This document shows, in pieces, positions 1 through 64,000 of a DNA stretch of 64,000 nucleotides. This DNA comes from a virus, in IMG/VR virus record IMGVR_UViG_3300033074_002003; one strand, written 5' to 3'. Position numbers and translations under genes: made by a program. Position 1 is the stretch's first letter. The number at the start of each line of letters is the position of its first letter. The notes beneath the pieces were generated by a model. It saw nothing but the letters and a program-made list of their open reading frames with translations, did not search any database and was not told the origin of the DNA.

Positions 1-20
1 TCCGTCCCGTTGCCCTCAGA

Positions 21-335
21 ATGGGCGTTCCCATCACATGGGATTCCCACCACCATACTTTCCGGGGCGGCTCTGTGCCTCCCGGCGAGGCACACATGAT
101 GGCACTGGACACTTGGCCCAGTCACATTCGCCCGCTCCAGCACGTTGCCAACACAGAGCCCGAGCTCGCGGGTGGTTCGTTCTCGGATCGCAGGAAGCAC
201 AGCGATTACCTGCACGCGATCCCTGAGGTGCAGCTCGCGGCGAACAACGCGGGTGAGATCGACCTCGAGTGCGAGTGCAAGATGAAAAACCTCGCTGTTT
301 TCAGGGCTGTGGAAGAGTTGGGCGCAAAATTGTGA
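21..335 (+). CDS. hypothetical protein (start uncertain, may begin upstream of window or at internal Met)
   Basis: ORF track; coherent non-repetitive translation. Confidence 0.3.
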   Translation: MGVPITWDSHHHTFRGGSVPPGEAHMMALDTWPSHIRPLQHVANTEPELAGGSFSDRRKHSDYLHAIPEVQLAANNAGEIDLECECKMKNLAVFRAVEELGAKL

Positions 336-348
336 AAGGTACGTTGAA

Positions 349-759
349 ATGGCGACACTCATCAATGTGGTCATCATCCTGTCGATGATCGGTGCGTGCG
401 GTGCGCTCGCCGCCGGAATATGTGCGGCGGAGGGATTGTTGTCGAAGTATCACATCGATGATTCAGGCTCGACGGCGTGGGCGATCCTCGTGGGTCTCCT
501 GCTCTTCGCGCCGCTCACCGGCACTGTGCTCATCTGTGGTCTCTTGGTGCGCTTCGTCAACATCATTCGACGGATAATTTCTGCGAATCTCGCCGAGCGA
601 CGCGCAGAGGCGAAGCGCCTCGCCGACGAGATCGCACGCTCAAAGCCGGTGACAGAAGGTCACTATCGCAAGCACCACGAACTGTTGGCTCACGATCCCA
701 TGTGGACGGTCGAGTACAGCAACAAGCCCGTGAAGGCGAAGGAGATGGGGTTGAAATGA
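349..759 (+). CDS. small membrane protein (2 predicted TM helices), paralog of 756..1142
   Basis: hydrophobic N-terminal half, basic C-terminus; shares architecture and motifs (TG.V..I..LV.RF) with next gene. Confidence 0.5.
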   Translation: MATLINVVIILSMIGACGALAAGICAAEGLLSKYHIDDSGSTAWAILVGLLLFAPLTGTVLICGLLVRFVNIIRRIISANLAERRAEAKRLADEIARSKPVTEGHYRKHHELLAHDPMWTVEYSNKPVKAKEMGLK

Positions 760-1142
760 TCGCTGTTTACGTCGTGGTTTTCTTGTTGTGGATAATCGGA
801 GCTGTCGCGGGCTTTCACTGGGCATTTGAAGCCAGTTCTGGCAACATCGAAGATGTCGATGGGTCGGGATTCACGGCGCCTGCGATCATACTCATGTTCA
901 CGTTGTTCGGCCCACTTACGGGCGCAGTGACAGTGATTCACCTCGTGTGCAGATTTTTCAGCGTTGCCGCCCGGGCAATCTCCGCTCGCACGAAGAGGAG
1001 ACGCGAGGCGAAGCAGAAGCTACACCAAGAGATGCTCGCAAATGCGCCAGTGCGCGATGGGTGCTACAGGGAACTCGATCCGCACAGGGAGACGTGGGCA
1101 CTCCTCAGAGGGGCACGCACGAAGGTGGTGGAGAATGACTGA
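756..1142 (+). CDS. small membrane protein, paralog of 349..759
   Basis: start MIAVYVV; ATGA overlap with upstream stop; 2 TM segments. Confidence 0.5.
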   Translation: MIAVYVVVFLLWIIGAVAGFHWAFEASSGNIEDVDGSGFTAPAIILMFTLFGPLTGAVTVIHLVCRFFSVAARAISARTKRRREAKQKLHQEMLANAPVRDGCYRELDPHRETWALLRGARTKVVEND

Positions 1143-1449
1143 CGAAGAAGAGAAACAGACCCTGCTAGAGAGCGCTCTTGACGTGTGTATGGATTTTACA
1201 TCGCGTCTCGATTCCGTTTTCGAGGGCAAGAGTGACTCAGAGCTCGTCGACACGATTGCAGAAATCGACAGAATTCCTGCAGTCAGCGGGATGATTTGGT
1301 ACAAAATCGTGCGCGATCGGCTACAAACAGAACTCAACCTCCGCGCCGCGGCCGTAGCTGCTCGGGCGGCGTTCGCTGCGGGTGCCCCGTCGTTCTGTGT
1401 GAGTCACTGGTGCGACTCGAGGCAGTGCATTGGGAAGCACGGCGACTGA
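1136..1449 (+). CDS. hypothetical protein
   Basis: ATG MTDEEEKQ overlapping upstream stop (ATGACTGA). Confidence 0.4.
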
Positions 1450-1480
1450 ACACAGTGAGCCCTCTTGTTAGAATCTCAAA

Positions 1481-1873
1481 ATGAGCGAGGAGAGTAAGTC
1501 ACAAATCGAACGCGTTAGGCAACTGGCGCGATCGTGGATCTCTGATCTCGACAAAGGAGAGCCACTTCACGCGATCGGACAGGTAATCACGATCGTTTGT
1601 GATGACCACGACCGTCTGACAGACGAGCTCAAAGCCGAACGTGCAAGAGTCACCGCACGCGACGTAGAACTCCAGAACCTCAAAGAAGCCGCTCGGCGCG
1701 TCGCTGGGTTCCTGCCTCGTCACCATCACCTGTGTGGAATCGTGTGTGAGGCGTCACTTCTTTTTGAGGGCGAGGCCAGACAGTGTGACTGTGGGACAGA
1801 TCGTCTGTACGCGGCACTCGGGGAAGAACAGATGTCAGATGAGGTGACGAGCGATGGCGAAGAAGAAAATTGA
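1481..1873 (+). CDS. hypothetical protein
   Basis: ORF track 130 aa, coiled-coil-like charged sequence. Confidence 0.45.
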   Translation: MSEESKSQIERVRQLARSWISDLDKGEPLHAIGQVITIVCDDHDRLTDELKAERARVTARDVELQNLKEAARRVAGFLPRHHHLCGIVCEASLLFEGEARQCDCGTDRLYAALGEEQMSDEVTSDGEEEN

Positions 1874-2132
1874 CCTGTTCGCGTTCTGGCACTATTCGCC
1901 GTCGCCTCCGTGGCGCGGTGGTCATGTTATTGCGTTCGAACCTGATGGTTGGGTGGTGACAGAAGAGCTTCCTCACAAGGCGGTTCGTCCTGTTCTCATC
2001 CTACCCGTCCTCGAAGGAGAGGCACTCATGGCGAAAATTCGGGAAATTGACCTCGAACGGGCGAGTGAGCTCGCGCGCGTCAAACAGAAGTACGACGATC
2101 TCTTCAGATCACTACACAACGGGTTGAAGTAG
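1854..2132 (+). CDS. hypothetical protein
   Basis: ORF track 92 aa. Confidence 0.4.
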   Translation: MAKKKIDLFAFWHYSPSPPWRGGHVIAFEPDGWVVTEELPHKAVRPVLILPVLEGEALMAKIREIDLERASELARVKQKYDDLFRSLHNGLK

Positions 2133-2411
2133 ATGGCAAAGACATTTGAGGTCACGTTTCAACTAGAAGACGTCGATAGCTGGGTCACAGTAGACGCGGA
2201 GAGTCCGCCCGACGCGATCGAAGAAGCACTTCGAAGAGACCCTGACGCAGACAGTTACACAGAGCGATTTCACGCTTGGGTGCGCGACCCGGGCGAGAAG
2301 CGCACCGCGAAGCGCTACAGCGTTCGCCAAGAGATCGTGTACCGCTTCGAGGCGAAGTTCTCGGGCATCGAGGACGTGAAAGAAGAGGAGACCCCCGATG
2401 GTGAGCCATGA
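2133..2411 (+). CDS. hypothetical acidic protein
   Basis: ORF track 92 aa; adjacent to upstream stop. Confidence 0.45.
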   Translation: MAKTFEVTFQLEDVDSWVTVDAESPPDAIEEALRRDPDADSYTERFHAWVRDPGEKRTAKRYSVRQEIVYRFEAKFSGIEDVKEEETPDGEP

Positions 2412-2979
2412 CAGTACGGGCGAAGACGCTTCTCGCAACACTGATGTGGAGTCGGAAGAGCACGACCCGCTTCGCAGCATCAGTTCGCGCAGGACGACTG
2501 GAACGCTCAGTGTCAGGACCTGTGCGGCCGCTCGAGACGATAGGACCGAAACGACAAGGCTCACGCCGCGAGAGCTCCTCAATCGCGGCGGCGAGTGGCT
2601 GGGTGCGGCGCGAAGCTGGATCCAGTGCCGGGCTCGAAATGGCAGCGAAGTGACGTGGGGAAGCAACGAGACGCTGCAGATGCAGGTCACTGTCGCTGAT
2701 ATCGAGCACCTTGCGGCCTGCGTTGCATCACTCGCGATGGCACCGCAGCCCAGCGATGTGACTCTTGGCGAGACGATGAGAGCGAAGTGGGCGGCCGAGA
2801 TCGAACTCGCACAGTTCATGGTCGCGCACAGGAAACTGATCGTGGACGTTGCCAAACTCTGCATGCAAGCGAGCGACGGATCCGATCGTGACACAAAATT
2901 CTCAGCGGCAGCTGATGAGATCGTGAACCAGATCAGCGAGCGAGTGCGCGAGGAGATGAAAGCGAACGGGAGGACATAG
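2398..2979 (+). CDS. hypothetical protein
   Basis: ORF track 193 aa; antisense ORFs here are Arg/Ser-rich junk. Confidence 0.4.
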   Translation: MVSHDSTGEDASRNTDVESEEHDPLRSISSRRTTGTLSVRTCAAARDDRTETTRLTPRELLNRGGEWLGAARSWIQCRARNGSEVTWGSNETLQMQVTVADIEHLAACVASLAMAPQPSDVTLGETMRAKWAAEIELAQFMVAHRKLIVDVAKLCMQASDGSDRDTKFSAAADEIVNQISERVREEMKANGRT

Positions 2980-3176
2980 TGGAAGACAGCGAACTTCGCG
3001 AAACGATCAAGCTTCTCGCGCAGTGCATCGACGAATTGGGTGTCGCAGTGCAAGATCTCCAGCAACGTGCCGGTATTGCTGGATCGACATGGCACAACAG
3101 TGAGTGGGTGCGTGTAGAAACACTCCGACGTACCGCTGCGTCGATCGCAGAGAATATCAACAACGGGCGACCATGA
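2979..3176 (+). CDS. hypothetical protein
   Basis: ORF track 65 aa. Confidence 0.35.
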   Translation: MEDSELRETIKLLAQCIDELGVAVQDLQQRAGIAGSTWHNSEWVRVETLRRTAASIAENINNGRP

Positions 3177-3763
3177 CCTACAGCGACAGCGACTCCTTCA
3201 ATTGTTGTGGTGGGAACGACGAACACCCACCGTACCACTGCTCTGATTGCGAAGAGCACCCGTGGGTCGGTGAACCCGATCCGCGCTGCGTTTCCCACCC
3301 AAGCACTTGCCCGCACGCGACAAACCGTCGCGGGGCTAGCGCACAGCTTCGTATCGCATTCGATATCGGTGGTGTTCTCAGCAAGCGTCCAGACGTCTTT
3401 CGCCCGCTCGTCGCTGCGCTTCGTCGCGGAGGGGCAGAAGTATTCGTCATCACTGATATGCACGATCACGAACAGAGCGTTCGCTTCGTGAGAGGGAACG
3501 GTTACGACATTCCCGCCGACAACATTCTCAACAGCAACTACACGGAACACGGCGAGACTTGCAAGGCTGAAACTGTGCGGGCGCACAACATTCACGTCCT
3601 TGTCGATGATTTCCCGGGCTATTCGGCAGCGGTCGCGTCCGAGACGGACGCAGTGAGCCTCTTTGCGTGGCCCGACCCGCATCGCCCTTACTACGCCGAT
3701 GACTTCAAGACAGACGGCACAGAGGGCGATTTCGGCCGGCGAAAGCCGAAGGGCAAGTCATGA
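3173..3763 (+). CDS. hypothetical protein with weak HAD-like motif (IAFDIGGVL)
   Basis: start MTYSDSD with ATGA overlap; Cys/His-rich N-term; motif resembles HAD motif I but second Asp replaced. Confidence 0.4.
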   Translation: MTYSDSDSFNCCGGNDEHPPYHCSDCEEHPWVGEPDPRCVSHPSTCPHATNRRGASAQLRIAFDIGGVLSKRPDVFRPLVAALRRGGAEVFVITDMHDHEQSVRFVRGNGYDIPADNILNSNYTEHGETCKAETVRAHNIHVLVDDFPGYSAAVASETDAVSLFAWPDPHRPYYADDFKTDGTEGDFGRRKPKGKS

Positions 3764-4071
3764 GCTTAACAGAGACCCGCGCGATGCAGGAGGCGACGCG
3801 ACTCGCGAAACATCGCGACGAGCTCCAGATCGAAGTGACACGCCTGCGCGAGGCCCTGCGCGAGATGAGCGATGCACTTTCGCGCATCAGTTACATGTGT
3901 GGACCGCCCAATGATCAGCACGTGTCAATATACGATGTCGCGCCCGATCCCAACACAGTCGTCACACAGGTGACGCGAGTCCTTGAAACAAGCGAAGCGG
4001 TGTTGAAGTGCCACGCGTCGCCGTATGGGATACACCGGTGCGTGCACTGCGATTCAGAAATCACGGAGTGA
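3760..4071 (+). CDS. hypothetical protein
   Basis: ATGA coupling; 103 aa. Confidence 0.45.
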   Translation: MSLTETRAMQEATRLAKHRDELQIEVTRLREALREMSDALSRISYMCGPPNDQHVSIYDVAPDPNTVVTQVTRVLETSEAVLKCHASPYGIHRCVHCDSEITE

Positions 4072-4074
4072 AAT

Positions 4075-4509
4075 ATGACTGACAGTCCCATACGAACAGA
4101 TTGGGTGGGTCCCTACGCTTTTTCGCTCTTCCACGACGATCGTACGTTGCTCGTCGATGCGATCGCGCTCGCGGCAAGATCGGGATGGACGACAGCGGCG
4201 CCCACGACATTCTACGCCTATCGCGTCAGCGTGGCTCTCGACGAATACCAAAGCAACCCGTCTCCAGCTATCGAATTCGCGCGAGCTCCTCTTGTTGGTG
4301 CGCGAGAACTTGCGATACCCGAAGGGTTTACCGCGCTGCCAGGGAAAATCGGCACGAACACCGTATCAGAGCTCGTGAGCGCGTGGCTCGATCAGGGTGA
4401 CTACCCACACGAACCTGACCACGACGGTTCGAACAAGCGCGGGTTCGAGGTGATCGCGACGAACAACGGAGTCGCTGTCGTCAAGCGCTGGGTAGAGTTC
4501 CACAAATGA
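4075..4509 (+). CDS. hypothetical protein
   Basis: ORF track 144 aa. Confidence 0.45.
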   Translation: MTDSPIRTDWVGPYAFSLFHDDRTLLVDAIALAARSGWTTAAPTTFYAYRVSVALDEYQSNPSPAIEFARAPLVGARELAIPEGFTALPGKIGTNTVSELVSAWLDQGDYPHEPDHDGSNKRGFEVIATNNGVAVVKRWVEFHK

Positions 4510-4946
4510 AGACTGATCATCCCGAAAATGTCTCTTTGAAGCTTGCGGAGGCGGCGACGCCGGGGCCGTGGGGCGAGGACGACGGCCACGTGTTCTGCAA
4601 GCCGCTCTCGGACGCGCGTCACGCCGCCTGCATCGCCTCCATCGAGGGCCGGCCGCACGACCCCGCGCACCTGACCTTCGACGCCTTCGTAGCGACGACG
4701 CAGCAGAGGCATGGGCAGCAGAGCGACGCCGACGCCACCCACATCGCCCACGCGCACCCGGGCCGCGTGAGGGCGTGGCTGGGGGCCGTGGCGAGGCTGC
4801 GGGAGCGGGCGGCGGAGGGGCATGCGGAGTACTGCATGACGCAGGAGCTTGATGCTCGCCGAGGGTTCCGGCTCGACCAAGTGGTCTGCACCTGCGGGCA
4901 CGAGGACGACCTTGCCGCGCTGGCCGCGGTGGATGCGGAGGGGTGA
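4506..4946 (+). CDS. hypothetical protein with ATPGPW motif (Ea22-like?)
   Basis: ATGA coupling; N-terminal LAEAATPGPW motif reminiscent of ead/Ea22-like phage proteins. Confidence 0.4.
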   Translation: MKTDHPENVSLKLAEAATPGPWGEDDGHVFCKPLSDARHAACIASIEGRPHDPAHLTFDAFVATTQQRHGQQSDADATHIAHAHPGRVRAWLGAVARLRERAAEGHAEYCMTQELDARRGFRLDQVVCTCGHEDDLAALAAVDAEG

Positions 4947-5365
4947 GCATGGACAACAAGACACTGGGCGAGGCGCTGCCTCTGGAGATGGCGCGCGTGC
5001 GTGATGACGTGATGCCTGCGTATCAGGAGGTCGGGGCTGCTGGCATGTGCGCCGTCGTCGCCGCGATCCGCGCCCTCCCGCTGCCGGAGGAGACGCCCAC
5101 GCCGCGGGAGAAGCTACGGCGGGTGCGGGAGGCGCGGGAGTTGCTGGCCTCGGCGCGGGTGGCGCGCGTGCCGGTGGGCGGTGAGTCTGTGTTCGACGAG
5201 GGGACGGGGCAGCCCATTGGCGGCTGGCGCAGGTACGTCGCGGCATGGGCGCGACCAGTGGACGAGCTGACGCGATGGGCGCCTGGCAGTGAGTTGCGCG
5301 ACGCCCGCACCTGGGTGCTCGACACGCTGCGGGCTGAAGGCTGGGACGTGGTGGAGGAAGAGTGA
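4943..5365 (+). CDS. hypothetical protein
   Basis: ATGA coupling; 140 aa. Confidence 0.45.
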   Translation: MSMDNKTLGEALPLEMARVRDDVMPAYQEVGAAGMCAVVAAIRALPLPEETPTPREKLRRVREARELLASARVARVPVGGESVFDEGTGQPIGGWRRYVAAWARPVDELTRWAPGSELRDARTWVLDTLRAEGWDVVEEE

Positions 5366-5577
5366 ACATGGACGACCTGATTGCAGCGCTGACGATCTTC
5401 GCGAAGTACCAAGAGCCGACGCACTATCCGACACACTGTGAGCACGATACGCTGATGATCGTCGGAGTGACTGTTGACCAGATGAGCGAAGAAGACGTCA
5501 CAGCAGTGAAAGCCCTCGGGTTCTTCTGGAGCGAAAGCGATGACGCGTGGATCTCATGTCGCTTTGGGAGCGCGTGA
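5362..5577 (+). CDS. hypothetical protein
   Basis: ATGA coupling; 71 aa. Confidence 0.4.
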   Translation: MNMDDLIAALTIFAKYQEPTHYPTHCEHDTLMIVGVTVDQMSEEDVTAVKALGFFWSESDDAWISCRFGSA

Positions 5578-5801
5578 TGACGAAGCGCGAGCGATATAGC
5601 AAGAAACTTCTCGAGCAGACACTGAAGTGCGAAGAGTGCAAGGACACCGCGTACGCGCTCTGGTCACACTCGTCTGAGTCGGGTCGCGGCACAGACTTCT
5701 TCGGTCTATGCGAGCCATGTGAGGTCAAGTTCATCGCTGAGTGTGAGGCCAACGTTCGTGCCGTGAAAGAAGCGAAGGAGAGGGCAGACGATGGTCGTTA
5801 G
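5577..5801 (+). CDS. Cys-rich small protein (putative zinc ribbon)
   Basis: TGATG overlap start MTKRERY; CEEC...CEPC motifs. Confidence 0.4.
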   Translation: MTKRERYSKKLLEQTLKCEECKDTAYALWSHSSESGRGTDFFGLCEPCEVKFIAECEANVRAVKEAKERADDGR

Positions 5802-6243
5802 AACGATCGTAGAGCGCAAACCGCTCTGGTTGCGCAGCGAGCGCGATTGTGGTGGGTTTTACAACACCGTACAGGAGAGGTGCGTGTGTGGTGGGACGCT
5901 CGTTGCTCGTGATGATCTCATGCCCGTGACCGCAGAAGCTGTCGGCGCGCGCATTCGCGATATGCTATTTTCGCTTGTTTCAGACGGGCACTCTCGAGAA
6001 GAGGACCTGCGCGGCGTGCACAGTCACGCAACTGACGAGCTCAGGCGCACTGCGCTCGATCACGCCGGATTCTGTTGGGTTGCACCCGGTGAGATGGCAC
6101 CAAGCTGCGGGTGCTCGTGGACGCACGATCAACCGCAGGGTCCAAGGGTGCGCCTCCGAAGACAGAACCCAGGAAAAAAGAGCTGCCGCGCAGTGGGAGC
6201 GTATCACTTCTGTTCCGTGCCTCTGTGGTGCGAAGCCCGGTGA
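5791..6243 (+). CDS. hypothetical protein
   Basis: ORF track 150 aa. Confidence 0.35.
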   Translation: MVVRTIVERKPLWLRSERDCGGFYNTVQERCVCGGTLVARDDLMPVTAEAVGARIRDMLFSLVSDGHSREEDLRGVHSHATDELRRTALDHAGFCWVAPGEMAPSCGCSWTHDQPQGPRVRLRRQNPGKKSCRAVGAYHFCSVPLWCEAR

Positions 6244-6299
6244 ACCGTGTGTGGACGTTGGCGAATTTTCGTGGCACGTCATGAGGAAAGCGCAGTACG

Positions 6300-7178
6300 A
6301 TGGAAAACTTTGAATTCGAGCGTGAGCTCTCAGAGCTGGGAATTGACGTATCTTTCGAGAGAGTGTGGGTGGGAACGCCCGGCGCCGATCGACACTGGGA
6401 GAACGACAGGACGAAGATCGAGTCTGTCACCTTCAACTTCACCCCCGATGAGTGGTCACGACTCGTAGTGTGCGACGGTGACGAATATATCGGACCGTGC
6501 TGCGGGACCACCGGCGCGATGCAGGACATCATCTGTGGCGTTCACCGCGCAGGCGGTGCCATCCAGTGCTACGAGTTCAAGGAACTGGGCTTCCTTGGTG
6601 CGTCACACGACGGGATGGAATGGTGGTCAGAGCCCGTCACGAAAGAGGCGCTCGACGAGCGAATCGCTGAGCGAGACGGCCTTTCACTGTGGGACAGGAT
6701 CGGGGTAGCGTACCAAGCGTGCTCTTCGTTCATGCGAGAGTCGAGCGTGAGCAAGAGCAAGCCCACTCCTGCTGATCTCGAGTCGGGTGATGGCGTCCTG
6801 AATGTCGTGCGGAACGGCCTGCGACTTCTGCACTGGGGTGATGTCATCGGACGTCCCGAGGGCACAGGACCGAAGTTCGACGCCGACAGGTTCCAGGCTC
6901 ACGCGAACAGGCAGGTGCTCGTATCGCGGGTGATCCCTGCGGCTCGGAAGCTCGTCGAGACACTCGAGCGCGAGGCGGGAGAGCCAATCGACGCCGTGTG
7001 CCTCGTCCAGCGCGATAACGTAGACGTTCCCCTGCAGAACGGGTATGGTCTCACTGTGTACAAGGACGCGGAACAGGTGAGAGTGTTGTTCGGCACCGTC
7101 GAGAAAATACTGATCAGACCGTGCAGGGTTTCTATGGAGCGTGGGTTGGAATTTACCGACGAGGCCCGAGAGGCGTGA
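6300..7178 (+). CDS. hypothetical protein
   Basis: ORF track 292 aa, coherent composition. Confidence 0.5.
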   Translation: MENFEFERELSELGIDVSFERVWVGTPGADRHWENDRTKIESVTFNFTPDEWSRLVVCDGDEYIGPCCGTTGAMQDIICGVHRAGGAIQCYEFKELGFLGASHDGMEWWSEPVTKEALDERIAERDGLSLWDRIGVAYQACSSFMRESSVSKSKPTPADLESGDGVLNVVRNGLRLLHWGDVIGRPEGTGPKFDADRFQAHANRQVLVSRVIPAARKLVETLEREAGEPIDAVCLVQRDNVDVPLQNGYGLTVYKDAEQVRVLFGTVEKILIRPCRVSMERGLEFTDEAREA

Positions 7179-7513
7179 ACTACACAGAAGCTCTCGAAGA
7201 GCTCGTCGAGTTGGTTGAGCTCGAGGCACAGTGGATCCACGACGATAGTGGTTGGCCCTCGTATACTTACTGTCCCTCGTGCGGAGCGCGATTTCGCGCA
7301 TGGGATGAACTTAAACACGATGAGGGGTGTAAGCTCGCCGAGGCCCTTCGAATCGTGCGAGAGGGCAGCGAACACGACCCACGAGCGATTGCACTGTCTA
7401 TCCGCGAGCGGTGGACTGAGACGGGCACCGAAAATTGTTGGAAGGATATGCCCACAATTGACGCGCTGCTTACCGCGTGCGGGGCACCAAGGATCGAGAG
7501 GAAGAAACCGTGA
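7175..7513 (+). CDS. hypothetical protein (GTG start, GTGA overlap)
   Basis: VNYTEALEE start overlapping upstream stop; CPSC motif. Confidence 0.4.
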   Translation: MNYTEALEELVELVELEAQWIHDDSGWPSYTYCPSCGARFRAWDELKHDEGCKLAEALRIVREGSEHDPRAIALSIRERWTETGTENCWKDMPTIDALLTACGAPRIERKKP

Positions 7514-7767
7514 AAATCTACAAGATCGAAGTTACGGGAACTGTCATTGTCGCTGCGAATGGCGATCTCGAAGCCAAACGTGTCTTTGAGAGTGTGAAGC
7601 AAGACTCTCTGGAAGATGCCAAGATCTCCTCTGTGACACACATCACCGACGTAGATCAGCTGCCAGGTGAGTGGGATGGCGACTGCTTGCCGTATGTTGC
7701 AGCATACTCAGAGTATGAAGACATGACGATTCGCGAAATTCTGAACGGAGACAAACCTAAAGAATGA
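7510..7767 (+). CDS. hypothetical protein (GTG start)
   Basis: GTGA overlap; VKIYKIEVTG... Confidence 0.4.
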   Translation: MKIYKIEVTGTVIVAANGDLEAKRVFESVKQDSLEDAKISSVTHITDVDQLPGEWDGDCLPYVAAYSEYEDMTIREILNGDKPKE

Positions 7768-7970
7768 AGACGCGCAAACAGAGGGATCGGAAGCGGTGGC
7801 GCCGTCGGGCGGCTCGCGTACAGCGACAGCGGGAGTGGTTGTCCAACTTCAGGGACGCGTACGTGTGCGGGTGGAGCGAGAAAGACGAAGCGCTCAAGCG
7901 TGGGGTCGAGCTGATGCGCACTATCCTGCGCGGTGACGTGAAATCTCTTCTTACAAGCGGGAGCGTGTGA
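7764..7970 (+). CDS. hypothetical basic protein
   Basis: ATGA coupling; 68 aa Arg/Lys-rich. Confidence 0.35.
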   Translation: MKTRKQRDRKRWRRRAARVQRQREWLSNFRDAYVCGWSEKDEALKRGVELMRTILRGDVKSLLTSGSV

Positions 7971-8030
7971 CGGTAGAGACAAAGTTGAGCGACGTGATAC
8001 ACACTGCTCTCTCGGCGTAGAGTAGGTCAA

Positions 8031-8444
8031 ATGGCAGCATCACGAATATTCGAGTTCGAACAGGTGATCCGAGACGTGGCTGTCGACGACCTCGATGCCG
8101 GGCGTGTTGTTTCTTGGATCGCACCCGCTGCGAAGACAGCACACTCGCTGCACACCTGGGTCGCGCGCAGGATTGGTCCCAGAGATACGCGCTGCATCTT
8201 GTTCTGGAACGACGTGAACAGGCGGGAACCCGTAGACGTTCGCGGGATATGGACATACAGGCGCGTGGTGAAGCGCCTCCACGAGGCCCGCGCGATCGTA
8301 TCTAGCGACGTCGCCGCAGCAGAGTTCGCAACGTGGATCGAGGGTAACAAACAGCGCCTCCACGATTTCTTCGATGACGGGGACGTTCCTGAGTTTCTGA
8401 AAGACAAAAACGTGTCAGAGTACCTGAAAGACGAAGCAAAGTGA
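8031..8444 (+). CDS. hypothetical protein
   Basis: ATG 7 nt after TAGAGT -10-like hexamer at 8018-8023 (leaderless architecture). Confidence 0.45.
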   Translation: MAASRIFEFEQVIRDVAVDDLDAGRVVSWIAPAAKTAHSLHTWVARRIGPRDTRCILFWNDVNRREPVDVRGIWTYRRVVKRLHEARAIVSSDVAAAEFATWIEGNKQRLHDFFDDGDVPEFLKDKNVSEYLKDEAK

Positions 8445-8626
8445 ACGTCTCAGACCTCGACCGCGTCCTGACGATTCTCGGTATCGCGATCTGCCTCGTC
8501 GACATGTTCCTCGTCATTGCGATCTACCGCCAGAGATCGCAGCGCCCCGCGCCGCTCTCTAGGGCCGCGCTCGCGTTCAGGGGCGCAAAGAAAAAAGTCG
8601 CACTGCACGTGCATTCAAAGCACTGA
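8441..8626 (+). CDS. small membrane protein
   Basis: ATGA coupling; hydrophobic segment ILGIAICLVDMFLVIAIY. Confidence 0.35.
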   Translation: MNVSDLDRVLTILGIAICLVDMFLVIAIYRQRSQRPAPLSRAALAFRGAKKKVALHVHSKH

Positions 8627-8638
8627 GGGTGTATAGTC
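8627..8638 (+). promoter_or_regulatory. putative -10 element GGGTGTATAGT upstream of 8682 gene (leader with AGGAGAGAG SD)
   Basis: TATAGT hexamer at 8633-8638; same GGGTGTA(G/T)AGT family as many other gene starts in window. Confidence 0.35.
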
Positions 8639-8681
8639 ACAGGATGTCGGGGAATTTACCCCGCTAGGAGAGAGACAGAGA

Positions 8682-9047
8682 ATGAACGTCGACAAGATCA
8701 TCGCGCACGATCCCAACCTGGGACCTGTCATGATGAGGCAGTTCTTCGCGAAGGAGCAGAAGCGTCCCAACTCGCCCAGGTTCTCGCCCGGCGAGACCGA
8801 CATCCTCGTGGCTGCGGGGTGGCAGCGCCGCGGGAACCACGCGAGCGGGAAGACGGACATCTGGGCGCATCCCGTCCACTCTCCACGCTCCACCGTCGCC
8901 CCCGAGGAGCGCGTGAGCGTGAACGACCGCGGCGACAGGCAGGTCGTGATCGTTCCCGTGGAGCGCACGAGGTGGCGTCACTTCACCCGTGAGGAGGCAC
9001 TGACGCTCGAGGGCCACCGTCGGACGGATCGCGTCGCGCGGTTCTAG
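8682..9047 (+). CDS. hypothetical protein
   Basis: strong RBS AGGAGAGAG 8 nt upstream of ATG. Confidence 0.5.
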   Translation: MNVDKIIAHDPNLGPVMMRQFFAKEQKRPNSPRFSPGETDILVAAGWQRRGNHASGKTDIWAHPVHSPRSTVAPEERVSVNDRGDRQVVIVPVERTRWRHFTREEALTLEGHRRTDRVARF

Positions 9048-9072
9048 GCGTCACAACGGGCGTCAGTTGGTT

Positions 9073-9100
9073 CGGGGTCGATGAGGCCCCGTTCCTATTT
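9073..9100 (+). terminator. putative intrinsic terminator (7-bp GC stem CGGGGTC/GGCCCCG, loop GATGA, then TTCCTATTT)
   Basis: hairpin 25 nt after stop of 8682..9047. Confidence 0.45.
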
Positions 9101-9107
9101 AAAGCGC

Positions 9108-10004
9108 ATGGAAGTCTTGAGAGAATTCGTGAGGCGCGTCGTGTGCGAATCGACCGTGAACTGGCCGCCGGCGCCCATACAATCGATCGAAGAGTTTCCG
9201 CGGCGAAACGATCTGTCTTTCAAGGCCGAAGAGTTTGTGGTAGCGCTGCTCGCGCTCCGCGGCCCGCTCACGCAAGGAGAGATCAGCGAAGCGTTCTACA
9301 TGTACTGGGGGAGCGGCGCAGCGATGACACTCTCGAAGATGTTCGCTGCGCCGCTCCGCGGTCACACGCCCGACGACGCAGACGCGCTATGGTGGTGTCC
9401 CGCAAAGAAAAGGGGAGCTCACGTCGAACTGACGCACGCCGGAAAAAAGCTCTCGGCGATGGTGCTCCAGAAGGCCGCAGCTGCGAGGGTCTCGCCGCCC
9501 GTCGAGGAGCCCGGGTTCCACACCTTCAGGGATCGACGGTCATACGTTGCCGTGGTAGATGCCGACGGATTTACAGTCCCAGAATTTGCTGGGTTCGAAC
9601 ACAACCCACGTGTCCAGCTCACGGCGCTGCAACCCGCAAAGCTCAAGCGTGGATCGAGAATAACCAGTAAAAGCGCACCCGACAGGAATTTCGGTTTCGT
9701 TAACGTTGTCGAGCGCCCAGAATTCACTGATAGCTGGCTCCATGGCGCCGACGACGAAGATCCGGGTCGCCACCACAGCACGCTCTATGGCGTAGTGATG
9801 GACGACGGCGAGCTTTTCGCATTCAAGTCGTATGACGATTTCGCGAGGACGTTTGTGGCCTCTGATGTGAAGGGTGACATAGCCGCTCGCGCGCAGCAGA
9901 GGCTCGTCTACTACGACTGGCTTGAAGAGGTTGGCTACATCACGCGCAAGATAACCGCTCGCGATCGTAAAGAGCTTCAGCGACTCGCCTCGTCTGACCT
10001 GTGA
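9108..10004 (+). CDS. hypothetical protein
   Basis: ORF track (9081 start lies inside terminator hairpin; second Met MEVLREF at 9108 preferred). Confidence 0.5.
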   Translation: MEVLREFVRRVVCESTVNWPPAPIQSIEEFPRRNDLSFKAEEFVVALLALRGPLTQGEISEAFYMYWGSGAAMTLSKMFAAPLRGHTPDDADALWWCPAKKRGAHVELTHAGKKLSAMVLQKAAAARVSPPVEEPGFHTFRDRRSYVAVVDADGFTVPEFAGFEHNPRVQLTALQPAKLKRGSRITSKSAPDRNFGFVNVVERPEFTDSWLHGADDEDPGRHHSTLYGVVMDDGELFAFKSYDDFARTFVASDVKGDIAARAQQRLVYYDWLEEVGYITRKITARDRKELQRLASSDL

Positions 10005-10139
10005 GAGCCGCTTCCCACGAGTGACACACAGAGAGGTCACACCGTCAGGAGGCTGTGGAACCCACCGGACCTGTAGAGTGTGCCCAGGGTGGGTCGTGGG
10101 GCGGCTGAACACCCATACAGTGCGGCATACTTTGGCAAC

Positions 10140-10325
10140 ATGCAACAGGCCAAGAAGAAATCGACGACAGTCGAGGATTACCTTGTCGAGTGCGAGAAGC
10201 TGGTGAAAGAGGGCTTCGCGACGCTCCTTCCCTTCGACGGTTCGTCGATCCCGAGGTACGAGCTCACAGAGCTCGGTCGCCGGGTGATGATCGCAGAGAT
10301 CTCGAAGCCCATCGGGAGCGCGTGA
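10140..10325 (+). CDS. hypothetical small protein
   Basis: internal Met MQQAKKK of ORF 10080..10325. Confidence 0.3.
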   Translation: MQQAKKKSTTVEDYLVECEKLVKEGFATLLPFDGSSIPRYELTELGRRVMIAEISKPIGSA

Positions 10326-10588
10326 TGATCAACATCAGGGTAGAGCTCGACAGAGCGAACAGGATCTTCTCGTACGTCATTGTCCCGTACGCGTCTGTCG
10401 CTCTCCTGGTTGCAGTCGGTTTCTTCCTCGGCCGCGATCCATCGCCCTTTGGCCTCATGATGGTCACGTTCGTGGGCGCGCTCATCGGTACGCTCTACAA
10501 GGGCATCATTGACGACTGGACTGAGGCGAAGCTCAGCAACTCTGCGCTCAATCTCGCGCTCAAAGAGGGCGAGAAGAAGGCCGAGTGA
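10324..10588 (+). CDS. small membrane protein
   Basis: TGATG overlap; hydrophobic core VIVPYASVALLVAVGFFLG. Confidence 0.45.
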
Positions 10589-10800
10589 CCGTGACGCTCG
10601 TACTGCTCGGAAAAGCGCTCGCGCTGTGGGTTGCGGGCGCGCTCGTCTTCAGAGCGTTCGTCGCTGTCACTTTCAGGCGAAAGGTCGAACCCGTCGAGCG
10701 TGAGTGGTTGCTAGCGGCGCTGTGGCCGCTCATGTGTCCCATTTACTTCGCGGTCACGATCGTGATCGTAGTGAGACTTCTAGTGAGAGCGGTGGCGTGA
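10585..10800 (+). CDS. small membrane protein (GTG start)
   Basis: GTGA overlap; two hydrophobic segments. Confidence 0.4.
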   Translation: MTVTLVLLGKALALWVAGALVFRAFVAVTFRRKVEPVEREWLLAALWPLMCPIYFAVTIVIVVRLLVRAVA

Positions 10801-11174
10801 TGGTGTGGATCATACTAGACAGTATTATAGCGCTTCTCGTTGTGATTGGTATCACGATGAAAATGCGGGATGTCGTCAGAGAGAAGCGTCGCCAAAGAGA
10901 GGCGAACTGGAACGCGATGGAAGCTGACGAGAGCCTTCATGTAGTAAGAGAACCTTATGATAGGTGTCTGATATGTCACACCTCCAACCAGGGCTGTCCG
11001 GGTAAATTCGGGCTCTTTTTCTCGTGGCCGTTCAGTGGACCTTCTGGACTTCGTCTTGAGGATAACAAGGGTCCCGTGCTTGCCAAAGCAACAGTCAACA
11101 CACTTCAGAGATGTCTCACCTGTGGTGCAACCTGGCGCGTGACACAATTTAGTCCCTACAGACGAAAAGCGTGA
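10798..11174 (+). CDS. membrane-anchored Cys-rich protein
   Basis: ATGA-type overlap; N-terminal TM helix then CLICH...CPG...CLTC motifs. Confidence 0.4.
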
Positions 11175-11177
11175 CCC

Positions 11178-12833
11178 TTACGATACGAGCTGGCGCCTGA
11201 TCACACCGAACGTCGTGTAGCTCACGAGGTTAGAGTTGAAGGGTGAAGCGGCCCACTGTGCCCATGAGTTGCAGGTCGCCTCTGCGGGAACGGCAGCAGA
11301 ACCAGTGAGAACAGGGATCATCTTTGTTCCGCCCTCGAACATAATCTCTCCCAGAGATCCTGAGAGTGATGGTGTAGTTGTCGTCGGGTGAATGAGGAAT
11401 TTTGCGCCGTTCTCGACGCGCACACCGTACGTGAGTGATGCAGTGCACTGTCCATTGACGCCGCACGAAGTTCCGTTTGCAAGAACAAATACAGAACCTT
11501 CCCCACGAATAACAAGTGCGGCGTCTGCTGTAGACAGCCCTTCCCAGTTGAAGAAGTGCATAAAACCGCTGCAAATGACGCGTGTGCCCAAACCAGGCCA
11601 GCCAGAAGAAACCATTCTGATCCTGCTGCCACCAACCATCAGGACGTCATTTGCGAAATCAACAAACACGCCAAATAGCGGCTCGACAGTCATGCTGCGA
11701 AATACATTTCCGCCCGCGAGGCGAAGTCGTGACGTCGCCGCAGGGAAGAACTGGATCGTCGAGGGCGTTGCAGGAGTTCCTGTTTCTGATTTTATGAGGC
11801 ACGACGCGATTGTCATCTGAACGATGTTTGGCGACCAGCTTGCGGCTGTCGACGTAAATTTACACCGTGTGAACTGTGTTATTGCTGTCGAGTAGTGAAT
11901 GTTTGAGTTCGCCGCCGCGCTGCGAAATTCGAAATCGCGGAACTGAAGAAGGAAGCCTGTTTGCGGCGGTGAAACCACAAATTCACAGTTCCACTTCGTA
12001 AGCTCCACAATCTTATAGTTGCCCGTGAAGCCACCACCAGCGAGTCCCGTACCCGCAGTGTTACCAGGAGAACTCACTCGGCACACACCAGAACCGAGAT
12101 TCTCGTCGATCCAGCCAGTCGTTCCCGAGGAGCCGCCGCTCGTAACATGGAAGAGTTTGTCGCGTTCTAGGTTCCAGTCGCCAGCGTTTGTGTCTGTGAT
12201 CGTCGCCTGTGCTGAAACAGTCGTCGATGTCGAAGCTCCGGTGAACGTTCCCGTGCGAACTGTCGTCTGTGTGCCCTGGAATACGACCGACGCGCGCTGG
12301 CCGCCACCCAGCGTCGTCGATCCCTCTCTCCGGGGCAACATGATCGGGTTCCAACACATCTTGTCGGCACCCGAAATGTCGTTCAAGACGTTGATGAGGT
12401 AGGGGAGTCCCTGGTAGAGGAACGAGAGCCGCCACGTGAGCTCCTCCAGCGTCTTGATCGCAGACCCGCTCGCGGCACCGTCGTTGTCATCGCTGCCGCT
12501 CACGGGATCGAGGAACCACAGGTCCTGCGACGCCCAGTGCGAGTTCGGAGCGATCGACCTCACCCACTTTCCGACGCCCGATTTTGTCGCTGCGACCGAG
12601 CTCGTCATCACAGACAGTGGAGATGACTTGTCGAGGACGAAGACACCTTTCCTCGATCCGACGTACGCGAGCGCGCCTGTCTGCATCTTTGAGTCCTTGA
12701 TCTGCGACAGCTCAGCGAACGTGCTGACAGATACTTGCGCTGTGGATCCGACAAGGATTCGGAACCCCGGAACGTCGGCCTGTTCGTGCACAATTCCGCG
12801 CTCGTCAATTGTTGTGAGGATTGGTTTCGCCAT
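11178..12833 (-). CDS. tail fibre / tailspike-like protein (Gly/Ser/Thr-rich beta-helix-like repeats)
   Basis: 551 aa, low-complexity G/S/T-rich repeats (e.g. GASTSTTVSAQATITD); convergent with upstream plus-strand block; antisense ORFs are junk. Confidence 0.5.
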   Translation of the reverse strand: MAKPILTTIDERGIVHEQADVPGFRILVGSTAQVSVSTFAELSQIKDSKMQTGALAYVGSRKGVFVLDKSSPLSVMTSSVAATKSGVGKWVRSIAPNSHWASQDLWFLDPVSGSDDNDGAASGSAIKTLEELTWRLSFLYQGLPYLINVLNDISGADKMCWNPIMLPRREGSTTLGGGQRASVVFQGTQTTVRTGTFTGASTSTTVSAQATITDTNAGDWNLERDKLFHVTSGGSSGTTGWIDENLGSGVCRVSSPGNTAGTGLAGGGFTGNYKIVELTKWNCEFVVSPPQTGFLLQFRDFEFRSAAANSNIHYSTAITQFTRCKFTSTAASWSPNIVQMTIASCLIKSETGTPATPSTIQFFPAATSRLRLAGGNVFRSMTVEPLFGVFVDFANDVLMVGGSRIRMVSSGWPGLGTRVICSGFMHFFNWEGLSTADAALVIRGEGSVFVLANGTSCGVNGQCTASLTYGVRVENGAKFLIHPTTTTPSLSGSLGEIMFEGGTKMIPVLTGSAAVPAEATCNSWAQWAASPFNSNLVSYTTFGVIRRQLVS

Positions 12834-12890
12834 CGGTGTCTTCGATCCTAAGTATTCCCATCACTGTACACCGCGGCTCACAGAGTTATA

Positions 12891-13268
12891 GTGCCCTGCA
12901 TGTACGGAGCACTGACTCACTGGGAAATCTTTGCGATCTGTGCGCTGGCGTACCTTGCGTGTGCTGTCGTATTTTTCGTGGTGACAAACTGGCTCTACGG
13001 GTACTTGGGCGCGCGCACCGGGAAGTTCAGCGAGATTTTGGGATTCTTCAGTGAGGTGACACCCTCGTTGGTTTTCCCGCTGGCGATTCTTCTCGTCATT
13101 GTCGGCGAAACGTTCGACGTCCTCATCAAGAGGGTACTCGATCCTGTCAGTGTTTCTTTGAAAAGGTACGCAAAGCAGATCGCCGAAGCCGGTCACCGTA
13201 CGGGCGGCGGGACCGTAGAAGATCCCGTCGTTACGTCTCGTAGGGGCGTGAAAACAGAGGAAGAATGA
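12891..13268 (+). CDS. membrane protein (3-4 TM)
   Basis: ORF track; strongly hydrophobic. Confidence 0.45.
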   Translation: MPCMYGALTHWEIFAICALAYLACAVVFFVVTNWLYGYLGARTGKFSEILGFFSEVTPSLVFPLAILLVIVGETFDVLIKRVLDPVSVSLKRYAKQIAEAGHRTGGGTVEDPVVTSRRGVKTEEE

Positions 13269-13606
13269 ACGACGACAGCGGTTTCTGGATGGTTCTGTTT
13301 ACTATTCTTGGTCTTTTGGGCCTGCTAGGGTTTGTCTCGTGGGGCGTACACGCCTGCAACACAGCAGAGAACGCGGCATTCGGAGGAGTCGATCAGGAGA
13401 TCGCGAGGCGCAACTTCGAGAGGTCGCAGGCGTACCGCGAGGGCCTCAGGCGAGACTTTGACGAGCTGATGCTTGCACACTCGAAAGCGAAGTCAGACGA
13501 CGAGAGGGCGACGATCATGTCCGTCCTAAAACACAGGGCCGCTGGTGCACCTCCTGAGGCTGTTCCCGAAGACGTGAAGAAGTTTCTTGCTGCTCACTCG
13601 AACTGA
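13265..13606 (+). CDS. membrane-anchored protein (N-terminal TM)
   Basis: ATGA coupling; MVLFTILGLLGLLGFVSW. Confidence 0.45.
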   Translation: MNDDSGFWMVLFTILGLLGLLGFVSWGVHACNTAENAAFGGVDQEIARRNFERSQAYREGLRRDFDELMLAHSKAKSDDERATIMSVLKHRAAGAPPEAVPEDVKKFLAAHSN

Positions 13607-13618
13607 AAGAGAACGACA

Positions 13619-14161
13619 ATGAAGAAGATTTTTGGAAGTGTCATCGCGCTCGCCGTGCTGTTTGTTTCCGCGTGCGGCTCGGAGTCCACAGACGCGAAGC
13701 AAGCTGCCGCGCAGGCACAGGCGCTCGAACAGGCACACATGCAGATCGGGATGCCCGCGATCGGAAACTTCTCAGAGAAGCGGATGATGAAGGACCTCTA
13801 CGAGCTCCGCGACAAGCCCTTCCCGACGCACACGTACATCGTGAACGAGCAGACGGGATGTCTCATGTACCTCGGCCCGTCTGTGGGCTACGGGCTTCCC
13901 TACGCGACGCAGTACACCTCGCCCACGAAGTGGGGGTACGTCGGAAATGGTGCTTACGACAAGTCGCCGCAAGCAGAGCCCAATGGCCTCTTCATGCCCA
14001 CCTCCGCAGAGGGGACGTGGATCATGCTGAAAGATCCCAACGGTCCCGACGTGAAGCCCGTCTACGTCGAGCCTCGTGTCGTCGTGTCTCCTTTCCGCGT
14101 CACTACTGGCGAGTGCTCCGAGCGCCCGCACTCTGCGATGCAGGCACCCAAGGAGAAGTGA
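13619..14161 (+). CDS. putative lipoprotein
   Basis: signal peptide MKKIFGSVIALAVLFVSAC with lipobox VSAC-G. Confidence 0.55.
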   Translation: MKKIFGSVIALAVLFVSACGSESTDAKQAAAQAQALEQAHMQIGMPAIGNFSEKRMMKDLYELRDKPFPTHTYIVNEQTGCLMYLGPSVGYGLPYATQYTSPTKWGYVGNGAYDKSPQAEPNGLFMPTSAEGTWIMLKDPNGPDVKPVYVEPRVVVSPFRVTTGECSERPHSAMQAPKEK

Positions 14162-14162
14162 G

Positions 14163-14459
14163 ATGATCTTCTATGTTGCGGGCGTCGTAGCGTATCTCTC
14201 TGTCGGTTTTTTCATCTTCTCGCTCGCGCGCTTCCTCTACGGGTTCGTAGACGAGCCCTTGGACGTCCTGGAGGCGATGACGTCTTTTGGCGAGCTCGTC
14301 ATCCTCGCCTGGCCTATCGCCATTGCTGTCCTTGTCATCTACCCACTTGCGGTGAGACTCGGGGAGTTTGCAGACTGGTGCGGGAGAGGGGCTACGTACC
14401 TCGGCGGGCGACTGAAGATCGCGCTGAAGGGCACCAAGCTGGAAAAGAAGGACGAGTGA
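14163..14459 (+). CDS. small membrane protein (2 TM)
   Basis: ATG directly after upstream stop; hydrophobic. Confidence 0.45.
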   Translation: MIFYVAGVVAYLSVGFFIFSLARFLYGFVDEPLDVLEAMTSFGELVILAWPIAIAVLVIYPLAVRLGEFADWCGRGATYLGGRLKIALKGTKLEKKDE

Positions 14460-14460
14460 A

Positions 14461-14697
14461 ATGAGCAAGGTATTTCCACACGTACCCGAAACATTTTACG
14501 CTGTCATCGTGGAGAACAAGCCTCGAGTGATCGTGTTTGCCACAGAGACTTCTCTTGAGGGGGCACAGCAGCTGTGTCGCGAAGCTCATACATGGTACCC
14601 TGACAGGCGCGTGATCATCAAGAAATATCACTCGCTCTCTGTCCACGGTCGTAGGACGTGGGAGCCGAAACGAAAGATCGAACTGGAACGCAAATGA
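14461..14697 (+). CDS. hypothetical protein
   Basis: ORF track 78 aa. Confidence 0.4.
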   Translation: MSKVFPHVPETFYAVIVENKPRVIVFATETSLEGAQQLCREAHTWYPDRRVIIKKYHSLSVHGRRTWEPKRKIELERK

Positions 14698-15155
14698 AAG
14701 AAGCAAGGAAGCCGCGCAAGGGTGAGCTGAATTTTGAGCTCGAAAAGATGATCAGATCTGTCGTGGACGACGATCTCCCGTTCTTGTACGCGCTGGAACT
14801 GATTCAGCTTCGCACCCGACGCATTGCGAGGAAGTTTGGCGTCGATGAGTTTACGATCGATTACGATCACGGTTGTGATATCAGGTCTCCTCGAGCGTGG
14901 ATCAATGATGGGATCACGATCTTGATGTTTCGCAGGCGTCCCAATGGTTCGATGGCGATCCATCGAGCTGGCTGTGCACGCTCACCCGTGCCGCAAAAGA
15001 AGAACCCAACGCTTGCAAATCTCTACGTGAAGCGCGAGCTCAGAATTTTCTCGTTTGTCGATGAGAGGTACGCGTGGGAGAAGTTCACCGTGCTCAAGCC
15101 GAGAAAATCTCTCGTGAAGCAGTGGAAAGCGCGCGAGGCTCGATCCTCACGCTGA
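14695..15155 (+). CDS. hypothetical protein
   Basis: internal Met MKEARKPRKG overlapping upstream stop. Confidence 0.4.
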
Positions 15156-15893
15156 CTGGCCCATGTAGTGCGTCGCAAATATCTCTTCAGTAAGACCAGT
15201 GTCCAGGAGAACGATCCTGCCGTCCGCGCCGAAGCCGATGTTGTCGGGCGAGAACAGTTCGTTCGTCATCCTCCCGACACGAGCGGCAAAGTTGATGATG
15301 TTGAGGACCTCTTCACACTTTAGCATGCGCTCCCACTGTCCCTTGCGATGTCGTGGCACACGAGCTGATAGCTCTCGTCCCCCCTCCTCGAAGCGCTTGA
15401 TGAGTGCGTCCTCGTACGCGATGCTCTTCTTGAGGTGCTCCCTCACGTCGCCGCGAAATACCTGGGAGAGCCCGAACGTCGTAAGCTCTGCGAGCGTGAG
15501 TCCCGTCACTGCCTCGAACTTCTTGTTCCCACCCGGAGTGCTCTCGACGCTGCGACAGAGCTCTACGAGGATCCACGAAAAATCCGCTGCGCGGTGGAAA
15601 GCCCTCGGCAAGAAGGGTTCAGTGTGCCCCAGCGACTCCCACTCTGCTTCGTTCTGCGCGTGACCGACGTCCTCTGACATCGTGACAGAGTCTGCGACCT
15701 TGAAAACCTTTCGAGTGTTCGCTATGTACACTGCGCGGGAGCTGCCGTATCCTATGCAGGGCAGGCGAGATTTGATGTAGCCCACCTGCTCGCCAGGCGT
15801 CTTCAGACGGAAGAACTCCTTGTCGTAGAAGGGTTGTTTGCGCTCTAGAAGCGCTTGCTTGACGAACTCGCGAAGCAGGTCTGACACTCGCAT
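15147..15893 (-). CDS. hypothetical protein with atypical protein-kinase-like motifs
   Basis: start MRVSDLLREF; GYGSSRAVY Gly-loop-like, VFKVA, SPDNIGF...LLDTG resemble kinase VAIK/catalytic/DFG-like elements (weak). Confidence 0.45.
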   Translation of the reverse strand: MRVSDLLREFVKQALLERKQPFYDKEFFRLKTPGEQVGYIKSRLPCIGYGSSRAVYIANTRKVFKVADSVTMSEDVGHAQNEAEWESLGHTEPFLPRAFHRAADFSWILVELCRSVESTPGGNKKFEAVTGLTLAELTTFGLSQVFRGDVREHLKKSIAYEDALIKRFEEGGRELSARVPRHRKGQWERMLKCEEVLNIINFAARVGRMTNELFSPDNIGFGADGRIVLLDTGLTEEIFATHYMGQSA

Positions 15894-15947
15894 AAATACG
15901 TCGCAGCAATGTGATGCTTTAGAAGTTTCTACTAATACGTATGATGT

Positions 15948-16730
15948 GTGAAGAAAGCATACGTATACATTATCACTTGTCACGAAAACGGGAAACAATA
16001 TGTGGGTGTAACAGTAAATCCAACTACGCGCTGGGGTGCGCACATTTACGGTGCATTTGCTGACGGCAGAACGAAATTTGCTCGTGCTATTCGCAAATAT
16101 GGCAAAGATGCGTTTGAGTTCAAGCTCATTATCGGATTTCTAACGCAAGATGATGCATATGAGTTCGAAATTCAGCTGATTCATGAACTTGACACAGTCA
16201 AAAATGGCTACAATTCAAATTACGGCGGCATGGGAGGTGTGTGTCCCTCTGAAGAAGTTCGCAAGAAAATCGCTGATGCAATGCGTGGTCGTGTACCATC
16301 AGATGAAACTAGAAAGAAAATTTCGGATGCGTGTTTACGTCGACGAGATATACTAGCAAAAAATGCTAGTGAACGTTTTCGCGGGAAAACTCTTACAGAA
16401 GAGCACAAGAGAAAGCTTAGTGAGGCAGGAAAAGGTAAGCACTCTGATCGTGTTTTTTCGGAAGAAACGCGCTATAAAATGGGCTCTACAAACCGTGGTA
16501 AGTGTCTTTCTGCAGAACACAGACGAAAAATAAGCGAAGCTGGGAAGGGCAGAAAGCACAGCGCAGAAACAAGAGCAAAAATGCGCCGGAAGGAAACACC
16601 TGAGCAATGCGAACAACGACGTCAATCTGCTTTGGCACGATGGGAAAGAATCAGAAATGAGCGTAACATCAAAGATGTGGAAATATCCACGGACTCGGCA
16701 TCTGGAGGGCAGCAAGTTCCAGAACGGTGA
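15948..16730 (+). CDS. GIY-YIG homing endonuclease with repeated NUMOD3-like DNA-binding motifs
   Basis: N-terminal YVYIITCHENGKQYVGVT...R...H motif; repeats TEEHKRKLSEAGKGK / SAEHRRKISEAGKGRKHS; markedly AT-rich relative to flanks. Confidence 0.85.
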   Translation: MKKAYVYIITCHENGKQYVGVTVNPTTRWGAHIYGAFADGRTKFARAIRKYGKDAFEFKLIIGFLTQDDAYEFEIQLIHELDTVKNGYNSNYGGMGGVCPSEEVRKKIADAMRGRVPSDETRKKISDACLRRRDILAKNASERFRGKTLTEEHKRKLSEAGKGKHSDRVFSEETRYKMGSTNRGKCLSAEHRRKISEAGKGRKHSAETRAKMRRKETPEQCEQRRQSALARWERIRNERNIKDVEISTDSASGGQQVPER

Positions 16731-17502
16731 TCACGATCTAGAATCGGTACCCTTCTCTGAAATCAGAGGAAAACACCTGATCATTGAAGAAAAGCTCGAC
16801 GGTGGAAATTTCGGTATTTCATTTGACAACGACGAAATGCTTTTGCAGTCAAGAGGACATTTTTTGCGTGGCGGTCCTCGTGAAAAAGAGTTTGAAATCT
16901 TAAAACAGTGGGCTGCGACACATGAAGAGACGCTTTTTAGTGTTCTTGGTGAGCGGTATGTGATGTACGGCGAAAACATGACAGCTGCACACACGATTTT
17001 TTACGATTCGCTCCCACACTACTTCATGGAGTTCGACGTCCTCGACAAGGAGACGGGAAAGTTCCTCTCGACACCGGCTCGCGACGCGCTCCTCCGCGAC
17101 GATTGCCTTCCGATGAGGATCGAACCCGTGCGTGTGATGGGCGTCGGGTACGTCGGTTCTCTCACAGAACTCCGCGGGATGGTGGGAAGGTCGAAGTTCG
17201 TTTCCGACGACATCGCTCGCAGTGCCATCGCCGCTGTCGAGAGGTCGCAGTTCGGGAAGCAGTGTGCCACTGAGCTCGAGCTCGATGGGCTCATTCGCTC
17301 GACATTCTATGTGGGACCCACGATGGAGGGACTCTACATCAAATGGGAGGAAGACGGCGAGGTGAAGGGCCGCTACAAATTCGTGCGAGATTCCTTCGTG
17401 AGTCACGTTGCGGGTGCAGAGGAACACTGGCACGACAGGCCTATCGTGCAGAATGGCCTCGTCGAGGGCAGGCTTGAGGCGATGTTTTCGATGGAGACCT
17501 GA
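16675..17502 (+). CDS. ATP-dependent RNA ligase-like nucleotidyltransferase (KxDG motif)
   Basis: KYPRTRHL, motif I EEKLDGGN, motif IV-like EGLYIKWEEDG, motif V-like RYKFVR; start overlapped by GIY-YIG ORF. Confidence 0.55.
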   Translation: MWKYPRTRHLEGSKFQNGDHDLESVPFSEIRGKHLIIEEKLDGGNFGISFDNDEMLLQSRGHFLRGGPREKEFEILKQWAATHEETLFSVLGERYVMYGENMTAAHTIFYDSLPHYFMEFDVLDKETGKFLSTPARDALLRDDCLPMRIEPVRVMGVGYVGSLTELRGMVGRSKFVSDDIARSAIAAVERSQFGKQCATELELDGLIRSTFYVGPTMEGLYIKWEEDGEVKGRYKFVRDSFVSHVAGAEEHWHDRPIVQNGLVEGRLEAMFSMET

Positions 17503-17509
17503 CGGGCGT

Positions 17510-18211
17510 TCAAGAGTACTTAGATTCGAAGTACTTCTTCGCCGCGACCCTGATGGCCGCAGAGACGTCGGCCTCAGTGACGCCGTCGATCGAGAATCCG
17601 ATGTCACCCACGAACTCGTCGTGTGCGGCCTCGAGCTGACCCGTCTGGGTCCCGCCCGATTTCTGCCTGTACGCGTAGTCGAGGTAGGGACGCTTCGGGT
17701 CCTTCACGAGCTTCGAGTCGTCCTTCGTCGGTTCTGTCTTTGGATCCTCTTCGTCGTCGAGCTTCAGTACCTCGATGCCACCGCTGCCCTGCGCAAACTT
17801 CGACCACACCCCGCCAGCATCTCCCGAGACGTCCTGCCTGTCTGACATGATCGTGTGTGTCGGGACGTGTGCCATCGTGATGTAGTACATCAGCGGACCG
17901 TACCCGCTGCCCTTCTCTGCGGCAGAGCGACGAATCTCCCATGCACCCTCGGCCTCTCCCGTGACAGAAGGAGAGAACATCGTCATCGCCTTCACGTTCT
18001 GCACGATGATCTCAGGAGCCTCGTCGCGGAATTGGAACTGCGGGTTGTGCGCGGCATCCTCGAGCTGTTGCGCCGCCGATCCGCGATCGTAGAGGACGGC
18101 GTAGTGCTCGTCACCGTCGTCGACAAAAGCGAGCGCGAGCCCAGCCTTCTGCGCCACCTGTGGAGTTGCCATCGCCTCAGAGATGACTGCACGGATGAAT
18201 TTCCTGATCAC
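17510..18211 (-). CDS. hypothetical protein, paralog triplet member 1
   Basis: shares GYGPLMY..[IM]..V.P...[IM].[SA]DR..V[ST]G.A.G[VI]W block with two downstream genes. Confidence 0.55.
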   Translation of the reverse strand: MIRKFIRAVISEAMATPQVAQKAGLALAFVDDGDEHYAVLYDRGSAAQQLEDAAHNPQFQFRDEAPEIIVQNVKAMTMFSPSVTGEAEGAWEIRRSAAEKGSGYGPLMYYITMAHVPTHTIMSDRQDVSGDAGGVWSKFAQGSGGIEVLKLDDEEDPKTEPTKDDSKLVKDPKRPYLDYAYRQKSGGTQTGQLEAAHDEFVGDIGFSIDGVTEADVSAAIRVAAKKYFESKYS

Positions 18212-18975
18212 GACAGCTCTCGTTCCTGTGACATTCCGATGGTCGCAGCAAAGTATTTCAGTGCTGCGTGCTCAAAGACCTTCTCAACCCACGACTGCGC
18301 TGCACTACCGATGACGGGACGCATGCGCTCCGTAAGCTCGCGAGCGAACTCCTCATGCTTTACATTCATAGAGCGTCCCGAAGGCGTGCTCGTTGAACTG
18401 TACGAATAGTTCAGTGGGTTAGCGTCCTCACCCTTCCTGATCTCTTCGGGATACACAAGTCCGTCATCGCTCTTTGGTGGTGTCTTGGGATCATCCACGT
18501 CGTCGATGTGATGTTTCTTCACGTCCTTGCGATTGTGGAAGTAGAACGACCACACGCCCCTCGCGTCACCCGATACGTTCTCGCGGTCAGACACGATTTC
18601 GTGTGATGGAGCGACAGACATCGCGATATCATACATCAGCGGACCGTACCCTTGCTCTGCCGCCGAGCCGACGACCTCTAGAGCACCATTCGTAGGTCCG
18701 CCGCGTGGCTTCCTCAGCGATACAGTACCGACAGATGCCCCCACGATGTCACCACGAATTCCTTCGAGGTACTTGAGGAGCGACGCCTTGTCTGTGTTCT
18801 TTGGTACTGGGCGCTTCAGCGCTCGCGCAGCACGGGCGGGCGAGTACATCAGGAGGTCGATAGTCTGTCCCTTCATGAGCACGAAGAGTGCCATGCCCGC
18901 CTCGCCCGCGGCGTCTGCACCGATCGCTGCCTCAGTGAGGCACCCTCGCACGAACTGTCTGATGCTATCGCTCAT
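18208..18975 (-). CDS. hypothetical protein, paralog triplet member 2
   Basis: ATGA coupling to member 1; conserved blocks. Confidence 0.55.
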   Translation of the reverse strand: MSDSIRQFVRGCLTEAAIGADAAGEAGMALFVLMKGQTIDLLMYSPARAARALKRPVPKNTDKASLLKYLEGIRGDIVGASVGTVSLRKPRGGPTNGALEVVGSAAEQGYGPLMYDIAMSVAPSHEIVSDRENVSGDARGVWSFYFHNRKDVKKHHIDDVDDPKTPPKSDDGLVYPEEIRKGEDANPLNYSYSSTSTPSGRSMNVKHEEFARELTERMRPVIGSAAQSWVEKVFEHAALKYFAATIGMSQERELS

Positions 18976-19700
18976 GGTTCCACCGAGTTCATGTATGCCT
19001 CATCGAAGAAGTACGAGCCCGCTGACCAGATCCTGTGTTCGATCGCGCTCTCTTTGTATCCTTGCAACCTGAGAATCTCGTGAGCTCTCTTCAGGAACGA
19101 AGCGTGCGAAGACTGAAGCGGGCCGAGAGGCAGCGGAGCCTCTGCGGTGTAAGCGTAATTGAGCGCGGGTTCACCCTTCGCGAGCTTGCACTTCGCGCCA
19201 TCAAGCTTCTGCGCCGCGACGCGCCCGTGCACGCCCGAACCCAGCGAGAGGTACTTGCGCCAGATTCCTTGGGCTGCACCCGTGACATTGTTCCTGTCAG
19301 CCATGATGCCGCCCGGCGATACAGACATCGCGATGTCGTACATCAGCGGACCGTAGCCCTTCCTCGCCGCAGACATCTTTACCTCACGCGCGCCATCGCA
19401 CCCACCGCCCAGCGAGATGAAACCAAGGATGTTGTTCTGAAAAGACTTCACTACGAGGTCATCAACGTCTGTGGTCTCGTCCTCGCGGGCGCGACCCACG
19501 ATGTCAGTGAGTTCGCGCAGGATCGACTTCGTGTCGTAGAGGATGTATGCAGGGTCGCCACCCGCATCACCGCCCACACACAGGGCGGCCCCGCGCCCGC
19601 TCGCGAAAGAAGAGTGGACCGCAGCCTCACGTATGACAGACCTGATGAATGCAATGAGGGGAAGCACGCCGGAGCTTAAATAGGTGTATTTAGGAGACAT
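18972..19700 (-). CDS. hypothetical protein, paralog triplet member 3 (start uncertain: 19700 ATG or 19667 GTG)
   Basis: ATGA coupling to member 2; conserved FIRSVIREA N-terminal block. Confidence 0.5.
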   Translation of the reverse strand: MSPKYTYLSSGVLPLIAFIRSVIREAAVHSSFASGRGAALCVGGDAGGDPAYILYDTKSILRELTDIVGRAREDETTDVDDLVVKSFQNNILGFISLGGGCDGAREVKMSAARKGYGPLMYDIAMSVSPGGIMADRNNVTGAAQGIWRKYLSLGSGVHGRVAAQKLDGAKCKLAKGEPALNYAYTAEAPLPLGPLQSSHASFLKRAHEILRLQGYKESAIEHRIWSAGSYFFDEAYMNSVEP

Positions 19701-21297
19701 GGGCGTCAAGACAAGGATCACCGACAAGGGAATTATTTCCACCAATGTTCCCAACGAACCGTCTTCATTTGACACGGACGTTCAGCTTGGAGACGGCAAG
19801 TTCGGTGCGATTCTTAGTACTGTTCGCACAGTTGCCACGACAGTTAACACAGCAATGATCTGTGGCGACTCTATGACTCGCGGCGGTGCTGTTGCAATGG
19901 ACGATACGACGTTGGCATGGCGTGGTCCGTTCTGGGACTATATTCAGAACTACGGATCTGGCCTTAAGCTGCTTGGACAAACAGTCGGTGGACTCTACTG
20001 GATTTCTACGTCGGCAAAAGGCGGGTGCGTCAAGCTCGGTGATTGGCACTGTTCAGCGACAGGTGGCCATACGTTGGCACAGATCAATACCGCGGCGGGT
20101 GTCGAGGAAGCCGCCACAGGCGCGGCAGATTGCTACTTGTTGCTCGGTGGCGAGAATGATAATGACGGGTCAGCTGGTTGCGTCGCCGCGATCCTCGCTG
20201 GGATCAACGCCTTCATCGTGGCACGCAAGACAGCAAATCCAAATTGCGTAATTCTTGTCGGCGATCTCACCTTCCACGCCAGCCCACTTGCTAGTTTTGC
20301 TAACAAAAACACACGACGCGACGCCGTAAACGCACAGCTCACGGCATCAATTGCGCAGCTCGGGTATCAGGGCGTCTATGTGGTCGCGTGCGGTTCACTC
20401 CTGACTTCAGCACATCTTGCTTCTGATGGCCAGCACCCGAATGGCGCGGGGTATGCGTTGATTGGCCGCGCATTTGCAGAGGCATTCGTACGCTATTGCA
20501 ATCTCCCAGGACTCTCTGGTAACCGTCCACCGTACTTTCGCAAGGCGAAAGCGCGACTCTCAATCACAGCGACAGATAACACGGCGAACGCGAACATCAC
20601 ATCGAGCGGATCTGACGGACTACTTCCGGCGGGCAACGAATCATGGTCGTTCGGTCTCGTCTTCCAACCGACAGACCTAACGAGCGCGTCTCAGCAGCGT
20701 GTGGTTAGTATCGGCGCAACATTCGCGACGGGCATATATCTTTTTTCAGAGCGTGGCTCGGGTGATTCGACAGGACGATCGCTATCACTTTACATCGCGG
20801 GTGTCGGTTACAGCGTAGCCAACGAGGCGCTGAAACTTAACAAATGGACGGCGATTACTGTCTCATATGACGCTGTTCGAACAGAGTTGACGATCTATGC
20901 CTATCGCGAAGGCGGTACGGGTGCTAACGGTAAGCCTGTGTCGTCGTGTGTATCTCTGTACCGAGGCGTGCCAACTCTAGCCCTTTCCCTCGGCGCGGGG
21001 GTCATCTCGTTTGGCTGGAATGCGAGTTATACTGTCGTGTCGAAGGGGCTAAAGGGAGATTTCTGGATCGCGCGAGGTCATGTTGCGACAGAAGCTGAAG
21101 CTGCTGCATTCTACTTGGAGGGTGAACTCCCACAGGGTGTCACTGCTTACTACCCAATGGACGACGGTACAGGAACCGCGCTCGCTGTACCTGCTGGATT
21201 TACGGCACTTCCCGCTGGTGTGATCAGTGGCGCTGGTGTGTCGTGGAGCGCTGCTGCGGCTGTTGCTGAGCCCTGGCATCGCGAGGCTGACGCGTAA
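19699..21297 (+). CDS. SGNH/GDSL hydrolase with C-terminal concanavalin/LamG-like region
   Basis: blocks I ICGDSMTRG, III GGENDND, V DGQHPN; RBS TAGGAGAC before ATGGGC. Confidence 0.65.
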   Translation: MGVKTRITDKGIISTNVPNEPSSFDTDVQLGDGKFGAILSTVRTVATTVNTAMICGDSMTRGGAVAMDDTTLAWRGPFWDYIQNYGSGLKLLGQTVGGLYWISTSAKGGCVKLGDWHCSATGGHTLAQINTAAGVEEAATGAADCYLLLGGENDNDGSAGCVAAILAGINAFIVARKTANPNCVILVGDLTFHASPLASFANKNTRRDAVNAQLTASIAQLGYQGVYVVACGSLLTSAHLASDGQHPNGAGYALIGRAFAEAFVRYCNLPGLSGNRPPYFRKAKARLSITATDNTANANITSSGSDGLLPAGNESWSFGLVFQPTDLTSASQQRVVSIGATFATGIYLFSERGSGDSTGRSLSLYIAGVGYSVANEALKLNKWTAITVSYDAVRTELTIYAYREGGTGANGKPVSSCVSLYRGVPTLALSLGAGVISFGWNASYTVVSKGLKGDFWIARGHVATEAEAAAFYLEGELPQGVTAYYPMDDGTGTALAVPAGFTALPAGVISGAGVSWSAAAAVAEPWHREADA

Positions 21298-21385
21298 AAG
21301 CCTCGTCATGAGCTGGATGCCGTGCGGCACACTGTAAATTCTCTCTTCACCCCCTATAGTGACACACAGACAGGTAGGGTGTGAC

Positions 21386-21952
21386 ATGGGTAGTAGCAGC
21401 CGGAGACTCAGTGAAACATACTCTGCGCCTCCTGCAGGGCAACTAGCGGCTGTACCCGTCACACCGCCCACACCCGTAATGCCCAGGCGCTTCGCGGGAC
21501 CAAAGAGCCCACACGATCTCATTCAGGAGCGCTACCCACACGACGGTTGGGCAGTCCTCGTGTGCTGTCTCATGCTCAACTGCACCACACGCGTGCAGAT
21601 GGAACGAGTGATCGGCCCGTTTCTGGAGAGGTGGCCCACTCCCTACGCGGTGCTGTCGGCCGGTTCTGACGAGATGGCCGAGGTCGTCCGCTCGCTCGGG
21701 TTCAAGAATCGCCGGACTGAGAGGATCAAGAGGCTGGCGGGAGATATCGTCGCGCTCGGCGACGGACCCATCACGAGCGAGAACGTTAGGTCTCTGCACG
21801 GCGTGGGCGAGTACGGAGCCCGAGCGTACGAGATCTTCTGCCTCGGCGTCCTAGGTGCAGAGCCACCCGAAGATCACAATCTCGTGAAGTACTACGAGTG
21901 GGCGCTCGCCAACCCCGACGCGTACGCTGCTGGATGGTCAGGTGACGTGTGA
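21386..21952 (+). CDS. HhH-GPD DNA glycosylase, MBD4/MIG-like (T:G / U:G mismatch glycosylase family)
   Basis: LHGVGEYGARAYEIFC closely matches MBD4 glycosylase-domain HhH motif LHGIGKYGNDSYRIFC; WAVLVCCLMLN; RBS GGTAGGG. Confidence 0.65.
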   Translation: MGSSSRRLSETYSAPPAGQLAAVPVTPPTPVMPRRFAGPKSPHDLIQERYPHDGWAVLVCCLMLNCTTRVQMERVIGPFLERWPTPYAVLSAGSDEMAEVVRSLGFKNRRTERIKRLAGDIVALGDGPITSENVRSLHGVGEYGARAYEIFCLGVLGAEPPEDHNLVKYYEWALANPDAYAAGWSGDV

Positions 21953-23671
21953 CGCGACCCAGTCGGGATTGTCCGCGCGCCACAGTTTAGCGTCCTCGTC
22001 ATCTGATGTCGCGTCGACGTCAGTGAAGGTCATCGTCTTCTCGTCCCACAGTACTAGCCCGGCTCCGCCGTCGAGGCGCGCAGACCAGACGACCGCCCAC
22101 CCTCTCCACGTATAGAACTCCGAATCGAGCAGGCTGTCAGACTCGTCGTCCCACACGCCCGAGAGGTGCTGTTCGAGGGACTGGAACGCGTCTGGGAACT
22201 GCGACTCGAAGTCTCTCATCGACATTTCGACGGCCGACTCAGAACCCGCGGGAACGTCCTCAGAGTGCGGGGGAAGCTCGGGTTTCTCCCTGCTGTCGAA
22301 CTCATCGGGATCGATGATCGGCTGTGAGATCGCTGCGGTGCCAGCAGAGTGGAACGAGCGTGAGATCACCTCATCTGACAGCCAGACAGCCCTGCGCTCG
22401 TCCCACGCGAGCGTGATGTGCGGGCGCTCGTGCGACCTGTGTTCCGGTTCGGCGCGCGATGCCGACCAGTCGCTCGTCTGAGGTAGCAGGGCGTCTTCCT
22501 CGCGCACGACGCTAGCGTAGAGGTGTCCGTCGTCGCCCGCGAAGAAATCGGGCTCGACTGCATAGTACGCGAGCTTCGCGCCCTCATCGCCCGCACTCTT
22601 TCGCTCGCTCACCGCGTCTGCCCACGAACCGAGCCACGCTCGCCAGGCCGCAGGGAACCTGCGCTCTACGTCGTCTGCCCACAGTCGCTGCGTCCCGGGC
22701 GGGATGGTGATCTGTTCGGTGGTGGGCGCAGAATAGAGGTCTTCTGAGAGGAGAGCGCGAAGTGTCTTCTTCGTCTCGAGAAGACGAACAATTTTCGTGA
22801 GAAGCTTTAGGTGCTGTGGGTTGATGTCGGCGGAATTTTTTTCTTGCGCCTCGTCAGTCTGTACGAGCAATCTCTTTGCGACTTCAGCGCTGTCGCGATT
22901 GTAAGCGTTGCTATACAAGTACCTCAGGTCGTACATCAGATATATCTCGTTGCCGCTTTCAGATTTTATCACGGCCTGCTTGTTGTCGATACTGATGACG
23001 ACATACACTCCGTTCGGAACCTTGCTCGCGACTTGATCTGGGCGTCCAAATGTTTGTTCGGCCCACCTGCCGCCCTTAGCGACCCACTCTTTGTATGCAC
23101 CGGGATAAATTTCAAATCCACCAGGATAGCACGTTGGGATATTTTCGTCGGGACTCAACTGGATGCGCATGCAGCGCCACTTGTATCCTTCGATGAAAAT
23201 CTTGTCGCCCGCTGATATGTGCGATTCGATGTTTGCGATCGTCGGTTTCTTGAACTGAAATTTTTCTTTCTTTCCCTGGACGCTCGCGTGCGCTTTTTTC
23301 GCAACTTCGAACCCGCGCGCCGTAAGCTGAAATTGGGCGCGCGCTCTGTTCTGTGGCGCCCACCACCACACTTGTTCACCATCGTTGTTATTTGTGCGAA
23401 AATCACTTTCGTTGTAACCACGAAATCGTAATTTCCCGCCCATCGGCCAGTATGCAAATAGATCGCCCATTTGTCCCACGGACCCGCGCCAAGCCACAAC
23501 AGCATTTCTGATCTCTTCTTTCGTTGCGGGACCGTGGTTCGCAAGGAAGACAGCGATAAATTCAGGAATAGAGATCGCCCCCTTGGGTACCGTCTCCCAG
23601 GCACGTTTTATCTCTTCTTCGCTCTCGCGGATGACGCGCGCGGCAAACTCTCGTATGATCTCTCTTGACAT
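21938..23671 (-). CDS. large hypothetical protein (about 577 aa)
   Basis: coherent translation from MSREIIREF; convergent with glycosylase gene. Confidence 0.5.
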   Translation of the reverse strand: MSREIIREFAARVIRESEEEIKRAWETVPKGAISIPEFIAVFLANHGPATKEEIRNAVVAWRGSVGQMGDLFAYWPMGGKLRFRGYNESDFRTNNNDGEQVWWWAPQNRARAQFQLTARGFEVAKKAHASVQGKKEKFQFKKPTIANIESHISAGDKIFIEGYKWRCMRIQLSPDENIPTCYPGGFEIYPGAYKEWVAKGGRWAEQTFGRPDQVASKVPNGVYVVISIDNKQAVIKSESGNEIYLMYDLRYLYSNAYNRDSAEVAKRLLVQTDEAQEKNSADINPQHLKLLTKIVRLLETKKTLRALLSEDLYSAPTTEQITIPPGTQRLWADDVERRFPAAWRAWLGSWADAVSERKSAGDEGAKLAYYAVEPDFFAGDDGHLYASVVREEDALLPQTSDWSASRAEPEHRSHERPHITLAWDERRAVWLSDEVISRSFHSAGTAAISQPIIDPDEFDSREKPELPPHSEDVPAGSESAVEMSMRDFESQFPDAFQSLEQHLSGVWDDESDSLLDSEFYTWRGWAVVWSARLDGGAGLVLWDEKTMTFTDVDATSDDEDAKLWRADNPDWVASHVT

Positions 23672-23747
23672 CGTGTGGATGACACTAAGTATCCCGAGAA
23701 TCCCACCGACACATCGATACTTAAATTTGTAGGGGCTCACAATCCCG

Positions 23748-24035
23748 GTGCGACACATGAAAGTATCAGCAGTGCCGAAGATAGCCACCAAGAATCCCAT
23801 TGATGGTTCGACCAAATTGGAGCTTCACATCTCACACCAACCAGACATCCAGAAGGGCGGCGCTCGCCTCATCGACTTCAGCGAGAGAAAGTTGAAGAAG
23901 ATCCTGAAGGGCCTCTTCTCCTCTGAGAAGCGCACACAGGTCGCTAACCTCATAGACAAGTATGTCGCTGGGCGCGCTGCTGTCGGCTGGAAGGGCGGTG
24001 CCCCCGTCTACGTTGACGTTCAGAAAGAGCGATGA
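23748..24035 (+). CDS. hypothetical protein (possible partner of downstream zinc-finger protein)
   Basis: ATGA coupled to 24032 gene; upstream TTGACA/TAAGTAT sigma70-like elements. Confidence 0.4.
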   Translation: MRHMKVSAVPKIATKNPIDGSTKLELHISHQPDIQKGGARLIDFSERKLKKILKGLFSSEKRTQVANLIDKYVAGRAAVGWKGGAPVYVDVQKER

Positions 24036-24250
24036 CCCGCAAGGTAACGCTGACGCACCTCGCACCGTGTAAATCGTGTTCGCGGGGGAAATTCGTCACA
24101 ATGTGGGGTCGCGGGCGATCACTGGTCTCGGGTGACAAGGTCCTGGTGATCCCGAACGGGATGCCCGTTCGGACGTGCGATGCTTGCGGCGAAATGCTGC
24201 TCGACGGCGACGAGATGAAATACCTCGAGGACGAAAATCGCGGGTTTTGA
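24032..24250 (+). CDS. YgiT/MqsA-type zinc-finger protein
   Basis: C.KSC...G.F......G.S..V..VP...C..CGE...D..E pattern typical of YgiT-type zinc ribbon. Confidence 0.45.
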   Translation: MTRKVTLTHLAPCKSCSRGKFVTMWGRGRSLVSGDKVLVIPNGMPVRTCDACGEMLLDGDEMKYLEDENRGF

Positions 24251-24289
24251 TGTTTGAACTTTGCTGAGCTCGCGCCGTATATTTGCGGA

Positions 24290-25906
24290 ATGAGCACAGA
24301 TTCTCTCTACACGGGTCGCAAGGTCGTTCTTCTTGGTGATGAGGCGCGGGCGGGACTCGTCGCCGGCCTCTCACTCCTTGCTGGAGCAGTCGCATGCACG
24401 CTCGGTCCGAAGGGCAAGTGTGTCCTCATTCAGTCGCAGGATTCAGGACCGCTCGTGACGAAGGACGGCGTCTCTGTCGCTCGTTCAATCTCCCTTCGCG
24501 ACCCGGCGATGCGCGCGGGTGCTGACCTGATCAGGGAGGCCTCACAGCGCACGGCAGACGTCGCGGGCGACGGGACGACAACTGCAACTGTGCTCGCACA
24601 CGCGATGGTGATCGAGGGGCTCGCGGCGATCAACAAGAAGAGCAATCCTGTCTCTGTGAAGAAGGGGATCGATATCGCGGTAGACGCCGTCGTCGCGGAG
24701 CTGAAGAGGAGCTCGAGGAACATCGACGCAGAGCACCTCCTGAAGCAGGTCGCGACGATCTCAGCGAACGGTGACGAGGCGATCGGCCTGCTCATCGCCC
24801 AAGCCGTGAAGAAGATGGGAGACGCGGGCGTCATCACCGTCGAGGAGGCGCGAGGGTCGACCGCCACGACCCTCGAGTTCGTCGAAGGCCTCCAGTTCGG
24901 GTGTGGGTGGATGAACTCTTACTTCGCGACGAACACGGACAAGATGGTCGCGGAGCTACTAAACCCGCTCGTGCTCCTCTGCGATCAGAGAGTCTCGACG
25001 TCGAGCGACCTGAGACCCGCACTCGAGGCCGCGCACAAGTCCGGTCGCCCGCTCCTCATCATCGCCGAAGACGTCGAGGGCGAAGCCCTGCAAACACTTA
25101 TCGTGAACAAAGTGAAGGGCCTGCTACAAATCTGCGCCGTGAAGGCACCCGGATGGGGAACCGCCCGCGCAGAACTCCTCAACGACATGGCGACCCTCAC
25201 GGGCGCGAGGGTCGTGTCGCCAGCGACGGGCCTCAAGATCACTGACGTTCGCCTCGAGCACATGGGCTCTGCGGAGCGCGCGACATCAGACAAGGCGACA
25301 ACGACGATTGTGGGAGACGGAAAGACTGTCGACGCGATCTCTGGACGCGTGACAGAACTTCGCGAGCGACTCGCCGTCCCTTCGCTCACGTCAGAAGAGC
25401 GATCGCAGCTTATCGAGAGGATCGGAAAGCTCTCGGCGGGCGCCGCTGTCATTCGCGTGGGCGGGTTGACGGAGGTCGAGGTGCGAGAGCGAAAGGATCG
25501 CGTCGATGACGCTGTCTGCGCGACGAGGGCGGCTCTGGAGGAGGGCATCGTTCCGGGCGGGGGCACCGCTCTGGCGCGGGCCTCTGGGTGCCTCGCAGAA
25601 ATTATTTCGGGCGAAACGAACAGGGACATCAGGACGGGATGCGAAATTGTCCGAGCGGCGTGCCTCGCGCCCATCAGACAGATCGCCTCGAACGCTGGTG
25701 TGTCACCTGACGTCGTCTCGGAACGGTCGCTTCACCCGGCGAACGCGCCTTTCTGGGGCTGGGACGCGGCGAGCGGAGACTGGCGCGACCTCGGCAAGGC
25801 GGGCATCATCGATCCGACGAAGGTGACGCGCACGGCACTTCAACACGCCGCGTCCGTCGCGGGCGTATTCCTGACGCTGGACGCCGTCGTCCTCGACGAG
25901 GTCTGA
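24290..25906 (+). CDS. groEL: GroEL/Cpn60-like chaperonin
   Basis: LGPKG, VTKDGVSVA, DVAGDGTTTATVLA, GGG.AL; 538 aa. Confidence 0.9.
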   Translation: MSTDSLYTGRKVVLLGDEARAGLVAGLSLLAGAVACTLGPKGKCVLIQSQDSGPLVTKDGVSVARSISLRDPAMRAGADLIREASQRTADVAGDGTTTATVLAHAMVIEGLAAINKKSNPVSVKKGIDIAVDAVVAELKRSSRNIDAEHLLKQVATISANGDEAIGLLIAQAVKKMGDAGVITVEEARGSTATTLEFVEGLQFGCGWMNSYFATNTDKMVAELLNPLVLLCDQRVSTSSDLRPALEAAHKSGRPLLIIAEDVEGEALQTLIVNKVKGLLQICAVKAPGWGTARAELLNDMATLTGARVVSPATGLKITDVRLEHMGSAERATSDKATTTIVGDGKTVDAISGRVTELRERLAVPSLTSEERSQLIERIGKLSAGAAVIRVGGLTEVEVRERKDRVDDAVCATRAALEEGIVPGGGTALARASGCLAEIISGETNRDIRTGCEIVRAACLAPIRQIASNAGVSPDVVSERSLHPANAPFWGWDAASGDWRDLGKAGIIDPTKVTRTALQHAASVAGVFLTLDAVVLDEV

Positions 25907-26095
25907 TCAGTCGACGAGCGTCGACTCGTTCACCTGGATCGCGTCAACGCGGAGGGGATGAACGCCCGTACGCTGCATGTCTACAATCACGACACCCTCA
26001 ACGTTGCCGCGTATGACAACACCCAGATCGTATGCTTTTCTATCCGTGGGAGATTTCCACAGGATGAGCGCGCCCATCTTCACTTCTCTGTGCAT
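25907..26095 (-). CDS. small hypothetical protein (possibly degenerate array-family member)
   Basis: KMGALILW...YDLGVVIRG resembles array core; overlaps 26040..26285. Confidence 0.3.
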   Translation of the reverse strand: MHREVKMGALILWKSPTDRKAYDLGVVIRGNVEGVVIVDMQRTGVHPLRVDAIQVNESTLVD

Positions 26096-26285
26096 CAGAG
26101 ATAACTAGGCGAGCGCCCTGATAAAGCGAACGGAGCCGCGCTCCGTCACTCGGGTAGATCTTCTCGAGGTGTGTCAGTGCGTGATCAGAGTAGCACTTGT
26201 CACACACCTCGCGACCGCAGACAGAACAGTCCCACCGGTCGCTCTCGTAGATGAGTTCGCTTCGACAGTTTCCGCACTTGACCAT
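26040..26285 (-). CDS. Cys-rich zinc-finger-like small protein
   Basis: CGNC...CSVCGREVCDKC pattern. Confidence 0.35.
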   Translation of the reverse strand: MVKCGNCRSELIYESDRWDCSVCGREVCDKCYSDHALTHLEKIYPSDGARLRSLYQGARLVISDAQRSEDGRAHPVEISHG

Positions 26286-26288
26286 CGT

Positions 26289-26558
26289 TCACTCTCCTGG
26301 AGCAATAAGCCTACACAGCTCTGATTTGAAGTGTCGGACGCGCAGTGCGTCAGACGTTACGATCGACACCATCTCGATTAACTGCACGCCGCCCCGCGCC
26401 TGAACGTGAGCGGTGATTTTGATCGGATCAAAGTCGAACTCGCCATCCCAAAAGTCGTGCTCGGCCTCTTGTATGTAGACTTCCGAAATTACACCAACCC
26501 AGTTCCCGCCCGCCACCTCGACGAGGTCACCGACCCTGAAACTTCGTCTTGCGCCTAC
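26289..26558 (-). CDS. array-family small protein (KOW/SH3-like motif FRVGDLVEVAGGNWVGVISEV)
   Basis: GTG start overlapping upstream stop (GTGA); canonical N-terminal motif. Confidence 0.5.
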   Translation of the reverse strand, partial: VGARRSFRVGDLVEVAGGNWVGVISEVYIQEAEHDFWDGEFDFDPIKITAHVQARGGVQLIEMVSIVTSDALRVRHFKSELCRLIAPGE

Positions 26559-26965
26559 TTTGAGGGTTCGCCGACGGGCCATGTCGTGTACTTCTGTTCG
26601 TTGCGCTTCGGTTCTGCGGTGGGCGCAGAACGCGCACCAGTGGGAACTCGCGTCCCGTTCGGGGGCGGCGAAATCTTCTTCTTCATGGCGTCGGGTATGA
26701 GGTAAACGATGAGGTCTTTCAGGTGTTCACCGACAGACGACATCACATCAATCGCAATCTCGCGAGTATCACCCTCGGGCAGCGTATCGCTTCCTGTCTT
26801 CTTCTTTGCGACGTCAGAAGCGATACGCCACACGAAATTCTGCAAGAGCTTCATCGTGTCCTCACCGACGAACGGAAACTTGTTTCTCAGGACTGCGGTC
26901 GACGTCGTCTCTTCTTTGAGGATTGTCGAGACGATTTCGCGGAGGACACTCTCTTCGATGCGCAT
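26555..26965 (-). CDS. hypothetical protein (non-family, inside array block)
   Basis: 136 aa coherent translation MRIEESVLREIV. Confidence 0.45.
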   Translation of the reverse strand: MRIEESVLREIVSTILKEETTSTAVLRNKFPFVGEDTMKLLQNFVWRIASDVAKKKTGSDTLPEGDTREIAIDVMSSVGEHLKDLIVYLIPDAMKKKISPPPNGTRVPTGARSAPTAEPKRNEQKYTTWPVGEPSK

Positions 26966-26985
26966 GCACCTAAATATGCGTCACA

Positions 26986-27375
26986 TCACCAGGGCTTGCC
27001 GCATGTCGGGCAGTTGTTGCTCGCCGCGTTCGGGCCGCGACCCGCGCGAGAACCGTGCGCACCGCGAAGGCGAAGCTCGTAGTTCGCGCGGCTCACGATC
27101 GCCCTGCCGACATTTGCGACAGCGGGGTGGCGATCGTTCGAGAGCTGCGCGCCCACGCGCTCCATGTCAGCGTGCGTCAGCGTGTGATCGACGTCAGAGC
27201 GGACGCGTGTCGCCTCGTCGAGGACGGCGACGATCACCGTGAGCAGATCGCCCGAGGGCGCCGGCCGACCAGCGAGGTAGCGCCAGCAGATCGAGTGCCA
27301 GTGAGAGGGCCGCGTGCACACGTCAGTGACGAGCTGTGCGATGGTCTGTGAGCTTGGTTGATAATAATTCGCCAT
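26986..27375 (-). CDS. hypothetical protein with C-terminal CPTCGKPW (non-family)
   Basis: ATG MANYYQ 6 nt downstream of extended -10 TGGTATAAT (leaderless). Confidence 0.45.
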   Translation of the reverse strand: MANYYQPSSQTIAQLVTDVCTRPSHWHSICWRYLAGRPAPSGDLLTVIVAVLDEATRVRSDVDHTLTHADMERVGAQLSNDRHPAVANVGRAIVSRANYELRLRGAHGSRAGRGPNAASNNCPTCGKPW

Positions 27376-27381
27376 GCGCAG

Positions 27382-27390
27382 ATTATACCA
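27382..27390 (-). promoter_or_regulatory. extended -10 promoter TGGTATAAT driving leaderless 26986..27375
   Basis: minus-strand TGTGGTATAATctgcgcATG. Confidence 0.45.
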
Positions 27391-27406
27391 CAGGCAGAGA
27401 ATTTGT

Positions 27407-27595
27407 TCACTCAACAATGACACGCACGAGGTCATCTCGCAGGGCGATAAGCATTGTGGTGCGCGTCTTCGGACAGTACGCGTCACAGATAAGCCGGTCA
27501 GCTGTCTCGTGCTTGTCGCGCCAGGTGCGCAGGACGACGAATATGTTGCCCGTGACCGTGCCTCGAATGAGGCTACCTACCCGAGCGCTCTCCAT
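27407..27595 (-). CDS. array-family small protein (divergent; ends LVRVIVE)
   Basis: ARVGSLIRG motif; start ambiguous. Confidence 0.4.
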   Translation of the reverse strand: MESARVGSLIRGTVTGNIFVVLRTWRDKHETADRLICDAYCPKTRTTMLIALRDDLVRVIVE

Positions 27596-27839
27596 TTCGA
27601 GAACTAACTACCACTTCAGCGAAGGCGCTCCCACTCAGGACAAAAATCTCGCGCCTGAAGTTGGAAAACAGGCCACTCACCCCGGGTGCCAGCCCGTACG
27701 ACATATTTCCGATCCAGAATACTCGGACGGGATCGCTGTCCGTAACGACGCCGAGCTCGGAATCGTCATCTGGCATCGAGAGGTGCGCGCTCGCGTCCGA
27801 GAGCACGAGGTCTCCCACACGAACGTGTCGAGGCGTCAT
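27573..27839 (-). CDS. array-family small protein
   Basis: MTPRHVRVGDLVL; ATGA overlap with upstream stop. Confidence 0.55.
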   Translation of the reverse strand: MTPRHVRVGDLVLSDASAHLSMPDDDSELGVVTDSDPVRVFWIGNMSYGLAPGVSGLFSNFRREIFVLSGSAFAEVVVSSRNGERSGR

Positions 27840-28051
27840 CGAGTTATCTTCCACCACTTTGCGACCCCCTCGCTCGAAGCTAGAGACGAATACATGACAC
27901 CGCCCATCGCGCACATCGAATCTATCCAGACAATCTCAAATTCGGCCTTCTCAACGCCCTCGACATCGCTGCGTACGAGCTTCACGACGACGCCCAGCTC
28001 GTTGTCAAACCCATCGAGGATGAGGTCACCGACCCGTAGGGTGTCGTTCAC
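27836..28051 (-). CDS. array-family small protein
   Basis: MNDTLRVGDLILDGFDNELGVVV. Confidence 0.55.
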   Translation of the reverse strand: MNDTLRVGDLILDGFDNELGVVVKLVRSDVEGVEKAEFEIVWIDSMCAMGGVMYSSLASSEGVAKWWKITR

Positions 28052-28065
28052 CCGCGGATCATACG

Positions 28066-28260
28066 CTACTCGTCGCGATTGTTACTGCCCCTCATCGCGG
28101 CGACCGAGACAGACGCCCTGATGTCCGCCTCATCGCTCTCACTTTCGCACACGTGATTGACAGTGGGACCCATCACCCACACGAGCGATCGAGTGCCAGG
28201 TGATGGGACGGGTACCCAACCAGCTCGTGTGGGATCGAATTCGGCAGCGGCTGATTTCAT
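28066..28260 (-). CDS. small hypothetical protein (non-family insert)
   Basis: MKSAAAEFDP..; ATGA coupling to upstream family gene. Confidence 0.35.
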   Translation of the reverse strand: MKSAAAEFDPTRAGWVPVPSPGTRSLVWVMGPTVNHVCESESDEADIRASVSVAAMRGSNNRDE

Positions 28261-28454
28261 CTCGCGATCACCATATCTCTTCTGAAAACCACCATTGTGC
28301 ACAGGGAGTTTCCACAAACAAACGTGGCATCAAACTCCTCTTCAAGTGGATCGTAGTCAACCACAACACCGACATTGAATTCGCCGGTTGGCATATCGCG
28401 AGTCAAAATCAGGTCACCGATCCTGAAGCGCGGGACCAAGTTGGCGTGTGTCAT
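28257..28454 (-). CDS. array-family small protein
   Basis: FRIGDLILTRD...MVIAR; ATGA coupling. Confidence 0.55.
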   Translation of the reverse strand: MTHANLVPRFRIGDLILTRDMPTGEFNVGVVVDYDPLEEEFDATFVCGNSLCTMVVFRRDMVIAR

Positions 28455-28651
28455 CGCGCGATGATCCGATCCGATCCGATGATGGGCATGGACATCAACT
28501 TCCCACGCTCGACAAGGAACATACCGAGAGAATGCCGTCCCCAAATGTTGTCACGGTACGCGACACCGATTGTCTGCGAAGAGTCACCCGTCAGCACGAG
28601 GTCGCCGACACGCACTGTGTCGTCACCACGACAAATCTCGCGAACGATCAT
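28451..28651 (-). CDS. array-family small protein
   Basis: VRVGDLVLTGD...RIIAR; ATGA coupling. Confidence 0.6.
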   Translation of the reverse strand: MIVREICRGDDTVRVGDLVLTGDSSQTIGVAYRDNIWGRHSLGMFLVERGKLMSMPIIGSDRIIAR

Positions 28652-28863
28652 TTCGCGATCACCCGATCCGATTGAATGAGCGATAGTGCAGTGAACCCAT
28701 GAAAGTCCACGAACAGTGCCCTCGGCGTCGTTATTACTATTCGTAGAGCGTCAGCTCTGGGATTGGTGGCGTAGACAACGTGAGCGGTGACAACACCCAG
28801 CGATCCATCGCGGGTGGTCACAAGGTCTCCCACGCGAATCTCATCGTAGGTGTGCGCGCTCAT
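28648..28863 (-). CDS. array-family small protein
   Basis: IRVGDLVTTRDGSLGVV...RVIAK; ATGA coupling. Confidence 0.6.
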   Translation of the reverse strand: MSAHTYDEIRVGDLVTTRDGSLGVVTAHVVYATNPRADALRIVITTPRALFVDFHGFTALSLIQSDRVIAK

Positions 28864-29048
28864 CTCGCGATCGCCGTGTCAGTGTGAATGATCGCAATCC
28901 TCACGAGCTTGCCCTCAAATACTACGTGAGCGGCGAACGAGGGATAGTTGTACTCGTACGAATTCGTAATGACGCCGACGTATCCCGGGTAGGTCATAAT
29001 CAGATCTCCCACCTTGGGTGGACGCAACTCTGGATGCGTGCGTCTCAT
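28860..29048 (-). CDS. array-family small protein
   Basis: PKVGDLIMTYPGYVGVI...TAIAR; ATGA coupling. Confidence 0.55.
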   Translation of the reverse strand: MRRTHPELRPPKVGDLIMTYPGYVGVITNSYEYNYPSFAAHVVFEGKLVRIAIIHTDTAIAR

Positions 29049-29401
29049 CCCACCACCCTGTCCTCGTACGAGAGCGCGAGCATTGCGAGCCCGCTCACGC
29101 CTTGCACGACACAGAGAGCTCTGGGCCAGCTGTGTTCCCACCCGAGCTCGAGGTCGATCCGCTCTAGCACGACACCGACCAAACTGCCCATGCGATACTC
29201 GCCCGCGACGAGGTCACCGAAACGCACGTGATGGTACTGCTTGGTGCCCGCGGCCATACCCACACTGTAGCTCACGCGGGCGGCTCCTACACGTGCAACC
29301 CTCGGTGACCCGCAGGACCCTCCGGTGTGTGGGAAGTGGTACCACCCATCCCTGTCGGTAAGGGTCCCACGTGGGTCACCCGGGGGACACGGGACGGTCA
29401 C
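29045..29401 (-). CDS. array-family small protein (N-terminally extended)
   Basis: VRFGDLVAGEY...DRVVG; ATGA coupling. Confidence 0.5.
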   Translation of the reverse strand: MTVPCPPGDPRGTLTDRDGWYHFPHTGGSCGSPRVARVGAARVSYSVGMAAGTKQYHHVRFGDLVAGEYRMGSLVGVVLERIDLELGWEHSWPRALCVVQGVSGLAMLALSYEDRVVG

Positions 29402-29676
29402 CGGACCACCCGTGCACGGTGCAGGTCCAAGTCAGCCGTCTCGCCTGCGTGAGTGTCTTCCCACAGTTCTGCCGAGCGAGTCTCGATGTCGATGACGTTT
29501 TTCACGTGTTCGTACGTGGTGATACCCGTCACTACGAAAATCTCGACGTCGTAGTCTTCGTGGAGGAGGATAAGGTCTCCCACGAAGAGTCGCAGGTCTG
29601 ACAGTTTGACGTAAGCGTCGCACTCTTCAACGTCGCACTCTTCAAAGACACTGGCAGTATCGCGTTCCTTGATCAT
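29398..29676 (-). CDS. array-family small protein
   Basis: LRLFVGDLILLHEDYDVEIFVV...ARVVR. Confidence 0.55.
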   Translation of the reverse strand: MIKERDTASVFEECDVEECDAYVKLSDLRLFVGDLILLHEDYDVEIFVVTGITTYEHVKNVIDIETRSAELWEDTHAGETADLDLHRARVVR

Positions 29677-29894
29677 CGCGCTAGCACCTGCGATCTGTTT
29701 ATGACGTACTCGGGCGACTCGGCCGGGTAGTGACGATACATTGCGACCGCGTTGCTGCAAAAAAACGTGTCGACATCGATAGTGCCGCGAACGAACCCTT
29801 CCTCAATGCCGGTGATGACGATCAACCCATCTGATGCTAACAGCAGGTCTCCCACGAACAACCGAAGCTCTGATAGCGACAGCGTTTTAGTCAT
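29673..29894 (-). CDS. array-family small protein
   Basis: LRLFVGDLLLASDGLIVI...SQVLAR (near-duplicate N-term of neighbour). Confidence 0.55.
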   Translation of the reverse strand: MTKTLSLSELRLFVGDLLLASDGLIVITGIEEGFVRGTIDVDTFFCSNAVAMYRHYPAESPEYVINRSQVLAR

Positions 29895-30133
29895 CTCGCG
29901 AGCACCCTGAATTTCCCGGCAAACCAGTGATGTTTTTCCGCACCATGTGGTGTAGAGCCACAAGTAATCGGATCGAACACCCAAACGTTCACGCCGTAAT
30001 CGTGGTGAGGTACGACTGCGTGAATCACTCCGATCCTTCGCCCGTTGCGCTCAATGATAAGATCTCCCACGCAGAACTTGATGTCCAACATGCCGAGGTG
30101 ACCCGGAGTGGGTGTGGGATATTCCTTCGCCAT
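29891..30133 (-). CDS. array-family small protein
   Basis: FCVGDLIIERNGRRIGVI...FRVLAR. Confidence 0.55.
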   Translation of the reverse strand: MAKEYPTPTPGHLGMLDIKFCVGDLIIERNGRRIGVIHAVVPHHDYGVNVWVFDPITCGSTPHGAEKHHWFAGKFRVLAR

Positions 30134-30134
30134 T

Positions 30135-30344
30135 TCACCTCGCTAGCACTGTGAGTTCGCCAGCGAAAGCTCGATCGACGTTGATGCCGTTGCCGAACTT
30201 CTCGACGATCGCGGCTTGGTAGTGCGGTCCTACCCATCCCGTGACGACAGCAACTCTTCTTCTTGGCTGCACGATCTGCCCGTCGCTCGTATAGAAGCAC
30301 TCGCCGAAGAGCACGAGGTCGCCCACGCGAAATATCGAGCTCAT
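30135..30344 (-). CDS. array-family small protein
   Basis: MSSIFRVGDLVLFGE...LTVLAR. Confidence 0.6.
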   Translation of the reverse strand: MSSIFRVGDLVLFGECFYTSDGQIVQPRRRVAVVTGWVGPHYQAAIVEKFGNGINVDRAFAGELTVLAR

Positions 30345-30532
30345 CTCGCGATCACCGAAGCGCCCCAGATTATGACCTGCGGGTAGAGCGTCGCACTTGC
30401 ACGCTTGACTCCCGTGCCGTAGAATTGATCTGTGCTGTCGTACGCAATGAGGGTGATGACGTATATGCCCACCCGGTCAGCGACGAGGTCACCGAAGCGC
30501 CCTCTCGGGAATGTCAGAAGCGGATGGCTCAT
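30341..30532 (-). CDS. array-family small protein
   Basis: GRFGDLVADRVGIYVI...ASVIAR; ATGA coupling. Confidence 0.6.
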   Translation of the reverse strand: MSHPLLTFPRGRFGDLVADRVGIYVITLIAYDSTDQFYGTGVKRASATLYPQVIIWGASVIAR

Positions 30533-30756
30533 CGCGCAATCACCCTGGCACTCCGCACTGTGATATCTGCAAGGAAGATCTCCTTCGCACAGCCTGTAAC
30601 GTGAAAGTAGAACACCCTGTGCGAGTCGTCCATCATGTGAATCATGTGAGGGGCGTCGTGGTTGATGTGTGTGATGACGTAAACACCGCGCAACGTCGTG
30701 ATGAGATCACCCACCCGGGCATCTGGAAACCTGAGCGTGTGTACTGACAGGTTCAT
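30529..30756 (-). CDS. array-family small protein
   Basis: ARVGDLITTLRGVYVI...ARVIAR; ATGA coupling. Confidence 0.6.
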   Translation of the reverse strand: MNLSVHTLRFPDARVGDLITTLRGVYVITHINHDAPHMIHMMDDSHRVFYFHVTGCAKEIFLADITVRSARVIAR

Positions 30757-30989
30757 TTGCTGTCACTCGCGAGCGTCACTTCGGTGACGAGTCCCGTTCT
30801 CACCGTGCGCCTCCCACGGCCGTCAATATACCAATTTGCTTGCGCATTTTCCGTGCCGTCTGTCACAAGACCAAACTGATTCCAGCGATCTCTACCTGTG
30901 ACGACGAGCACGTCTTTGTTAGTGATGAGAAGATCACCCACACGCACGTATGGGTTCGTGTACGGAAAGTTCGATGCGAGAAATTTCAC
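30753..30989 (-). CDS. array-family small protein (ends ASDSK)
   Basis: YVRVGDLLITNKDVLVV; GTGA coupling. Confidence 0.5.
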   Translation of the reverse strand: MKFLASNFPYTNPYVRVGDLLITNKDVLVVTGRDRWNQFGLVTDGTENAQANWYIDGRGRRTVRTGLVTEVTLASDSK

Positions 30990-31228
30990 CCTTTTGCCCA
31001 CTTGCAGTACTCGCTGTGAGCGTGCTTCTGTTCGGGAGAACCCACGATGTACAGGTCAACTGCCCCGCGGAGCATAGTCTCCGCGTTGCCGCGGATCGAT
31101 ACGCGGTAGATCTCTAGAAGTTCTCCGCGGGCATCCAACTTGCGACACCGACCGATGACGACGCCCACCCACTTCCCGCGCTGGCCCGTGACGAGGTCAC
31201 CGACGCGAAATAATTTCAGGTGATCCAC
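30986..31228 (-). CDS. array-family small protein (C-terminus divergent)
   Basis: MDHLKLFRVGDLVTGQRGKWVGVVIG. Confidence 0.5.
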   Translation of the reverse strand: MDHLKLFRVGDLVTGQRGKWVGVVIGRCRKLDARGELLEIYRVSIRGNAETMLRGAVDLYIVGSPEQKHAHSEYCKWAKG

Positions 31229-32295
31229 TTGATCCCCTCGGTGAAGGCGACGTGCTCTGCCTCTTCGTTCGGGTTCGTCGTGTACCGACAGTCCCTCCCG
31301 AGTCTTTTCTCGCGTTCATCTTCGATAATGCTGTAGCATGTCCCGGTCCCGTAGCCATTTATCTTCTTCGTGTCGCGCCTGATCTCCTCGATCGTCTCGA
31401 TGTCGACAGGATCACACGCGACCTCTGTATCGTACGCGGGCGAGGTGATGAAGTAGACGTTGCGTATGCGGCGGGGTACTTCGCCGCCATGGCGGAAGCG
31501 TTCGACGTAGAACCAATCGATGCGATCTGCCCACGACAGTTTGTCCCACTCTGTGTGGTGGCGATTGTTGATTTCGGCTCGGGCTTTCCATTCGGCGTGG
31601 TAGTGCTCGCAGCCCGCAGTGGGCCAGAAATCTGGACGTATTGGAGTTCCGAGGAACGCGTACACTTTCTTTCCTGGTTTCGTTGGGATCGTACACGCAC
31701 CCAGGAAGATGTCCGTTGCACCGTTTCGCCTCGCGTATACGCGCCCGACGACGAGCGACGAGGGCGTGATCGCTGGGCGCGATTTGCTGCCCCCGCGTGT
31801 CCCATCGATCAGGTCGCGCTGCTTCTCCATTTCACTGTGCTGTTCGCCGCCCACGAGCACGAGCCTCACGGCGGAGCCAAGGATCCCCCAGACGAACTGC
31901 CCCACGATTTGGCCTCCCGCGAGGACACCGCGGTGTCGCAGCGCCTCGAGGAGCTGGTCCTCGCGGAGGTCGAAGAGTCGCTTCTTCTCGTCGATGACGC
32001 GGTACGCTCGTCCGCCCTCGTTCCGCACTTCGAGGTCGATGATCCGCAGCGTCGTTGGGTCGTTCTTCTCGCGTGTGACCTCGACGTCAGGCGTGGGCGT
32101 ACCCGTGAGCGACCACCTGTACCCGTTTGCCCAGCGTTCCGCAGTCGCGGGCGCTGTTTTCGAGTCGGGATTGTACGCGAACGTAGGGACGACCTCTACG
32201 ACCTCTCCTGTGAGAAGTATCCTCTTCTCTGCCTTGCGAGAGACGTAGCACACCTCGTTGAGCAACCTCATAGCACCCGTCGTCTTGCTCTTCAT
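31216..32295 (-). CDS. hypothetical 359-aa protein embedded in array (non-family)
   Basis: ATG MKSKTT overlaps upstream family stop (ATGA); coherent translation; antisense ORF is Arg/Pro junk. Confidence 0.5.
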   Translation of the reverse strand: MKSKTTGAMRLLNEVCYVSRKAEKRILLTGEVVEVVPTFAYNPDSKTAPATAERWANGYRWSLTGTPTPDVEVTREKNDPTTLRIIDLEVRNEGGRAYRVIDEKKRLFDLREDQLLEALRHRGVLAGGQIVGQFVWGILGSAVRLVLVGGEQHSEMEKQRDLIDGTRGGSKSRPAITPSSLVVGRVYARRNGATDIFLGACTIPTKPGKKVYAFLGTPIRPDFWPTAGCEHYHAEWKARAEINNRHHTEWDKLSWADRIDWFYVERFRHGGEVPRRIRNVYFITSPAYDTEVACDPVDIETIEEIRRDTKKINGYGTGTCYSIIEDEREKRLGRDCRYTTNPNEEAEHVAFTEGIKWIT

Positions 32296-32483
32296 GTTCT
32301 CTCTCCCTCGAGCTCGCTCTCCCACACGTAACTCATCGTCCCGTCACACCACATGATGTGATGATCGACAGCGTGCAGATGTGTATCACCAAAGCTTTTT
32401 ACGATGACACCAGTGACGTTATCTTTCTCGCGACCCTCAATTAACCGCGAGTGAAGCACCAGATCGCCGACGTGTCTGATCAC
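32292..32483 (-). CDS. array-family small protein (GTG start)
   Basis: VIRHVGDLVLHSRLIEG; GTGA coupling. Confidence 0.45.
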   Translation of the reverse strand: MIRHVGDLVLHSRLIEGREKDNVTGVIVKSFGDTHLHAVDHHIMWCDGTMSYVWESELEGERT

Positions 32484-32695
32484 TCGCACAGGAGGATCGC
32501 CTCTGGGTGCGTGCGTACCCACACCGTGCCAACTTCAAATACGTGCCGCCCATCTAACCCGCTGTGTGCGGAATGAATCTGAAGGGCGCCTGGGTCTGTG
32601 CCGATAACGACACCGATACCAGACGGGTCGTACTTCACGCCGTCCACTTCCTCCTCGACGTGAACGAGATTCCCGACGCGGAACCCGTGTGTCAT
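32480..32695 (-). CDS. array-family small protein (divergent: FRVGNLVHV)
   Basis: ATGA coupling. Confidence 0.5.
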   Translation of the reverse strand: MTHGFRVGNLVHVEEEVDGVKYDPSGIGVVIGTDPGALQIHSAHSGLDGRHVFEVGTVWVRTHPEAILLCE

Positions 32696-33072
32696 CGCGC
32701 GAGCAGTCTGAAGTTGCTGAGCATCATCGCGCGGTGCTTGCTGATGTTACTACCCACGGCGATCATGACCTCGCTTCCACCCAGAACGACAACGAGCGCG
32801 GGGAACATCTTGCTGTCAGCGCGGCTTAGGTAGAGGTCGCCCGCACGCGCGAGCGACACACTTCGCCCATCCTCGAACGCGTCAGCGATCTCACCGACGT
32901 CGACAGTATCACTCGCGCTCGTATCACTGCTATCCAGCTCGGTGACCACTGTGCCCCGGAGTTTCACACACGCGTTCGCGAGCGCCATCGCGCGCATCCG
33001 GAACTCGTCTGTGTACTGTTGCGCTGTCATGGGTCTCTCGGTGAATGTACCACACAGAGTGCGAGAGTTCAC
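32692..33072 (-). CDS. array-family small protein (N-terminally extended; ends FRLLAR)
   Basis: ARAGDLYLSRADS...; ATGA coupling. Confidence 0.5.
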   Translation of the reverse strand: MNSRTLCGTFTERPMTAQQYTDEFRMRAMALANACVKLRGTVVTELDSSDTSASDTVDVGEIADAFEDGRSVSLARAGDLYLSRADSKMFPALVVVLGGSEVMIAVGSNISKHRAMMLSNFRLLAR

Positions 33073-33075
33073 GTG

Positions 33076-33390
33076 TCACCGGTACTCCATGACAGCGATG
33101 CTGCGTCTAAAAGTGCTTCGATCCGGGCGGCAAGTCATCCTGCGGTTGTCAACGAGAGCGCTCGAAGAGAACGTAGAATCGAGTGCAATCCAGATCGAAT
33201 GTGTGATAATTGCGATGTCACCCACTCGACCCAGCTGTTTGCAACGTGTGGCGCCCTGGCGCAACATTGCCACGAGCAGCTCTCGCGTCTCGACAACAAA
33301 CCACGTATAATCACTGTCGCGCGCGTGGCTCAGTATGACGAACCCGCCGCTATCGATCCACCGGAGCGCTACGTCAATATCGACTGTCAT
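33076..33390 (-). CDS. array-family divergent member (RVGDIAI motif internal; ends AVMEYR)
   Basis: ATG MTVDIDV overlaps upstream stop (ATGA). Confidence 0.4.
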   Translation of the reverse strand: MTVDIDVALRWIDSGGFVILSHARDSDYTWFVVETRELLVAMLRQGATRCKQLGRVGDIAIITHSIWIALDSTFSSSALVDNRRMTCRPDRSTFRRSIAVMEYR

Positions 33391-33686
33391 CGGGCGATCC
33401 TCCGACCCCTGAGGTGAATGACAGCGTTTATGTCTGTTCTGATTGCCATCATCGACTGCGAGTAAACCATGTAGATACCGACAAGCTCGCCGGGTGGGAA
33501 CATGTCTATGCTCGTTATCACCATCAGCACGGCCGTGCCTACCAAGACTAAGTCGCCGACGCGCACGATAGTGTCTTGTGTCGTGCGAGCGGCGCCTGAC
33601 TTCGAAAAGTTCCCGTACGTGAACCACGTCCACCCGCGCTTCTCGGGACAGAAATCGCGGTCTACGAGAGACGCGTACGTCGACAC
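33387..33686 (-). CDS. array-family small protein
   Basis: IVRVGDLVLVGTAVLMVI...GRRIAR. Confidence 0.55.
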   Translation of the reverse strand: MSTYASLVDRDFCPEKRGWTWFTYGNFSKSGAARTTQDTIVRVGDLVLVGTAVLMVITSIDMFPPGELVGIYMVYSQSMMAIRTDINAVIHLRGRRIAR

Positions 33687-33982
33687 TACGCGATCCTCTT
33701 GCCCAAAATGGCGGCTATGCTAGAGCGCGTATCAATGCGGTACATTTGGGAAACGGGAAGAGCGAAGCGCCGGGATGTATGTCGGTGTTTAAATCCCTCG
33801 TAGATGATCGCGTCGGCCGTGCTACACGAGAGGAGAAGAGCGCCGTCGTCACGAATGATCAGGTCTCCACATCGCACGAGCGACATCTTTCCCGTTCTCG
33901 CTCTTACCTCACAGATGTTTCCCGCTGAGAACGCATAGCTTGTTCGCGGTACATCCTTGTGATCGTAGTGCAAGTGGATCAT
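33686..33982 (-). CDS. array-family small protein (start uncertain; core begins MSLVRCGDLII at about 33886)
   Basis: ends ILGKRIA; upstream 33983-34118 coding status unclear. Confidence 0.4.
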   Translation of the reverse strand: MIHLHYDHKDVPRTSYAFSAGNICEVRARTGKMSLVRCGDLIIRDDGALLLSCSTADAIIYEGFKHRHTSRRFALPVSQMYRIDTRSSIAAILGKRIA

Positions 33983-34118
33983 GTGGTGTATGTCGCGCGA
34001 ACTTTTGTCTGCTGAATGCACGGTGAACAAGAATAGCCCGGGAAGGGGAGGCGCGAACGAGACGAGCCTCTCTGTCCACGAGTACGTCCCACCCGTGCGC
34101 CACAGGTAGCGATTGAGA

Positions 34119-34541
34119 TCAAGCGTCTTCACTGGGCATCTCCCCGACGTACGCGCCCATCCACCCGACTGTGATGAGTTTGCCGTACGTTGTCGACCAG
34201 TACGTGAACTCCTTCCTGTCGTTGAATTTAAGGTGAACGAGCACGTCATAGCGAGTGATGATGAGGTCACCGACCATCGCGTGACGGAGGCGCGGTCCAG
34301 GCGACATGCTCGCGTTGTAGATGTCGTACGCGCGATAATGGCTATCGTGTAGGTAGAGCTCTGTGTACTCCATGCGCGTCTGCACCACGTGGCCGTCAGC
34401 GCAGTACATCTTCATCGTGAGCACGTATCCCAGTCCCGTGCGCGAAGAAGGGACGACGTCAGTGATCACACACGCCCTCCCGTTGCTGTTGGGCATCACT
34501 TTCACACCGATGAGGTGCGTGCAGTCTCGCCTCTTCTCCAC
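34119..34541 (-). CDS. array-family protein (140 aa; AMVGDLIITRYDVLV; ends MPSEDA)
   Basis: family motif central; longer N-terminal region. Confidence 0.45.
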   Translation of the reverse strand: MEKRRDCTHLIGVKVMPNSNGRACVITDVVPSSRTGLGYVLTMKMYCADGHVVQTRMEYTELYLHDSHYRAYDIYNASMSPGPRLRHAMVGDLIITRYDVLVHLKFNDRKEFTYWSTTYGKLITVGWMGAYVGEMPSEDA

Positions 34542-34543
34542 AG

Positions 34544-34969
34544 TCAGTCCTCCTCAATGAGACGACCGACTAGGAGCTCAGCATTTACGATGTACTGTAG
34601 TGGTGACGGGAATTCTACTTCTGCGGGACAGAAAAATTGAAAGTATTCCGAATCTTCGAGTGACTCGCCGAGGAAGACTTTGATTCGTGGCTCGTCCTCC
34701 CATCGCCACCTGAACTCGACGAGGTCTCCCACCCTGAGAACGACGGCCCTACACTCGCCCCGCCTGATGATGTCCCTGAACGGAACGGCGATCGCGTGAC
34801 GGTGAGCGTCGCGATCGTATGTCTCAAACTGGAGCGGTTCAACGTACTCCCGGCCGGGAGCGTCTAGGAACCCAATGGCTTTCGGGTATGGCTGCGTCCA
34901 CTCTACGATTTGTTCGGGAACGATGTGTGGTGCACTGTACGTTAGGTACCGCGAAAAATCTGGGTGCAT
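34544..34969 (-). CDS. array-family protein (141 aa; LRVGDLVEF; ends RLIEED)
   Basis: TGATG junction with upstream gene. Confidence 0.45.
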   Translation of the reverse strand: MHPDFSRYLTYSAPHIVPEQIVEWTQPYPKAIGFLDAPGREYVEPLQFETYDRDAHRHAIAVPFRDIIRRGECRAVVLRVGDLVEFRWRWEDEPRIKVFLGESLEDSEYFQFFCPAEVEFPSPLQYIVNAELLVGRLIEED

Positions 34970-35343
34970 CAGGCAAGCCTCTTGCCGATGAAGATGTCAA
35001 CATCATACATGACATTGCACGATCTCTTGGGTGATGCGGATCTAAATACGCAGAAGTTGCCAAGCCAGACGCCGAGGTGACCCATGTCGTTCGCCATGAG
35101 ATCACCAACTCGTAGGAGCTGCGCGAAGTCGCTAAGTCGAGTGCCCGGGCGAACGTCCAAATCGAGTCGCTGGCTCATGCGTGCCCACCCCAGTCGCTGG
35201 CGCGGGCCAACAATGCTGGGTGAGATGATGTGTGCGCGTGGCCATGTGACGTATCGCCTCTCGAGGATCAAGTTGTCGTTCGTGTCCGTGAACGAGACAC
35301 GGAAGTGGTGAGACGTGTCGGGATGTTCTGCGTCTGCTCTCAC
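34969..35343 (-). CDS. array-family protein (124 aa; LLRVGDLMAND; ends GKRLA)
   Basis: ATGA coupling. Confidence 0.5.
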   Translation of the reverse strand: MRADAEHPDTSHHFRVSFTDTNDNLILERRYVTWPRAHIISPSIVGPRQRLGWARMSQRLDLDVRPGTRLSDFAQLLRVGDLMANDMGHLGVWLGNFCVFRSASPKRSCNVMYDVDIFIGKRLA

Positions 35344-35702
35344 GCGATACGATCTCCTACGACGACTGAGCAGTTCCCACCGAAATCATAGAGCCCCACG
35401 AGGTCCGGAAATTCGCCTGGTGACGAGGACATGAACACAACTCTATCACCTGTGTACACGAGCAACACGCCGTCTGACACGACGAGATCACCGACGCGAA
35501 GGAGTACGAGACGCGAGTGCCTGTAGTGAAGCACGCTCGTATATGAATTAGACGCTTTTACGAAGCGCGAGCCGCTCACCATCTTCACATACTCGAGGAG
35601 GTGCGGTGGCGTGTAGCGGTGGGCGTCGGGATGAAATCGCACGATGCCGTCGATCGGGGAGATTTGGATCTCGAAACTGCAGACATTTGACCTGAACCTC
35701 AC
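35340..35702 (-). CDS. array-family protein (120 aa; VLLRVGDLVVSDGVLLV; ends GDRIA)
   Basis: ATGA coupling. Confidence 0.5.
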   Translation of the reverse strand: MRFRSNVCSFEIQISPIDGIVRFHPDAHRYTPPHLLEYVKMVSGSRFVKASNSYTSVLHYRHSRLVLLRVGDLVVSDGVLLVYTGDRVVFMSSSPGEFPDLVGLYDFGGNCSVVVGDRIA

Positions 35703-35917
35703 GAGATCACCCTCAACACGCGAAAGATGTTGTCAGTCACCAAGTCAACGAGCGTTCCACGATAAGGATTCAACGAAGGAAAATAGAATTCGAGGCGGTC
35801 GTGACCGTAAGCAGCAGTCGTACCGCAGTACACAGCAATGCAAGCGCCAGTAACGCTCTCGAGCTCGAGAAAGTCGCCCGTCCTGTACACGCGCCTCTCC
35901 ACCTGTGTTTTCTTCAT
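35699..35917 (-). CDS. array-family small protein (YRTGDFLELE; ends LRVIS)
   Basis: ATGA coupling. Confidence 0.5.
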   Translation of the reverse strand: MKKTQVERRVYRTGDFLELESVTGACIAVYCGTTAAYGHDRLEFYFPSLNPYRGTLVDLVTDNIFRVLRVIS

Positions 35918-36120
35918 CGCGCGAGGATCCTGAACTGCCCATTGTGCGCAAACTGCCTGAATTTCACGACGCCCACGCCCGTCGACGCGAAGAACACGCG
36001 CAGTTCCTCGCCGTCGGGCCCACCAATCCAGACGCACATCCAGAGGGGCGTCCCTGGTTTCGAGCTCAGGTGCAGGTCGATGAGGTCGCCCGTGCGGAGC
36101 GATTGGTGTGACGCATTCAT
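35914..36120 (-). CDS. array-family small protein
   Basis: LRTGDLIDLHL...FRILAR; ATGA coupling. Confidence 0.55.
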   Translation of the reverse strand: MNASHQSLRTGDLIDLHLSSKPGTPLWMCVWIGGPDGEELRVFFASTGVGVVKFRQFAHNGQFRILAR

Positions 36121-36638
36121 CGAGCGAGGACCTTACCGAAGACGATAAACCCGTACGGGATCACGCGAGCGTAGAATTCACACATACCGATACGGTTTGG
36201 GAAATAAAACTGTGCTGAGACAGATTGTTCACCGCGAGGACCAAAGTAGATCCCGGGCGCGTCAACCTCCGTCCTCGAGAAGAGGTCACCCACTCGCAGG
36301 CGTCGAGGTTCCCACTCACCAACGGGACGAAATTCCGCACGGGGAAACCACATGACACCGCACTTCGGAACGTAGCGCGGGGGTTCTCTCCCACACCATA
36401 CCTGCCCGATCGAGCTACCATCGATCGCGATCACGCTCATCTCACTGCCACACCCGCGCGGGTACCAGCCGACGACCTCACCGCTCGCGACGAGAAAGAC
36501 CTCACCGCAGATCTCTACAAGCTCGAGGCCCGAGTGGATGTCGAAGTCTGTGGACATGTCGCTGAGCATATACTCAGCCTCTATCGCTGACGGCAGCGAC
36601 TGGCGATCTGGGTGCGGGAGTGAGACACTCTTCTTCAC
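36117..36638 (-). CDS. array-family protein, long form (173 aa, about 110-aa N-terminal extension)
   Basis: C-terminal half RLRVGDLFSRTE...GKVLAR; ATGA coupling. Confidence 0.5.
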   Translation of the reverse strand: MKKSVSLPHPDRQSLPSAIEAEYMLSDMSTDFDIHSGLELVEICGEVFLVASGEVVGWYPRGCGSEMSVIAIDGSSIGQVWCGREPPRYVPKCGVMWFPRAEFRPVGEWEPRRLRVGDLFSRTEVDAPGIYFGPRGEQSVSAQFYFPNRIGMCEFYARVIPYGFIVFGKVLAR

Positions 36639-36832
36639 CTGATGACGTACTCCCGTGCCGTCGTCTCGAAGTCGAGCCGCGCAAGATAAAGGGGCCCGTG
36701 CATATACTTCGGATGTGTCCAGATGTACATTGTGGAAAATTTTCCGGCGTCTGTGCGCGACGTCGTTTTCAGGACAACCGCGACGCCGAAGTGTTTGATG
36801 ACGAGGTCTCCCACACGGACAAAATCGATCAT
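36635..36832 (-). CDS. array-family small protein (YIWT subgroup)
   Basis: FVRVGDLVIKHFGVAVV...EYVIR. Confidence 0.55.
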   Translation of the reverse strand: MIDFVRVGDLVIKHFGVAVVLKTTSRTDAGKFSTMYIWTHPKYMHGPLYLARLDFETTAREYVIR

Positions 36833-37053
36833 CGCACCAACAGACACCCGTAGAGTGTCATGAGATCAACGCGCGTCATCTCACCGCGCCTTTTGGGCCC
36901 GCAGTCCGTGGTCCAGAGGTAGATTGCTGTGACACCTGAGGTACTGCTGTGGTCAAGTGTCATATCGAATAGCTCGAGCGCGACGGCAAATCCATGCAGT
37001 CGAACTAGCAAGTCGCCGGCACGGACGCAAGTGAAGTCTTGTGTGCACTTCAT
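36829..37053 (-). CDS. array-family small protein (YLWT subgroup)
   Basis: CVRAGDLLVRLHGFAVA...CLLVR. Confidence 0.55.
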   Translation of the reverse strand: MKCTQDFTCVRAGDLLVRLHGFAVALELFDMTLDHSSTSGVTAIYLWTTDCGPKRRGEMTRVDLMTLYGCLLVR

Positions 37054-37277
37054 CGCACGATCTCGTGCTCGAGGATGTCAGAGATTTGCATCTCACGGCT
37101 AACGTAGTGCTGTTCGGGATCGTCGGTCCAGAAGTACATGGTCCAGAAGTACGTTGTTGTGAAGCGTGGATTACCCGTGATGAACGGTCTCACCACGACG
37201 GCGATGCCCCTCTTCCTGATCACGAGGTCGCCGAGCCTGACGTACGGTATCAGCTTATCGGGCACCCTCGGTATCAT
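37050..37277 (-). CDS. array-family small protein (YFWT subgroup)
   Basis: YVRLGDLVIRKRGIAVVV...HEIVR. Confidence 0.55.
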   Translation of the reverse strand: MIPRVPDKLIPYVRLGDLVIRKRGIAVVVRPFITGNPRFTTTYFWTMYFWTDDPEQHYVSREMQISDILEHEIVR

Positions 37278-37501
37278 CGAACGACGCTGCTTTCCATGAT
37301 GCAGATCATGTTCATCGCCGAAATCGTACCCAATCTAGAATCGGTACGGTCGGTCCAGAGGTACATCACAGTGAAAAATCCGGGGGTGTCCTTGTGCTGT
37401 TCACGACCGATTTCGACCATGACAGCGAGTCCGGCAGCACGACACACGAGGTCGCCCGTCCTCACGAAGCGAGCGACGCGAACAGAGGGCCACGCGCTCA
37501 T
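37274..37501 (-). CDS. array-family small protein (YLWT subgroup)
   Basis: FVRTGDLVCRAAGLAVMV...SSVVR. Confidence 0.55.
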   Translation of the reverse strand: MSAWPSVRVARFVRTGDLVCRAAGLAVMVEIGREQHKDTPGFFTVMYLWTDRTDSRLGTISAMNMICIMESSVVR

Positions 37502-37698
37502 CTGACAATCGCCTCTCCACTGAGCATGATGTTTTTAATCTGTGTGGACGAACTGCGCCCAGAGGGCAGGAACACTACAGCGTTTGAGCGTTTGAGTGAC
37601 TCTTCGCCCCCGATGACGATGGCGAGGAAGTCGAATCGCACGACGAGATCGCCCACGAAGAACTGAACCCGTCCGTCATTGATATCGAACTTGATCAC
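37498..37698 (-). CDS. array-family small protein (GTG start)
   Basis: FFVGDLVVRFDFLAIVIG...EAIVR. Confidence 0.5.
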   Translation of the reverse strand: MIKFDINDGRVQFFVGDLVVRFDFLAIVIGGEESLKRSNAVVFLPSGRSSSTQIKNIMLSGEAIVR

Positions 37699-37913
37699 CT
37701 GACGATCCCCTTCAGCGCGCGCTGTGGGCCATACGCAGAAATGAACTCTGTCGAGAGGGACTCCCTCTCGTCCCACAAACCGCAGGCTCGCGTGGTGTTC
37801 CCGCTAACCGGTCCGATTACGACAGCGATACCATCTACTCTGATGACGAGGTCGCCAACGAACGTACGGTGGGTTGCGCCCGTGGGAATGTGCCACTTTT
37901 CTGCTCGCGTCAT
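37695..37913 (-). CDS. array-family small protein
   Basis: RTFVGDLVIRVDGIAVVIG...KGIVR; ATGA coupling. Confidence 0.55.
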   Translation of the reverse strand: MTRAEKWHIPTGATHRTFVGDLVIRVDGIAVVIGPVSGNTTRACGLWDERESLSTEFISAYGPQRALKGIVR

Positions 37914-38212
37914 CGCCATATTTGGTGCTTCTTCGTGAAGCGTGATTCCAAAATATAATGCAGCGGGAGGACCCTAGCACTGCGCAGGATGCAGTAGACC
38001 GGCACGTACCCTAGCGCACAGAATATAGTGAGGTCGCCGATGACCACACACACCGCTTCGTCACTGATCACAAGGTCACCCACCCTGAAATACTTCTGTG
38101 AACATCTCACCGAATGAGCCTCTCGTGCGCGCCCACAGTCCCCTTCACCTCGACGTCTCGAGTCACCCGTCATGAGAAGAGATCCGATTTCCGAGGACAA
38201 AATTTCGCTCAT
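37910..38212 (-). CDS. array-family small protein
   Basis: YFRVGDLVISDEAVCVVIG...HQIWR; ATG 4 nt after upstream stop. Confidence 0.5.
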   Translation of the reverse strand: MSEILSSEIGSLLMTGDSRRRGEGDCGRAREAHSVRCSQKYFRVGDLVISDEAVCVVIGDLTIFCALGYVPVYCILRSARVLPLHYILESRFTKKHQIWR

Positions 38213-38216
38213 CGGA

Positions 38217-38468
38217 TCACCTCCACACCCGGTCACCATCCACGAGCGTCTCATACGTGGTCGTTCTCGCCCAACGTGGGAGGTCCGCGCCGCCCGTGCG
38301 TTCGCAGAATCCCGTCGCGAGGCACAGCTCTAGGGGAATTTCTCTCCCACCCGTATCGTACGGGTCCCACTTCGTCTTAAAGTGACCCAAAATCACGTAG
38401 ACGTACGTTCGAGACACGAGGAGATCGCCGATCCGGAGACGGGTTCCTGTCTCGCGAATCTCGCTCAT
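38217..38468 (-). CDS. array-family small protein
   Basis: LRIGDLLVSRTYVYVILG...DRVWR. Confidence 0.55.
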   Translation of the reverse strand: MSEIRETGTRLRIGDLLVSRTYVYVILGHFKTKWDPYDTGGREIPLELCLATGFCERTGGADLPRWARTTTYETLVDGDRVWR

Positions 38469-38677
38469 CGGATCACGTATTCCTCTCCCATGACTCGGGA
38501 TGAGATGCTAAAGGTCAACCACAGCCAGCTTCCGTCACCGCGAGTGTAGAATCCAACCATCTCCGCGTTACCTCTTTCTGGATCCACACCGCACGTGATT
38601 AGAGTGCAGTTACGCCCAGCGAGGAGGTCTCCTACGCGTAAGTGCTGTGCGTTGTACTGATGTGTATCGGCGCTCAT
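38465..38677 (-). CDS. array-family small protein
   Basis: LRVGDLLAGRNCTLITCG...EYVIR. Confidence 0.55.
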   Translation of the reverse strand: MSADTHQYNAQHLRVGDLLAGRNCTLITCGVDPERGNAEMVGFYTRGDGSWLWLTFSISSRVMGEEYVIR

Positions 38678-38895
38678 CGCACGAAATCCTCTCCGCGACA
38701 GAGATAGTTTCCGATCTCTACTTTCCCGTAGTCTCGACTGTACCACCAACCGTAACAGACATTGAGGATCGTGTCGTTAGTGATCCCGCCCGTACCGCGC
38801 CGACCCGGTCGCACGACAACGCAAAGCGAGTCGGTGCGAATTATCAGGTCGCCCACACGATATTTCTCTACCCAGCGTCCCGAGGCGTCGCTCAC
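38674..38895 (-). CDS. array-family small protein (GTG start)
   Basis: YRVGDLIIRTDSLCVVV...EDFVR. Confidence 0.5.
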   Translation of the reverse strand: MSDASGRWVEKYRVGDLIIRTDSLCVVVRPGRRGTGGITNDTILNVCYGWWYSRDYGKVEIGNYLCRGEDFVR

Positions 38896-39107
38896 CTGAT
38901 CACCAAGTCTGGCCGCGCAAGCGCCTCTGCCCAGGTTGTCGTCTCCCACTCAACGTGTCTGTCGTTCCACCGATAGAATCCCGTTGTCATCACGACGGGC
39001 ACTTCATTTTCTTTTCCCTCGTCGCGTTCTGTGATCACGTAAATGTAGCGGAATGAGACGAGAAGGTCGCCGACGCGAAACTTACCAATAGTACCAGCAG
39101 TGCTCAC
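38892..39107 (-). CDS. array-family small protein (GTG start)
   Basis: FRVGDLLVSFRYIYVI...DLVIR. Confidence 0.5.
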   Translation of the reverse strand: MSTAGTIGKFRVGDLLVSFRYIYVITERDEGKENEVPVVMTTGFYRWNDRHVEWETTTWAEALARPDLVIR

Positions 39108-39292
39108 GAGATCACCTTCCAATCCTCCGAACGGTGCGCGGGCAATCTGATTCCCAACCAGCGACAATTATTGCTAACGTAGTTGAATCCCACCACAGAA
39201 CAGTAGGCATCGAAGGGCTCGTGTTCAACAACGACGTAGGTCGAAAGCCTGGTCACGACGAGGTCTCCGATCTGGAGTGTCATCGAGTTCAT
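39104..39292 (-). CDS. array-family small protein
   Basis: LQIGDLVVTRLSTYVVV...WKVIS. Confidence 0.6.
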   Translation of the reverse strand: MNSMTLQIGDLVVTRLSTYVVVEHEPFDAYCSVVGFNYVSNNCRWLGIRLPAHRSEDWKVIS

Positions 39293-39483
39293 CTCACCCT
39301 CTTCACGCCCGCGCGGGGAAAATCCAGCGAGGAAACCCAGTCTTCGCGCGGTACTCTAGTCCATCCCGGTGTTGTCCTGATCGCGGGCCAAATGCCATCA
39401 ACGTCGCGACCAACGATCACATAGAGGTCAAACCTGAATATGATCAGGTCTCCGACTCGCAGGCGTCGCTCCGCTTCACTCAT
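39289..39483 (-). CDS. array-family small protein
   Basis: LRVGDLIIFRFDLYVIVG...VKRVR. Confidence 0.6.
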   Translation of the reverse strand: MSEAERRLRVGDLIIFRFDLYVIVGRDVDGIWPAIRTTPGWTRVPREDWVSSLDFPRAGVKRVR

Positions 39484-39671
39484 CTTACCACCCGCGCGCT
39501 CGCATCACGGATGTCGAAGGCGCCCACGTCGAGGCCCACCCACTCGCACGAACCGCTCCTGCGATAGTAAAATCCCTTCGCTGTCCATATTCCCTTCTTC
39601 TCGCTGACGATCACGTAGAGAACGAGCGGAGTCACCACGAGGTCACCGATCCTGTAGCTGAAGCCGTTCAC
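39480..39671 (-). CDS. array-family small protein
   Basis: YRIGDLVVTPLVLYVIV...ARVVR. Confidence 0.6.
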   Translation of the reverse strand: MNGFSYRIGDLVVTPLVLYVIVSEKKGIWTAKGFYYRRSGSCEWVGLDVGAFDIRDASARVVR

Positions 39672-39871
39672 GAGATCGCCCTTCTTGCATCTGTCGCCCG
39701 CGCGCCGAGCCGAGTGCGGACCCAGTCCCAGCTCCCTCTCCAGTAGAATGACCCGACCACCGTGCAGAAGTCGTCACCGGGTCTGTGCTCGATTACAACG
39801 TAGGTTCCAGACTTCGATATGAGCAGGTCGCCGAATTTCACTTCGCGACCTGTGGACAAAATCTCGCTCAC
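39668..39871 (-). CDS. array-family small protein (GTG start)
   Basis: VKFGDLLISKSGTYVVI...RRAIS. Confidence 0.5.
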   Translation of the reverse strand: MSEILSTGREVKFGDLLISKSGTYVVIEHRPGDDFCTVVGSFYWRGSWDWVRTRLGARATDARRAIS

Positions 39872-40077
39872 CTGAACACTTTCCTTTCGCGCCGCGGCGC
39901 AGTGTGGTACCCATTGATCCACTCCCACCCGCTGCGAGTTGTGTAAAGCCCGATCGCCGTTCCGCAATCCGCGCGATAGTCTTCGCACCACTCACAGAAA
40001 ATCGCCGTCTCGTATTTAGAGACGATCAGGTCTCCGACGCGGAACGTAAATCCGGGTGACAATTTCTCTGCGCTCAT
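39868..40077 (-). CDS. array-family small protein (KLSP N-term)
   Basis: MSAEKLSPGFTFRVGDLIVSKYETAIF...RKVFR. Confidence 0.55.
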   Translation of the reverse strand: MSAEKLSPGFTFRVGDLIVSKYETAIFCEWCEDYRADCGTAIGLYTTRSGWEWINGYHTAPRRERKVFR

Positions 40078-40286
40078 CGGATCACCCGATCTGTTCTCAG
40101 CTGCTCCCTCGCGACATCGAGCATCCTGAATATCCAACTTCCGTACCTCGTCGAATACGCGAATCCTACTCCGCGTAAGCACCACGGATTTTCCTCTGAC
40201 TTTCCCACGATCACCCACGTTCCGACGTGGGTGATGAGGAGGTCACCCACCCTGAACCGCGCGGGGGACAAATTCTCATCGCTCAC
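40074..40286 (-). CDS. array-family small protein (ENLSP N-term; GTG start)
   Basis: VSDENLSPARFRVGDLLITHVGTWVIVG...DRVIR. Confidence 0.5.
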   Translation of the reverse strand: MSDENLSPARFRVGDLLITHVGTWVIVGKSEENPWCLRGVGFAYSTRYGSWIFRMLDVAREQLRTDRVIR

Positions 40287-40519
40287 GAGATCACTCTCGT
40301 CTCCGGACCCAGCCACCGCCAGACGGATATCACATCGTGGTTGTTCCACAACGATCTCCCCGTGCTCACGTTCCAGAAGAGCCCGGTCCCAAACCATTTA
40401 TTCTCGAGATCGGGTGTGGCGTCAGGATTAGCCAAGCGACCCACGATCACGTAAAGGAAAGAACTGTAGCTTGAACTGTAGACGATGAGGTCGCCCACTC
40501 GAAGTTCGACAGCGCTCAT
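40283..40519 (-). CDS. array-family small protein
   Basis: MSAVELRVGDLIVYSSSYSSFLYVIVG...TRVIS. Confidence 0.55.
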   Translation of the reverse strand: MSAVELRVGDLIVYSSSYSSFLYVIVGRLANPDATPDLENKWFGTGLFWNVSTGRSLWNNHDVISVWRWLGPETRVIS

Positions 40520-40746
40520 CTCACCACCCGTTCCCTCACGTACGTCGACGTGTGTACTCGAGTGCTCTCCCAGCACACGTCCTTAGCATTCCAGAAATAG
40601 AATCCCGTCGCGTCCCAGTACGATCGCGAAGTATCGGAGCTCCGACCCACGATCACATGGATACAGTATTTTCGCACGAGCAGGTCGCCGATTTTGAAGT
40701 TGTATGCATCCTCGTGGAGGATGGCGGGTGACAAATTCTCTCTCAT
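40516..40746 (-). CDS. array-family small protein (ENLSP N-term)
   Basis: MRENLSPAILHEDAYNFKIGDLLVRKY...ERVVR. Confidence 0.55.
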   Translation of the reverse strand: MRENLSPAILHEDAYNFKIGDLLVRKYCIHVIVGRSSDTSRSYWDATGFYFWNAKDVCWESTRVHTSTYVRERVVR

Positions 40747-40937
40747 CTGTAAATCTCGTGGTTCCACCCCGCCCACGTGTGAGCTGATGGCGCCCACACC
40801 GTGGGAGACGAAATTACAGGCGAACAGTAGACGAACCCAGAACACTCTGGCCACTCGTTCTCTCTTAACCCCACGATCACGTAGACGTAATCACGAGAGA
40901 CAAGGAGATCGCCGAGGCGAACGATCGGTTCGCTCAC
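40743..40937 (-). CDS. array-family small protein
   Basis: IVRLGDLLVSRDYVYVIVG...HEIYR. Confidence 0.6.
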   Translation of the reverse strand: MSEPIVRLGDLLVSRDYVYVIVGLRENEWPECSGFVYCSPVISSPTVWAPSAHTWAGWNHEIYR

Positions 40938-41134
40938 CTCACGACCCTCCCGCTAGCGTACTCACGGTACCATCCCGGAAAGTCCGAGAACCACCACCAC
41001 ACGTCGTTAGCCCAGTAGAACCCACTCATGTAGACATTCCCTTCGTGGGGCTCTTTGCTGTGCGGTCCGATCACGACCGCGGTCTCCTCGCCCATCACCA
41101 CGAGGTCCCCGACGCGGAATCTGCTCTCGCTCAC
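40934..41134 (-). CDS. array-family small protein (Trp-rich C-term GFYWANDVWWW; GTG start)
   Basis: FRVGDLVVMGEETAVVIG...GRVVR. Confidence 0.5.
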   Translation of the reverse strand: MSESRFRVGDLVVMGEETAVVIGPHSKEPHEGNVYMSGFYWANDVWWWFSDFPGWYREYASGRVVR

Positions 41135-41334
41135 GAGATCACCTCGTGGTCCCACGATGAGTGAACAACATTGTTTTCAAGCAGCGCACACCCGCCGCCC
41201 TTCACATAGACGATCCCAAATCCAACCGGCCACTCTCCCTCCTGTTTCACGATCACGTAGACATAGCTCTCCGAGATCGCGAGGTCTCCCAACCTGAGGC
41301 GACCGCGAGCCGCGCCCGAATCGGTGTCTCTCAC
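41131..41334 (-). CDS. array-family small protein (GTG start)
   Basis: LRLGDLAISESYVYVIV...HEVIS. Confidence 0.5.
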   Translation of the reverse strand: MRDTDSGAARGRLRLGDLAISESYVYVIVKQEGEWPVGFGIVYVKGGGCALLENNVVHSSWDHEVIS

Positions 41335-41543
41335 GAGATCACCCTCACGATCGCCGGACTGCTGGAGTGAATGCTCTTGTCGACCATCGACCGCGCGCTG
41401 CTCGGGTACCAGAAGCTGAACCCGCGAACGCGGCGTCGCGATTCGTCCGACCACGCGACGACAACATACAACCCGTACTCGCTGATGACTAGGTCACCGA
41501 TCCGGAGGCCGAACCGCCGGGGTGACAAATTCTCATCGCTCAT
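41331..41543 (-). CDS. array-family small protein (ENLSP N-term)
   Basis: MSDENLSPRRFGLRIGDLVISEYGLYVVV...VRVIS. Confidence 0.6.
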   Translation of the reverse strand: MSDENLSPRRFGLRIGDLVISEYGLYVVVAWSDESRRRVRGFSFWYPSSARSMVDKSIHSSSPAIVRVIS

Positions 41544-41740
41544 CGCACGACCCTTCCGCTAGCGATCTCTAGGTCCCACACCGAGTGGCTCGCGTACCAC
41601 CACCACTCGCCGTTAGCCCAGTAGAACCCGCTTATCGAGACACACTCTGCCTCCAGTTCTTCGCCCGAGATTCTGGTCACAACTGCGATCTCGTCGTGCA
41701 GGGCCACGAGGTCGCCCAGGCGGAACCTATTCTCGTTCAC
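41540..41740 (-). CDS. array-family small protein (Trp-rich C-term GFYWANGEWWW, near-duplicate of 40934..41134; GTG start)
   Basis: FRLGDLVALHDEIAVV...GRVVR. Confidence 0.5.
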   Translation of the reverse strand: MNENRFRLGDLVALHDEIAVVTRISGEELEAECVSISGFYWANGEWWWYASHSVWDLEIASGRVVR

Positions 41741-41961
41741 CGGATCACCCGCCTGTCCGTATACTGCAGGTCGTATGTCATCCAGTCGATGTTCACCCAC
41801 GCGCGCTCGCCCCTCAGATAATAGAGCCCGGCCGCCGGCCACACCCTCCGTACTCTGTGGCCGGTGATCACGTAGAGGTAGCGGTTCGTCACGATGAGGT
41901 CTCCCATCCTGTAGCTGAAATCGTCCGCGCAATGTGCGGGTGACAAATTCTCATCGCTCAC
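41737..41961 (-). CDS. array-family small protein (ENLSP N-term)
   Basis: MSDENLSPAHCADDFSYRMGDLIVTNRYLYVI...RRVIR. Confidence 0.6.
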   Translation of the reverse strand: MSDENLSPAHCADDFSYRMGDLIVTNRYLYVITGHRVRRVWPAAGLYYLRGERAWVNIDWMTYDLQYTDRRVIR

Positions 41962-42173
41962 GAGATCACCCTCACGATCGCCGAACTCCCTGGGTGGATG
42001 GCGTGTGTGGTCACCCGCTTCGCTCTGCTGGGTATCACGCCGTTACCGAAGAAGATCCCCAACCCAATAGCGTGTTCGTTCTCTTCCCCGAAAATCACGA
42101 CGTACGACCCGCGTCTCGTGATCACGAGATCACCGACACAGAGGCGACGAGCGGGTGACAAATTCTCTCTCAT
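41958..42173 (-). CDS. array-family small protein (ENLSP N-term)
   Basis: MRENLSPARRLCVGDLVITRRGSYVVI...VRVIS. Confidence 0.6.
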   Translation of the reverse strand: MRENLSPARRLCVGDLVITRRGSYVVIFGEENEHAIGLGIFFGNGVIPSRAKRVTTHAIHPGSSAIVRVIS

Positions 42174-42367
42174 CTCACGATCCTATGGTTCCAGTCGGCG
42201 CGCACCCAACTAACGGTCAGCCAGACAGGAAGCCCGCCCTCTTCTCCCCAGACGAACCCGCAGCATATGGCATGGGTGCTCTCGCCCCACACATCTCCCA
42301 CAACAACGTAGAGGTAACCCATCGAGACGATCAGGTCGCCCACACATATATGACGCTTCTCGCTCAC
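42170..42367 (-). CDS. array-family small protein (GTG start verified as GTGA overlap)
   Basis: VSEKRHICVGDLIVSMGYLYVVVG...HRIVR. Confidence 0.5.
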   Translation of the reverse strand: MSEKRHICVGDLIVSMGYLYVVVGDVWGESTHAICCGFVWGEEGGLPVWLTVSWVRADWNHRIVR

Positions 42368-42600
42368 GAGATCACCCGATCTTCGGGATACAGGTTCTTC
42401 TGGTCGAGCACCGCCCGGGCGAACTCCCAGCGACCCGTGTGGAGGACCCACATGAATCCCATCGCACCGTTGCACGTGAGATTCCACTCGGAGTATCCTA
42501 GGAACACCCACGTCCCGCGCACTGTGACGATCAGGTCGCCGACCCGCAGCGTAGAATTCCGCACTGGGACTCTGCACAATTCGGCCGTCCCGTCACTCAC
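42364..42600 (-). CDS. array-family small protein (GTG start)
   Basis: LRVGDLIVTVRGTWVFLG...DRVIS. Confidence 0.5.
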   Translation of the reverse strand: MSDGTAELCRVPVRNSTLRVGDLIVTVRGTWVFLGYSEWNLTCNGAMGFMWVLHTGRWEFARAVLDQKNLYPEDRVIS

Positions 42601-42863
42601 GCCCACCGGAATACCCTGCTTCCCCGACACGCATCAAGCCCGAGAATGTGAAATGACGTCCACTTCCAACACCCGTACCAGAGGTAGAACCCGCGCCCGA
42701 GTCCCGTATCGGTCACAACCAGGATCTCACACTCGTTGACGAGGAGGTCGCCGACACGGACACCGGTCTCGCCCGCGAGAATTGTCCCACGTGCACCGAA
42801 TAATTCGGCCTCCGCGCTCTCGTGAGGGGGTTGGGGATACTTGTCCATGGCTTGCAGACTCAC
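42597..42863 (-). CDS. array-family small protein, first gene downstream of the regulatory gap (ends RVFRWA)
   Basis: VRVGDLLVNECEILVV; GTG or internal ATG start. Confidence 0.45.
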   Translation of the reverse strand: MSLQAMDKYPQPPHESAEAELFGARGTILAGETGVRVGDLLVNECEILVVTDTGLGRGFYLWYGCWKWTSFHILGLDACRGSRVFRWA

Positions 42864-42870
42864 GAGAGTG

Positions 42871-42925
42871 GAATTGGGTGAGGGAATTTGAGCGAGGGTG
42901 ACGGGAGGGGGAATTGAGGGTGGGT
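42871..42925 (-). repeat. three tandem about 14-bp G-rich direct repeats (GGGAATT(T)GAG...GG) immediately upstream of 42597..42863
   Basis: ggaattgggtgagg / ggaatttgagcgagg / ggaattgagggtggg. Confidence 0.45.
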
Positions 42926-43032
42926 CGCATTTGCCACTCTATCACACACTGCAAGGAGTTGCACAGTCCCCTCTGTGCGAGAGAAACATCAGCGCTCCTG
43001 ATTCTGCACCCAAGAAAACTCACGGTGGCCTC

Positions 43033-43060
43033 CGAAAAATACCCGATCTCGGGTTTTTCG
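43033..43060. terminator. bidirectional intrinsic terminator-like hairpin (AAAAAT-ACCCGATCTCGGGT-TTTTT)
   Basis: GC stem CCCGA/TCGGG flanked by A-run and T-run; lies in 640-bp non-coding gap downstream of 43505..43702. Confidence 0.45.
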
Positions 43061-43242
43061 ACACACAGTGGGCCCTCTTTCGTACTCGCAGTCGTGTTTT
43101 TCGGTGCCCAACTCCACTCAGTCGATGTTGACCGCAGATTGTCGCTTGAGTGTGCGCAGTCGATCTCGATTCGACAGAGAAATCTCGGTGGGCGAGGCGC
43201 AACGGGTCGACCCGTTCACTTCCGATTGTCGTGAGTCTGCGC

Positions 43243-43431
43243 CTCAGTTGGGTCTCCCCGAGCAGGGGGGTAGCACCGGTGTCGAGACATGTGTTCTGTC
43301 CCTGCACATCACGAGTGGGAGTGGGCCCGCGGAGAGGGCGGGACGACCCGAGATTTTGCGCCTCGAGGCCCGTGAAATCTGCGGTGTGCACGCCTGCGCT
43401 CACCTTGGGTCTCCCCGAGCAGGGGTAGAAC
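43243..43431. repeat. two copies of a roughly 24-bp direct repeat TTGGGTCTCCCCGAGCAGGGG(G)TAG about 165 bp apart (each contains hairpin CCCC-GAGCA-GGGG)
   Basis: copies at about 43243-43266 and 43408-43431 in non-coding gap. Confidence 0.5.
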
Positions 43432-43504
43432 GCGGGTCGTCGGGAAGCGGGACGCGCCTCAGGAAGTCGAAAGCCACGAGGGTTGTCGATGCGATGGGGA
43501 CGCG

Positions 43505-43702
43505 TCATTGGGCGATCACCTCGAGCATTGTCGTGTGTACCACCAGCAGTCCTTCCAACCGCGGGTCTGAATCGTATACTTTGACGAGGCGGTGCGTGCG
43601 GCCGTCGAAGTGGAACAGGTGATTGTCGATCACGACAGCGAGTGTATGACTGCTCCACGTGAGATCGCACAGGTCACCGATCCTGAACTCGCGAGCGATC
43701 AT
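43505..43702 (-). CDS. array-family small protein (ends LEVIAQ)
   Basis: MIAREFRIGDLCDLTWSSHTLAVVI. Confidence 0.5.
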   Translation of the reverse strand: MIAREFRIGDLCDLTWSSHTLAVVIDNHLFHFDGRTHRLVKVYDSDPRLEGLLVVHTTMLEVIAQ

Positions 43703-43911
43703 CGTCCCACCAGAACCCTAATAAGGAGACCTGACGTGCAGTTGTCAAAGTATGCGGCGTGAGGTCCGGCCCAAAATGCTGTAACAACCGCGCGACTCGA
43801 GAAAAAGTCATCTTTGCTGTGGTGGACGACGACTCCAACCTCGCGCGTAGGTTCGAAATAGATGAGGTCACCGATGTGGCACTCACCAGCTCGGATTCGC
43901 GGGTGACTCAT
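43699..43911 (-). CDS. array-family small protein
   Basis: MSHPRIRAGECHIGDLIYFEPTREVGVVV...; ATGA coupling both sides. Confidence 0.5.
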   Translation of the reverse strand: MSHPRIRAGECHIGDLIYFEPTREVGVVVHHSKDDFFSSRAVVTAFWAGPHAAYFDNCTSGLLIRVLVGR

Positions 43912-44102
43912 CTTCCGCGCAGCTCCACGGGGAGCGTCCACAATCCCGCACCGCGCCTGTCGAACAGGATGCTGTCGAGGTTAACCCAAACACACTCACT
44001 CCGCATGCTGTCTTTTCGAATGACGATACCGAGCATGCTAAAGTACGTGAAGAGGTCTCCCACTCGGAGTTCGTGGATACTCATCGATGTGGGTGCCATC
44101 AC
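43908..44102 (-). CDS. array-family small protein
   Basis: LRVGDLFTYFSMLGIVI. Confidence 0.5.
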   Translation of the reverse strand: MMAPTSMSIHELRVGDLFTYFSMLGIVIRKDSMRSECVWVNLDSILFDRRGAGLWTLPVELRGR

Positions 44103-44323
44103 CTGATCACCCGCGTGATCTCGTCGCTGTAGATCAGTTGTCGGTTGTTCACGTAGTCACCCATCACGAAGTAGCACCCGATCGCTTCGACGGAGTCATA
44201 TGCTGCTGTCACAACAGCGAGCCCGTGGCGCGGCGTCCTCGCGCTCGCCGGCGACTGGGCAGTGATGAAGGTGACGCTAGGGACTGTGCGCGTGAGGATG
44301 AGGTCTCCCACGCGAGGCTTCAC
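44099..44323 (-). CDS. array-family small protein (GTG start)
   Basis: VKPRVGDLILTRTVPSV...TRVIR; GTGA overlap. Confidence 0.5.
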   Translation of the reverse strand: MKPRVGDLILTRTVPSVTFITAQSPASARTPRHGLAVVTAAYDSVEAIGCYFVMGDYVNNRQLIYSDEITRVIR

Positions 44324-44532
44324 GCGATCCTCGCCATCTCGTCGTGTTCGAAGCACAGGTCGGTCTCCCAGCGATGTCGCGGGTGTATCCAGAGAACCGC
44401 ACGGCTCCCGTCACCTTTGAATTCTGATTTGGGTGCGAGGACGATGCCGAGAGCACTGCTGAACACAGCAATGTGCTCCTCGACGATGACGAGATCTCCT
44501 ACTCTCACGTCTTCGGGACGACTGTACCTCAT
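44320..44532 (-). CDS. array-family small protein (ends MARIA)
   Basis: VRVGDLVIVEEHIAVFSSALGIVL. Confidence 0.55.
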   Translation of the reverse strand: MRYSRPEDVRVGDLVIVEEHIAVFSSALGIVLAPKSEFKGDGSRAVLWIHPRHRWETDLCFEHDEMARIA

Positions 44533-44538
44533 GGTCCC

Positions 44539-44868
44539 TCACATGAAGAGGTGAACAACCCACAGACACGCGAGGGTGAAGGCACACCAGCCCAGCCGCC
44601 ATGCCCATTCCAACCCCCAGTCGGCCGCTTGTGCATCCCGCAGTGAGGTTGAGAGGGGCACCATGCGGGTGAGTAGGGCTAGGCCTAGGATGTGGGCGGG
44701 CCTCAGGAAGGGGGCCCCGAGGGGGACGATGAACCACTTCCACAGGACCGTGCACGTCCACCCGTAGGCGAGGCCCTCGAGGGCGAGGGCCATCAGGAAA
44801 ATGGGGACGGCGCGGGCGACAGAACCCTGCCCCGCGCCGTCACTCGGTGTCTCTTCCCCTTCGCTCAT
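44539..44868 (-). CDS. small membrane protein (2-3 TM) embedded in array
   Basis: MSEGEETPSDG then hydrophobic helices; ATGA overlap with upstream gene stop. Confidence 0.4.
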   Translation of the reverse strand: MSEGEETPSDGAGQGSVARAVPIFLMALALEGLAYGWTCTVLWKWFIVPLGAPFLRPAHILGLALLTRMVPLSTSLRDAQAADWGLEWAWRLGWCAFTLACLWVVHLFM

Positions 44869-45167
44869 TCCTCGCGCTCCACCCACCTCGCGGTGTACAC
44901 TGCGTCCTCGAAGATGCACCGGGCTCTGATCACCTGGCCCGATCGCTCGTACGCGTACGCTCCGAGGAGACGGACGTCGTGCCCGGCGTGCAGGGGTCGC
45001 AGGACGGCGTCTCCGCCGATGATCCGGACGACGACGTAGGGCGTCTCTACGTTGAGGATGGGTGCCTCGAAGATGCGACCCTCCTCGTAGACGTCATCGC
45101 ACAGGAGGAGAAGGTCGCCCACCGCGGGCTGCGACTCACTCCGGGGGTGCGGCGCCACGGCGTCCAC
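44865..45167 (-). CDS. array-family protein, first member (GTG start; AVGDLLLLCDDVYEEG; divergent C-term)
   Basis: family motif; upstream AAGGGAAAGGG purine tract; start uncertain. Confidence 0.4.
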   Translation of the reverse strand: MDAVAPHPRSESQPAVGDLLLLCDDVYEEGRIFEAPILNVETPYVVVRIIGGDAVLRPLHAGHDVRLLGAYAYERSGQVIRARCIFEDAVYTARWVEREE

Positions 45168-45444
45168 CCTTTCCCTTCTTGGGAGCGGACTTCGCGTCCT
45201 CGCGAAGGGACGCTTCGAACGCCTTCCCTTTCTTCGCGGCGACCTCTTCGAGCTTGATGCGCGCGCGCTGTCGGGCGGCGCCCACGCCCGCACCGAGCCT
45301 CGAGTCGAGCACCGCGAGCTGCTCCTTGGGAGACAGCTGTGCCCACGCCTCGTTCCTCGCGATCGCCTCCGCGCGCTTCTCTGCGCCGCCCACCGGGTTG
45401 TGGCGTCGCCCTCCGATGCCCGGGTACTTGCGAACTCTCGCCAT
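45136..45444 (-). CDS. hypothetical basic protein
   Basis: strong SD GGAGG 8 nt upstream of ATG MARVRKYPG; Lys/Arg-rich C-term. Confidence 0.5.
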   Translation of the reverse strand: MARVRKYPGIGGRRHNPVGGAEKRAEAIARNEAWAQLSPKEQLAVLDSRLGAGVGAARQRARIKLEEVAAKKGKAFEASLREDAKSAPKKGKGGRRGAAPPE

Positions 45445-45618
45445 ATCTTCGTCCTCCCCACCCAGTGGGTGGTTCACGGGTTGTCACGTCCTCAGGTGGA
45501 CGCGGTGCTCCACGCGGGTTATGAGCCCGCGTTTGTCCTCGGGAGGGGACTTCACACATGTGTGGAGCTGCCCACCCTTTCCGGGTGGGGATTCTCTTGC
45601 TGTCCCGGAGGGGGACGA

Positions 45619-46314
45619 TCAGCCGTTCGCGGCCTTGTCCTCGTCCGACTCGTCGGTGATGTCGAGCTCCGTGACGCCGTCGTTGTAGTGCTCCACCTCG
45701 GACGAGAAGAGGTACACGGGGTGCTTCACGGTGGCGAGCTGCACGAAGATGCGGATGCGGTTCGCCCGGGTGACGGTGCCCACCTGGCCGATGAAGCGCG
45801 GGTTGCCGGACGCGGCGATGATCTTCACGCGGTCGCCCTCCTTGATGGGACAGGCCTTCGCGTTGCTCGAGGCGATGATGGTAGCGCGCTTCCGAGCGTC
45901 GAACGCGATGTGGGTCGCGAGGACGTTCATGTCACCCGTCGAGAGCGCGCGGGCGAGCTCGAGGAGCTCGACGACGGCGGCCGAGGGCGTCGGGAGGCCC
46001 TTGCCGTAGGCCTCGACCTTCGCGAGGTGGGCGTCGACCTTCTCCTTGGGAGCCTTCTTCTCGCGCTCCTTCTTGGGAGCCTTCTCCTTGCCCTTCTTCG
46101 CCTCCGCGGGCGCCTCGCCCTCGGCCGTCGTCTCGGTGTTGGTGTCGGGCTTGTCGTCTCCCGTCGCATCACCGTTCGTCTCGTTGTCGGGCTTCTCGTT
46201 CGACGCGTTCTCGAGGTTGGTGTCGACGACCTTGTCGTCCTTCGCCTCGGCGGTCGTGTCGGACGCGTTCTTGTTCTTGTTCTTGCCCGACTTCTTGTTC
46301 GCGGTGTTGCTCAT
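45619..46314 (-). CDS. protein with Lys/Glu/Asp-rich disordered N-terminal half and KOW-like C-terminal domain (KEGDRVKIIAASGNPRFIGQVGTVTR)
   Basis: KOW consensus GD.V.V..G...G..G.V; motif related to array-family core. Confidence 0.5.
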   Translation of the reverse strand: MSNTANKKSGKNKNKNASDTTAEAKDDKVVDTNLENASNEKPDNETNGDATGDDKPDTNTETTAEGEAPAEAKKGKEKAPKKEREKKAPKEKVDAHLAKVEAYGKGLPTPSAAVVELLELARALSTGDMNVLATHIAFDARKRATIIASSNAKACPIKEGDRVKIIAASGNPRFIGQVGTVTRANRIRIFVQLATVKHPVYLFSSEVEHYNDGVTELDITDESDEDKAANG

Positions 46315-46490
46315 GTTCGATCTCCTCCGGGCGACGCGGGCTCACTGCCCGCGCTCCCAATTGTTTGACACAGTACACTACACTGCTCACAGTTTACACG
46401 CTGCTCGGCAACTATTTGCCGATTGGTGCACACTGTGGGGACTTTTCCCACCCTCTTCCCGTACTATATCACGGTGATATGGTGGGAACA

Positions 46491-46796
46491 CTAGCGAGGC
46501 GGGGGACGTTCTACGCCAAACTCGGCGAGGAAGCGATCACGGGAGCACGTGAAGAGACCCGCGATGAAGCGGTTCCTCTCGTCCACGGGCAGCTGTGCAG
46601 CCCCTCGTTCGATGTCGGGACGCTGTTTGTACGCGAGCCTGATCACCTCGTTCACCTGGTCCCACGTGTAACCGTGGAAGCGCGCGGCGGACGACTCGAC
46701 TTCTGCCCGTCGTGCACGGTACTCCTCGTGCACTCGCTTGACACCGAGTGCCGCAAGGAACCCAAACCACACACGCGCGGTCGTAGAAATCCTCAT
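46491..46796 (-). CDS. hypothetical protein
   Basis: ORF track 101 aa. Confidence 0.4.
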   Translation of the reverse strand: MRISTTARVWFGFLAALGVKRVHEEYRARRAEVESSAARFHGYTWDQVNEVIRLAYKQRPDIERGAAQLPVDERNRFIAGLFTCSRDRFLAEFGVERPPPR

Positions 46797-46877
46797 ATAG
46801 AGCTACCTTACCACAGCCTGAGAACGCAAGCACGCGGGTGTGGAGAGGCCGTTAACCCCACACCCGCGTGCAACTTG

Positions 46878-47702
46878 TCACTCGCCGTCTTCGGGATCGG
46901 GCACGCCGTCCGTGAGGCAGTACTTCGAGTGCACGCCCGAGGCGGACATGCCGATGACCCACTCGCGGTCGCTCGGCCCGTATCGGTTCTTGTCGCACTC
47001 GATGATGCGCTCGCCGTACGTCTCCGACTTCTTCTTCTTGTCGATGTAGGCGTGGATGTGCACGTCGAGGGCGTGCTTGATGATGTTCTTGCCCGCGAAC
47101 GTGCCGTCCTTGGTGACCTGTCCGATGAGGATGCCCACGCCGTAGGTCGCCTTCACCCACCCGAGGAGCTGCTCCGCGACGCGGACCGGCGTGTTGCCGT
47201 TGGTCCCGCCGTTTGTGTAGAACCCATCGTCGAGCGCCTGGATGGAATCGCCGATGAACACGGGCTTCTTACCCTTGTTCGAGGGGAGACTCATCAGGTA
47301 CCGCATGTGTTCGAGCGCCTTCGGCATGAGTCGGTCGCGGCCGATGATGAACCCGTGCTTCAGCTTCAGGCGCTCCACGGTCATCTTCACCTGCTGCGCG
47401 CCCTCCTCGTTCGTGTTGTAGAGCACGAGGTAGCCTGCAGCCGTGAGGGCGTCGGCGATCTGCAACGAGATCGTCGTCTTGCCGCAGCCAGACGCACCCG
47501 AGATCAGGATGCCAGTGCCGGCGTTGAAGCCGAACCCGGCACCTGCGAGGTCGTCGATGAAGTCGATCCCCGTGCGGACCTTCACCCGCATCTCCGGCGG
47601 GACGTGGACCGCGAGGATGTTCGTGTTCCTCTTCACCTCGTCCTCGAGCTGGATGTTCATTCCACCAGCACCTGACAGCTTCGCGGGGGCAGCTTTCGCC
47701 AT
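46878..47702 (-). CDS. RecA-superfamily ATPase (RadA/Sms- or KaiC-like recombination/repair protein)
   Basis: Walker A GASGCGKTT, Walker B-like LVLYNTNEE; ATG MAKAAP with AGGAGG SD; N-terminal extension in ORF track rejected. Confidence 0.55.
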   Translation of the reverse strand: MAKAAPAKLSGAGGMNIQLEDEVKRNTNILAVHVPPEMRVKVRTGIDFIDDLAGAGFGFNAGTGILISGASGCGKTTISLQIADALTAAGYLVLYNTNEEGAQQVKMTVERLKLKHGFIIGRDRLMPKALEHMRYLMSLPSNKGKKPVFIGDSIQALDDGFYTNGGTNGNTPVRVAEQLLGWVKATYGVGILIGQVTKDGTFAGKNIIKHALDVHIHAYIDKKKKSETYGERIIECDKNRYGPSDREWVIGMSASGVHSKYCLTDGVPDPEDGE

Positions 47703-47846
47703 TGAATCCTCCTGGGCGGCACCTCGCCGCCATGACTCCGTTATACATCGACTCCCACACTCGGACACGCGATCGCGTCTGAAAGTGACTTTCAACCGGT
47801 GTAACCGCGAGTTCACAGTTGCGTCCCGCGTGACATCTCGGACGGG

Positions 47847-47858
47847 TGGATATAGAGT
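47847..47858 (+). promoter_or_regulatory. extended -10 TGGATATAGAGT, 6 nt before ATG of 47865 (leaderless)
   Basis: recurrent motif class. Confidence 0.4.
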
Positions 47859-47864
47859 CGGACC

Positions 47865-48383
47865 ATGACCAAACCCCACGACTCGAGGTATAGGAAGGTG
47901 CAGTTGGACCGCGGTCGCAAGGTCGTCGAGTGGTTCGGTGCCAAGTTCCAACCCACGGCAGGGACAGTCTTCCTCAAGGGAGACGAGGTCCAACTCTTGG
48001 ACGGCAGCAACGTCGACACCATCTACATCGGTCACTCGCGTGGGCCGACGCAGGTGGAGAAGTGGGCAAACACTGGGATCGTCGGGGGTGCACGCAACTG
48101 GGGGAAGACGGTGGACTCGTGGGCGAAGGTCGGGAAGCTGCCGACGCTCGAGGAAGCACGCACTCGCGAGGAGAAGGTGCGTGCGGTCACACACGTGCCG
48201 GTCGACAGCGTGAAGGTCCTCGAGGGGATCCTTGGCATGTTCCCCGTGCGCACGCTCGGGTCGGCAGTGCACGTCGAGTCCTGCCTCGACTCCGAGCTCC
48301 AGGCGCAGTTCGAGCGTGCACTGTCGCGCTCGTCCTTCAAACACCAGATGCTGGACGACGGTACGATGCTCGTCTGGAAATAA
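47865..48383 (+). CDS. hypothetical protein
   Basis: ORF track 172 aa; divergent from RecA-like gene. Confidence 0.5.
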   Translation: MTKPHDSRYRKVQLDRGRKVVEWFGAKFQPTAGTVFLKGDEVQLLDGSNVDTIYIGHSRGPTQVEKWANTGIVGGARNWGKTVDSWAKVGKLPTLEEARTREEKVRAVTHVPVDSVKVLEGILGMFPVRTLGSAVHVESCLDSELQAQFERALSRSSFKHQMLDDGTMLVWK

Positions 48384-48410
48384 GTCCGGTCGCGCGTGAA
48401 GCCACTGCCA

Positions 48411-48424
48411 CGGTGGTTTAGATT
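48411..48424 (+). promoter_or_regulatory. putative -10 GGTGGTTTAGATT with structured leader (hairpin GGCGG-TAATGCACT-CCGCC) and SD AAGGAGAGAGAAC
   Basis: upstream of 48476 gene. Confidence 0.3.
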
Positions 48425-48475
48425 GATGTTGTCAGGCGGTAATGCACTCCGCCGGAGAGACCAAGGAGAGAGAAC

Positions 48476-48775
48476 ATGGCCATCACGGACAAGCCCAAGT
48501 ACGGTTCGAAGAGCAGCCCCGATCCCGAGAAGCGCCACTTCTTCAAGTGGGCCGGCGAGAAGTCGGGCGAGGGCATCGGCACCTGCATGCACTGCGGCCT
48601 GCAGATGAAGTTCGAGGAGAACGGCGCGCGGGGCGGGAAGCACCGCGTGTACAAGAAGAAGGGCGAGCGCGCCTGGTCCGAGAAGGAGACCCAGTGCGTC
48701 GCCCGCTCGCGGTCGCTCGCCCTCGCGGCGAAGGAGCCGAAGCCCGCCAAGAAGGCGGCGAAGAAGGCCGCCTGA
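48476..48775 (+). CDS. small basic Cys/His protein (putative zinc-binding), paralog of 58764..59039
   Basis: shared H.FKW.....G.GIG.C.HC...LKF.ENG.RGGKHR.Y; Lys/Ala-rich tail. Confidence 0.55.
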   Translation: MAITDKPKYGSKSSPDPEKRHFFKWAGEKSGEGIGTCMHCGLQMKFEENGARGGKHRVYKKKGERAWSEKETQCVARSRSLALAAKEPKPAKKAAKKAA

Positions 48776-48830
48776 GACCTCGCGGAGACATCCTGAACAA
48801 CCCGTGCGGGTGACGTATAGTTATCCCCAC

Positions 48831-48915
48831 GGGTTGGATGCTCTAACGGTAGGGCAACGGGTTGTAGCCCCGTCAGACCTCCGGGTCTAAGCAGGTTCGA
48901 TTCCTGCCCAACTCA
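48831..48915 (+). tRNA. tRNA-Tyr (GTA), type II with long variable arm
   Basis: acceptor GGGTTGG/CCAACTC, anticodon loop TTGTAGC, variable stem AGACC/GGTCT, T-arm GCAGG-TTCGATT-CCTGC. Confidence 0.7.
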
Positions 48916-49036
48916 CAAAAAAAGCGGTGAACACCCGGGCTGTGCGCCATATACTATCTCTTGCGGGGTAGTGTACAGAGCACGTGCAGCCTCATAAGCT
49001 CACAGACCGAGGGGCAGCTCCCGGCGACCGCACCCA

Positions 49037-49681
49037 ATGTTGATTGTATGTGACGAGTGTGGAAAAGAATACCCTCCCAAAGGTATCGCCACACATAAAT
49101 GGCGAACTCACGGTGATGGAATTGGGTTCAAGCCAACGGGCAACAAGCGTGTGGTTTGGAATAAGGGCCTTACTAAAGACTCTGATATTCGTGTCGCTGT
49201 AGGAGCTGAAAAGCTTTCTGTCACGATGACACGACTCTGTCAAGAAGGCAAAATCAAACCACCATTGATGTCAGTAGAGCAACGACAAAAATTGTCTCAG
49301 CGGCAATCACTACATAACTCGGGCGGTAAATCACGATGGTATGAAGTCAGTGGACAAAAGGTGCAAGGACGCTGGGAACGTGATTTTGCACTAATGATGT
49401 TGAAGCTGGGCATCACATGGATCAAACCCAAGATCGGAAGAGATATTTGGCGCTACACTCGACTAGATGGCGTGATTAAATCATACACACCAGACTTCTT
49501 CTTAGAAGAACTCTCGTTGTTCATAGAGATCAAAGGTTTCTGGTGGGGTGCTGATCGCATAAAGATGAAGCTTGTTCAAGAACAATTTCCTGAACGTAAG
49601 ATAAAAATTATCGAGAGAGAGCTATATAATAAGCTCTTGCTTGCTGAAAGCAAATCTGATTTTCTTGGGATGTTAGCTTAG
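49037..49681 (+). CDS. AT-rich putative PD-(D/E)XK-type (homing) endonuclease with N-terminal Cys/His zinc-finger-like motif
   Basis: CDECGKEY...HKWRTHG; C-terminal PDFFLEELSLFIEIKG fits PD-x(n)-ExK; low GC versus flanks; 3-prime end overlaps tRNA-Phe. Confidence 0.45.
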   Translation: MLIVCDECGKEYPPKGIATHKWRTHGDGIGFKPTGNKRVVWNKGLTKDSDIRVAVGAEKLSVTMTRLCQEGKIKPPLMSVEQRQKLSQRQSLHNSGGKSRWYEVSGQKVQGRWERDFALMMLKLGITWIKPKIGRDIWRYTRLDGVIKSYTPDFFLEELSLFIEIKGFWWGADRIKMKLVQEQFPERKIKIIERELYNKLLLAESKSDFLGMLA

Positions 49682-49738
49682 ACGGTTAAGCGATCGGTTG
49701 AAACCCGGTAGTCAAGGATTCGAGCGCCTTACATCCCA
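49667..49738 (+). tRNA. tRNA-Phe (GAA)
   Basis: acceptor GGGATGT/ACATCCC, D-arm GCTT..AAGC, anticodon loop TTGAAAC. Confidence 0.8.
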
Positions 49739-49745
49739 CTAATTT

Positions 49746-49817
49746 CGCTGTGAGGTCGAGTGGTGAGACGTCCGCTTCATAAGCGGTAGGATGCGGGTTC
49801 GAGTCCCGCCACAGCGA
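49746..49817 (+). tRNA. tRNA-Met or Ile2 (CAT)
   Basis: acceptor CGCTGTG/CACAGCG, anticodon loop TTCATAA, T-arm GCGGG-TTCGAGT-CCCGC. Confidence 0.8.
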
Positions 49818-49832
49818 CGGTCCGAAAGATAC

Positions 49833-49912
49833 GCGCTCGTAGTCTAAAGGATAGGCAGCGGCTTCCTAAGCCGAGACGAAAGTCAATGTAGGTTCGAGTC
49901 CTACCGGGCGTG
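49833..49912 (+). tRNA. tRNA-like, candidate anticodon CCT (Arg) with 13-nt variable arm (GAC-GAAA-GTC)
   Basis: acceptor GCGCTCG/CGGGCGT (2 GU), T-arm GTAGG-TTCGAGT-CCTAC; D-arm weak. Confidence 0.4.
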
Positions 49913-49963
49913 CTGAGATTCGAGTGAGAGGAAGCTTCGAACCTCCCACTCGTTTTCTCTTAC

Positions 49964-50359
49964 GGGGGTGACAGGTTTCGACGGAGGAAAGGAGTCCCAC
50001 CTGCGAGCGAGCAGCAATCAGTGACGACTGCTCTGAAAGATGGCACTGACGCTTAAACGCGAACGATAACGGCACTTCTCTCGCCCTCGCGGCCTGAGCG
50101 TCCCCCGTAGCAAGAGATGAGCACTGTAGCTCTCGGGACGTCATCTACTGTGCATCTATGTGGGCGGCACCGGTCCGCTCTCAGAATTTCACGGTGTAGG
50201 AGCGTGCGGGTTTCGTTCCCCGGGCGCTCCGAAGTAGTGAGAACGAATGTGCGCCAGCAGAGGACTGTCGGACCGACGGTGATAGGTGAAATTCACATAC
50301 GCTCGTAGACGGTGAGATGAACTGACTTTCGGACGAGGGTTCGATTCCCTCCACCTCCA
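49964..50359 (+). ncRNA. ssrA: tmRNA (SsrA); tag ORF 50059..50097 encodes ANDNGTSLALAA
   Basis: 5-prime GGGGGTGACAGGTTTCGACGG, 3-prime GGACGAGGGTTCGATTCCCTCCACCTCCA with G3-U70 Ala identity pair; canonical AND...LAA tag. Confidence 0.85.
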
Positions 50360-50462
50360 CTGTAGTGAGCTCTGTGAGGAATGCAGAGAGCCCGTGACTA
50401 TCACGGTGCAACATGGTAAAGAGTTGTTAGGCGACGGTGAGTCGCGGTAACAAGGGAGCATC

Positions 50463-51668
50463 ATGGACATCCATACTTTCAAGCGTGTCGTCAAGTACCT
50501 CGAGCCGACCAAGACCTCGGACGGGAAGGTGATGAGGCCCCCGGCGATCATGATCACCGGCAGACACGGCATCGGGAAGAGCGGTGTCATGAGGCAGATC
50601 GCGGCGGAGGTCTGCGGGCTGCCCCTGATCGATAGGCGCATCGGGCAGATGTGCGAAGGCGACCTCGTGGGTCTCCAGAAGATCGACGGCGAGTTCACGA
50701 AGTTCCTCCCGGTCGAATTCATCCACCGCGCCTCCAAGGAACCGCACTTCCTCTTCTTCGACGAGGCGAACCGCGGCACGAAGGAAGTGATGCAGGTGAT
50801 GTTCCAGCTCGTCCTCGACTACGAGCTCAACGGCGTCGTGCTCCACCCCGATACCCGCATCGCCATCGCGGTGAACGAGGGGTCCCAGTACACGGTGACG
50901 CAGATGGACCCGGCCCTTCGCGACCGGTTCTTCTACGTGGAGCTCGAGCCCACGGTGGACGAGTGGATCGAGTGGGCGAAGGTGGAAGGCCTGCGCCCGG
51001 AGATCGTCTCCTACGTCACGCAGCATCCCGCGCACCTCGACACGCCCGCGGACACCAGGATCGCGGGTCGCACGCCCTCGCGCCGCGCGTGGCACATGTT
51101 CTCCGCTCCCCTCGATCGCATGATGATGCAGGACGGTTTCGCTGTCGAGAAGGACGAGTGCGTGTTCGAGCTCTTCTCGCTCGCGAGCGGGTTCCTGGGC
51201 GCCGCGGTGGCGGCCGACTTCAAGGAGTACGTGCTGGAGAACTGCAAGCGTCCCACCGCGGAAGACGTCCTGAACGACTGGCCCACCACCCGCGCCCGCC
51301 TCGCTCGCATGGGCGGCAACCCGTGGATGCACATCATCGACACCGTCTCAGACTGGGCGAAGAACGGCCGGATGACCGACGCACAGCGCGACATGTTCTG
51401 TGACATGTTCAACGAGGCGCCCGCCGAGTACCGCATGGCGCTCTGGCAGAAGATCGCGCAGATGCGCGTCGTCGAGGACGAGGGCACCCTGCACAACATC
51501 GTGCTCATCCACTCGAAAATCAAGCGGAAGCTCGTCGCCGCGATGATCGGCGAGGAGGAGGCGGAGAAGCGGTTCGCGGAGGACGAGGAGCGCTACCAGA
51601 AGTTCATGGCCGAGGAGGCCGCACGCGCCGCCGAGGCGGAGGGTGGCAATGTCGCTGCTGGAGCCTGA
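50463..51668 (+). CDS. MoxR-like AAA+ ATPase (AAA_5)
   Basis: Walker A ITGRHGIGKS, Walker B LFFDEANRG; SD AAGGGAG. Confidence 0.7.
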   Translation: MDIHTFKRVVKYLEPTKTSDGKVMRPPAIMITGRHGIGKSGVMRQIAAEVCGLPLIDRRIGQMCEGDLVGLQKIDGEFTKFLPVEFIHRASKEPHFLFFDEANRGTKEVMQVMFQLVLDYELNGVVLHPDTRIAIAVNEGSQYTVTQMDPALRDRFFYVELEPTVDEWIEWAKVEGLRPEIVSYVTQHPAHLDTPADTRIAGRTPSRRAWHMFSAPLDRMMMQDGFAVEKDECVFELFSLASGFLGAAVAADFKEYVLENCKRPTAEDVLNDWPTTRARLARMGGNPWMHIIDTVSDWAKNGRMTDAQRDMFCDMFNEAPAEYRMALWQKIAQMRVVEDEGTLHNIVLIHSKIKRKLVAAMIGEEEAEKRFAEDEERYQKFMAEEAARAAEAEGGNVAAGA

Positions 51669-53121
51669 CGTGTCACCCTCGAGCGAGGGTGATACTGTCG
51701 GGGGTATGAGCGACACCGACGACGGTGAGAAGAAGTGGTCGCCCCTCTCGAACGACGCCTTCTTCGTGAAGGGCAAGAAGATCGAGCCGGCTAACACCAC
51801 GCACGTGAGGCAGCGTCTCGACGATTACCTCGTGAAGCTGTACATCGACGAGCCCTTCTGGGCGCGGCTCTCCGCACACACCTCGAAGGTGATCACCCGT
51901 GCCATCCCGACTGCCGCTGCGACGTGGCACCAGGGCGGGTTCATCATGATGTTCAACCCCGATTTCATCGGTGGCCTCGACTCTGCCGGGAGGCGAGAAG
52001 AGGTCTACGGGGTGATCAAGCACGAGCTCTCGCACATCGGATTCGGCCACCTTGGTTCTCGGTACTACCCCGATGACATCGAGGAGCAGGTGAAGAAGAT
52101 GAACCCCGACGAGTACAGGGCGTTCGAGAGGAGGAAGAAGATCCTGCAGGCCGCGACGGACTCCGCGATCAACACCCTCCTCCTCGACGACGGGGAGATG
52201 AACGGCAAGAAGTGCGAGCTGCCTGGCGCGCCCTGGGTTCCCGGGCTCCGTCCCGGGACGCCGCTCGATCCCGTGAAGGACCCGCTGAACCCGCTCCAGG
52301 CGCTGAGGCTGGCTCTGCCTCCGTCCCCGTTCGACGAGGCCGTGATGGGTGCAGAGAAGCTCCAGTCGACGGACTACTACTACCAGCTCTATGACAAGTT
52401 CATTGCCGAGAGCGATGGCGAGGGCGGAGCCGGGACCGATTCCCACGACATGTGGGGGACGGGCTCGAAGCGGATGATCGAGGTCGAGGCGAGGCGCATC
52501 CTGAAGGACGCGGTGAAGGAGGGAGAGGGCCGCGGGTGGGGGACAGTCCCCATGAGGATGCGAACCATCCTCAGGCAGATGGTCTCCAACGAGGTGAACT
52601 GGCAGGACCGCCTGCGACAGTGGATCGGGATCAACGGCGACCCTGCGACACGCTTCAGGACCCGCAGGCGCGTCGACCGCAAGTACCCGGGTCTCTTCCC
52701 CGGCGTGAAGCGGCAGCGCGGCGTTCGCGTTGCGGTCGCGATCGATCAGAGCGCGTCTGTTCACGACGCGCTGCTCACCCGGCTCCTCGCCGTCATCGGT
52801 GGACTCTCAGAGGTCGCCACCGTCACCCTCATCCCCTTCGACACTGCGGTCGTCGAGGAGAGGATCGAGGCGCTCACTGTCGGGCAGCAGCCGTCGTTCG
52901 AGCGCGTCGCCTGCGGAGGGACGGACTTCGATTGCATCACCGGGTGGGTGAACATGCCGAAAAACGAGAACGTGTTCGATGTCCTCATCATCGCGACCGA
53001 CGGTGAAGCTGCACGCCCGCAGGCGTGTCGGATCCCGCGTGTCTGGGTCATCGGTCCGGGCTGCAAGCTCCACTTCGAAACCGACGAAGAGGTCATCCAG
53101 CTCAGCGACGAGACGGTGTAA
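51649..53121 (+). CDS. VWA-domain protein with N-terminal putative zincin-like domain (DUF2201-like), MoxR partner
   Basis: HELSHIGFGH (HExxH-like), MIDAS DQSAS in RVAVAIDQSASVHD. Confidence 0.6.
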   Translation: MSLLEPDVSPSSEGDTVGGMSDTDDGEKKWSPLSNDAFFVKGKKIEPANTTHVRQRLDDYLVKLYIDEPFWARLSAHTSKVITRAIPTAAATWHQGGFIMMFNPDFIGGLDSAGRREEVYGVIKHELSHIGFGHLGSRYYPDDIEEQVKKMNPDEYRAFERRKKILQAATDSAINTLLLDDGEMNGKKCELPGAPWVPGLRPGTPLDPVKDPLNPLQALRLALPPSPFDEAVMGAEKLQSTDYYYQLYDKFIAESDGEGGAGTDSHDMWGTGSKRMIEVEARRILKDAVKEGEGRGWGTVPMRMRTILRQMVSNEVNWQDRLRQWIGINGDPATRFRTRRRVDRKYPGLFPGVKRQRGVRVAVAIDQSASVHDALLTRLLAVIGGLSEVATVTLIPFDTAVVEERIEALTVGQQPSFERVACGGTDFDCITGWVNMPKNENVFDVLIIATDGEAARPQACRIPRVWVIGPGCKLHFETDEEVIQLSDETV

Positions 53122-53198
53122 CCCACACGGGACCGTGGTAGAGTCTCTCTAGTTGCCGCCGCCGAATTACCTGCGGCCGCTAACTCGGAGAGTGTCCC

Positions 53199-53753
53199 AT
53201 GGCCAAGCGTGTCGTCACGAGTCACCTTTCACCGATCGTCGCCGCTGCCGTCACCGACGGGCTGCAGGAGCTGAAGCGCTCCTCACACGTGATGGTGTGG
53301 GGAGTCCTGAAGCGGGTTGAGGCGTTCTGCAGCCGAGAGATCGCGAAGCTGCGTCCCTCCGTCGACGAGTGGGTTACGGGGGAGCTCGGGAAGCTCGATC
53401 CCGGCGAGTACGAGCGGGTGGTGAAGCTACCCAATAACCTGGTGGTGCACCTGCGCAACCGGAACGCGAAGGCGAAGGTCGTCCTCGAGGGACCCGCGAA
53501 GGCGCTCCTGCGCGCGAAGCGCGTGTCCCAGGAGTCCATCCTCACGGCGGTGTCGGAACCCGTGCGCGCCTTCGATCCGGAGAAGATCGAGGCGCTGGTC
53601 GCGATCGGGAAGGTCACGCGGGCCGAGGCAGACGCGGTGCTCGCTCCCGCGCCCGTCGCCCCCGAGCTGCACGTGAAGTCGTACCCGGGGCTCGAGGAAC
53701 ACATCGCGGTGTCGGTGATGGCGTTTGCCGAAGCCACCCGGCGCGGGCGGTAA
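53199..53753 (+). CDS. hypothetical protein
   Basis: ORF track 184 aa. Confidence 0.5.
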   Translation: MAKRVVTSHLSPIVAAAVTDGLQELKRSSHVMVWGVLKRVEAFCSREIAKLRPSVDEWVTGELGKLDPGEYERVVKLPNNLVVHLRNRNAKAKVVLEGPAKALLRAKRVSQESILTAVSEPVRAFDPEKIEALVAIGKVTRAEADAVLAPAPVAPELHVKSYPGLEEHIAVSVMAFAEATRRGR

Positions 53754-53775
53754 GCGCGTGAATCCTTGCCGCTCG

Positions 53776-53786
53776 TGGGATATAAC
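53776..53786 (+). promoter_or_regulatory. -10 element TGGGATATAAC, 6 nt before ATG 53793 (leaderless)
   Basis: motif class. Confidence 0.4.
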
Positions 53787-53792
53787 AGTCTC

Positions 53793-54122
53793 ATGAGCGG
53801 CACCGATATCACAGACGAGATCTGCGAGTCCGAGAATCCGGGACCGAACGTCCACCCGTTTTGGGTGGACACGGTTCGTCAGCAGATGGAAGAACGGTTG
53901 CGGCGTATTCGCCCCACCGATCACGACGCCGACAGGTTCAACGTGATGGTCGATGCACAGATTCGTGCGCACGAGTCTTCTGACGAAGAGCTGCTCGCCC
54001 TGCGCGAGAACGCGCGCCGAACGATGGTGTTGCACCCCGACGCGGAAGCGCAGGTGCGTGCCTACCTTCGCGAAGGTGTGTATGATAGAGACATCATCCG
54101 CAGGAAGATGGCGATCCGATGA
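53793..54122 (+). CDS. hypothetical protein
   Basis: internal Met MSGTDITDE preferred because of leaderless promoter. Confidence 0.45.
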   Translation: MSGTDITDEICESENPGPNVHPFWVDTVRQQMEERLRRIRPTDHDADRFNVMVDAQIRAHESSDEELLALRENARRTMVLHPDAEAQVRAYLREGVYDRDIIRRKMAIR

Positions 54123-54475
54123 GGGACATCGTTCGAATCTGCAACGAAATCAAGGAAGCCACGCTGCACGAAAAAGCGTGGGGGACAGCGTTCTGGAAGT
54201 TCGAAGAAGAGGCGGTTCGCCTGGGACTTGCTGTTACGGCAAAGTCCGACGATCCATCTGCGTGTGCAGAGGTGCGCGAGCTGTTGCTTATCGCAATCGA
54301 GCGCGTCGACTTCCTGAGGAGCTACACACGCGAAGAGTTGTACGCTCTCCATGATGCTGCGGCTCGCGACATGAGAGAGAAGACAGACGCTCGAGAGCGC
54401 GTGATCGCATTCCACGTCGCGCGATTTTATCTCATGAAGGTGTTCAACCTGGGCGTGAAGGAGTATCCGAGATGA
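54119..54475 (+). CDS. hypothetical protein
   Basis: ATGA coupling. Confidence 0.45.
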   Translation: MRDIVRICNEIKEATLHEKAWGTAFWKFEEEAVRLGLAVTAKSDDPSACAEVRELLLIAIERVDFLRSYTREELYALHDAAARDMREKTDARERVIAFHVARFYLMKVFNLGVKEYPR

Positions 54476-54684
54476 TCAATGCAATCTGGTACGGTGATCC
54501 GCCCGAGAAGTGCGACACGTGCGAGTCGCCCATCACCGACGAGTTCGTCGACGGTCGAACTGTGGGTGGCGTCTGGGCGTGCATGTGCAAGCGCTGCCAT
54601 GGGATGTTCGGGCACGGCCTGGGCACGGGCAAGGGACAGCGCTACAAGCTCGTCGACGGGAAGTTCGTGAAAGCGGAGGGATGA
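54472..54684 (+). CDS. small zinc-ribbon protein
   Basis: CDTC...CMCKRCHG; ATGA coupling. Confidence 0.45.
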   Translation: MINAIWYGDPPEKCDTCESPITDEFVDGRTVGGVWACMCKRCHGMFGHGLGTGKGQRYKLVDGKFVKAEG

Positions 54685-54881
54685 TGCTCGCGATCACACC
54701 GAGGCAGGCGACGATCCTCACCCACCTCGCTGCAGGGCTCGTGAAGAAAGAGATCGCCGAGGAGCTGGACATCACCACCGACACGGTGAAGTTCCACCTC
54801 ACCGTCATCCGCCGGCGCCTCTGCGCGAAGAACGCTGCACACGCTGTCGCGATCGCCGTCAGGAAGGGAATCATAGCGTGA
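54681..54881 (+). CDS. LuxR/GerE-type HTH transcriptional regulator (66 aa)
   Basis: LTPRQ..IL..LA.G...KEIA..L.I...TVK.HL..I..KL...N...A pattern; GGAGG SD; ATGA overlap. Confidence 0.55.
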   Translation: MMLAITPRQATILTHLAAGLVKKEIAEELDITTDTVKFHLTVIRRRLCAKNAAHAVAIAVRKGIIA

Positions 54882-55297
54882 GCGTGCGGACGAAGCCGTT
54901 CGAGGACGCGGTCATCAAGGGATTCCACGATCCCAACGGGCTCCTCGTGTTCGATTACCAACCCGGGAACGGGACGCGGTACGTGATCTCGATCACGACG
55001 CTCGACGAGGTGTCACCCGAGGCCCGCGACCTCATGGGCCTCAAGTTCGACACCGTCGGGATGCTGTGCCTCCACAACATGGGATCGCACCGCTGGCTCG
55101 AGGTGCCGGACAGCCGCGGGACCCTGATGCTCTCTGACGTCATCAGGCAGCTCGGCCTCGAGAAACACGTGTCAGACGCCGTCGTGGTCGCCGAGTTCGC
55201 TGCGCACGTCTGCAAGTGCTACCTCTCGCACCCCGCCAACGAGGAAACCGTCCGCCAGTTCGTGAACGCGCGTGACCCCGACATGTCCGGGTGGTAG
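54878..55297 (+). CDS. hypothetical protein
   Basis: ORF track 139 aa. Confidence 0.45.
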   Translation: MSVRTKPFEDAVIKGFHDPNGLLVFDYQPGNGTRYVISITTLDEVSPEARDLMGLKFDTVGMLCLHNMGSHRWLEVPDSRGTLMLSDVIRQLGLEKHVSDAVVVAEFAAHVCKCYLSHPANEETVRQFVNARDPDMSGW

Positions 55298-55300
55298 AGT
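55292..55300 (+). promoter_or_regulatory. extended -10 TGGTAGAGT, 6 nt before ATG 55307 (leaderless)
   Basis: motif class. Confidence 0.45.
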
Positions 55301-55306
55301 CTACTC

Positions 55307-55789
55307 ATGGCAAACAACGAACCCCGGATGCTCTTCGCTCTCCCGTCCATCGAGTGCGCTGCACTCTGGGAGGCCTTCTGTGTGGGACAGCTCTCGGACG
55401 GCTACTGGGAGGGTGCACGCCCGCTGCATCACTGGGTGCCGTGGTGCTCCGCGCGTGTGGTGGTCGACGCCGTCCGTCCCGGTCGCGAGGGCGCGTACGT
55501 CCCGCGTGACAAGTACGCGCTCGACAACAAGGAGCTCATGGAGATCCTCGGGTTCGAGATGCAGTACTTCCTCGGGCTCGTGCGCAAGTACCCGGGGCAC
55601 GCGCTCGTCCTCCCCAAGTGGGACCTGCCGCGCAGCCCATCATGTCACGCGGAGATGAACGCGGACCCGGGCAGCAAGTTCGGTGCCCTCGGGCTCGCTC
55701 CGCTGTCACCGAGTGAGGTGCCCTCGCTCCTCGAGGTGAAGAAGGTGCTGCGCGCCATCAAGCTCGCGATGCGCACCCCTCGCGTGTAG
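55307..55789 (+). CDS. hypothetical protein
   Basis: ORF track 160 aa. Confidence 0.5.
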   Translation: MANNEPRMLFALPSIECAALWEAFCVGQLSDGYWEGARPLHHWVPWCSARVVVDAVRPGREGAYVPRDKYALDNKELMEILGFEMQYFLGLVRKYPGHALVLPKWDLPRSPSCHAEMNADPGSKFGALGLAPLSPSEVPSLLEVKKVLRAIKLAMRTPRV

Positions 55790-55835
55790 TTCGACAACGG
55801 GTGGGATACATTCAGCTCTAGGAAGGCAGGAAACC

Positions 55836-56291
55836 ATGAAGAAGATGATGATGCTCGCGCTCGTGTTGTGTGCAGTCGGTTGCGGTGCGGCGGTGGAGGC
55901 GCCCCCGATCTCGACGAGCGACACCGGATCGTCCCCCACGGACACGGGCCCGCCCATCGCGGTGGACACGGGTGCGGCCGACACCTCCCCCGAGGTCGCA
56001 GTCGACGCGGGTCCCAGCCTCGGGTGCACCGCGTACCCGAAGGAGGACAACACGATCTCGTGCAGCTTCGAGGCCGCGGCGGGCGCCGCCTACTACGCGG
56101 AGGCGCGCGACAGCGAGTTCGGAGCCATCGTCCCGGCGCTGGTGGAGTCGCGCGTGTGCGACCTCGACGGCTGCACCGAGTTCGAGGCGGTGTTCACCGA
56201 GGCGACCCCCACCGAGGGTCGGAAGGTCCGGACGGACGTGACCCCGCGTGCCTCCACCCGGCTCGTCACGGTGAAGTGGTCCGCCTGGTAG
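55836..56291 (+). CDS. putative lipoprotein
   Basis: MKKMMMLALVLCAVGCG lipobox; SD GGAAGG. Confidence 0.55.
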   Translation: MKKMMMLALVLCAVGCGAAVEAPPISTSDTGSSPTDTGPPIAVDTGAADTSPEVAVDAGPSLGCTAYPKEDNTISCSFEAAAGAAYYAEARDSEFGAIVPALVESRVCDLDGCTEFEAVFTEATPTEGRKVRTDVTPRASTRLVTVKWSAW

Positions 56292-56317
56292 CGCTCGCGT
56301 GACTGGGTTTCCCCACA

Positions 56318-56327
56318 GGGATATAAC
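56318..56327 (+). promoter_or_regulatory. -10 GGGATATAAC with 18-nt leader containing SD GGAGAGA
   Basis: upstream of 56346. Confidence 0.35.
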
Positions 56328-56345
56328 TGGAAGTAGGAGAGACCC

Positions 56346-57074
56346 ATGGACGAAAAACTGAAGTCGGTCATCGAGAAGATCAACAAGCTCCGCGCGCTCG
56401 CCACGAGCTCAAACCCACACGAGGCCGCCTCGGCGGCGGCCCGTGCTGCGGCTCTCATCGACGAGCACCAGCTCTCGGAGGCCCAGCTGGAAGCTGTGGA
56501 GAACCGCGAGTCACCTCAGGTCGCGGACGATCCGATCCTTCGCGGGAAGGTGATGTCACAGTGGAAGGTGTGGCTCGTTCACGGGCTCGCCGAACACTTC
56601 GGTGTCTACTCGATCCGGCAGGTTCGTCGTGGGGGCGAGGACGACATCAAGCTCACGGGCCGCGCTCGTGACGTGGAGATCGTCCGGTACTTCTTCACGT
56701 GGCTCTCTGCCGAGGTGGAGCGCCTGTGCAGGGCGAACAAGCCCCCGAGCTGTGGGATGAAGTGGACCGTCACGTACCGCAACGGCGTGTCGCACGGGAT
56801 CTGCGTGAAGCTCAAGGAGATGAAGCGCGCCGAGGTGGCTGCACGCGTGTCCACGTCAGCGGCGATGGTGTACCTCGACTCGCGGTTCGCCCTCGCGCGT
56901 GAGGTGTACGTGAAGTCGATGGCGCCGGGACACCGTGTCGTTGCCACGAAGGGCTGCTACGGCTCCGATCTCAACGCCTTCAACCAGGGCGTGCGTGACG
57001 GCAAGGCGATCAACCTCGGTGCCCAGCTAGGAGGCGGCGACGGGTCGAGCGCGGGACCACGACTCATGCGGTGA
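56346..57074 (+). CDS. hypothetical protein with DUF2786-like N-terminus
   Basis: KINKLRALATSSNPHEAASAAARAAALIDEH pattern. Confidence 0.5.
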   Translation: MDEKLKSVIEKINKLRALATSSNPHEAASAAARAAALIDEHQLSEAQLEAVENRESPQVADDPILRGKVMSQWKVWLVHGLAEHFGVYSIRQVRRGGEDDIKLTGRARDVEIVRYFFTWLSAEVERLCRANKPPSCGMKWTVTYRNGVSHGICVKLKEMKRAEVAARVSTSAAMVYLDSRFALAREVYVKSMAPGHRVVATKGCYGSDLNAFNQGVRDGKAINLGAQLGGGDGSSAGPRLMR

Positions 57075-57494
57075 CTCCCTCTCGTGAGCGGGTTACAACA
57101 TACTTACAGAGAGGAACGAACCCATGTCCAAGAACACTGCCAAGAAGCCGCGCGATACGGTCCTCCGGGACGAGCTGATGCACTGCAAGTCGGGTGGCCC
57201 GATGCGCGACCGCCGGGAGCGCCGCGCGAAGGAGAAGAAGCACGCGTGGAAGAAGGAAGAGCTCTGATGTTCGGCTTCGACCCCGACGTCGTGTTCGCCT
57301 TCGCTCCCATCGTCGGGGGCGCGGGGTACCTCGTCCTCGAGGGGATCGTGGCCGCCTGGGAGTACATGGCACTCTAGGGTGTGCCTCGCGGCTGACTTGA
57401 GAGCACACTTTGTGCCCGGGATGGGTTCCTATACCTCCCGGGCACAGTGCTTTTCTACGAGGTTCTGTGGGTCGCGTGTAATCGCGGGTGCCGC

Positions 57495-57502
57495 GGTATA
57501 CA
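57495..57502 (+). promoter_or_regulatory. -10 GGTATACA, 8 nt before ATG 57511 (leaderless)
   Basis: motif class. Confidence 0.35.
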
Positions 57503-57510
57503 CTGTCGAT

Positions 57511-57810
57511 ATGGCAAAGCGAATCGATGTCCTCGTTGGTAACGCGACCCTGCTCGTGCGTGAGGTCCCGGGGGAGCACTCGACCCTGAAAGACGACGGC
57601 GAGCGGGCGGAAAACCGCCTCTTGCGTGCTGTGGCGAGGTGGTACGGCTTTCCCGTGAAGGGCGTGTGGCGGTGCGGTACCCTCGTGGCGATCGACATCG
57701 ATTGCGGTGACGACTACGAGCTCTGCTCGCAGTGCAACCGCGATCACGAGTACGATGGGCACGGTCCCGAGTGCGCCCGTGATATCAATGACGCGGTGGA
57801 GTATAACTGA
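57511..57810 (+). CDS. hypothetical protein
   Basis: MAKRIDVLVGN; Cys-rich C-term. Confidence 0.45.
   Translation: MAKRIDVLVGNATLLVREVPGEHSTLKDDGERAENRLLRAVARWYGFPVKGVWRCGTLVAIDIDCGDDYELCSQCNRDHEYDGHGPECARDINDAVEYN
57797..57807 (+). promoter_or_regulatory. extended -10 TGGAGTATAAC, 6 nt before ATG 57814 (inside 3-prime end of previous CDS)
   Basis: motif class. Confidence 0.4.
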
Positions 57811-57813
57811 GTC

Positions 57814-58077
57814 ATGGACAAGGCAACCACCCAGAAGTTCCTCGAAGCGTGGATCGCGTACACGGGCTTCTCGCCCGGTAGTGTGAAGGACATCCGCGTC
57901 GAGGAGGACCCGATGTACAAGGGTACGTACGCCGGCCGCGTCGATGTGGGCGATCCGAAGCCCTTCGACTTCATGGTCACCGGGTGCAACCCGGTCACGA
58001 TGACGACCGACGCGATCGCCGACCTCATCGAGGAGTGCGAGTTCGTCGCGTTCCCACCTCGCGTGCGGGGTCGGTGA
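57814..58077 (+). CDS. hypothetical protein
   Basis: ORF track 87 aa. Confidence 0.45.
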   Translation: MDKATTQKFLEAWIAYTGFSPGSVKDIRVEEDPMYKGTYAGRVDVGDPKPFDFMVTGCNPVTMTTDAIADLIEECEFVAFPPRVRGR

Positions 58078-58274
58078 TGCCCCTCGAGGCCATCACGCTC
58101 GCGCAACTGCGGGATCGCAACCGCGGCGCGTTCAGTCGCATGCCCGCGAAACTCGCTCGCGCCTCCTTCCTCACGGACGGGAAGAACGTGTCTGCCACCC
58201 TCCCGGAGTCCACCCACGTATGGACGGGCCGGAAGTGGGTGGTCGCGCGTGATAGCGGATCGGAAACGAAGTAG
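58077..58274 (+). CDS. hypothetical small protein
   Basis: TGATG overlap; MPLEAITLAQL. Confidence 0.35.
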   Translation: MPLEAITLAQLRDRNRGAFSRMPAKLARASFLTDGKNVSATLPESTHVWTGRKWVVARDSGSETK

Positions 58275-58277
58275 AGT
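58271..58277 (+). promoter_or_regulatory. -10 GTAGAGT with leader SD GGAGAGAG before ATG 58297
   Basis: parallels 56318 element. Confidence 0.35.
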
Positions 58278-58296
58278 GGGAAGTAGGAGAGAGCAC

Positions 58297-58674
58297 ATGG
58301 ACCCGAAACTCGGAATCGAAATCACCAACGAGGACATCACGTTCGCCGACGGGATCGACGACTCCGACGGCTGTCGCCCACCGCTCGCAGAAGAGGTCGA
58401 GCTGCACGCGTGCACTCGCGATCCCGACTGGCTCCTCGCCCTCCTCATCGCGGAGATCGCGCGTGGCGCTCTGAAACATGGCGATCCCGACGTGACACCT
58501 CGCCAGATGCGGTGGATCGTCGCCACAGAGATCGGTGCACTCGAGAGTGCACTTGCGGAACACGTTCGAGACTTCTACACGCGGGTGAACGACGATATCG
58601 GGCGTGTCAAGGCCCACAACACGAGCTTCTCCGGGGGGACGAAGGGGGAGGAAAAAGAATGCGAAGACGCGTGA
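58297..58674 (+). CDS. hypothetical protein
   Basis: MDPKLGIEITNED; 125 aa. Confidence 0.45.
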   Translation: MDPKLGIEITNEDITFADGIDDSDGCRPPLAEEVELHACTRDPDWLLALLIAEIARGALKHGDPDVTPRQMRWIVATEIGALESALAEHVRDFYTRVNDDIGRVKAHNTSFSGGTKGEEKECEDA

Positions 58675-58763
58675 GGTTCGGCGCACGGTGAGATAAAACT
58701 AGATCATCAGGTGGGAACAACCACCGAGAACACCAACCAAGTTACGAAGGAAGAGAGAACACC

Positions 58764-59039
58764 ATGTCCAAGAGCACCAAGACCACTGCCAAGAAGCCCG
58801 TCACCCGCTACGGCGCGAAGACCGCCCCCGGGAAGGGTCACTCGTTCAAGTGGGAGGAGGCCCCCGGCGTCGGCATCGGGGTCTGCAGCCACTGCACCGC
58901 GAAGCTGAAGTTCGTCGAGAACGGCCCGCGCGGCGGCAAGCACCGCATGTACTGGCATGCCGGTGTCGACGGGGCGAAGGGCAAGTGGCTCCCGGAGGAG
59001 CCCAAGTGCAAGCGCGAGCCGGCCTCCAAGGCGGCCTGA
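58764..59039 (+). CDS. small basic Cys/His protein, paralog of 48476..48775
   Basis: conserved HSFKWEEAPGVGIGVCSHC...KFVENGPRGGKHRMY; leader hairpin GGTGG-GAACAA-CCACC; SD GAAGGAAGAGAG. Confidence 0.55.
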   Translation: MSKSTKTTAKKPVTRYGAKTAPGKGHSFKWEEAPGVGIGVCSHCTAKLKFVENGPRGGKHRMYWHAGVDGAKGKWLPEEPKCKREPASKAA

Positions 59040-59051
59040 CGCACTCCCACT

Positions 59052-59085
59052 GTCGGGTGGCGGCTCACACGGGTCGCCACCCGAC
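59052..59085 (+). terminator. strong 13-bp GC-rich hairpin (GTCGGGTGGCGGC...GTCGCCACCCGAC) without U-tract
   Basis: 12 nt after stop of 58764..59039, immediately upstream of tRNA-Met. Confidence 0.5.
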
Positions 59086-59095
59086 ACGCGTCTCA

Positions 59096-59169
59096 GGGCA
59101 CATAGCTCAAGAGGTTAGAGCTGTCGCCTCATATGCGATCGGTTCCGGGTTCGAGTCCTGGTGTGCCCA
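59096..59169 (+). tRNA. tRNA-Met or Ile2 (CAT)
   Basis: acceptor GGGCACA/TGTGCCC, D-arm GCTC..GAGC, anticodon loop CTCATAT, T-arm CCGGG-TTCGAGT-CCTGG. Confidence 0.8.
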
Positions 59170-59658
59170 CTGTAACAGCCCGTTGTCTAGTTCCCAATGG
59201 TGATTTGGACACAGGATTGCGATATTCGATTCAGCGTTGACGACGCTAAGTCGTGTGTCGAGATCAAAAGACGCAATTCCTTTGATGTGTGCAAATTCGA
59301 CGTGTTTGTCGTATGCACAAATCATACATTTGCGAGGAAGATGATCGTTCCACCGACGAGCGTAATAACGAACTGGTGACCACTTCTGATGTGAACTGAC
59401 ATTTTCTCTTTTGCACTTGTCAGCATAATATCGAAGCGTGAGATTGCGCGCGCGTCTGTCACTGTCCAGACATTCAACGACGCACTTGCTACAGAATCGT
59501 GTTTTGTTCGTTAGAGTACGTTTGAACTCGACTTTACACTCGTGACAAATACGTGTCGGTGCTCTCTTTGGACTGTTGAAGAGAGCGGCACACTTGCAGT
59601 TACAGAATTTGCGTGCTAGATTAGTCAGGGGTGTGTTACAGTATACGCACTTTTTCAC
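59107..59658 (-). CDS. HNH homing endonuclease (AT-rich)
   Basis: Cys-rich N-term; HNH core CMICAYDKHVEFAHIKG...NIAILCPNHHWELDNG; ORF 3-prime end runs into tRNA-Met. Confidence 0.75.
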   Translation of the reverse strand: MKKCVYCNTPLTNLARKFCNCKCAALFNSPKRAPTRICHECKVEFKRTLTNKTRFCSKCVVECLDSDRRARNLTLRYYADKCKRENVSSHQKWSPVRYYARRWNDHLPRKCMICAYDKHVEFAHIKGIASFDLDTRLSVVNAESNIAILCPNHHWELDNGLLQWAHQDSNPEPIAYEATALTS

Positions 59659-59723
59659 TCTCTGACTTTACAGATATTTTGTCATTTGTAACGGTGTGCC
59701 CACACGTGTTCCCAAGTTCGCTG

Positions 59724-59734
59724 TGGTGTAGAGT
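59724..59734 (+). promoter_or_regulatory. extended -10 TGGTGTAGAGT followed by conserved leader TATCTCAAGGAGCAAGGAAC-ATG
   Basis: near-identical copy at 60131. Confidence 0.45.
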
Positions 59735-59754
59735 TATCTCAAGGAGCAAGGAAC

Positions 59755-60099
59755 ATGGCAATCTTCACCGCCCCCGCGAACTGGAAGGAAAACGAGCGCT
59801 GGTTCGACGACGCGGGCAAGGGCCAGCGAGAGGCGTTCGTGAAGCAGTTCTGCAAGGCCACGTTCACCTTCGGCGGGCAGACGCTTGTCATCATCTCGTA
59901 CCCCCGGAACGACGGGAAGGATGTCACCGTGTTCGATCTGGACTCGGGTGATGTGTACGAGATGCCCATCGAGGACGTGTTCGAGTGCAAGCAGACACGT
60001 CCCACGGAACGCTCCGACTACGAGTTTTCGCACGTCTGGAACTCGCGTGTCTGTGTGGAGGCCGAGGACATCGCGATCCTCCTCTTCGAGGAAGAGTGA
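59755..60099 (+). CDS. hypothetical protein
   Basis: ORF track 114 aa; SD AAGGAG. Confidence 0.5.
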   Translation: MAIFTAPANWKENERWFDDAGKGQREAFVKQFCKATFTFGGQTLVIISYPRNDGKDVTVFDLDSGDVYEMPIEDVFECKQTRPTERSDYEFSHVWNSRVCVEAEDIAILLFEEE

Positions 60100-60130
60100 G
60101 CGAGCCCGCGTGCCACTGATCTCACCGCGG

Positions 60131-60138
60131 TGTAGAGT
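60131..60138 (+). promoter_or_regulatory. -10 TGTAGAGT followed by conserved leader AATCTCAAGGAGCGAGGAAC-ATG
   Basis: duplicate of 59724 element. Confidence 0.45.
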
Positions 60139-60158
60139 AATCTCAAGGAGCGAGGAAC

Positions 60159-60539
60159 ATGAGCAACTTCGAACTTCTGGGCAGCATCTCGGCCTCCATC
60201 GCGGGTGACCACCGCTACACTGATCGCCTCGAGATCCTCATCAACACCGAGGAGAAGCTCGTGCGTGTCACCGTGAGCGGTACCGTCGCCTCGGGCGGTA
60301 TCGACGGTCCTGGTGGCGCGAACGCTCCCAACGAACACGCGCGGAGCGAGCACCCGCTCTCCGACGTCGCCGGGATCGCGAGGGCAGTGTCAGCCCACTT
60401 GAAGTCCTCGCGCTTCAACTTCCACCAGTATGGGAAGCCGACGAAGCGGTTCTATTGGTCGAGCTCCCTCGACGGCGCTGTGGCACCCGGATGGTCCGGC
60501 GCGAAGCTCCGCGAGGCGATCAAGGGATTCACCGCGTGA
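60159..60539 (+). CDS. hypothetical protein
   Basis: ORF track 126 aa. Confidence 0.5.
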   Translation: MSNFELLGSISASIAGDHRYTDRLEILINTEEKLVRVTVSGTVASGGIDGPGGANAPNEHARSEHPLSDVAGIARAVSAHLKSSRFNFHQYGKPTKRFYWSSSLDGAVAPGWSGAKLREAIKGFTA

Positions 60540-60733
60540 ACAGGGACTCGGGAGGTCGCCCGATCAGGTTGGGCGACCTCGTCCGCAACGAGTTCGGTGT
60601 CATCGTTGCGCTGGGACCCACTACCACTTCGACCGGCTTGCGACTCGAATTCTTCTACTTGCCGTACTCTCGCACGGAACGGATTCGTACGGCATCACCC
60701 AGCATGTTCGGGAAGCGGGTCATCGCTCGCTGA
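60535..60733 (+). CDS. array-family small protein, solitary plus-strand copy (GTG start, GTGA overlap)
   Basis: VNRDSGGRPIRLGDLVRNEFGVIVALG...GKRVIAR. Confidence 0.55.
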
Positions 60734-60757
60734 GACGCGTGCAGACCCGGCGCTCGG

Positions 60758-60767
60758 GTGGTAGAGT
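60758..60767 (+). promoter_or_regulatory. extended -10 GTGGTAGAGT, 6 nt before ATG 60774
   Basis: motif class. Confidence 0.45.
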
Positions 60768-60773
60768 CTCATC

Positions 60774-61085
60774 ATGGACAGCAACAAGGTTCCGAAGGGC
60801 TTCAAAAAGTGGAGCTACGGCACCGCCGATTGGGTGCACCTGGGATCAGGCGAGATCATTGCACCCGATCCGAAGCGCGCACAGGAGATACACGAGGAAT
60901 GGCTCGTCGATGAGGCTCGTCGCCTTGGGTTCTGGATCGAGCGGCAGCTCCCTGCGTGTATCGAGAAGCTGGCACGCGAACCGTCGCTCGACATCCACAT
61001 CGACGAGTTCGGGTTCAAGTTGCACGCGAGGATGGTTGACGGCACCCTCGTCGTCACGAGTGACTTCGATCGCATGGAAGGATAG
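60774..61085 (+). CDS. hypothetical protein
   Basis: ORF track 103 aa. Confidence 0.5.
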   Translation: MDSNKVPKGFKKWSYGTADWVHLGSGEIIAPDPKRAQEIHEEWLVDEARRLGFWIERQLPACIEKLAREPSLDIHIDEFGFKLHARMVDGTLVVTSDFDRMEG

Positions 61086-61088
61086 AGT
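61080..61088 (+). promoter_or_regulatory. -10 GGATAGAGT, 6 nt before ATG 61095
   Basis: motif class; inside end of previous CDS. Confidence 0.4.
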
Positions 61089-61094
61089 ACTCTC

Positions 61095-61364
61095 ATGGCC
61101 GACATGAACAACACGATGGTAGTCATCAGGGCGAACGGGTCTCGCGGGTCGATTTCGCCGACCTGGGACGCTGCGAAGGCGGCGCTCGGTGGCGCGATGA
61201 TCGAGGTCGTCTACTTGAGAGGTGGTGCGGTGTTGCTCGTCGACGAGGAGGGACTCTTGAAGTCGCTCGACTTGAACATCGTCGCGACGAACATCGCGGG
61301 CCACGAGATCGTGGGGGATGCCGTGATGGTGCCCAAGGAGCTCGTCACCGCGGTGCTCGACTGA
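61095..61364 (+). CDS. hypothetical protein
   Basis: ORF track 89 aa. Confidence 0.45.
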   Translation: MADMNNTMVVIRANGSRGSISPTWDAAKAALGGAMIEVVYLRGGAVLLVDEEGLLKSLDLNIVATNIAGHEIVGDAVMVPKELVTAVLD

Positions 61365-61690
61365 TGTGCGACCACGGAACAGTTGGGTGCACCCGATTCT
61401 GCAGGTGCGAGCTCTGCGTGCGTGACGGGATCGCGTGGCTCGCGGCGTCGATCGCTAGGCGAGCAGTGCTCGGACCTTCGCACACTTCAGGGGCGATCGC
61501 GTACGCGCAGCGCATCCTCAGGCGCGATCGGGTCGACGATGCTGTGCAGACGGACAAAGAACCCGAGGCAATGACGGGCAGCGAACACTCGCGCCTCGAG
61601 CGCCGCCGAGCGACGAAGAGGAAGTGGCAGGATGCACGTGGGAAGAAGAGGCGAAAGGGCTTCTCCCAGTTCAAGCGAGCCGCTGCGTAA
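61364..61690 (+). CDS. hypothetical Cys-rich basic protein
   Basis: TGATG overlap; CDHGTVGCTRFCRCELC. Confidence 0.45.
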   Translation: MCDHGTVGCTRFCRCELCVRDGIAWLAASIARRAVLGPSHTSGAIAYAQRILRRDRVDDAVQTDKEPEAMTGSEHSRLERRRATKRKWQDARGKKRRKGFSQFKRAAA

Positions 61691-61729
61691 TCCCGTGCAA
61701 CGACTGACCAGAAAGGATAGATTGGGAAC

Positions 61730-62008
61730 ATGAACAAGCTCACCACCTCCAAGCGCAAGCCCGGTCGTCCCGCCCGCTTCCTCTTCATCAAGACGGCACG
61801 AGGCCGCGACTTCTACCTCGACCGGAAGCACTCGGTTTTTTACAGCGTGCCGGCCCACGGGATCTGCACCGAGCGCTCGAGGCGCGAGGGGTACGTGCAG
61901 GCCGAGCACTCGCGCGAGGAACAGTACGCGACCGCACTTTCGCTCGCCCGTGCTGCTCATCGCCTCGGGTTCCTCACGGCGACGACGTTCTACCAACTCG
62001 CGGTCTGA
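61730..62008 (+). CDS. hypothetical protein
   Basis: ORF track 92 aa. Confidence 0.45.
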   Translation: MNKLTTSKRKPGRPARFLFIKTARGRDFYLDRKHSVFYSVPAHGICTERSRREGYVQAEHSREEQYATALSLARAAHRLGFLTATTFYQLAV

Positions 62009-62014
62009 GCGCGA

Positions 62015-62088
62015 GTGCTCGTAGCTCAGTTGGATAGAGCAGCGGCCTTCTAAGCCGCCGGTCGCCCGTTCGAGTCGGGCCGGGCACA
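62015..62088 (+). tRNA. tRNA-Arg (TCT)
   Basis: acceptor GTGCTCG/CGGGCAC, D-arm GCTCAGTTGGATAGAGC, anticodon loop CTTCTAA, T-arm GCCCG-TTCGAGT-CGGGC. Confidence 0.8.
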
Positions 62089-62099
62089 CGGAGAAAAAG

Positions 62100-62303
62100 A
62101 TGCAGCACAAACTCAACACCGTGAAGCCCGGTGATCGCTTCAGGGCACAGAACGGTTCGATCGTGAAGGTCATGGAGGTGGACGGGTGGAAACGCCCGGC
62201 TGTGTACGTCACATACACGTACGAGTTCGACTCCACCACCAAGTGGGAGCGCACGGAGCGCGCCTTCCTCTCCCGCTTCACCCCCATCGAACCCTCGCCG
62301 TGA
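62100..62303 (+). CDS. hypothetical protein
   Basis: SD GGAGAAAAAG before ATG. Confidence 0.4.
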   Translation: MQHKLNTVKPGDRFRAQNGSIVKVMEVDGWKRPAVYVTYTYEFDSTTKWERTERAFLSRFTPIEPSP

Positions 62304-62367
62304 CCCGCTCGGGCCCTTCGGGACCCGGGATGGGTTCCCCTACCACCCGCACCAAAGTGAACCCACA

Positions 62368-62562
62368 GTGACCCTCGCGACCCATCCGTACCACTGCTTC
62401 TTCATCGTCGTGCTCGTGACCCTTGGTCACCTCCTCGGTGGGCTCAAGGGCGCCGAGATCGCGCTCGTGTCCATCCTGTCGCTGATGCTCATCATGCGCT
62501 GGTTCGTCCTCCTGCACGCGTGGTGGGAGGAACGCAAGTTCCGTCGCACGCGCAGCTGGTGA
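62368..62562 (+). CDS. small membrane protein
   Basis: two hydrophobic segments. Confidence 0.4.
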   Translation: MTLATHPYHCFFIVVLVTLGHLLGGLKGAEIALVSILSLMLIMRWFVLLHAWWEERKFRRTRSW

Positions 62563-62576
62563 CATCGCACCCGCGC

Positions 62577-62587
62577 GGGTGTAGAGT
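62577..62587 (+). promoter_or_regulatory. -10 GGGTGTAGAGT, 6 nt before ATG 62594
   Basis: motif class. Confidence 0.45.
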
Positions 62588-62593
62588 CTACCC

Positions 62594-62902
62594 ATGGCAC
62601 ACAAGCAAGTCACCATGGCGAAGGCGATCGAGTACGGGTATCCCATCGGGCGCCTCATGGAGGCACTCATCATCGATCGATACGAGTTCGTGAGTGTCGA
62701 CGAGGACGCCATCACCGTGCGTCTGGTCGAACCCGAGACTGCTGTCGAATCGATCGAGACGACCCTCACCGAGTCGGGTGTCATCAAGCCCACGGCCCAC
62801 ATGCCGGGTTGGTACGAGCTCGACTGTGACGAGGGCATGCTCCGCGTGACCATCGAAAACTTCGGGGCGATGTTCACGTTCTTCTGCCTCGACGAGAGGT
62901 GA
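62594..62902 (+). CDS. hypothetical protein
   Basis: ORF track 102 aa. Confidence 0.5.
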   Translation: MAHKQVTMAKAIEYGYPIGRLMEALIIDRYEFVSVDEDAITVRLVEPETAVESIETTLTESGVIKPTAHMPGWYELDCDEGMLRVTIENFGAMFTFFCLDER

Positions 62903-62917
62903 CAGCCGCTCGCGAGT

Positions 62918-62927
62918 GGGATAGGAT
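62918..62927 (+). promoter_or_regulatory. -10 GGGATAGGAT, 6 nt before ATG 62934
   Basis: motif class variant. Confidence 0.35.
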
Positions 62928-62933
62928 CGTCTC

Positions 62934-63173
62934 ATGTTGAAACTGGTTGGTCGCGGCGTGTTCGCGGCAGACGTGCAGTGTGTCCAACTCATCGACACGG
63001 GAACAGACAAGCTCGATCGCTTTCTGAGTGATCTAGAAGACCTCATGCGGGCTGTCCCGTACTCCAGCTCACGGGATCGCGAAAGGGACTCGCGGCGCAT
63101 CAGTCGAATCAGGCGGTCTGTCGAGCTCCTCCGCGAGGAGATGCGTGACTTCCGCACGAACTTCCCGAAGTAG
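62934..63173 (+). CDS. hypothetical protein
   Basis: ORF track 79 aa. Confidence 0.45.
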   Translation: MLKLVGRGVFAADVQCVQLIDTGTDKLDRFLSDLEDLMRAVPYSSSRDRERDSRRISRIRRSVELLREEMRDFRTNFPK

Positions 63174-63210
63174 CGAGTCGCTTCGCATCTCGTGAAGGCG
63201 AGCGACGGGT

Positions 63211-63220
63211 GAGATAGAGT
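63211..63220 (+). promoter_or_regulatory. -10 GAGATAGAGT, 7 nt before ATG 63228
   Basis: motif class. Confidence 0.4.
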
Positions 63221-63227
63221 CTCGATC

Positions 63228-63476
63228 ATGGCCTACACCACCCGGCAGTTCACCATCACCACCGTCGACCTCGCTGGACACTCTCTGGGCGCTCCCATCA
63301 CGTACGTCGTCCACTCGCTGTACAACGCGAAGGGCGAGGTCGCGGACTGGATCGACGTGAAGGGGATGGACGACGAGGACGAGTTCCGCGAAGATCTCGA
63401 GGACTGGGACGGGATCGAGTCCCTGACACTGGAGAACGGCGACGGTGAGTCGATCACCGTCGAAGAAATCAAGTAG
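63228..63476 (+). CDS. hypothetical acidic protein
   Basis: ORF track 82 aa. Confidence 0.45.
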   Translation: MAYTTRQFTITTVDLAGHSLGAPITYVVHSLYNAKGEVADWIDVKGMDDEDEFREDLEDWDGIESLTLENGDGESITVEEIK

Positions 63477-63515
63477 ACGAGTGACTATCTGACGGGGAAG
63501 GATATACTCTCGATC

Positions 63516-63731
63516 ATGGACAACAACGACGTCACCCACCTGTTCTCCAACGACATCGTCACCCAGTTCCGCGGGGTGGACTGCTAGGCCGTTGGCTTCG
63601 TGCGCCGATATGACTACGAGCATCCCGACGGTCGTGCGGTGAGCTGTCACACGGGCTCGAGCAGCGACTACTGGGTCGCGGGTGACAAGCGCGGGTACTG
63701 GGGCGAGCTCGAGTCCTGGTGCAAGTCACAG
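63516..63731 (+). other. 71-codon reading frame interrupted by a single in-frame TAG at about 63585 (MDNNDVTHLFSNDIVTQFRGVDC*AVGFVRRYDYEHPDGRAVSC...)
   Basis: preceded by -10 GGATATACT + 7 nt + ATG; downstream segment keeps high-GC3 coding look. Confidence 0.3.
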
Positions 63732-63753
63732 TGATCTGGGATACAAGAAGATC

Positions 63754-64000
63754 ATGAGCGAGTTGCAAGCACACTACGAGATGATGCGGACGGGTTGTTG
63801 GGCCGATGCCGACGAGTCACACTGCCCGTGTGGTGGACGCGGATACGCCCTCTCTGAGGTGGATACCTGGCACGAGTGCCCGATCCATCACGTCACGGGC
63901 CAGCACCACCCTGAGGACGAGTGCGACTGTGGTGAGATCCCGTGTGTCTCATTCTCTACTCCCACGGTTCCCGTGATGGTGCCGGCGGTTCCCACGTCCT
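63754..64000 (+). CDS. hypothetical Cys/His-rich protein (partial, runs off window)
   Basis: MSELQAHYEMMRTGCWADADESHCPCGGRGY...; no stop before 64000. Confidence 0.4.
   Translation, partial: MSELQAHYEMMRTGCWADADESHCPCGGRGYALSEVDTWHECPIHHVTGQHHPEDECDCGEIPCVSFSTPTVPVMVPAVPTS

Follow-up and report, generated by a model that had tools for sequence, protein, structure and literature searches.

The 64,000-nt stretch of viral DNA analysed in this study (the window; IMG/VR record IMGVR_UViG_3300033074_002003) most probably carries a free-standing GIY-YIG homing endonuclease of the I-TevI/Seg type. The putative target of the enzyme is the adjacent RNA ligase gene, and homing with co-conversion would have replaced the 5′-end of that gene. 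Homing with co-conversion is textbook biology, known mainly from crosses of T-even phages. The combination of a free-standing endonuclease and co-conversion is an established model (PMC2988022). The case is a very clean natural example of this well-known process and no new kind of system. It shows that homing and co-conversion can be read from the environmental genomes of an uncultivated phage of ~330 kb. The two boundaries of the converted tract can be located to a precision of a few bases, and a sibling with an empty site is at hand.

Endonuclease Gene

The endonuclease gene is located at 15948..16730 on the plus strand. It starts with GTG, stops with TGA, and encodes a protein of 260 aa. 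The protein matched the Pfam families GIY-YIG (1e-13) and NUMOD3 (3.8e-13), PHROG 314 "homing endonuclease" (6e-45), and TIGR01453 (2.4e-19), in agreement with the GIY-YIG/NUMOD3 ORF of the preliminary description. Single-sequence searches of solved structures gave no match for the endonuclease (I-TevI in the PDB included), the ligase, or the two neighbour proteins, and structure matches required profiles or predicted structures. With the endonuclease family profile, the I-TevI catalytic domain (1mk0) was aligned at 1.2e-14. Comparison of 30 homologues showed that Y7, Y18, R28, E74, and N89 were invariant and that H32 was kept in at least 90%.

Six NUMOD3-like tandem repeats (16248..16607, plus strand; aa 101–220) were detected by a regular expression and by Pfam NUMOD3, and they are presumably the DNA-binding region of the enzyme. 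The dN/dS of the gene was 0.09–0.15, indicating purifying selection. Judged from its sequence, the ORF encodes an intact GIY-YIG/NUMOD3 endonuclease, kin of I-TevI and the T4 Seg enzymes. Four properties expected of a GIY-YIG homing endonuclease were found: a catalytic domain, a NUMOD3 module, presence/absence polymorphism, and co-conversion; cleavage of the endonuclease-free allele, with the carrier allele immune, is predicted.

Extent and Composition of the Low-GC Island

The endonuclease gene is part of a foreign low-GC island (15918..17010, plus strand; 1,093 nt), which comprises a leader, the endonuclease gene, and ligase codons 1–112. The GC content was 43.8% in the island and 44.7% in the endonuclease ORF, versus 59.0% in the window. 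In 300-nt windows the mean GC fraction was 0.590 (sd 0.051), and just three stretches across the 64 kb fell below 0.49. The ORF is thus AT-rich relative to its surroundings, as had been described, and its start does lie in an AT-rich divergent spacer. This spacer (15894..15947; 54 nt, 35% GC) separates the ORF from a divergent minus-strand gene (15147..15893, start at 15893), which encodes a 248-aa protein with a protein-kinase-like fold and is a native gene outside the island. The first part of the spacer (15894..15917) is a native remnant that reaches the left junction of the insert; the native alignment with L011, L016, and L019 extended to ~15917 and then ended.

The right end of the island is at ~17010, beyond the end of the endonuclease gene and 336 nt inside the ligase gene. 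This boundary (17008–17010) was set by two independent change-point tests, which placed the change in mismatch at 17010 and the change in GC3 at 17008; in each, 0/2000 permutations reached the observed value. The GC3 of the ligase gene rose from 0.45 upstream of codon 111 to 0.76 downstream of it (again reached by 0/2000 permutations). By these measures the low-GC island is larger than the preliminary description had it, and part of the ligase gene belongs to the mobile island. A promoter and terminator scan gave only weak consensus matches.

Comparison with Occupied and Empty Siblings

The endonuclease gene was present in the sibling loci L008–L010 and absent in L011–L019, with an identical set of neighbours on both sides. 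A 757-nt insert (15918..16674) was missing from L011–L019, which carry a 23-nt spacer in its place. The flanks of the island were ~89% identical to those of the endonuclease-free siblings (10.8% diverged). The region directly downstream of the insert (16675..17010, plus strand; ligase codons 1–112) was 35% diverged from L011 (65% identical), versus 10.8% in the flanks (Fisher p = 3e-25). Its GC content was 44.9%, versus 56.5% for the L011 equivalent, and the endonuclease-free siblings carry a ligase gene of normal GC. dS was saturated within the tract and was 0.52–0.55 in the flanks (0.52 downstream in the ligase gene). The native remainder of the ligase gene (17011..17502, plus strand; codons 113–275 and stop) had ~90% DNA identity to L011, a GC content of 59.3%, and a GC3 of 0.76.

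The empty-site siblings L011–L019 and the foreign low-GC 5′ third of the ligase gene in the occupied genomes strongly support the earlier proposal that the endonuclease had homed next to the ligase. An insert with host-like GC in all relatives, which would speak against that proposal, was not seen; close relatives without the insert exist.

Among the endonuclease-bearing siblings, the divergence was 3.2% in the island and 5.6% in the flanks (p = 0.003). This is a modest signal of recent spread of the island among them, and we did not use it as evidence of ongoing homing. The endonuclease-bearing siblings form one clade, a distribution for which one event followed by vertical inheritance is sufficient, with no need of ongoing homing.

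RNA Ligase Gene

The ligase ORF matched Pfam RNA_ligase (PF09414, 4.3e-28). In an alignment with the Naegleria RNA ligase (NgrRnl), the lysine of motif I (K40 in EEKLDG) fell at the K170 position. The residues E100, E119-F-D121, E218-G219, K223, K235, and R238 were invariant in 30 homologues. The KxDG ligase-like gene first described was thus found to hold the essential lysine motif set (K40 and all 65 family-invariant residues), the lack of which would have argued against a ligase. The motifs were assigned from family invariants, motifs IV and V by pattern. In this assignment, the donor-derived, co-converted third carries motif I (K40 codon, 16792..16794) and the motif III glutamate E100, and the native two-thirds carry motifs IIIa, IV, and V.

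The adenylyltransferase fold of the ligase was nearer to RNA ligases than to DNA ligases or capping enzymes, and closest to the nick-sealing ligases Rnl5 and Rnl2. About 180 residues of the nucleotidyltransferase domain could be aligned in the 275-aa protein, and an additional Pfam domain was not found. The ligase has neither the C-terminal domain of Rnl2 nor the N-terminal OB domain of Rnl5, so it was filed in the superfamily only, as an uncharacterised subfamily, for which NCBIfam holds no name. The nucleotidyltransferase domain is all that it has in common with NgrRnl (Rnl5) and T4 Rnl2, at 15–18% identity; unlike them, the ligase has its own conserved ends, KYPRTxH at the N-terminus and HWHDRPIxQN at the C-terminus. 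It is predicted to act as an ATP-dependent, Rnl2/Rnl5-like RNA ligase.

The endonuclease and ligase genes overlap by their 3′- and 5′-ends, respectively, at 16657..16730 (plus strand). The ligase start codon(s), ATG at 16657 and ATG at 16675, lie within this region; counted from these, the overlap amounts to 74 and 56 nt, respectively, close to the ~55–75 nt given earlier. The ligase of endonuclease-free relatives starts at the equivalent of 16675 (275 aa). The in-frame ATG equivalent to 16657 lies inside the endonuclease ORF, after tgggaaagaat, in the window, L020, and L021, and a variant was seen in L022. Annotation therefore requires care, because the ligase start and the origin of the N-terminus differ between occupied and empty alleles.

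The protein identity of the ligase to its sibling was 74% in the N-part and 92–93% in the C-part, whereas in every other homologue the N-part was the better conserved one. The trees of the two parts were incongruent. In a comparison of L020 with L140, made to look for a third chimeric ligase, the identities were 75.0% in the N-part and 75.9% in the C-part, and we do not claim a chimera there. The ligase appears to be an intact natural chimera, with an N-terminal third from a lower-GC lineage. A homing endonuclease would thereby have given rise to a hybrid enzyme, whose catalytic lysine and motif III descend from one lineage and whose motifs IIIa–V descend from another. Such nuclease genes have been reported to indicate where genetic exchange between phages begins and ends (PMC10448857), a view that the hybrid ligase supports.

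Endonuclease Relatives and Candidate Target Site

The nearest relatives of the endonuclease were found in four other lineages. Three were 72%, 69%, and 49% identical, and the fourth is a pseudogene in L007. All of them lie directly upstream of, and overlap, a ligase gene of the same family, in genomes of 41–53% GC whose flanks are otherwise unrelated. Beside more distant endonuclease relatives, this ligase was found at 0/114 loci. The endonuclease clade is tied to an RNA-repair ligase family.

A donor hunt with the endonuclease against metagenome and viral contigs gave relatives of at most 38% identity, none adjoining a ligase. Even the closest relatives, for both the endonuclease and the converted tract, were just ~70–76% identical, and the donor is unsampled. 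A near-identity DNA search of GenBank phages with 14500..19800 gave no match, nor did IMG/VR searches with both neighbour genes. Protein matches in known phages were remote; those of the ligase, in huge uncultured phages and Caulobacter jumbo phages, were at most 32% identical.

A second occupied/empty pair, L021 and L137, had flanks that were ~97.5% identical. The sole sequence of the empty site that was missing from L021 was L137 7007–7045, ligase codons 3–15. The equivalent of this putative homing site in the window is 16675..16713 (plus strand; ligase codons 1–13, MWKYPRTRHLEGS), where it is recoded. The first ~13 ligase codons are thus the likely target of the endonuclease, and this candidate target of ~40 bp is testable.

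Proposed Mechanism

We propose that, during co-infection, the endonuclease of a carrier phage would cut the ligase gene of a relative near its 5′-end. The break would be resected, and repair would copy the donor, so that the endonuclease gene and the adjoining donor ligase sequence would be installed together. The comparison shows that, in the ancestor of the window, the donor was of ~45% GC and that the copied tract began in the intergenic spacer (15918), extended as far as ligase codon 112 (17010), and ended within the conserved stretch that codes for PHYFMEFDV. The recoded 5′-end of the ligase gene would presumably no longer be cut, and the ligase start codon now lies within the 3′-end of the endonuclease gene. 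The flanks of known endonuclease-bearing donors had no homology to the left junction, and an illegitimate join may have been needed on that side when the endonuclease first entered the lineage.

A more far-reaching reading, which we consider rather unlikely, is that this clade of endonucleases has specialised in parasitising the RNA-repair ligase gene, and that the host has become dependent on the endonuclease. The putative source of the ligase start codon and ribosome-binding region would then be the 3′-end of the endonuclease gene, and each homing event would swap the catalytic N-terminal third of the ligase (motifs I–III) between phages of very different composition. If this were true, the endonuclease would diversify a counter-defence enzyme by shuffling it, and host factors that target the ligase might exert the selection.

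Alternative Explanations

The island might instead be a passive passenger, acquired from a lower-GC phage through ordinary recombination, homologous or illegitimate, in which the endonuclease had no part; the gene would now be inactive or merely tolerated. The left junction without detectable homology to other endonuclease-bearing genomes and the single clade of endonuclease-bearing siblings fit such an origin, and the L007 pseudogene shows that the endonuclease can decay. However, the ORF in the window is intact, keeps all of its catalytic residues, and has the low dN/dS given above. The same endonuclease clade occupies the same position beside the same gene in five lineages that have no other flanks in common, and the L021/L137 pair repeats the occupied and empty states. 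Nothing else in the region is foreign, and the island boundaries hug the endonuclease gene and the 5′-end of the ligase gene. We consider this explanation improbable.

It is still less probable that the two genes form a cooperative nuclease–ligase module, in which the nuclease serves as a weapon (its victims being host DNA or rival phages), is kept and co-expressed with the RNA-repair ligase, and is not purely selfish. Such a weapon was proposed for HNH-Rnl2 fusions by Iyer et al. 2021 (PMC7824862), and one member of the ligase family (P0092) is fused at its N-terminus to a region with a weak HNH match. The overlap is also conserved, with the ligase start codon inside the nuclease ORF in four lineages. 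Most ligase loci, however, lack a nuclease (L001–L006, L011–L019, and L137–L140), and the patchy distribution, the pseudogene, and the foreign GC are typical features of selfish elements. Homing itself moreover leads to the marker exclusion of competitors, so a cooperative module would be no true alternative mechanism to the homing proposed here.

An assembly artefact (a chimeric metagenome block) or a group I intron-encoded endonuclease splitting the ligase gene, suggested by the metagenomic nature of all sequences compared and by the name of TIGR01453 ("group I intron endonuclease"), is essentially refuted, because the same island and junctions occur in L008, L009, and L010 (identical in independent assemblies from different samples) and cluster at ≥90% identity on ~40 contigs, two of which are 329 and 306 kb long, no Rfam family was found in 15400..17800 at E ≤ 1, and the ligase ORF is uninterrupted, with the endonuclease gene upstream of it and not within it.

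RNA-Repair Context

A T4-type Pnkp gene was found a few kb upstream of the ligase gene at 12 loci (L001–L007, L020, and L137–L140; some are of the same lineage), and at a distance of 1–4 kb in L001–L007, L020, and L137–L139. RlaP and a metallophosphoesterase were called beside the ligase in L137 and L138, loci with gene calls. RlaP-Pnkp-ligase modules have been described for jumbo phages (PMC7824862). Such modules and T4 Pnkp with Rnl1 are the closest known phage systems for the healing and sealing of RNA. As in the jumbo phage modules, the ligase family occurs in other phages with RlaP, a kinase-phosphatase (AAA_33 + HAD_PNKP), and a metallophosphoesterase. Unlike in these modules, the ligase of the window is detached; no Pnkp, RlaP, or phosphoesterase partner was found within the 64 kb by Pfam searches of 82 ORFs or by tblastn (best E = 0.77).

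The preliminary description had suggested a tRNA-repair counter-defence. The occurrence of the same ligase family in RNA-repair modules elsewhere agrees with this suggestion; the partnerless ligase of the window, the tRNA genes ~32 kb away from it, and a fold nearer to Rnl2/Rnl5 than to the tRNA-repair ligase Rnl1 of T4 do not. For this ligase, tRNA repair is a plausible function with indirect support. Since the family belongs to RlaP-Pnkp-ligase modules in other phages, its likely role is to seal damaged RNA, and this role is a putative one for the ligase of the window. More remotely, a Pnkp neighbour could have been lost in this lineage, with the head-to-head protein-kinase-fold gene as a non-canonical RNA end-healing partner.

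Comparison with Known Homing Endonucleases

The system resembles T4 SegF and SegG in its GIY-YIG domain, its free-standing intergenic gene adjoining the target gene, its patchy presence among close relatives, and the co-converted flank of the target gene. A further similarity is that the endonuclease gene contains expression signals for the gene downstream of it; in T4, promoters of gene 32 are located inside segG (PMC2988022). The differences are that the target here would be an RNA ligase gene, that the endonuclease and target ORFs share 56–74 nt, and that the C-terminal half consists of six NUMOD3 repeats. The T4 Seg enzymes cut hundreds of bp away, whereas the putative target here is within ~40 bp of the insertion point. 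The case is also known from sequence alone, and donor and recipient differ by ~15 points of GC, a gap that makes the converted tract visible.

I-TevI of the T4 td intron shares the catalytic domain (with the invariant Y, Y, R, E, and N), NUMOD3, and TIGR01453 with the endonuclease, and a cut near the insertion point is likely for the latter as well; with a putative target this close, the endonuclease is more like I-TevI than like the T4 Seg enzymes. Unlike I-TevI, the endonuclease lies outside any intron and its target gene is uninterrupted. The endonuclease could in principle serve as a sequence-specific nuclease.

Occupied and Empty Alleles of the Ligase Locus

The endonuclease gene and the 5′ part of the ligase gene lie in a low-GC island (15918..17010), and all of its features are consistent with intronless homing and co-conversion, an established model. 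New here are the likely target gene, which encodes a predicted RNA-repair ligase; the overlap of the endonuclease ORF with the target ORF, whose start it appears to supply; a likely cut close to the insertion point; and an exceptionally legible co-conversion tract, with a hybrid enzyme as its product.

The endonuclease ORF (15948..16730, +) starts with GTG and encodes 260 aa. A 54-nt spacer of 35% GC separates it from the start of the divergent upstream neighbour gene (15893, −). It ends 74 nt past the ATG at 16657 of the RNA ligase ORF (16657..17502, +) and 56 nt past the ATG at 16675. These coordinates and the Pfam matches to GIY-YIG (1e-13) and NUMOD3 (3.8e-13) agree with the preliminary description, which had a GIY-YIG/NUMOD3 ORF start in an AT-rich divergent spacer and overlap a ligase-like ORF.

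The ligase protein search returned one cluster with 98% identity (P0001) and two with 85–86% (P0002, P0003). The P0001 contigs (L008–L010) carry the same endonuclease in the same place. The P0002/P0003 contigs (L011–L019), from several samples, share the neighbours on both sides and have no endonuclease, with 43 nt between a 246-aa neighbour gene and the ligase. Relatives lacking the insert, whose comparison had been proposed, therefore exist, and the insert is not present at host-like GC in all relatives.

The window is 88.6% identical in DNA to the empty contig L011 over 15145..15907 and 86.6% overall over 16675..19000. Homology on the left ends at ~15917, and a 757-nt insert (15918..16674) stands in place of a 23-nt spacer. 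It is followed by a dense block of mismatches from 16675 to ~17010, beyond which identity returns to ~90%. Mismatches numbered 118/336 in the block, compared with 181/1671 for both flanks together (Fisher p = 3e-25). Synonymous divergence from the sibling was saturated in this tract; for the remainder of the ligase it was 0.52, and for the neighbour gene upstream 0.55. Over the first 112 residues of the protein, identity to the sibling is 74%, and over the other 163 it is 92–93%; this is the reverse of every other family member, in which the N-part is the better conserved. Neighbour-joining trees of the two parts were discordant: the C-part tree joins the window closely to its endonuclease-free sibling, and the N-part tree gives it a branch of its own.

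The GC content of the window averages 59.0%, and a scan in 300-nt windows showed just three stretches under 49%. The stretch described here extends past the endonuclease to ~17010, well inside the ligase. Third-position GC of the ligase is 0.33–0.57 in 90-nt blocks 1–4 and 0.67–0.87 thereafter, with a change-point at codon 111 (17008; 0.45 to 0.76) that was reached by 0 of 2000 permutations. A maximum chi-square scan of mismatches against L011 placed the breakpoint at 17010 (chi2 116, 0 of 2000 permutations), coinciding with the GC3 switch found from the window alone. The 336-nt ligase tract has a GC content of 44.9% in the window versus 56.5% in L011. The endonuclease-free allele is ancestral in the window lineage, and the occupied allele derived, because the former has native composition throughout.

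An assembly artefact as the origin of the island was ruled out, since identical junctions recur in independent assemblies and the island's protein clusters occur on ~40 contigs, two of which are 329,329 and 305,889 bp long. Over the equivalent of 15145..17908, the occupied contigs L009 and L010 differ at 43/773 positions in the left flank (the last at 15860) and at 1/1991 across the island and right flank; this pattern places a recombination breakpoint just left of the island.

The Endonuclease

The endonuclease ORF also matched PHROG 314 'homing endonuclease' (6e-45) and TIGR01453 (2.4e-19), and its profile aligned with the I-TevI catalytic domain (1mk0, 1.2e-14). Alignment of 30 homologues showed Y7, Y18, G20, R28, E74 and N89 to be invariant and H32 almost invariant. 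Residues 101–220 form six NUMOD3-like repeats. The Rfam scan of 15400..17800 gave no family match at E ≤ 1 and hence no group I intron; therefore, the endonuclease is free-standing. Its dN/dS came to 0.13 against L009, with 0.09 for the part outside the overlap, 0.15 between the window and the occupied locus L021, and 0.08 between the occupied loci L020 and L021, ratios that indicate purifying selection. Of the 20 nt differences between the window and L008–L010 in this gene, 14 fall within ~106 nt (16226..16331) around the first two NUMOD3 repeats, which may be a small internal conversion patch.

Likely Target Site and Ligase Start

The occupied locus L021 and the empty locus L137 are near-identical siblings, with flanks of 97.4% and 97.7% identity. 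New in L021 compared with L137 are a small Cys-rich ORF, the endonuclease and a recoded stretch of the first ~13 ligase codons; the Cys-rich ORF appears to have arrived together with the endonuclease. The sole L137 sequence missing from L021 is 7007–7045, which encodes ...LRKFPRTSHIQGS. Carriers must avoid cutting themselves, so these allele-distinguishing ~39 nt at the start of the ligase ORF should hold at least part of the recognition site. The window equivalent (16675..16713, +) shows many synonymous differences from the endonuclease-free sibling. At Ser13, for example, the codon is AGC in both the window and L020, AGT in L021, and TCN in all empty alleles examined. A cut near the insertion point would resemble I-TevI and differ from the T4 Seg enzymes, for which cleavage site and endonuclease gene are hundreds or thousands of bp apart (PMC2988022). 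In the lineage of the window, repair evidently ran at least 336 nt downstream and was resolved in the DNA for the conserved PHYFMEFDV motif.

In empty alleles, the ligase starts 2–4 codons before K[YF]PRT, and L011 has AGGAAG 6 nt upstream of the ATG. Occupied alleles lack that spacer. In the window and the occupied loci L020, L021 and L022, an in-frame ATG preceded by a conserved tgggaaagaat lies 6–10 codons upstream of K[YF]PRT, within the endonuclease ORF. Given the lost spacer and this conserved ATG, the 3′ end of the endonuclease gene probably carries the ligase translation start. This is similar to T4, in which some genes have their promoters within seg genes; it has been argued that such a layout helps to retain the endonuclease (PMC2988022).

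An Endonuclease Clade Linked to This Ligase Family

The nearest endonuclease relatives beyond the siblings are P0122 (72%), P0123 (69%) and P0124 (49%). In each case the gene directly precedes a ligase gene of the same family and overlaps it (contigs L020, L021 and L022; 41–47% GC). In a fifth case, L007 (5282..6794; GC 52.5%), an endonuclease at the same position is broken, its sequence lying in three reading frames, and its ligase neighbour also seems frameshifted, with a frame change near residue 150; either decay or an assembly indel or sequencing error would account for this broken pair. The endonuclease is absent from many ligase loci (L001–L006, L011–L019 and L137–L140), and the ligase was found in 0 of 114 fetched loci with more distant endonuclease relatives. 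Tblastx of the window against the flanks of the endonuclease–ligase loci detected no similarity outside these two genes. Between the window and L020/L021, the endonuclease (~70% identity) and the ligase tract (74–76%) are at a similar distance, which fits joint descent of both from one unsampled donor of ~45% GC.

The Cys-rich ORF (~64 aa, CxxC...CxxxC) lies just upstream of the endonuclease in L021 (118..308) and L020 (3040..3234), and also just upstream of the ligase in the endonuclease-free L140; it had no Pfam match. In the ligase homologue P0092 (366 aa), the ligase domain is fused to an N-terminal extension that matches HNH weakly (0.0027, under the Pfam cut-off), reminiscent of the HNH-Rnl2 fusions described by Iyer et al. 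2021. The extension may represent a further nuclease inserted at the 5′ end of the ligase.

The Ligase and Its RNA-Repair Context

The ligase matched Pfam RNA_ligase (PF09414, 4.3e-28) over the whole model. The chimeric protein keeps 65/65 columns invariant among 30 family members, including E38-E39-K40-x-x-G43, E100, E119-F-D121, E218-G219, K223, K235 and R238, so the essential Lys nucleotidyl-transfer motif set appears intact. In the family profile, K40 of EEKLDG aligns with KLDG of Naegleria RNA ligase (E = 0.09), at the K170 position named in its mutant structures. An AlphaFold model built from the alignment (mean pLDDT 87) gave T4 Rnl2 and NgrRnl as the best Foldseek matches. Only the nucleotidyltransferase domain is common; the Rnl2 C-domain and the Rnl5 OB domain are missing. 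NCBIfam holds no model for this subfamily, and we assign the protein to the ATP-dependent RNA ligases, in an uncharacterised subfamily.

In other sampled phages, the ligase lies 1–4 kb downstream of a T4-type kinase-phosphatase (Pnkp). Pfam AAA_33 plus HAD_PNKP was found in 5 of the scanned sets, and tblastn detected Pnkp in L001–L007 and at the edge of L020. Gene calls in L137–L140 read RlaP, Pnkp, ..., ligase, metallophosphoesterase, an arrangement that matches the RNA-repair modules of jumbo phages (PMC7824862). The family context therefore supports RNA repair. In the window, which covers 64 kb of a ~330-kb genome, Pfam found no kinase-phosphatase, RlaP or phosphoesterase among 82 ORFs, and tblastn with five Pnkp sequences gave a best E of 0.77. 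The window carries six tRNA genes and a tmRNA at 48.8–62.1 kb. With module partners elsewhere in the family but none found in the window, tRNA repair as counter-defence is plausible for the ligase family and unproven for this phage.

In the related lower-GC phages L137 (3105..9141) and L138 (1400..10173), the conserved block of RlaP, Pnkp (AAA_33 + HAD_PNKP), ligase and metallophosphoesterase continues with two DNA methylases, a Gad2-like gene and an HNH gene. A histone-deacetylase-like gene lies between Pnkp and the ligase in L137, L140 and L020.

Other Elements in the Window

The second low-GC island (49037..49681, +) contains a 214-aa ORF matching Phage_endo_I (Pfam, 8.9e-8). It is wedged between tRNA-Tyr (48831..48916) and tRNA-Phe (49667..49739), its 3′ end overlapping the start of tRNA-Phe; the tRNA cluster probably has a mobile nuclease gene of its own. 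The third (59107..59658, −) contains an ORF of 183 aa matching HNH_2 (3.8e-5) and overlapping tRNA-Met (59096..59170), which is encoded on the opposite strand; thus, all three low-GC islands of the window encode a nuclease. A phage tmRNA (49964..50362, +; Rfam RF00023, 96.8 bits) with the tag peptide ANDNGTSLALAA adjoins a cluster of four tRNA genes, and two further tRNAs lie at 59.1 and 62.0 kb.

Three tandem paralogues of 233, 255 and 267 aa (17510..19775, −; pairwise identity 36% and 32%) share the motif SAAxxGYGPLMYDIAMS...DRxNV(S/T)GxAxGxW. They had no match in Pfam, PHROG or PDB sequences and are kept in sibling contigs. A GroEL-type chaperonin (24254..25906, +; Pfam Cpn60_TCP1, 5.3e-70) is also present in the sibling contigs.

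Follow-up and report, generated by a model that had tools for sequence, protein, structure and literature searches.

A stand-alone MBD4-type HhH-GPD DNA glycosylase encoded by a jumbo phage

MBD4 is usually seen as a eukaryotic protein that guards methylated CpG sites, and a gene resembling its catalytic domain in a phage therefore raises the question of whether the encoded protein really belongs to the MBD4 branch of glycosylases, and what a virus would use it for. The gene studied here lies in a 64-kb window (the whole stretch of DNA that was analysed), and a first-pass annotation had described its product as an MBD4/MIG-like mismatch DNA glycosylase that could serve either the repair of deaminated cytosines in a high-GC genome, or a modified-base pathway or an anti-restriction strategy.

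The gene and the family of its product

The following features were delineated within the gene, with the evidence for each in brackets:

21386–21952, plus strand: MBD4-type DNA glycosylase gene, 188 aa, including the stop codon at 21950–21952 (ORF, Pfam PF00730, phmmer against the PDB, AF2 and Foldseek, dN/dS)
21386–21418, plus strand: conserved N-terminal peptide MGSSSRRLSET (motif common to P0002, P0007, P0008, P0009 and L002)
21419–21478, plus strand: variable Pro/Thr-rich linker (length and sequence differ among homologues)
21479–21910, plus strand: catalytic HhH-GPD domain, residues ~32–175, aligned to human MBD4 437–574 (phmmer alignment to 7kz0/4dk9, model pLDDT)
21524–21526, plus strand: codon of Gln47, corresponding to human MBD4 Gln449 (alignments, PMC3479182)
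21575–21592, plus strand: DNA-intercalating loop L64-N-C-T-T-R69, corresponding to human MBD4 466–471, LNRTSG (alignment, family census, PMC3479182)
21794–21829, plus strand: HhH motif L137-HGVGEYGARAY-148 (alignments; G139, G141 and Y143 invariant or nearly so)
21872–21874, plus strand: GAT codon of Asp163 in PPEDH, corresponding to catalytic Asp560 of human MBD4 (read from the sequence, alignments, PMC3479182)

The ORF begins with an ATG at 21386; an alternative GTG lies upstream at 21359, and some gene-calling programs take the internal ATG 21479 as the start, yielding a product of 157 aa. The start at 21386 is correct, as the N-terminal peptide that it adds is kept as MGSSxRRxSxT in ~50% identical homologues (P0002, P0007, P0008, P0009), and 188 aa is the called size of one cluster member. 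Including L002, the consensus of this motif reads MGSS(S/M)(R/K)(R/G)x(S/C)x(T). A general targeting signal could be ruled out, since the peptide starts no other ORF in the window, L002, L003 or L007. The gene is intact and under purifying selection, with 22 synonymous and 7 non-synonymous differences from a 95%-identical allele in L002 (dN/dS 0.09). Neither a sigma-70-type promoter nor an intrinsic terminator could be identified near the gene; a T7-promoter-like 14-mer just 5' of the start (GTCACTATAGGGGG, minus strand, 21350–21363) was set aside as chance: there is a single copy, and at least one match also arose in 13 of 100 shuffles.

Sequence and structure searches agree on the family. 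HhH-GPD (PF00730) is the sole Pfam match (28.9 bits versus a gathering cut-off of 26.2, E=1.6e-6), and the top 15 distinct PDB sequences retrieved by phmmer are all MBD4 glycosylase-domain chains (E=6e-21 to 1.4e-18), headed by human and mouse MBD4 (E=6e-21) and followed by Mig (1KEA, 1.8e-6) and then by MutY and EndoIII (≥5e-4). A search with a profile of the viral members recovers vertebrate MBD4 at E~1e-50. The AF2 model is compact and confident (mean pLDDT 94.2, pTM 0.88, pLDDT ≥90 at 140 of 157 residues), and its all-helical fold of ~140 aa superposes on MBD4 structures, which occupy Foldseek ranks 1–16 (TMq 0.77–0.82, TMt 0.87–0.90, rmsd 1.9–2.2 Å); the MBD4-DNA complexes align with TM 0.80/0.90 and an rmsd of 2.0 Å. 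The window protein is thus an MBD4-type HhH-GPD glycosylase, a newly recognised phage representative of an established enzyme family.

Its best match is the mammalian MBD4 glycosylase domain (human ~426–580; 4DK9, 4E9G, 6VJW, 7KZ0, 1NGN), at 29–31% identity, with which it shares a length of ~145 aa, the catalytic Asp, the Gln/Tyr base-reading pair, the LN-x-T and LG-x-x-x-R loops, and the lack of both an Fe-S cluster and a lyase Lys. Unlike MBD4, it is encoded by a phage and not by a eukaryote, shows the substitutions Arg468 to Cys, Gly471 to Arg, Leu508 to Phe and Lys562 to Asn, and has the conserved 11-aa peptide and a 20-aa linker instead of a methyl-CpG-binding domain. Since PF01429 was not found and the 31 residues preceding the domain are made up of peptide and linker, we regard the protein as an MBD4-type glycosylase and not as an MBD4 orthologue. 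Plant MBD4L (Arabidopsis MBD4-like) likewise has an MBD4 glycosylase domain that works without an MBD, and a disordered N-terminal region, but is a eukaryotic nuclear protein in which this region is long.

Membership of the EndoIII, MutY or Mig families is ruled out by the lack of an Fe-S motif, the lack of the lysine, and NCBIfam scores far under the cut-offs (nth, 28 bits versus 211.7; mutY, 24.5 versus 286.5). There is no match to PF10576/EndIII_4Fe-2S at E≤1 and no C-x6-C-x2-C-x5-C in the sequence, whose only cysteines are C60, C61, C66 and C152; by sequence and alignment, a lysine nucleophile is absent from the HhH lyase position. Among PHROGs, no family matched the glycosylase at E≤0.1. 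Profile and structure searches hence bear out the MBD4-like half of the first-pass name, placing the protein with MBD4 and apart from the Fe-S enzymes, while "MIG-like" fits only loosely, the Fe-S cluster of Mig being absent from the window protein. Mig.MthI and archaeal Mig (1KEA), together with the enzyme of Aeropyrum virus APSV1, are HhH-GPD proteins that remove T or U opposite G and go together with C5 methylation of cytosine, the glycosylase gene of APSV1 being one gene from a PF00145 C5-methyltransferase. This family comes second-best by sequence and structure, but with an rmsd of 7 Å versus 2 Å for MBD4, and its members are ~220 aa long with a C-terminal 4Fe-4S domain (PF10576 match in APSV1), whereas the window protein has neither this extra domain nor its cysteines.

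Catalytic residues and the intercalating loop

Both peptides on which the original assignment was built are present in the protein (LVCCLMLNCTTRVQMERV, residues 58–75, and LHGVGEYGARAYEIFC, residues 137–152). Tyr143, the counterpart of human MBD4 Tyr540, sits where bifunctional enzymes have their lyase lysine (Lys120 in EndoIII). The HhH motif L137-HGVGEYG-144 is followed by a Gly/Pro-rich segment, G157-AEPPE-D163, containing the residue equivalent to Asp560, named as the catalytic residue of human MBD4 (PMC3479182). A check of this aspartate had been called for: it is present, and invariant across 352 family members (of 335 aligned domains, 333 have Asp and the other two a gap; it is also invariant in alignments A1 and A2). 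Gln47 corresponds to Gln449, the residue that recognises the flipped pyrimidine at N3/O2 and whose mutant Q449A is dead (PMC3479182). Among the conserved MBD4 residues with described roles (PMC3479182), D560, N467, G507, G538 and L563 are invariant in the family alignments, Y540 and R512 are near-invariant, and Q449 is Gln in ~90% of members (gaps aside); all are present in the window protein.

These observations make it very improbable that the gene encodes a catalytically inert DNA-binding or decoy protein, or is a decaying ORF remnant. Nothing speaks positively for such a reading, although the N-terminal peptide and flexible linker suggest tethering to a partner and could point to a non-enzymatic role; against it, the catalytic and substrate-binding positions are all intact, dN/dS is 0.09, the model is confident and compact, and the gene has been retained across several phage lineages.

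A departure from MBD4 is found in the intercalating loop, whose Arg468 "finger" in MBD4 plugs the space vacated when the base is flipped out (PMC3479182). The window protein has Cys66 at this plug position and Arg69 in place of Gly471. A census of the loop distinguishes a viral type, with Q, C or L at 468 and R at 471, from a eukaryotic type, with R or K at 468 and G at 471: of 80 IMG/VR members, only 2 carry Arg at 468, while 66 carry it where MBD4 has Gly471. Long (>330 aa) members of the family are not uniform at 468 either (R or K in 38 of 79), and we therefore treat the loss of Arg468 as a subfamily signature and not as a disqualifier. Arg69, located three residues downstream in the same loop, may replace the helix-plugging Arg468 of MBD4. 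Elsewhere, Lys562 is replaced by Asn (Ser in a relative) and Leu508 by Phe.

Because of the changes Arg468 to Cys, Lys562 to Asn and pocket-lining Gly471 to Arg, the specificity could differ from that of MBD4. The specificity of the HhH-GPD superfamily is plastic, and members of the viral clade depart in a systematic way from eukaryotic MBD4 in their loop signature; the Cys66/Arg69 loop, the Arg in place of Gly471 and the Asn in place of Lys562 might thus have directed the enzyme towards other substrates, such as alkylated bases, oxidised pyrimidines or, as a general replacement for Ung, uracil regardless of context. We find this rather unlikely, given that Gln449, Tyr540, the Val448 backbone position and Leu466-Asn467 are conserved across the viral clade. 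The orphan guanine is moreover read in MBD4 by main-chain carbonyls and not by side chains (PMC3479182), and the change at Arg468 therefore need not abolish G specificity.

The viral clade and the host phage

The window protein belongs to a large, almost purely viral clade with its own loop signature, non-Arg at 468 and Arg at 471; the family as a whole counts at least 738 clusters. This clade comprises at least 576 IMG/VR contigs versus a single match in 185,579 prokaryotic species genomes, the profile scan of genome contigs having used alignment A3, which is narrower than A2. Among 50,697 deposited phage records, bacterial-phage homologues occur only in Xp12-like Bradleyvirinae. Reference databases mostly label members of the clade "hypothetical protein" or "endonuclease III", as illustrated by the homologues of Xp12 (QNN97216.1, "hypothetical protein"), AXL_1 ("ENDO3c domain-containing protein") and Donnerlittchen ("endonuclease III"), and a literature search found no paper describing phage MBD4-like glycosylases or noting the Xp12 gene. 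The Xp12-type proteins (~155–160 aa) are likewise phage-encoded, stand-alone MBD4-type domains, 28–30% identical to the window protein, and they share the non-Arg residue at 468 of the viral signature (loop LNLTTWRQ in Xp12). They lack the MGSS N-terminal peptide, however, and their genes are embedded in a cluster for a dCMP-methylase, a deaminase and DHFR in siphoviruses of ~60 kb, whereas the window gene stands between unrelated genes of a jumbo phage, with no dCMP-methylase cluster within the window.

The window belongs to a jumbo phage of ~300 kb. Its phage origin, asserted at the outset, is supported by PHROG matches on neighbouring genes, a tRNA cluster and a tmRNA, densely packed small ORFs without Pfam matches, and close relatives of the glycosylase gene on contigs of 305,889 and 329,329 bp; its GC content, which had been called high, is 59%. 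A Pfam scan of ~60 window ORFs identified RNA ligase, a GDSL-like domain, Cpn60 (the window encodes GroEL), a KaiC-like ATPase, endonuclease I, AAA_5, DUF2201, DUF2786/DUF7168 and HNH. The immediate neighbours of the glycosylase gene are uninformative: upstream lies a GDSL-lipase-like insertion, downstream the gene of an unknown protein of 625 aa. Pfam scans found no Xth/Nfo-type AP endonuclease, Fpg/Nei or DNA polymerase in the window, but its left edge cuts through another repair gene:

3–335, plus strand: UvdE UV-damage endonuclease gene, of which the final 110 codons (3' end) are in the window (similarity to L175)

Positions 1–2000 are 99.1% identical to the related contig L175, whose full 312-aa ORF matches Pfam UvdE (E=4.9e-43), and in a relative an ATP-dependent DNA ligase lies ~3 kb upstream of UvdE. 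Beyond the left window end (~10 kb), relatives encode UvdE, ligase, Hist_deacetyl and sigma-70; beyond the right end (6–10 kb), they carry small unknown ORFs only. Exact-DNA scans of IMG/VR and JGI metagenome contigs for further parts of the genome gave no match. UvdE enzymes incise AP sites, and this UvdE is a candidate for nicking the AP sites that the glycosylase would leave.

Probable repair of deaminated cytosine and a possible link to modified bases

In the first 80 IMG/VR loci of the clade, the commonest neighbour is an Fpg/Nei glycosylase-lyase (24 of 80, at a median of 0.6 kb downstream), other neighbours being RNR (22), FEN (18), DnaB (17) and Pol III alpha (12). On jumbo contigs of 325–369 kb, FEN, NUDIX, the MBD4-like gene and Fpg/Nei occur together, in L009 also with Pyr_excise. 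The grouping of the glycosylase gene with Fpg/Nei, NUDIX and Pyr_excise would suit an island for general damage repair no less than one specific for deamination, and in this respect favours the altered specificity discussed above.

Related phage copies also tend to adjoin genes making methylated or hydroxymethylated cytosine. In Xp12 and Donnerlittchen, the glycosylase gene adjoins a cluster of pyrophosphohydrolase, TS homologue, deaminase and DHFR genes, and the Xp12 TS homologue makes 5mdCMP (bioRxiv 10.1101/2024.12.05.627091). By the rule that types TS homologues on the residue at the Asn177 position (PMC8670742), those with Asp are dCMP-specific, and all TS homologues neighbouring a glycosylase gene have Asp there (14/14). 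An MBD4-like gene lies within 10 kb of 20/66 Asp-type TS clusters versus 0/41 Asn-type ones (p=2e-5), a comparison in which the loci are not phylogenetically independent and the Asp-type queries were seeded from glycosylase-carrying loci.

This association raises the possibility that the glycosylase belongs to a modified-cytosine lifestyle, in which the jumbo phage replaces C by 5mC, 5hmC or a derivative and keeps the enzyme because the Ung of the host cannot remove the T or 5hmU arising from deaminated 5mC or 5hmC; the enzyme might also police phage DNA for the wrong kind of base. Opposite G, MBD4 indeed removes T as well as 5hmU (PMC3479182), the only bacterial-phage homologues in the deposited records sit inside the Xp12-like 5mC-synthesis cluster, and UDP-glucose pyrophosphorylase and phosphomannomutase genes adjoin the glycosylase gene in several phages. 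Against this, neither a TS homologue nor a C5-methyltransferase was found in the 64-kb window, a portion of the ~300-kb genome (Pfam on ~60 ORFs, TS HMM, methyltransferase motif regexes), nor did the Xp12 and Donnerlittchen pathway proteins match it; the ±10 kb around the gene in the closest relatives (L002–L009, L012–L014) likewise yielded no cytosine-modification gene; 68 of the first 80 loci have no TS homologue within 10 kb; and close relatives of the Xp12 TS homologue occur without the glycosylase (L288–L296). The proposed modified-base link is thus upheld for relatives, through the Xp12-like dCMP-methylase cluster and the Asp-type TS association, but not for the present phage, for which we hold it as a tentative and less probable explanation. 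The anti-restriction role found no support.

The repair of deaminated cytosines remains the best-supported of the functions proposed at the outset. We consider it likely that the jumbo phage expresses a monofunctional, MBD4-branch DNA glycosylase for the repair of its own DNA, and, judging from its residues, the enzyme most likely excises U, T or 5hmU opposite G, starting base excision repair. Duplex DNA would be bound and bent by the HhH hairpin (residues 137–148) and the loops at residues 64–69 and 102–109, and the G-mispaired pyrimidine would be flipped into a pocket formed by Leu45-Ile46-Gln47, Leu64, Tyr143 and Asp163-His164. There, Gln47 and Tyr143 would read the uracil-type face (O2, N3-H, O4), so that the predicted substrates are U, T and 5-substituted uracils such as 5hmU opposite G; U, T and 5hmU would arise as deamination products of C, 5mC and 5hmC. 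Asp163 would promote hydrolysis of the N-glycosidic bond, and, for want of a lysine nucleophile, an intact abasic site would be left, whose nicking would need another enzyme. Candidates are the phage's own UvdE with the ligase, or a host AP endonuclease, and in other phages the adjacent Fpg/Nei and FEN may be the partners; we infer both substrate range and partners for the window enzyme.

The MBD4 catalytic domain thus appears here as a stand-alone phage gene under purifying selection, in a clade of hundreds of viral sequences, whose small enzymes (~145 aa) could serve as reagents for the detection of T:G or 5hmU:G. If the association with dCMP-methylases and hydroxymethylases holds, it would offer an inexpensive way to flag modified-cytosine phages in metagenomes by sequence, and would explain how phages with fully 5mC- or 5hmC-substituted DNA handle the T and 5hmU that ordinary uracil-DNA glycosylase cannot remove. 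More speculatively, and with the odds in our view clearly against it, MBD4-type glycosylases could be largely a viral invention or reservoir tied to C5-modified cytosine DNA; the gene would then predict modified cytosine in this ~300-kb phage, and the near-absence from prokaryotes would point to phage-eukaryote exchange at the origin of the MBD4 catalytic domain. Were this true, 5mC and 5hmC phages would carry the enzyme, often together with Fpg/Nei, against the T and 5hmU that Ung misses.

Catalytic domain and gene boundaries

The gene occupies the following position:

21386-21952, plus strand: MBD4-type glycosylase gene, an ORF of 188 codons plus stop

The first-pass annotation had read in this ORF, from the sequence itself, an HhH-GPD domain resembling that of MBD4. 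Both peptides that it quoted occur in the ORF, and the resemblance is confirmed as not due to chance, with Pfam, PDB search and AlphaFold2/Foldseek in agreement. The Pfam HhH-GPD profile is matched barely over threshold (28.9 bits versus 26.2). Searched against all PDB chains, the top 15 distinct sequences are MBD4 glycosylase-domain chains (E=6e-21 to 1.4e-18, alignments spanning query residues 24-178), followed by the archaeal thymine glycosylase Mig (1KEA, 1.8e-6) and then by MutY and EndoIII (5e-4 or above). From an alignment of 63 sequences, AlphaFold2 gave a confident model (mean pLDDT 94.2, pTM 0.88), and with this predicted structure Foldseek ranks 1-16 are all MBD4 (TM 0.77-0.82 by query and 0.87-0.90 by target, rmsd ~2.0 Å), Mig being ranked after all MBD4 structures at an rmsd of 7 Å.

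The residues to which roles have been assigned in MBD4-DNA structures (PMC3479182) have counterparts here, the human numbering being derived by counting backwards from the C-terminal end of the PDB-aligned sequence.

Table. Functional residues of human MBD4 (hMBD4) and their counterparts in the window protein
hMBD4 Asp560, catalytic: Asp163, in PPEDH
hMBD4 Gln449, hydrogen bonds to N3/O2, Q449A dead: Gln47
hMBD4 Tyr540, reads O2: Tyr143
hMBD4 Leu466-Asn467, start of the intercalating loop: Leu64-Asn65
hMBD4 Leu506-Gly507, DNA-binding loop: Leu104-Gly105
hMBD4 Arg512, conserved: Arg110

Across 352 aligned domains (335 without reference rows), pooled from 80 IMG/VR genes, short metagenomic proteins and long proteins (>330 aa), all these positions show little or no variation, including the catalytic Asp whose presence the first-pass annotation had left to be checked. 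The protein differs from human MBD4 at Arg468, which plugs the space vacated in the helix (Cys66 here), and at Gly471 (Arg69), Leu508 (Phe106) and Lys562 (Asn165, or Ser in a 96%-identical relative). The changes at 468 and 471 are systematic: viral members combine Gln, Cys or Leu468 with Arg471 (Arg471 in 66 and Arg468 in 2 of the 80 IMG/VR genes), whereas long members (>330 aa) mostly have Arg or Lys468 with Gly471 (the latter in 68/79). We infer from these alignments that the plug residue has probably shifted three positions along the same loop, from Arg468 to Arg69. Because the protein lacks an Fe-S cysteine cluster and has Tyr143, not a lysine, at the Schiff-base position, the enzyme should be a monofunctional glycosylase, like MBD4. 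The window protein thus shows the features that define the MBD4 catalytic-domain clade, apart from the plug at position 468, where residues vary; unlike true MBD4, it has no methyl-CpG-binding domain.

Some gene callers start orthologues at an internal ATG (21479, yielding 157 aa). The upstream ATG at 21386 is the better start, since the N-terminal peptide is conserved, 188 aa is the called length of one member of the 90% cluster, and this ATG is preceded at 5-14 nt by a purine-rich stretch (AGGTAGGGTG). This peptide, MGSSSRRLSET, is kept in homologous proteins with only ~50% identity in the catalytic domain (MGSSSKGLSKT in P0002, MASSSKGLTKT in P0007, MGSNMRRICET in P0008 and MGSSMRRVSDT in P0009), and is followed by a linker of variable length and sequence. 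No other ORF begins with an MGSS-type peptide in the window or in three related loci (L002, L003 and L007), and one might imagine it as a putative tether to a partner protein. At its 3' end the gene lies tail-to-tail, with an overlap of 15 nt, with a minus-strand gene for a 625-aa protein without assigned function, a layout also present in L002, a collinear relative.

Genomic setting in a jumbo phage

The source of the window is a jumbo phage: relatives of the glycosylase with at least 90% identity lie on contigs of 305,889 and 329,329 bp. No near relative was found among 50,697 deposited phage genomes. The window (GC 59%) contains many ORFs without any Pfam family; several genes match PHROG families (phrog_1297 at 2.6e-50, for example), and an RNA ligase, an HNH gene and a T7-endonuclease-I-like gene were recognised besides the following:

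3-335, plus strand: 3' end of a UvdE UV-damage endonuclease gene, cut by the window start
19687-21317: insertion of 1.63 kb (compared with L002) immediately before the glycosylase gene, encoding a 537-aa protein
24254-25906, plus strand: Cpn60/GroEL chaperonin (Pfam E=1.5e-69)
48831-50360: tRNA cluster (Tyr, Phe, Met, Arg-CCT), then a tmRNA gene of 397 nt (tag peptide ANDNGTSLALAA)
50463-53121, plus strand: AAA_5 (MoxR-like) ATPase, then its DUF2201 metallopeptidase/VWA-like partner (phrog_1297, phrog_1314)
59096-59170 and 62015-62089: second tRNA-Met and tRNA-Arg(TCT)

On a 99%-identical contig (L175, 3371-8855), UvdE is preceded by genes for an ATP-dependent DNA ligase (~3 kb upstream), a histone-deacetylase-family protein and a sigma-70-type factor; with UvdE and the ligase, the phage therefore has repair genes besides the glycosylase. 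The N-terminal half of the 537-aa protein resembles GDSL lipases (sub-threshold Pfam match, E=3.6e-6; phrog_6102 'lipase'), and because of this insertion the surroundings of the glycosylase gene do not form a conserved operon.

L002 aligns collinearly with the window, with a nucleotide identity of 97-99%. Over the 567 sites of the glycosylase gene there are 29 differences (22 synonymous and 7 non-synonymous), a density some tenfold that of the downstream flank; none of the 7 replacements touches a conserved position, and the dN/dS of 0.09 against the L002 allele indicates that the gene is functional. Since the gene (21386-21952) is ~5% diverged, mostly synonymously, and the next 10 kb (21953-31949) only ~0.5%, comparison of the two sequences suggests an exchange by recombination with a more distant relative.

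Other features of the window were observed in passing. About 49 small paralogous genes stand in tandem on the minus strand at 26500-44550 (~18 kb, ~200 bp apart), with one extra plus-strand copy near 60566; they match no Pfam family, carry R-[V/I/L]-G-D-L-[V/I/L] near the N-terminus followed by a hydrophobic, strand-like stretch, and recur as an array in L002 and L003. Two adjacent minus-strand paralogues (17510-18211 and 18208-18975; 233 and 255 aa) have stretches such as SAAE-G-GYGPLMY in common and neither Pfam nor PHROG matches; the more distant relative L007 has a minus-strand pair of similar size (239 and 230 aa) just upstream of its glycosylase gene. A single lookalike of a T7-type promoter core, GTCACTATAGGGGG (21350-21363, minus strand), is directed away from the glycosylase gene, toward the position of a minus-strand gene of L002, and is compatible with chance, as 13 of 100 shuffles gave one or more matches.

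Viral distribution and genomic neighbours

HMMER, run exhaustively over 1.84 billion cluster representatives, recovered 1,950 relatives (738 with E<=1e-10), which are either stand-alone proteins of ~140 aa or long proteins with a C-terminal domain; long ones with a source name are animal MBD4. At least 576 IMG/VR viral contigs encode a relative. Near-identical peptide patterns found 130 relatives in IMG/VR versus one in 185,579 bacterial and archaeal species (one genome each), a contrast somewhat overstated by genome-search patterns 1-2 residues longer; the sole prokaryotic one comes from an archaeal MAG (28% identity). Named cellular sources are only MAG bins with phage-looking contigs, and the only deposited phages with a homologue are Xp12-like Bradleyvirinae (13 records); the archaeal virus APSV1 has a Mig-type enzyme. 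In BFVD the sole good structural match is a granulovirus protein. Many relatives bear the JGI pipeline label 'methyl-CpG-binding domain protein 4', so that the similarity is visible to machines, but our literature search found no paper discussing it.

When all ORFs lying up to 6 kb away from it were clustered for the first 80 IMG/VR loci with an MBD4-like gene, the commonest neighbour was an Fpg/Nei glycosylase-lyase (24/80, usually the next gene downstream), which would provide the AP-lyase step missing from a monofunctional glycosylase. ClpP (22), RNR (22), FEN 5'-3' exonuclease (18), DnaB (17), dUTPase-like (16) and Pol III alpha (12) genes follow; this is the neighbour set expected around a repair enzyme. 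Three jumbo contigs of 325-369 kb from another jumbo-phage lineage (L005, L006 and L009) bring together FEN, NUDIX, UDP-glucose pyrophosphorylase, the MBD4-like gene and Fpg/Nei, with an additional T4-endoV-like Pyr_excise gene in L009. In these contigs the MBD4-like gene lies just downstream of the pyrophosphorylase gene (next to it in L006, 1-2 small ORFs away in L005 and L009), one trypsin-like protease gene separates it from Fpg/Nei, and NUDIX and FEN are nearby. A phosphomannomutase-like neighbour occurs in 10 IMG/VR loci. The presence of such sugar-nucleotide genes beside repair genes could be a sign of glycosylated bases in the DNA.

Association with cytosine-modifying phages and proposed function

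In Xp12, where 5mC replaces all C, and in the related phage Donnerlittchen, the gene abuts those of a pyrophosphohydrolase, a thymidylate synthase (TS) homologue, a deaminase and a DHFR. Synthesis of 5mdCMP was shown for the Xp12 TS homologue (bioRxiv 10.1101/2024.12.05.627091). A TS-family gene lies within 10 kb of the glycosylase in 12 of the first 80 IMG/VR loci. All 12 homologues and those of both isolates have Asp at the position of Asn177 in E. coli ThyA, the motif PFNIAS being indexed exactly to 177. This replacement is the dUMP-to-dCMP specificity switch (PMC8670742). In the reverse direction, an MBD4-like gene occurred within 10 kb in 14/31 T4-gp42-like Asp-type loci and 19/80 Xp12-like loci, versus 0/80 loci of Asn-type ThyA controls, bar one weak match (30.7 bits, a 351-aa ORF). 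With TS collapsed at 90% identity and ±10 kb covered per locus, the counts are 20/66 Asp-type versus 0/41 Asn-type (Fisher p=2e-5), for Asp-type queries seeded from glycosylase-positive loci and lineages that are not independent. MBD4 excises both T and 5hmU when they face G (PMC3479182). Deamination of 5mC and 5hmC yields these two bases, which Ung is not known to remove, so that the association makes biochemical sense.

The closest relatives of the Xp12 TS (L288-L296) are found on IMG/VR contigs of ~55-60 kb and two fragments, their TS homologues being 68-76% identical to that of Xp12. They have no MBD4-like gene within 10 kb, so that phages with predicted 5mC DNA do not necessarily need the glycosylase.

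The link to a modified-base pathway proposed in the first-pass annotation is thus supported in relatives, by the association with Asp-type TS homologues, the Xp12 cluster included. For the window phage, neither a TS homologue nor a recognisable DNA methyltransferase was found in the 64-kb window, of a genome of ~300 kb, or within 10 kb of the gene in its nearest relatives, and a role tied to modified cytosine seems rather unlikely for this phage in particular. Most probably, the glycosylase would excise U, T or 5hmU mispaired with G, and base removal would initiate base excision repair of the phage DNA.

The enzyme is thus a phage-borne newcomer to a known kind, with an unsurprising mechanism, a clade-specific loop signature and a conserved N-terminal peptide. 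The size of the clade, its viral bias and its apparent tie to cytosine-modifying phages make it of moderate interest, and this tie is directly testable.
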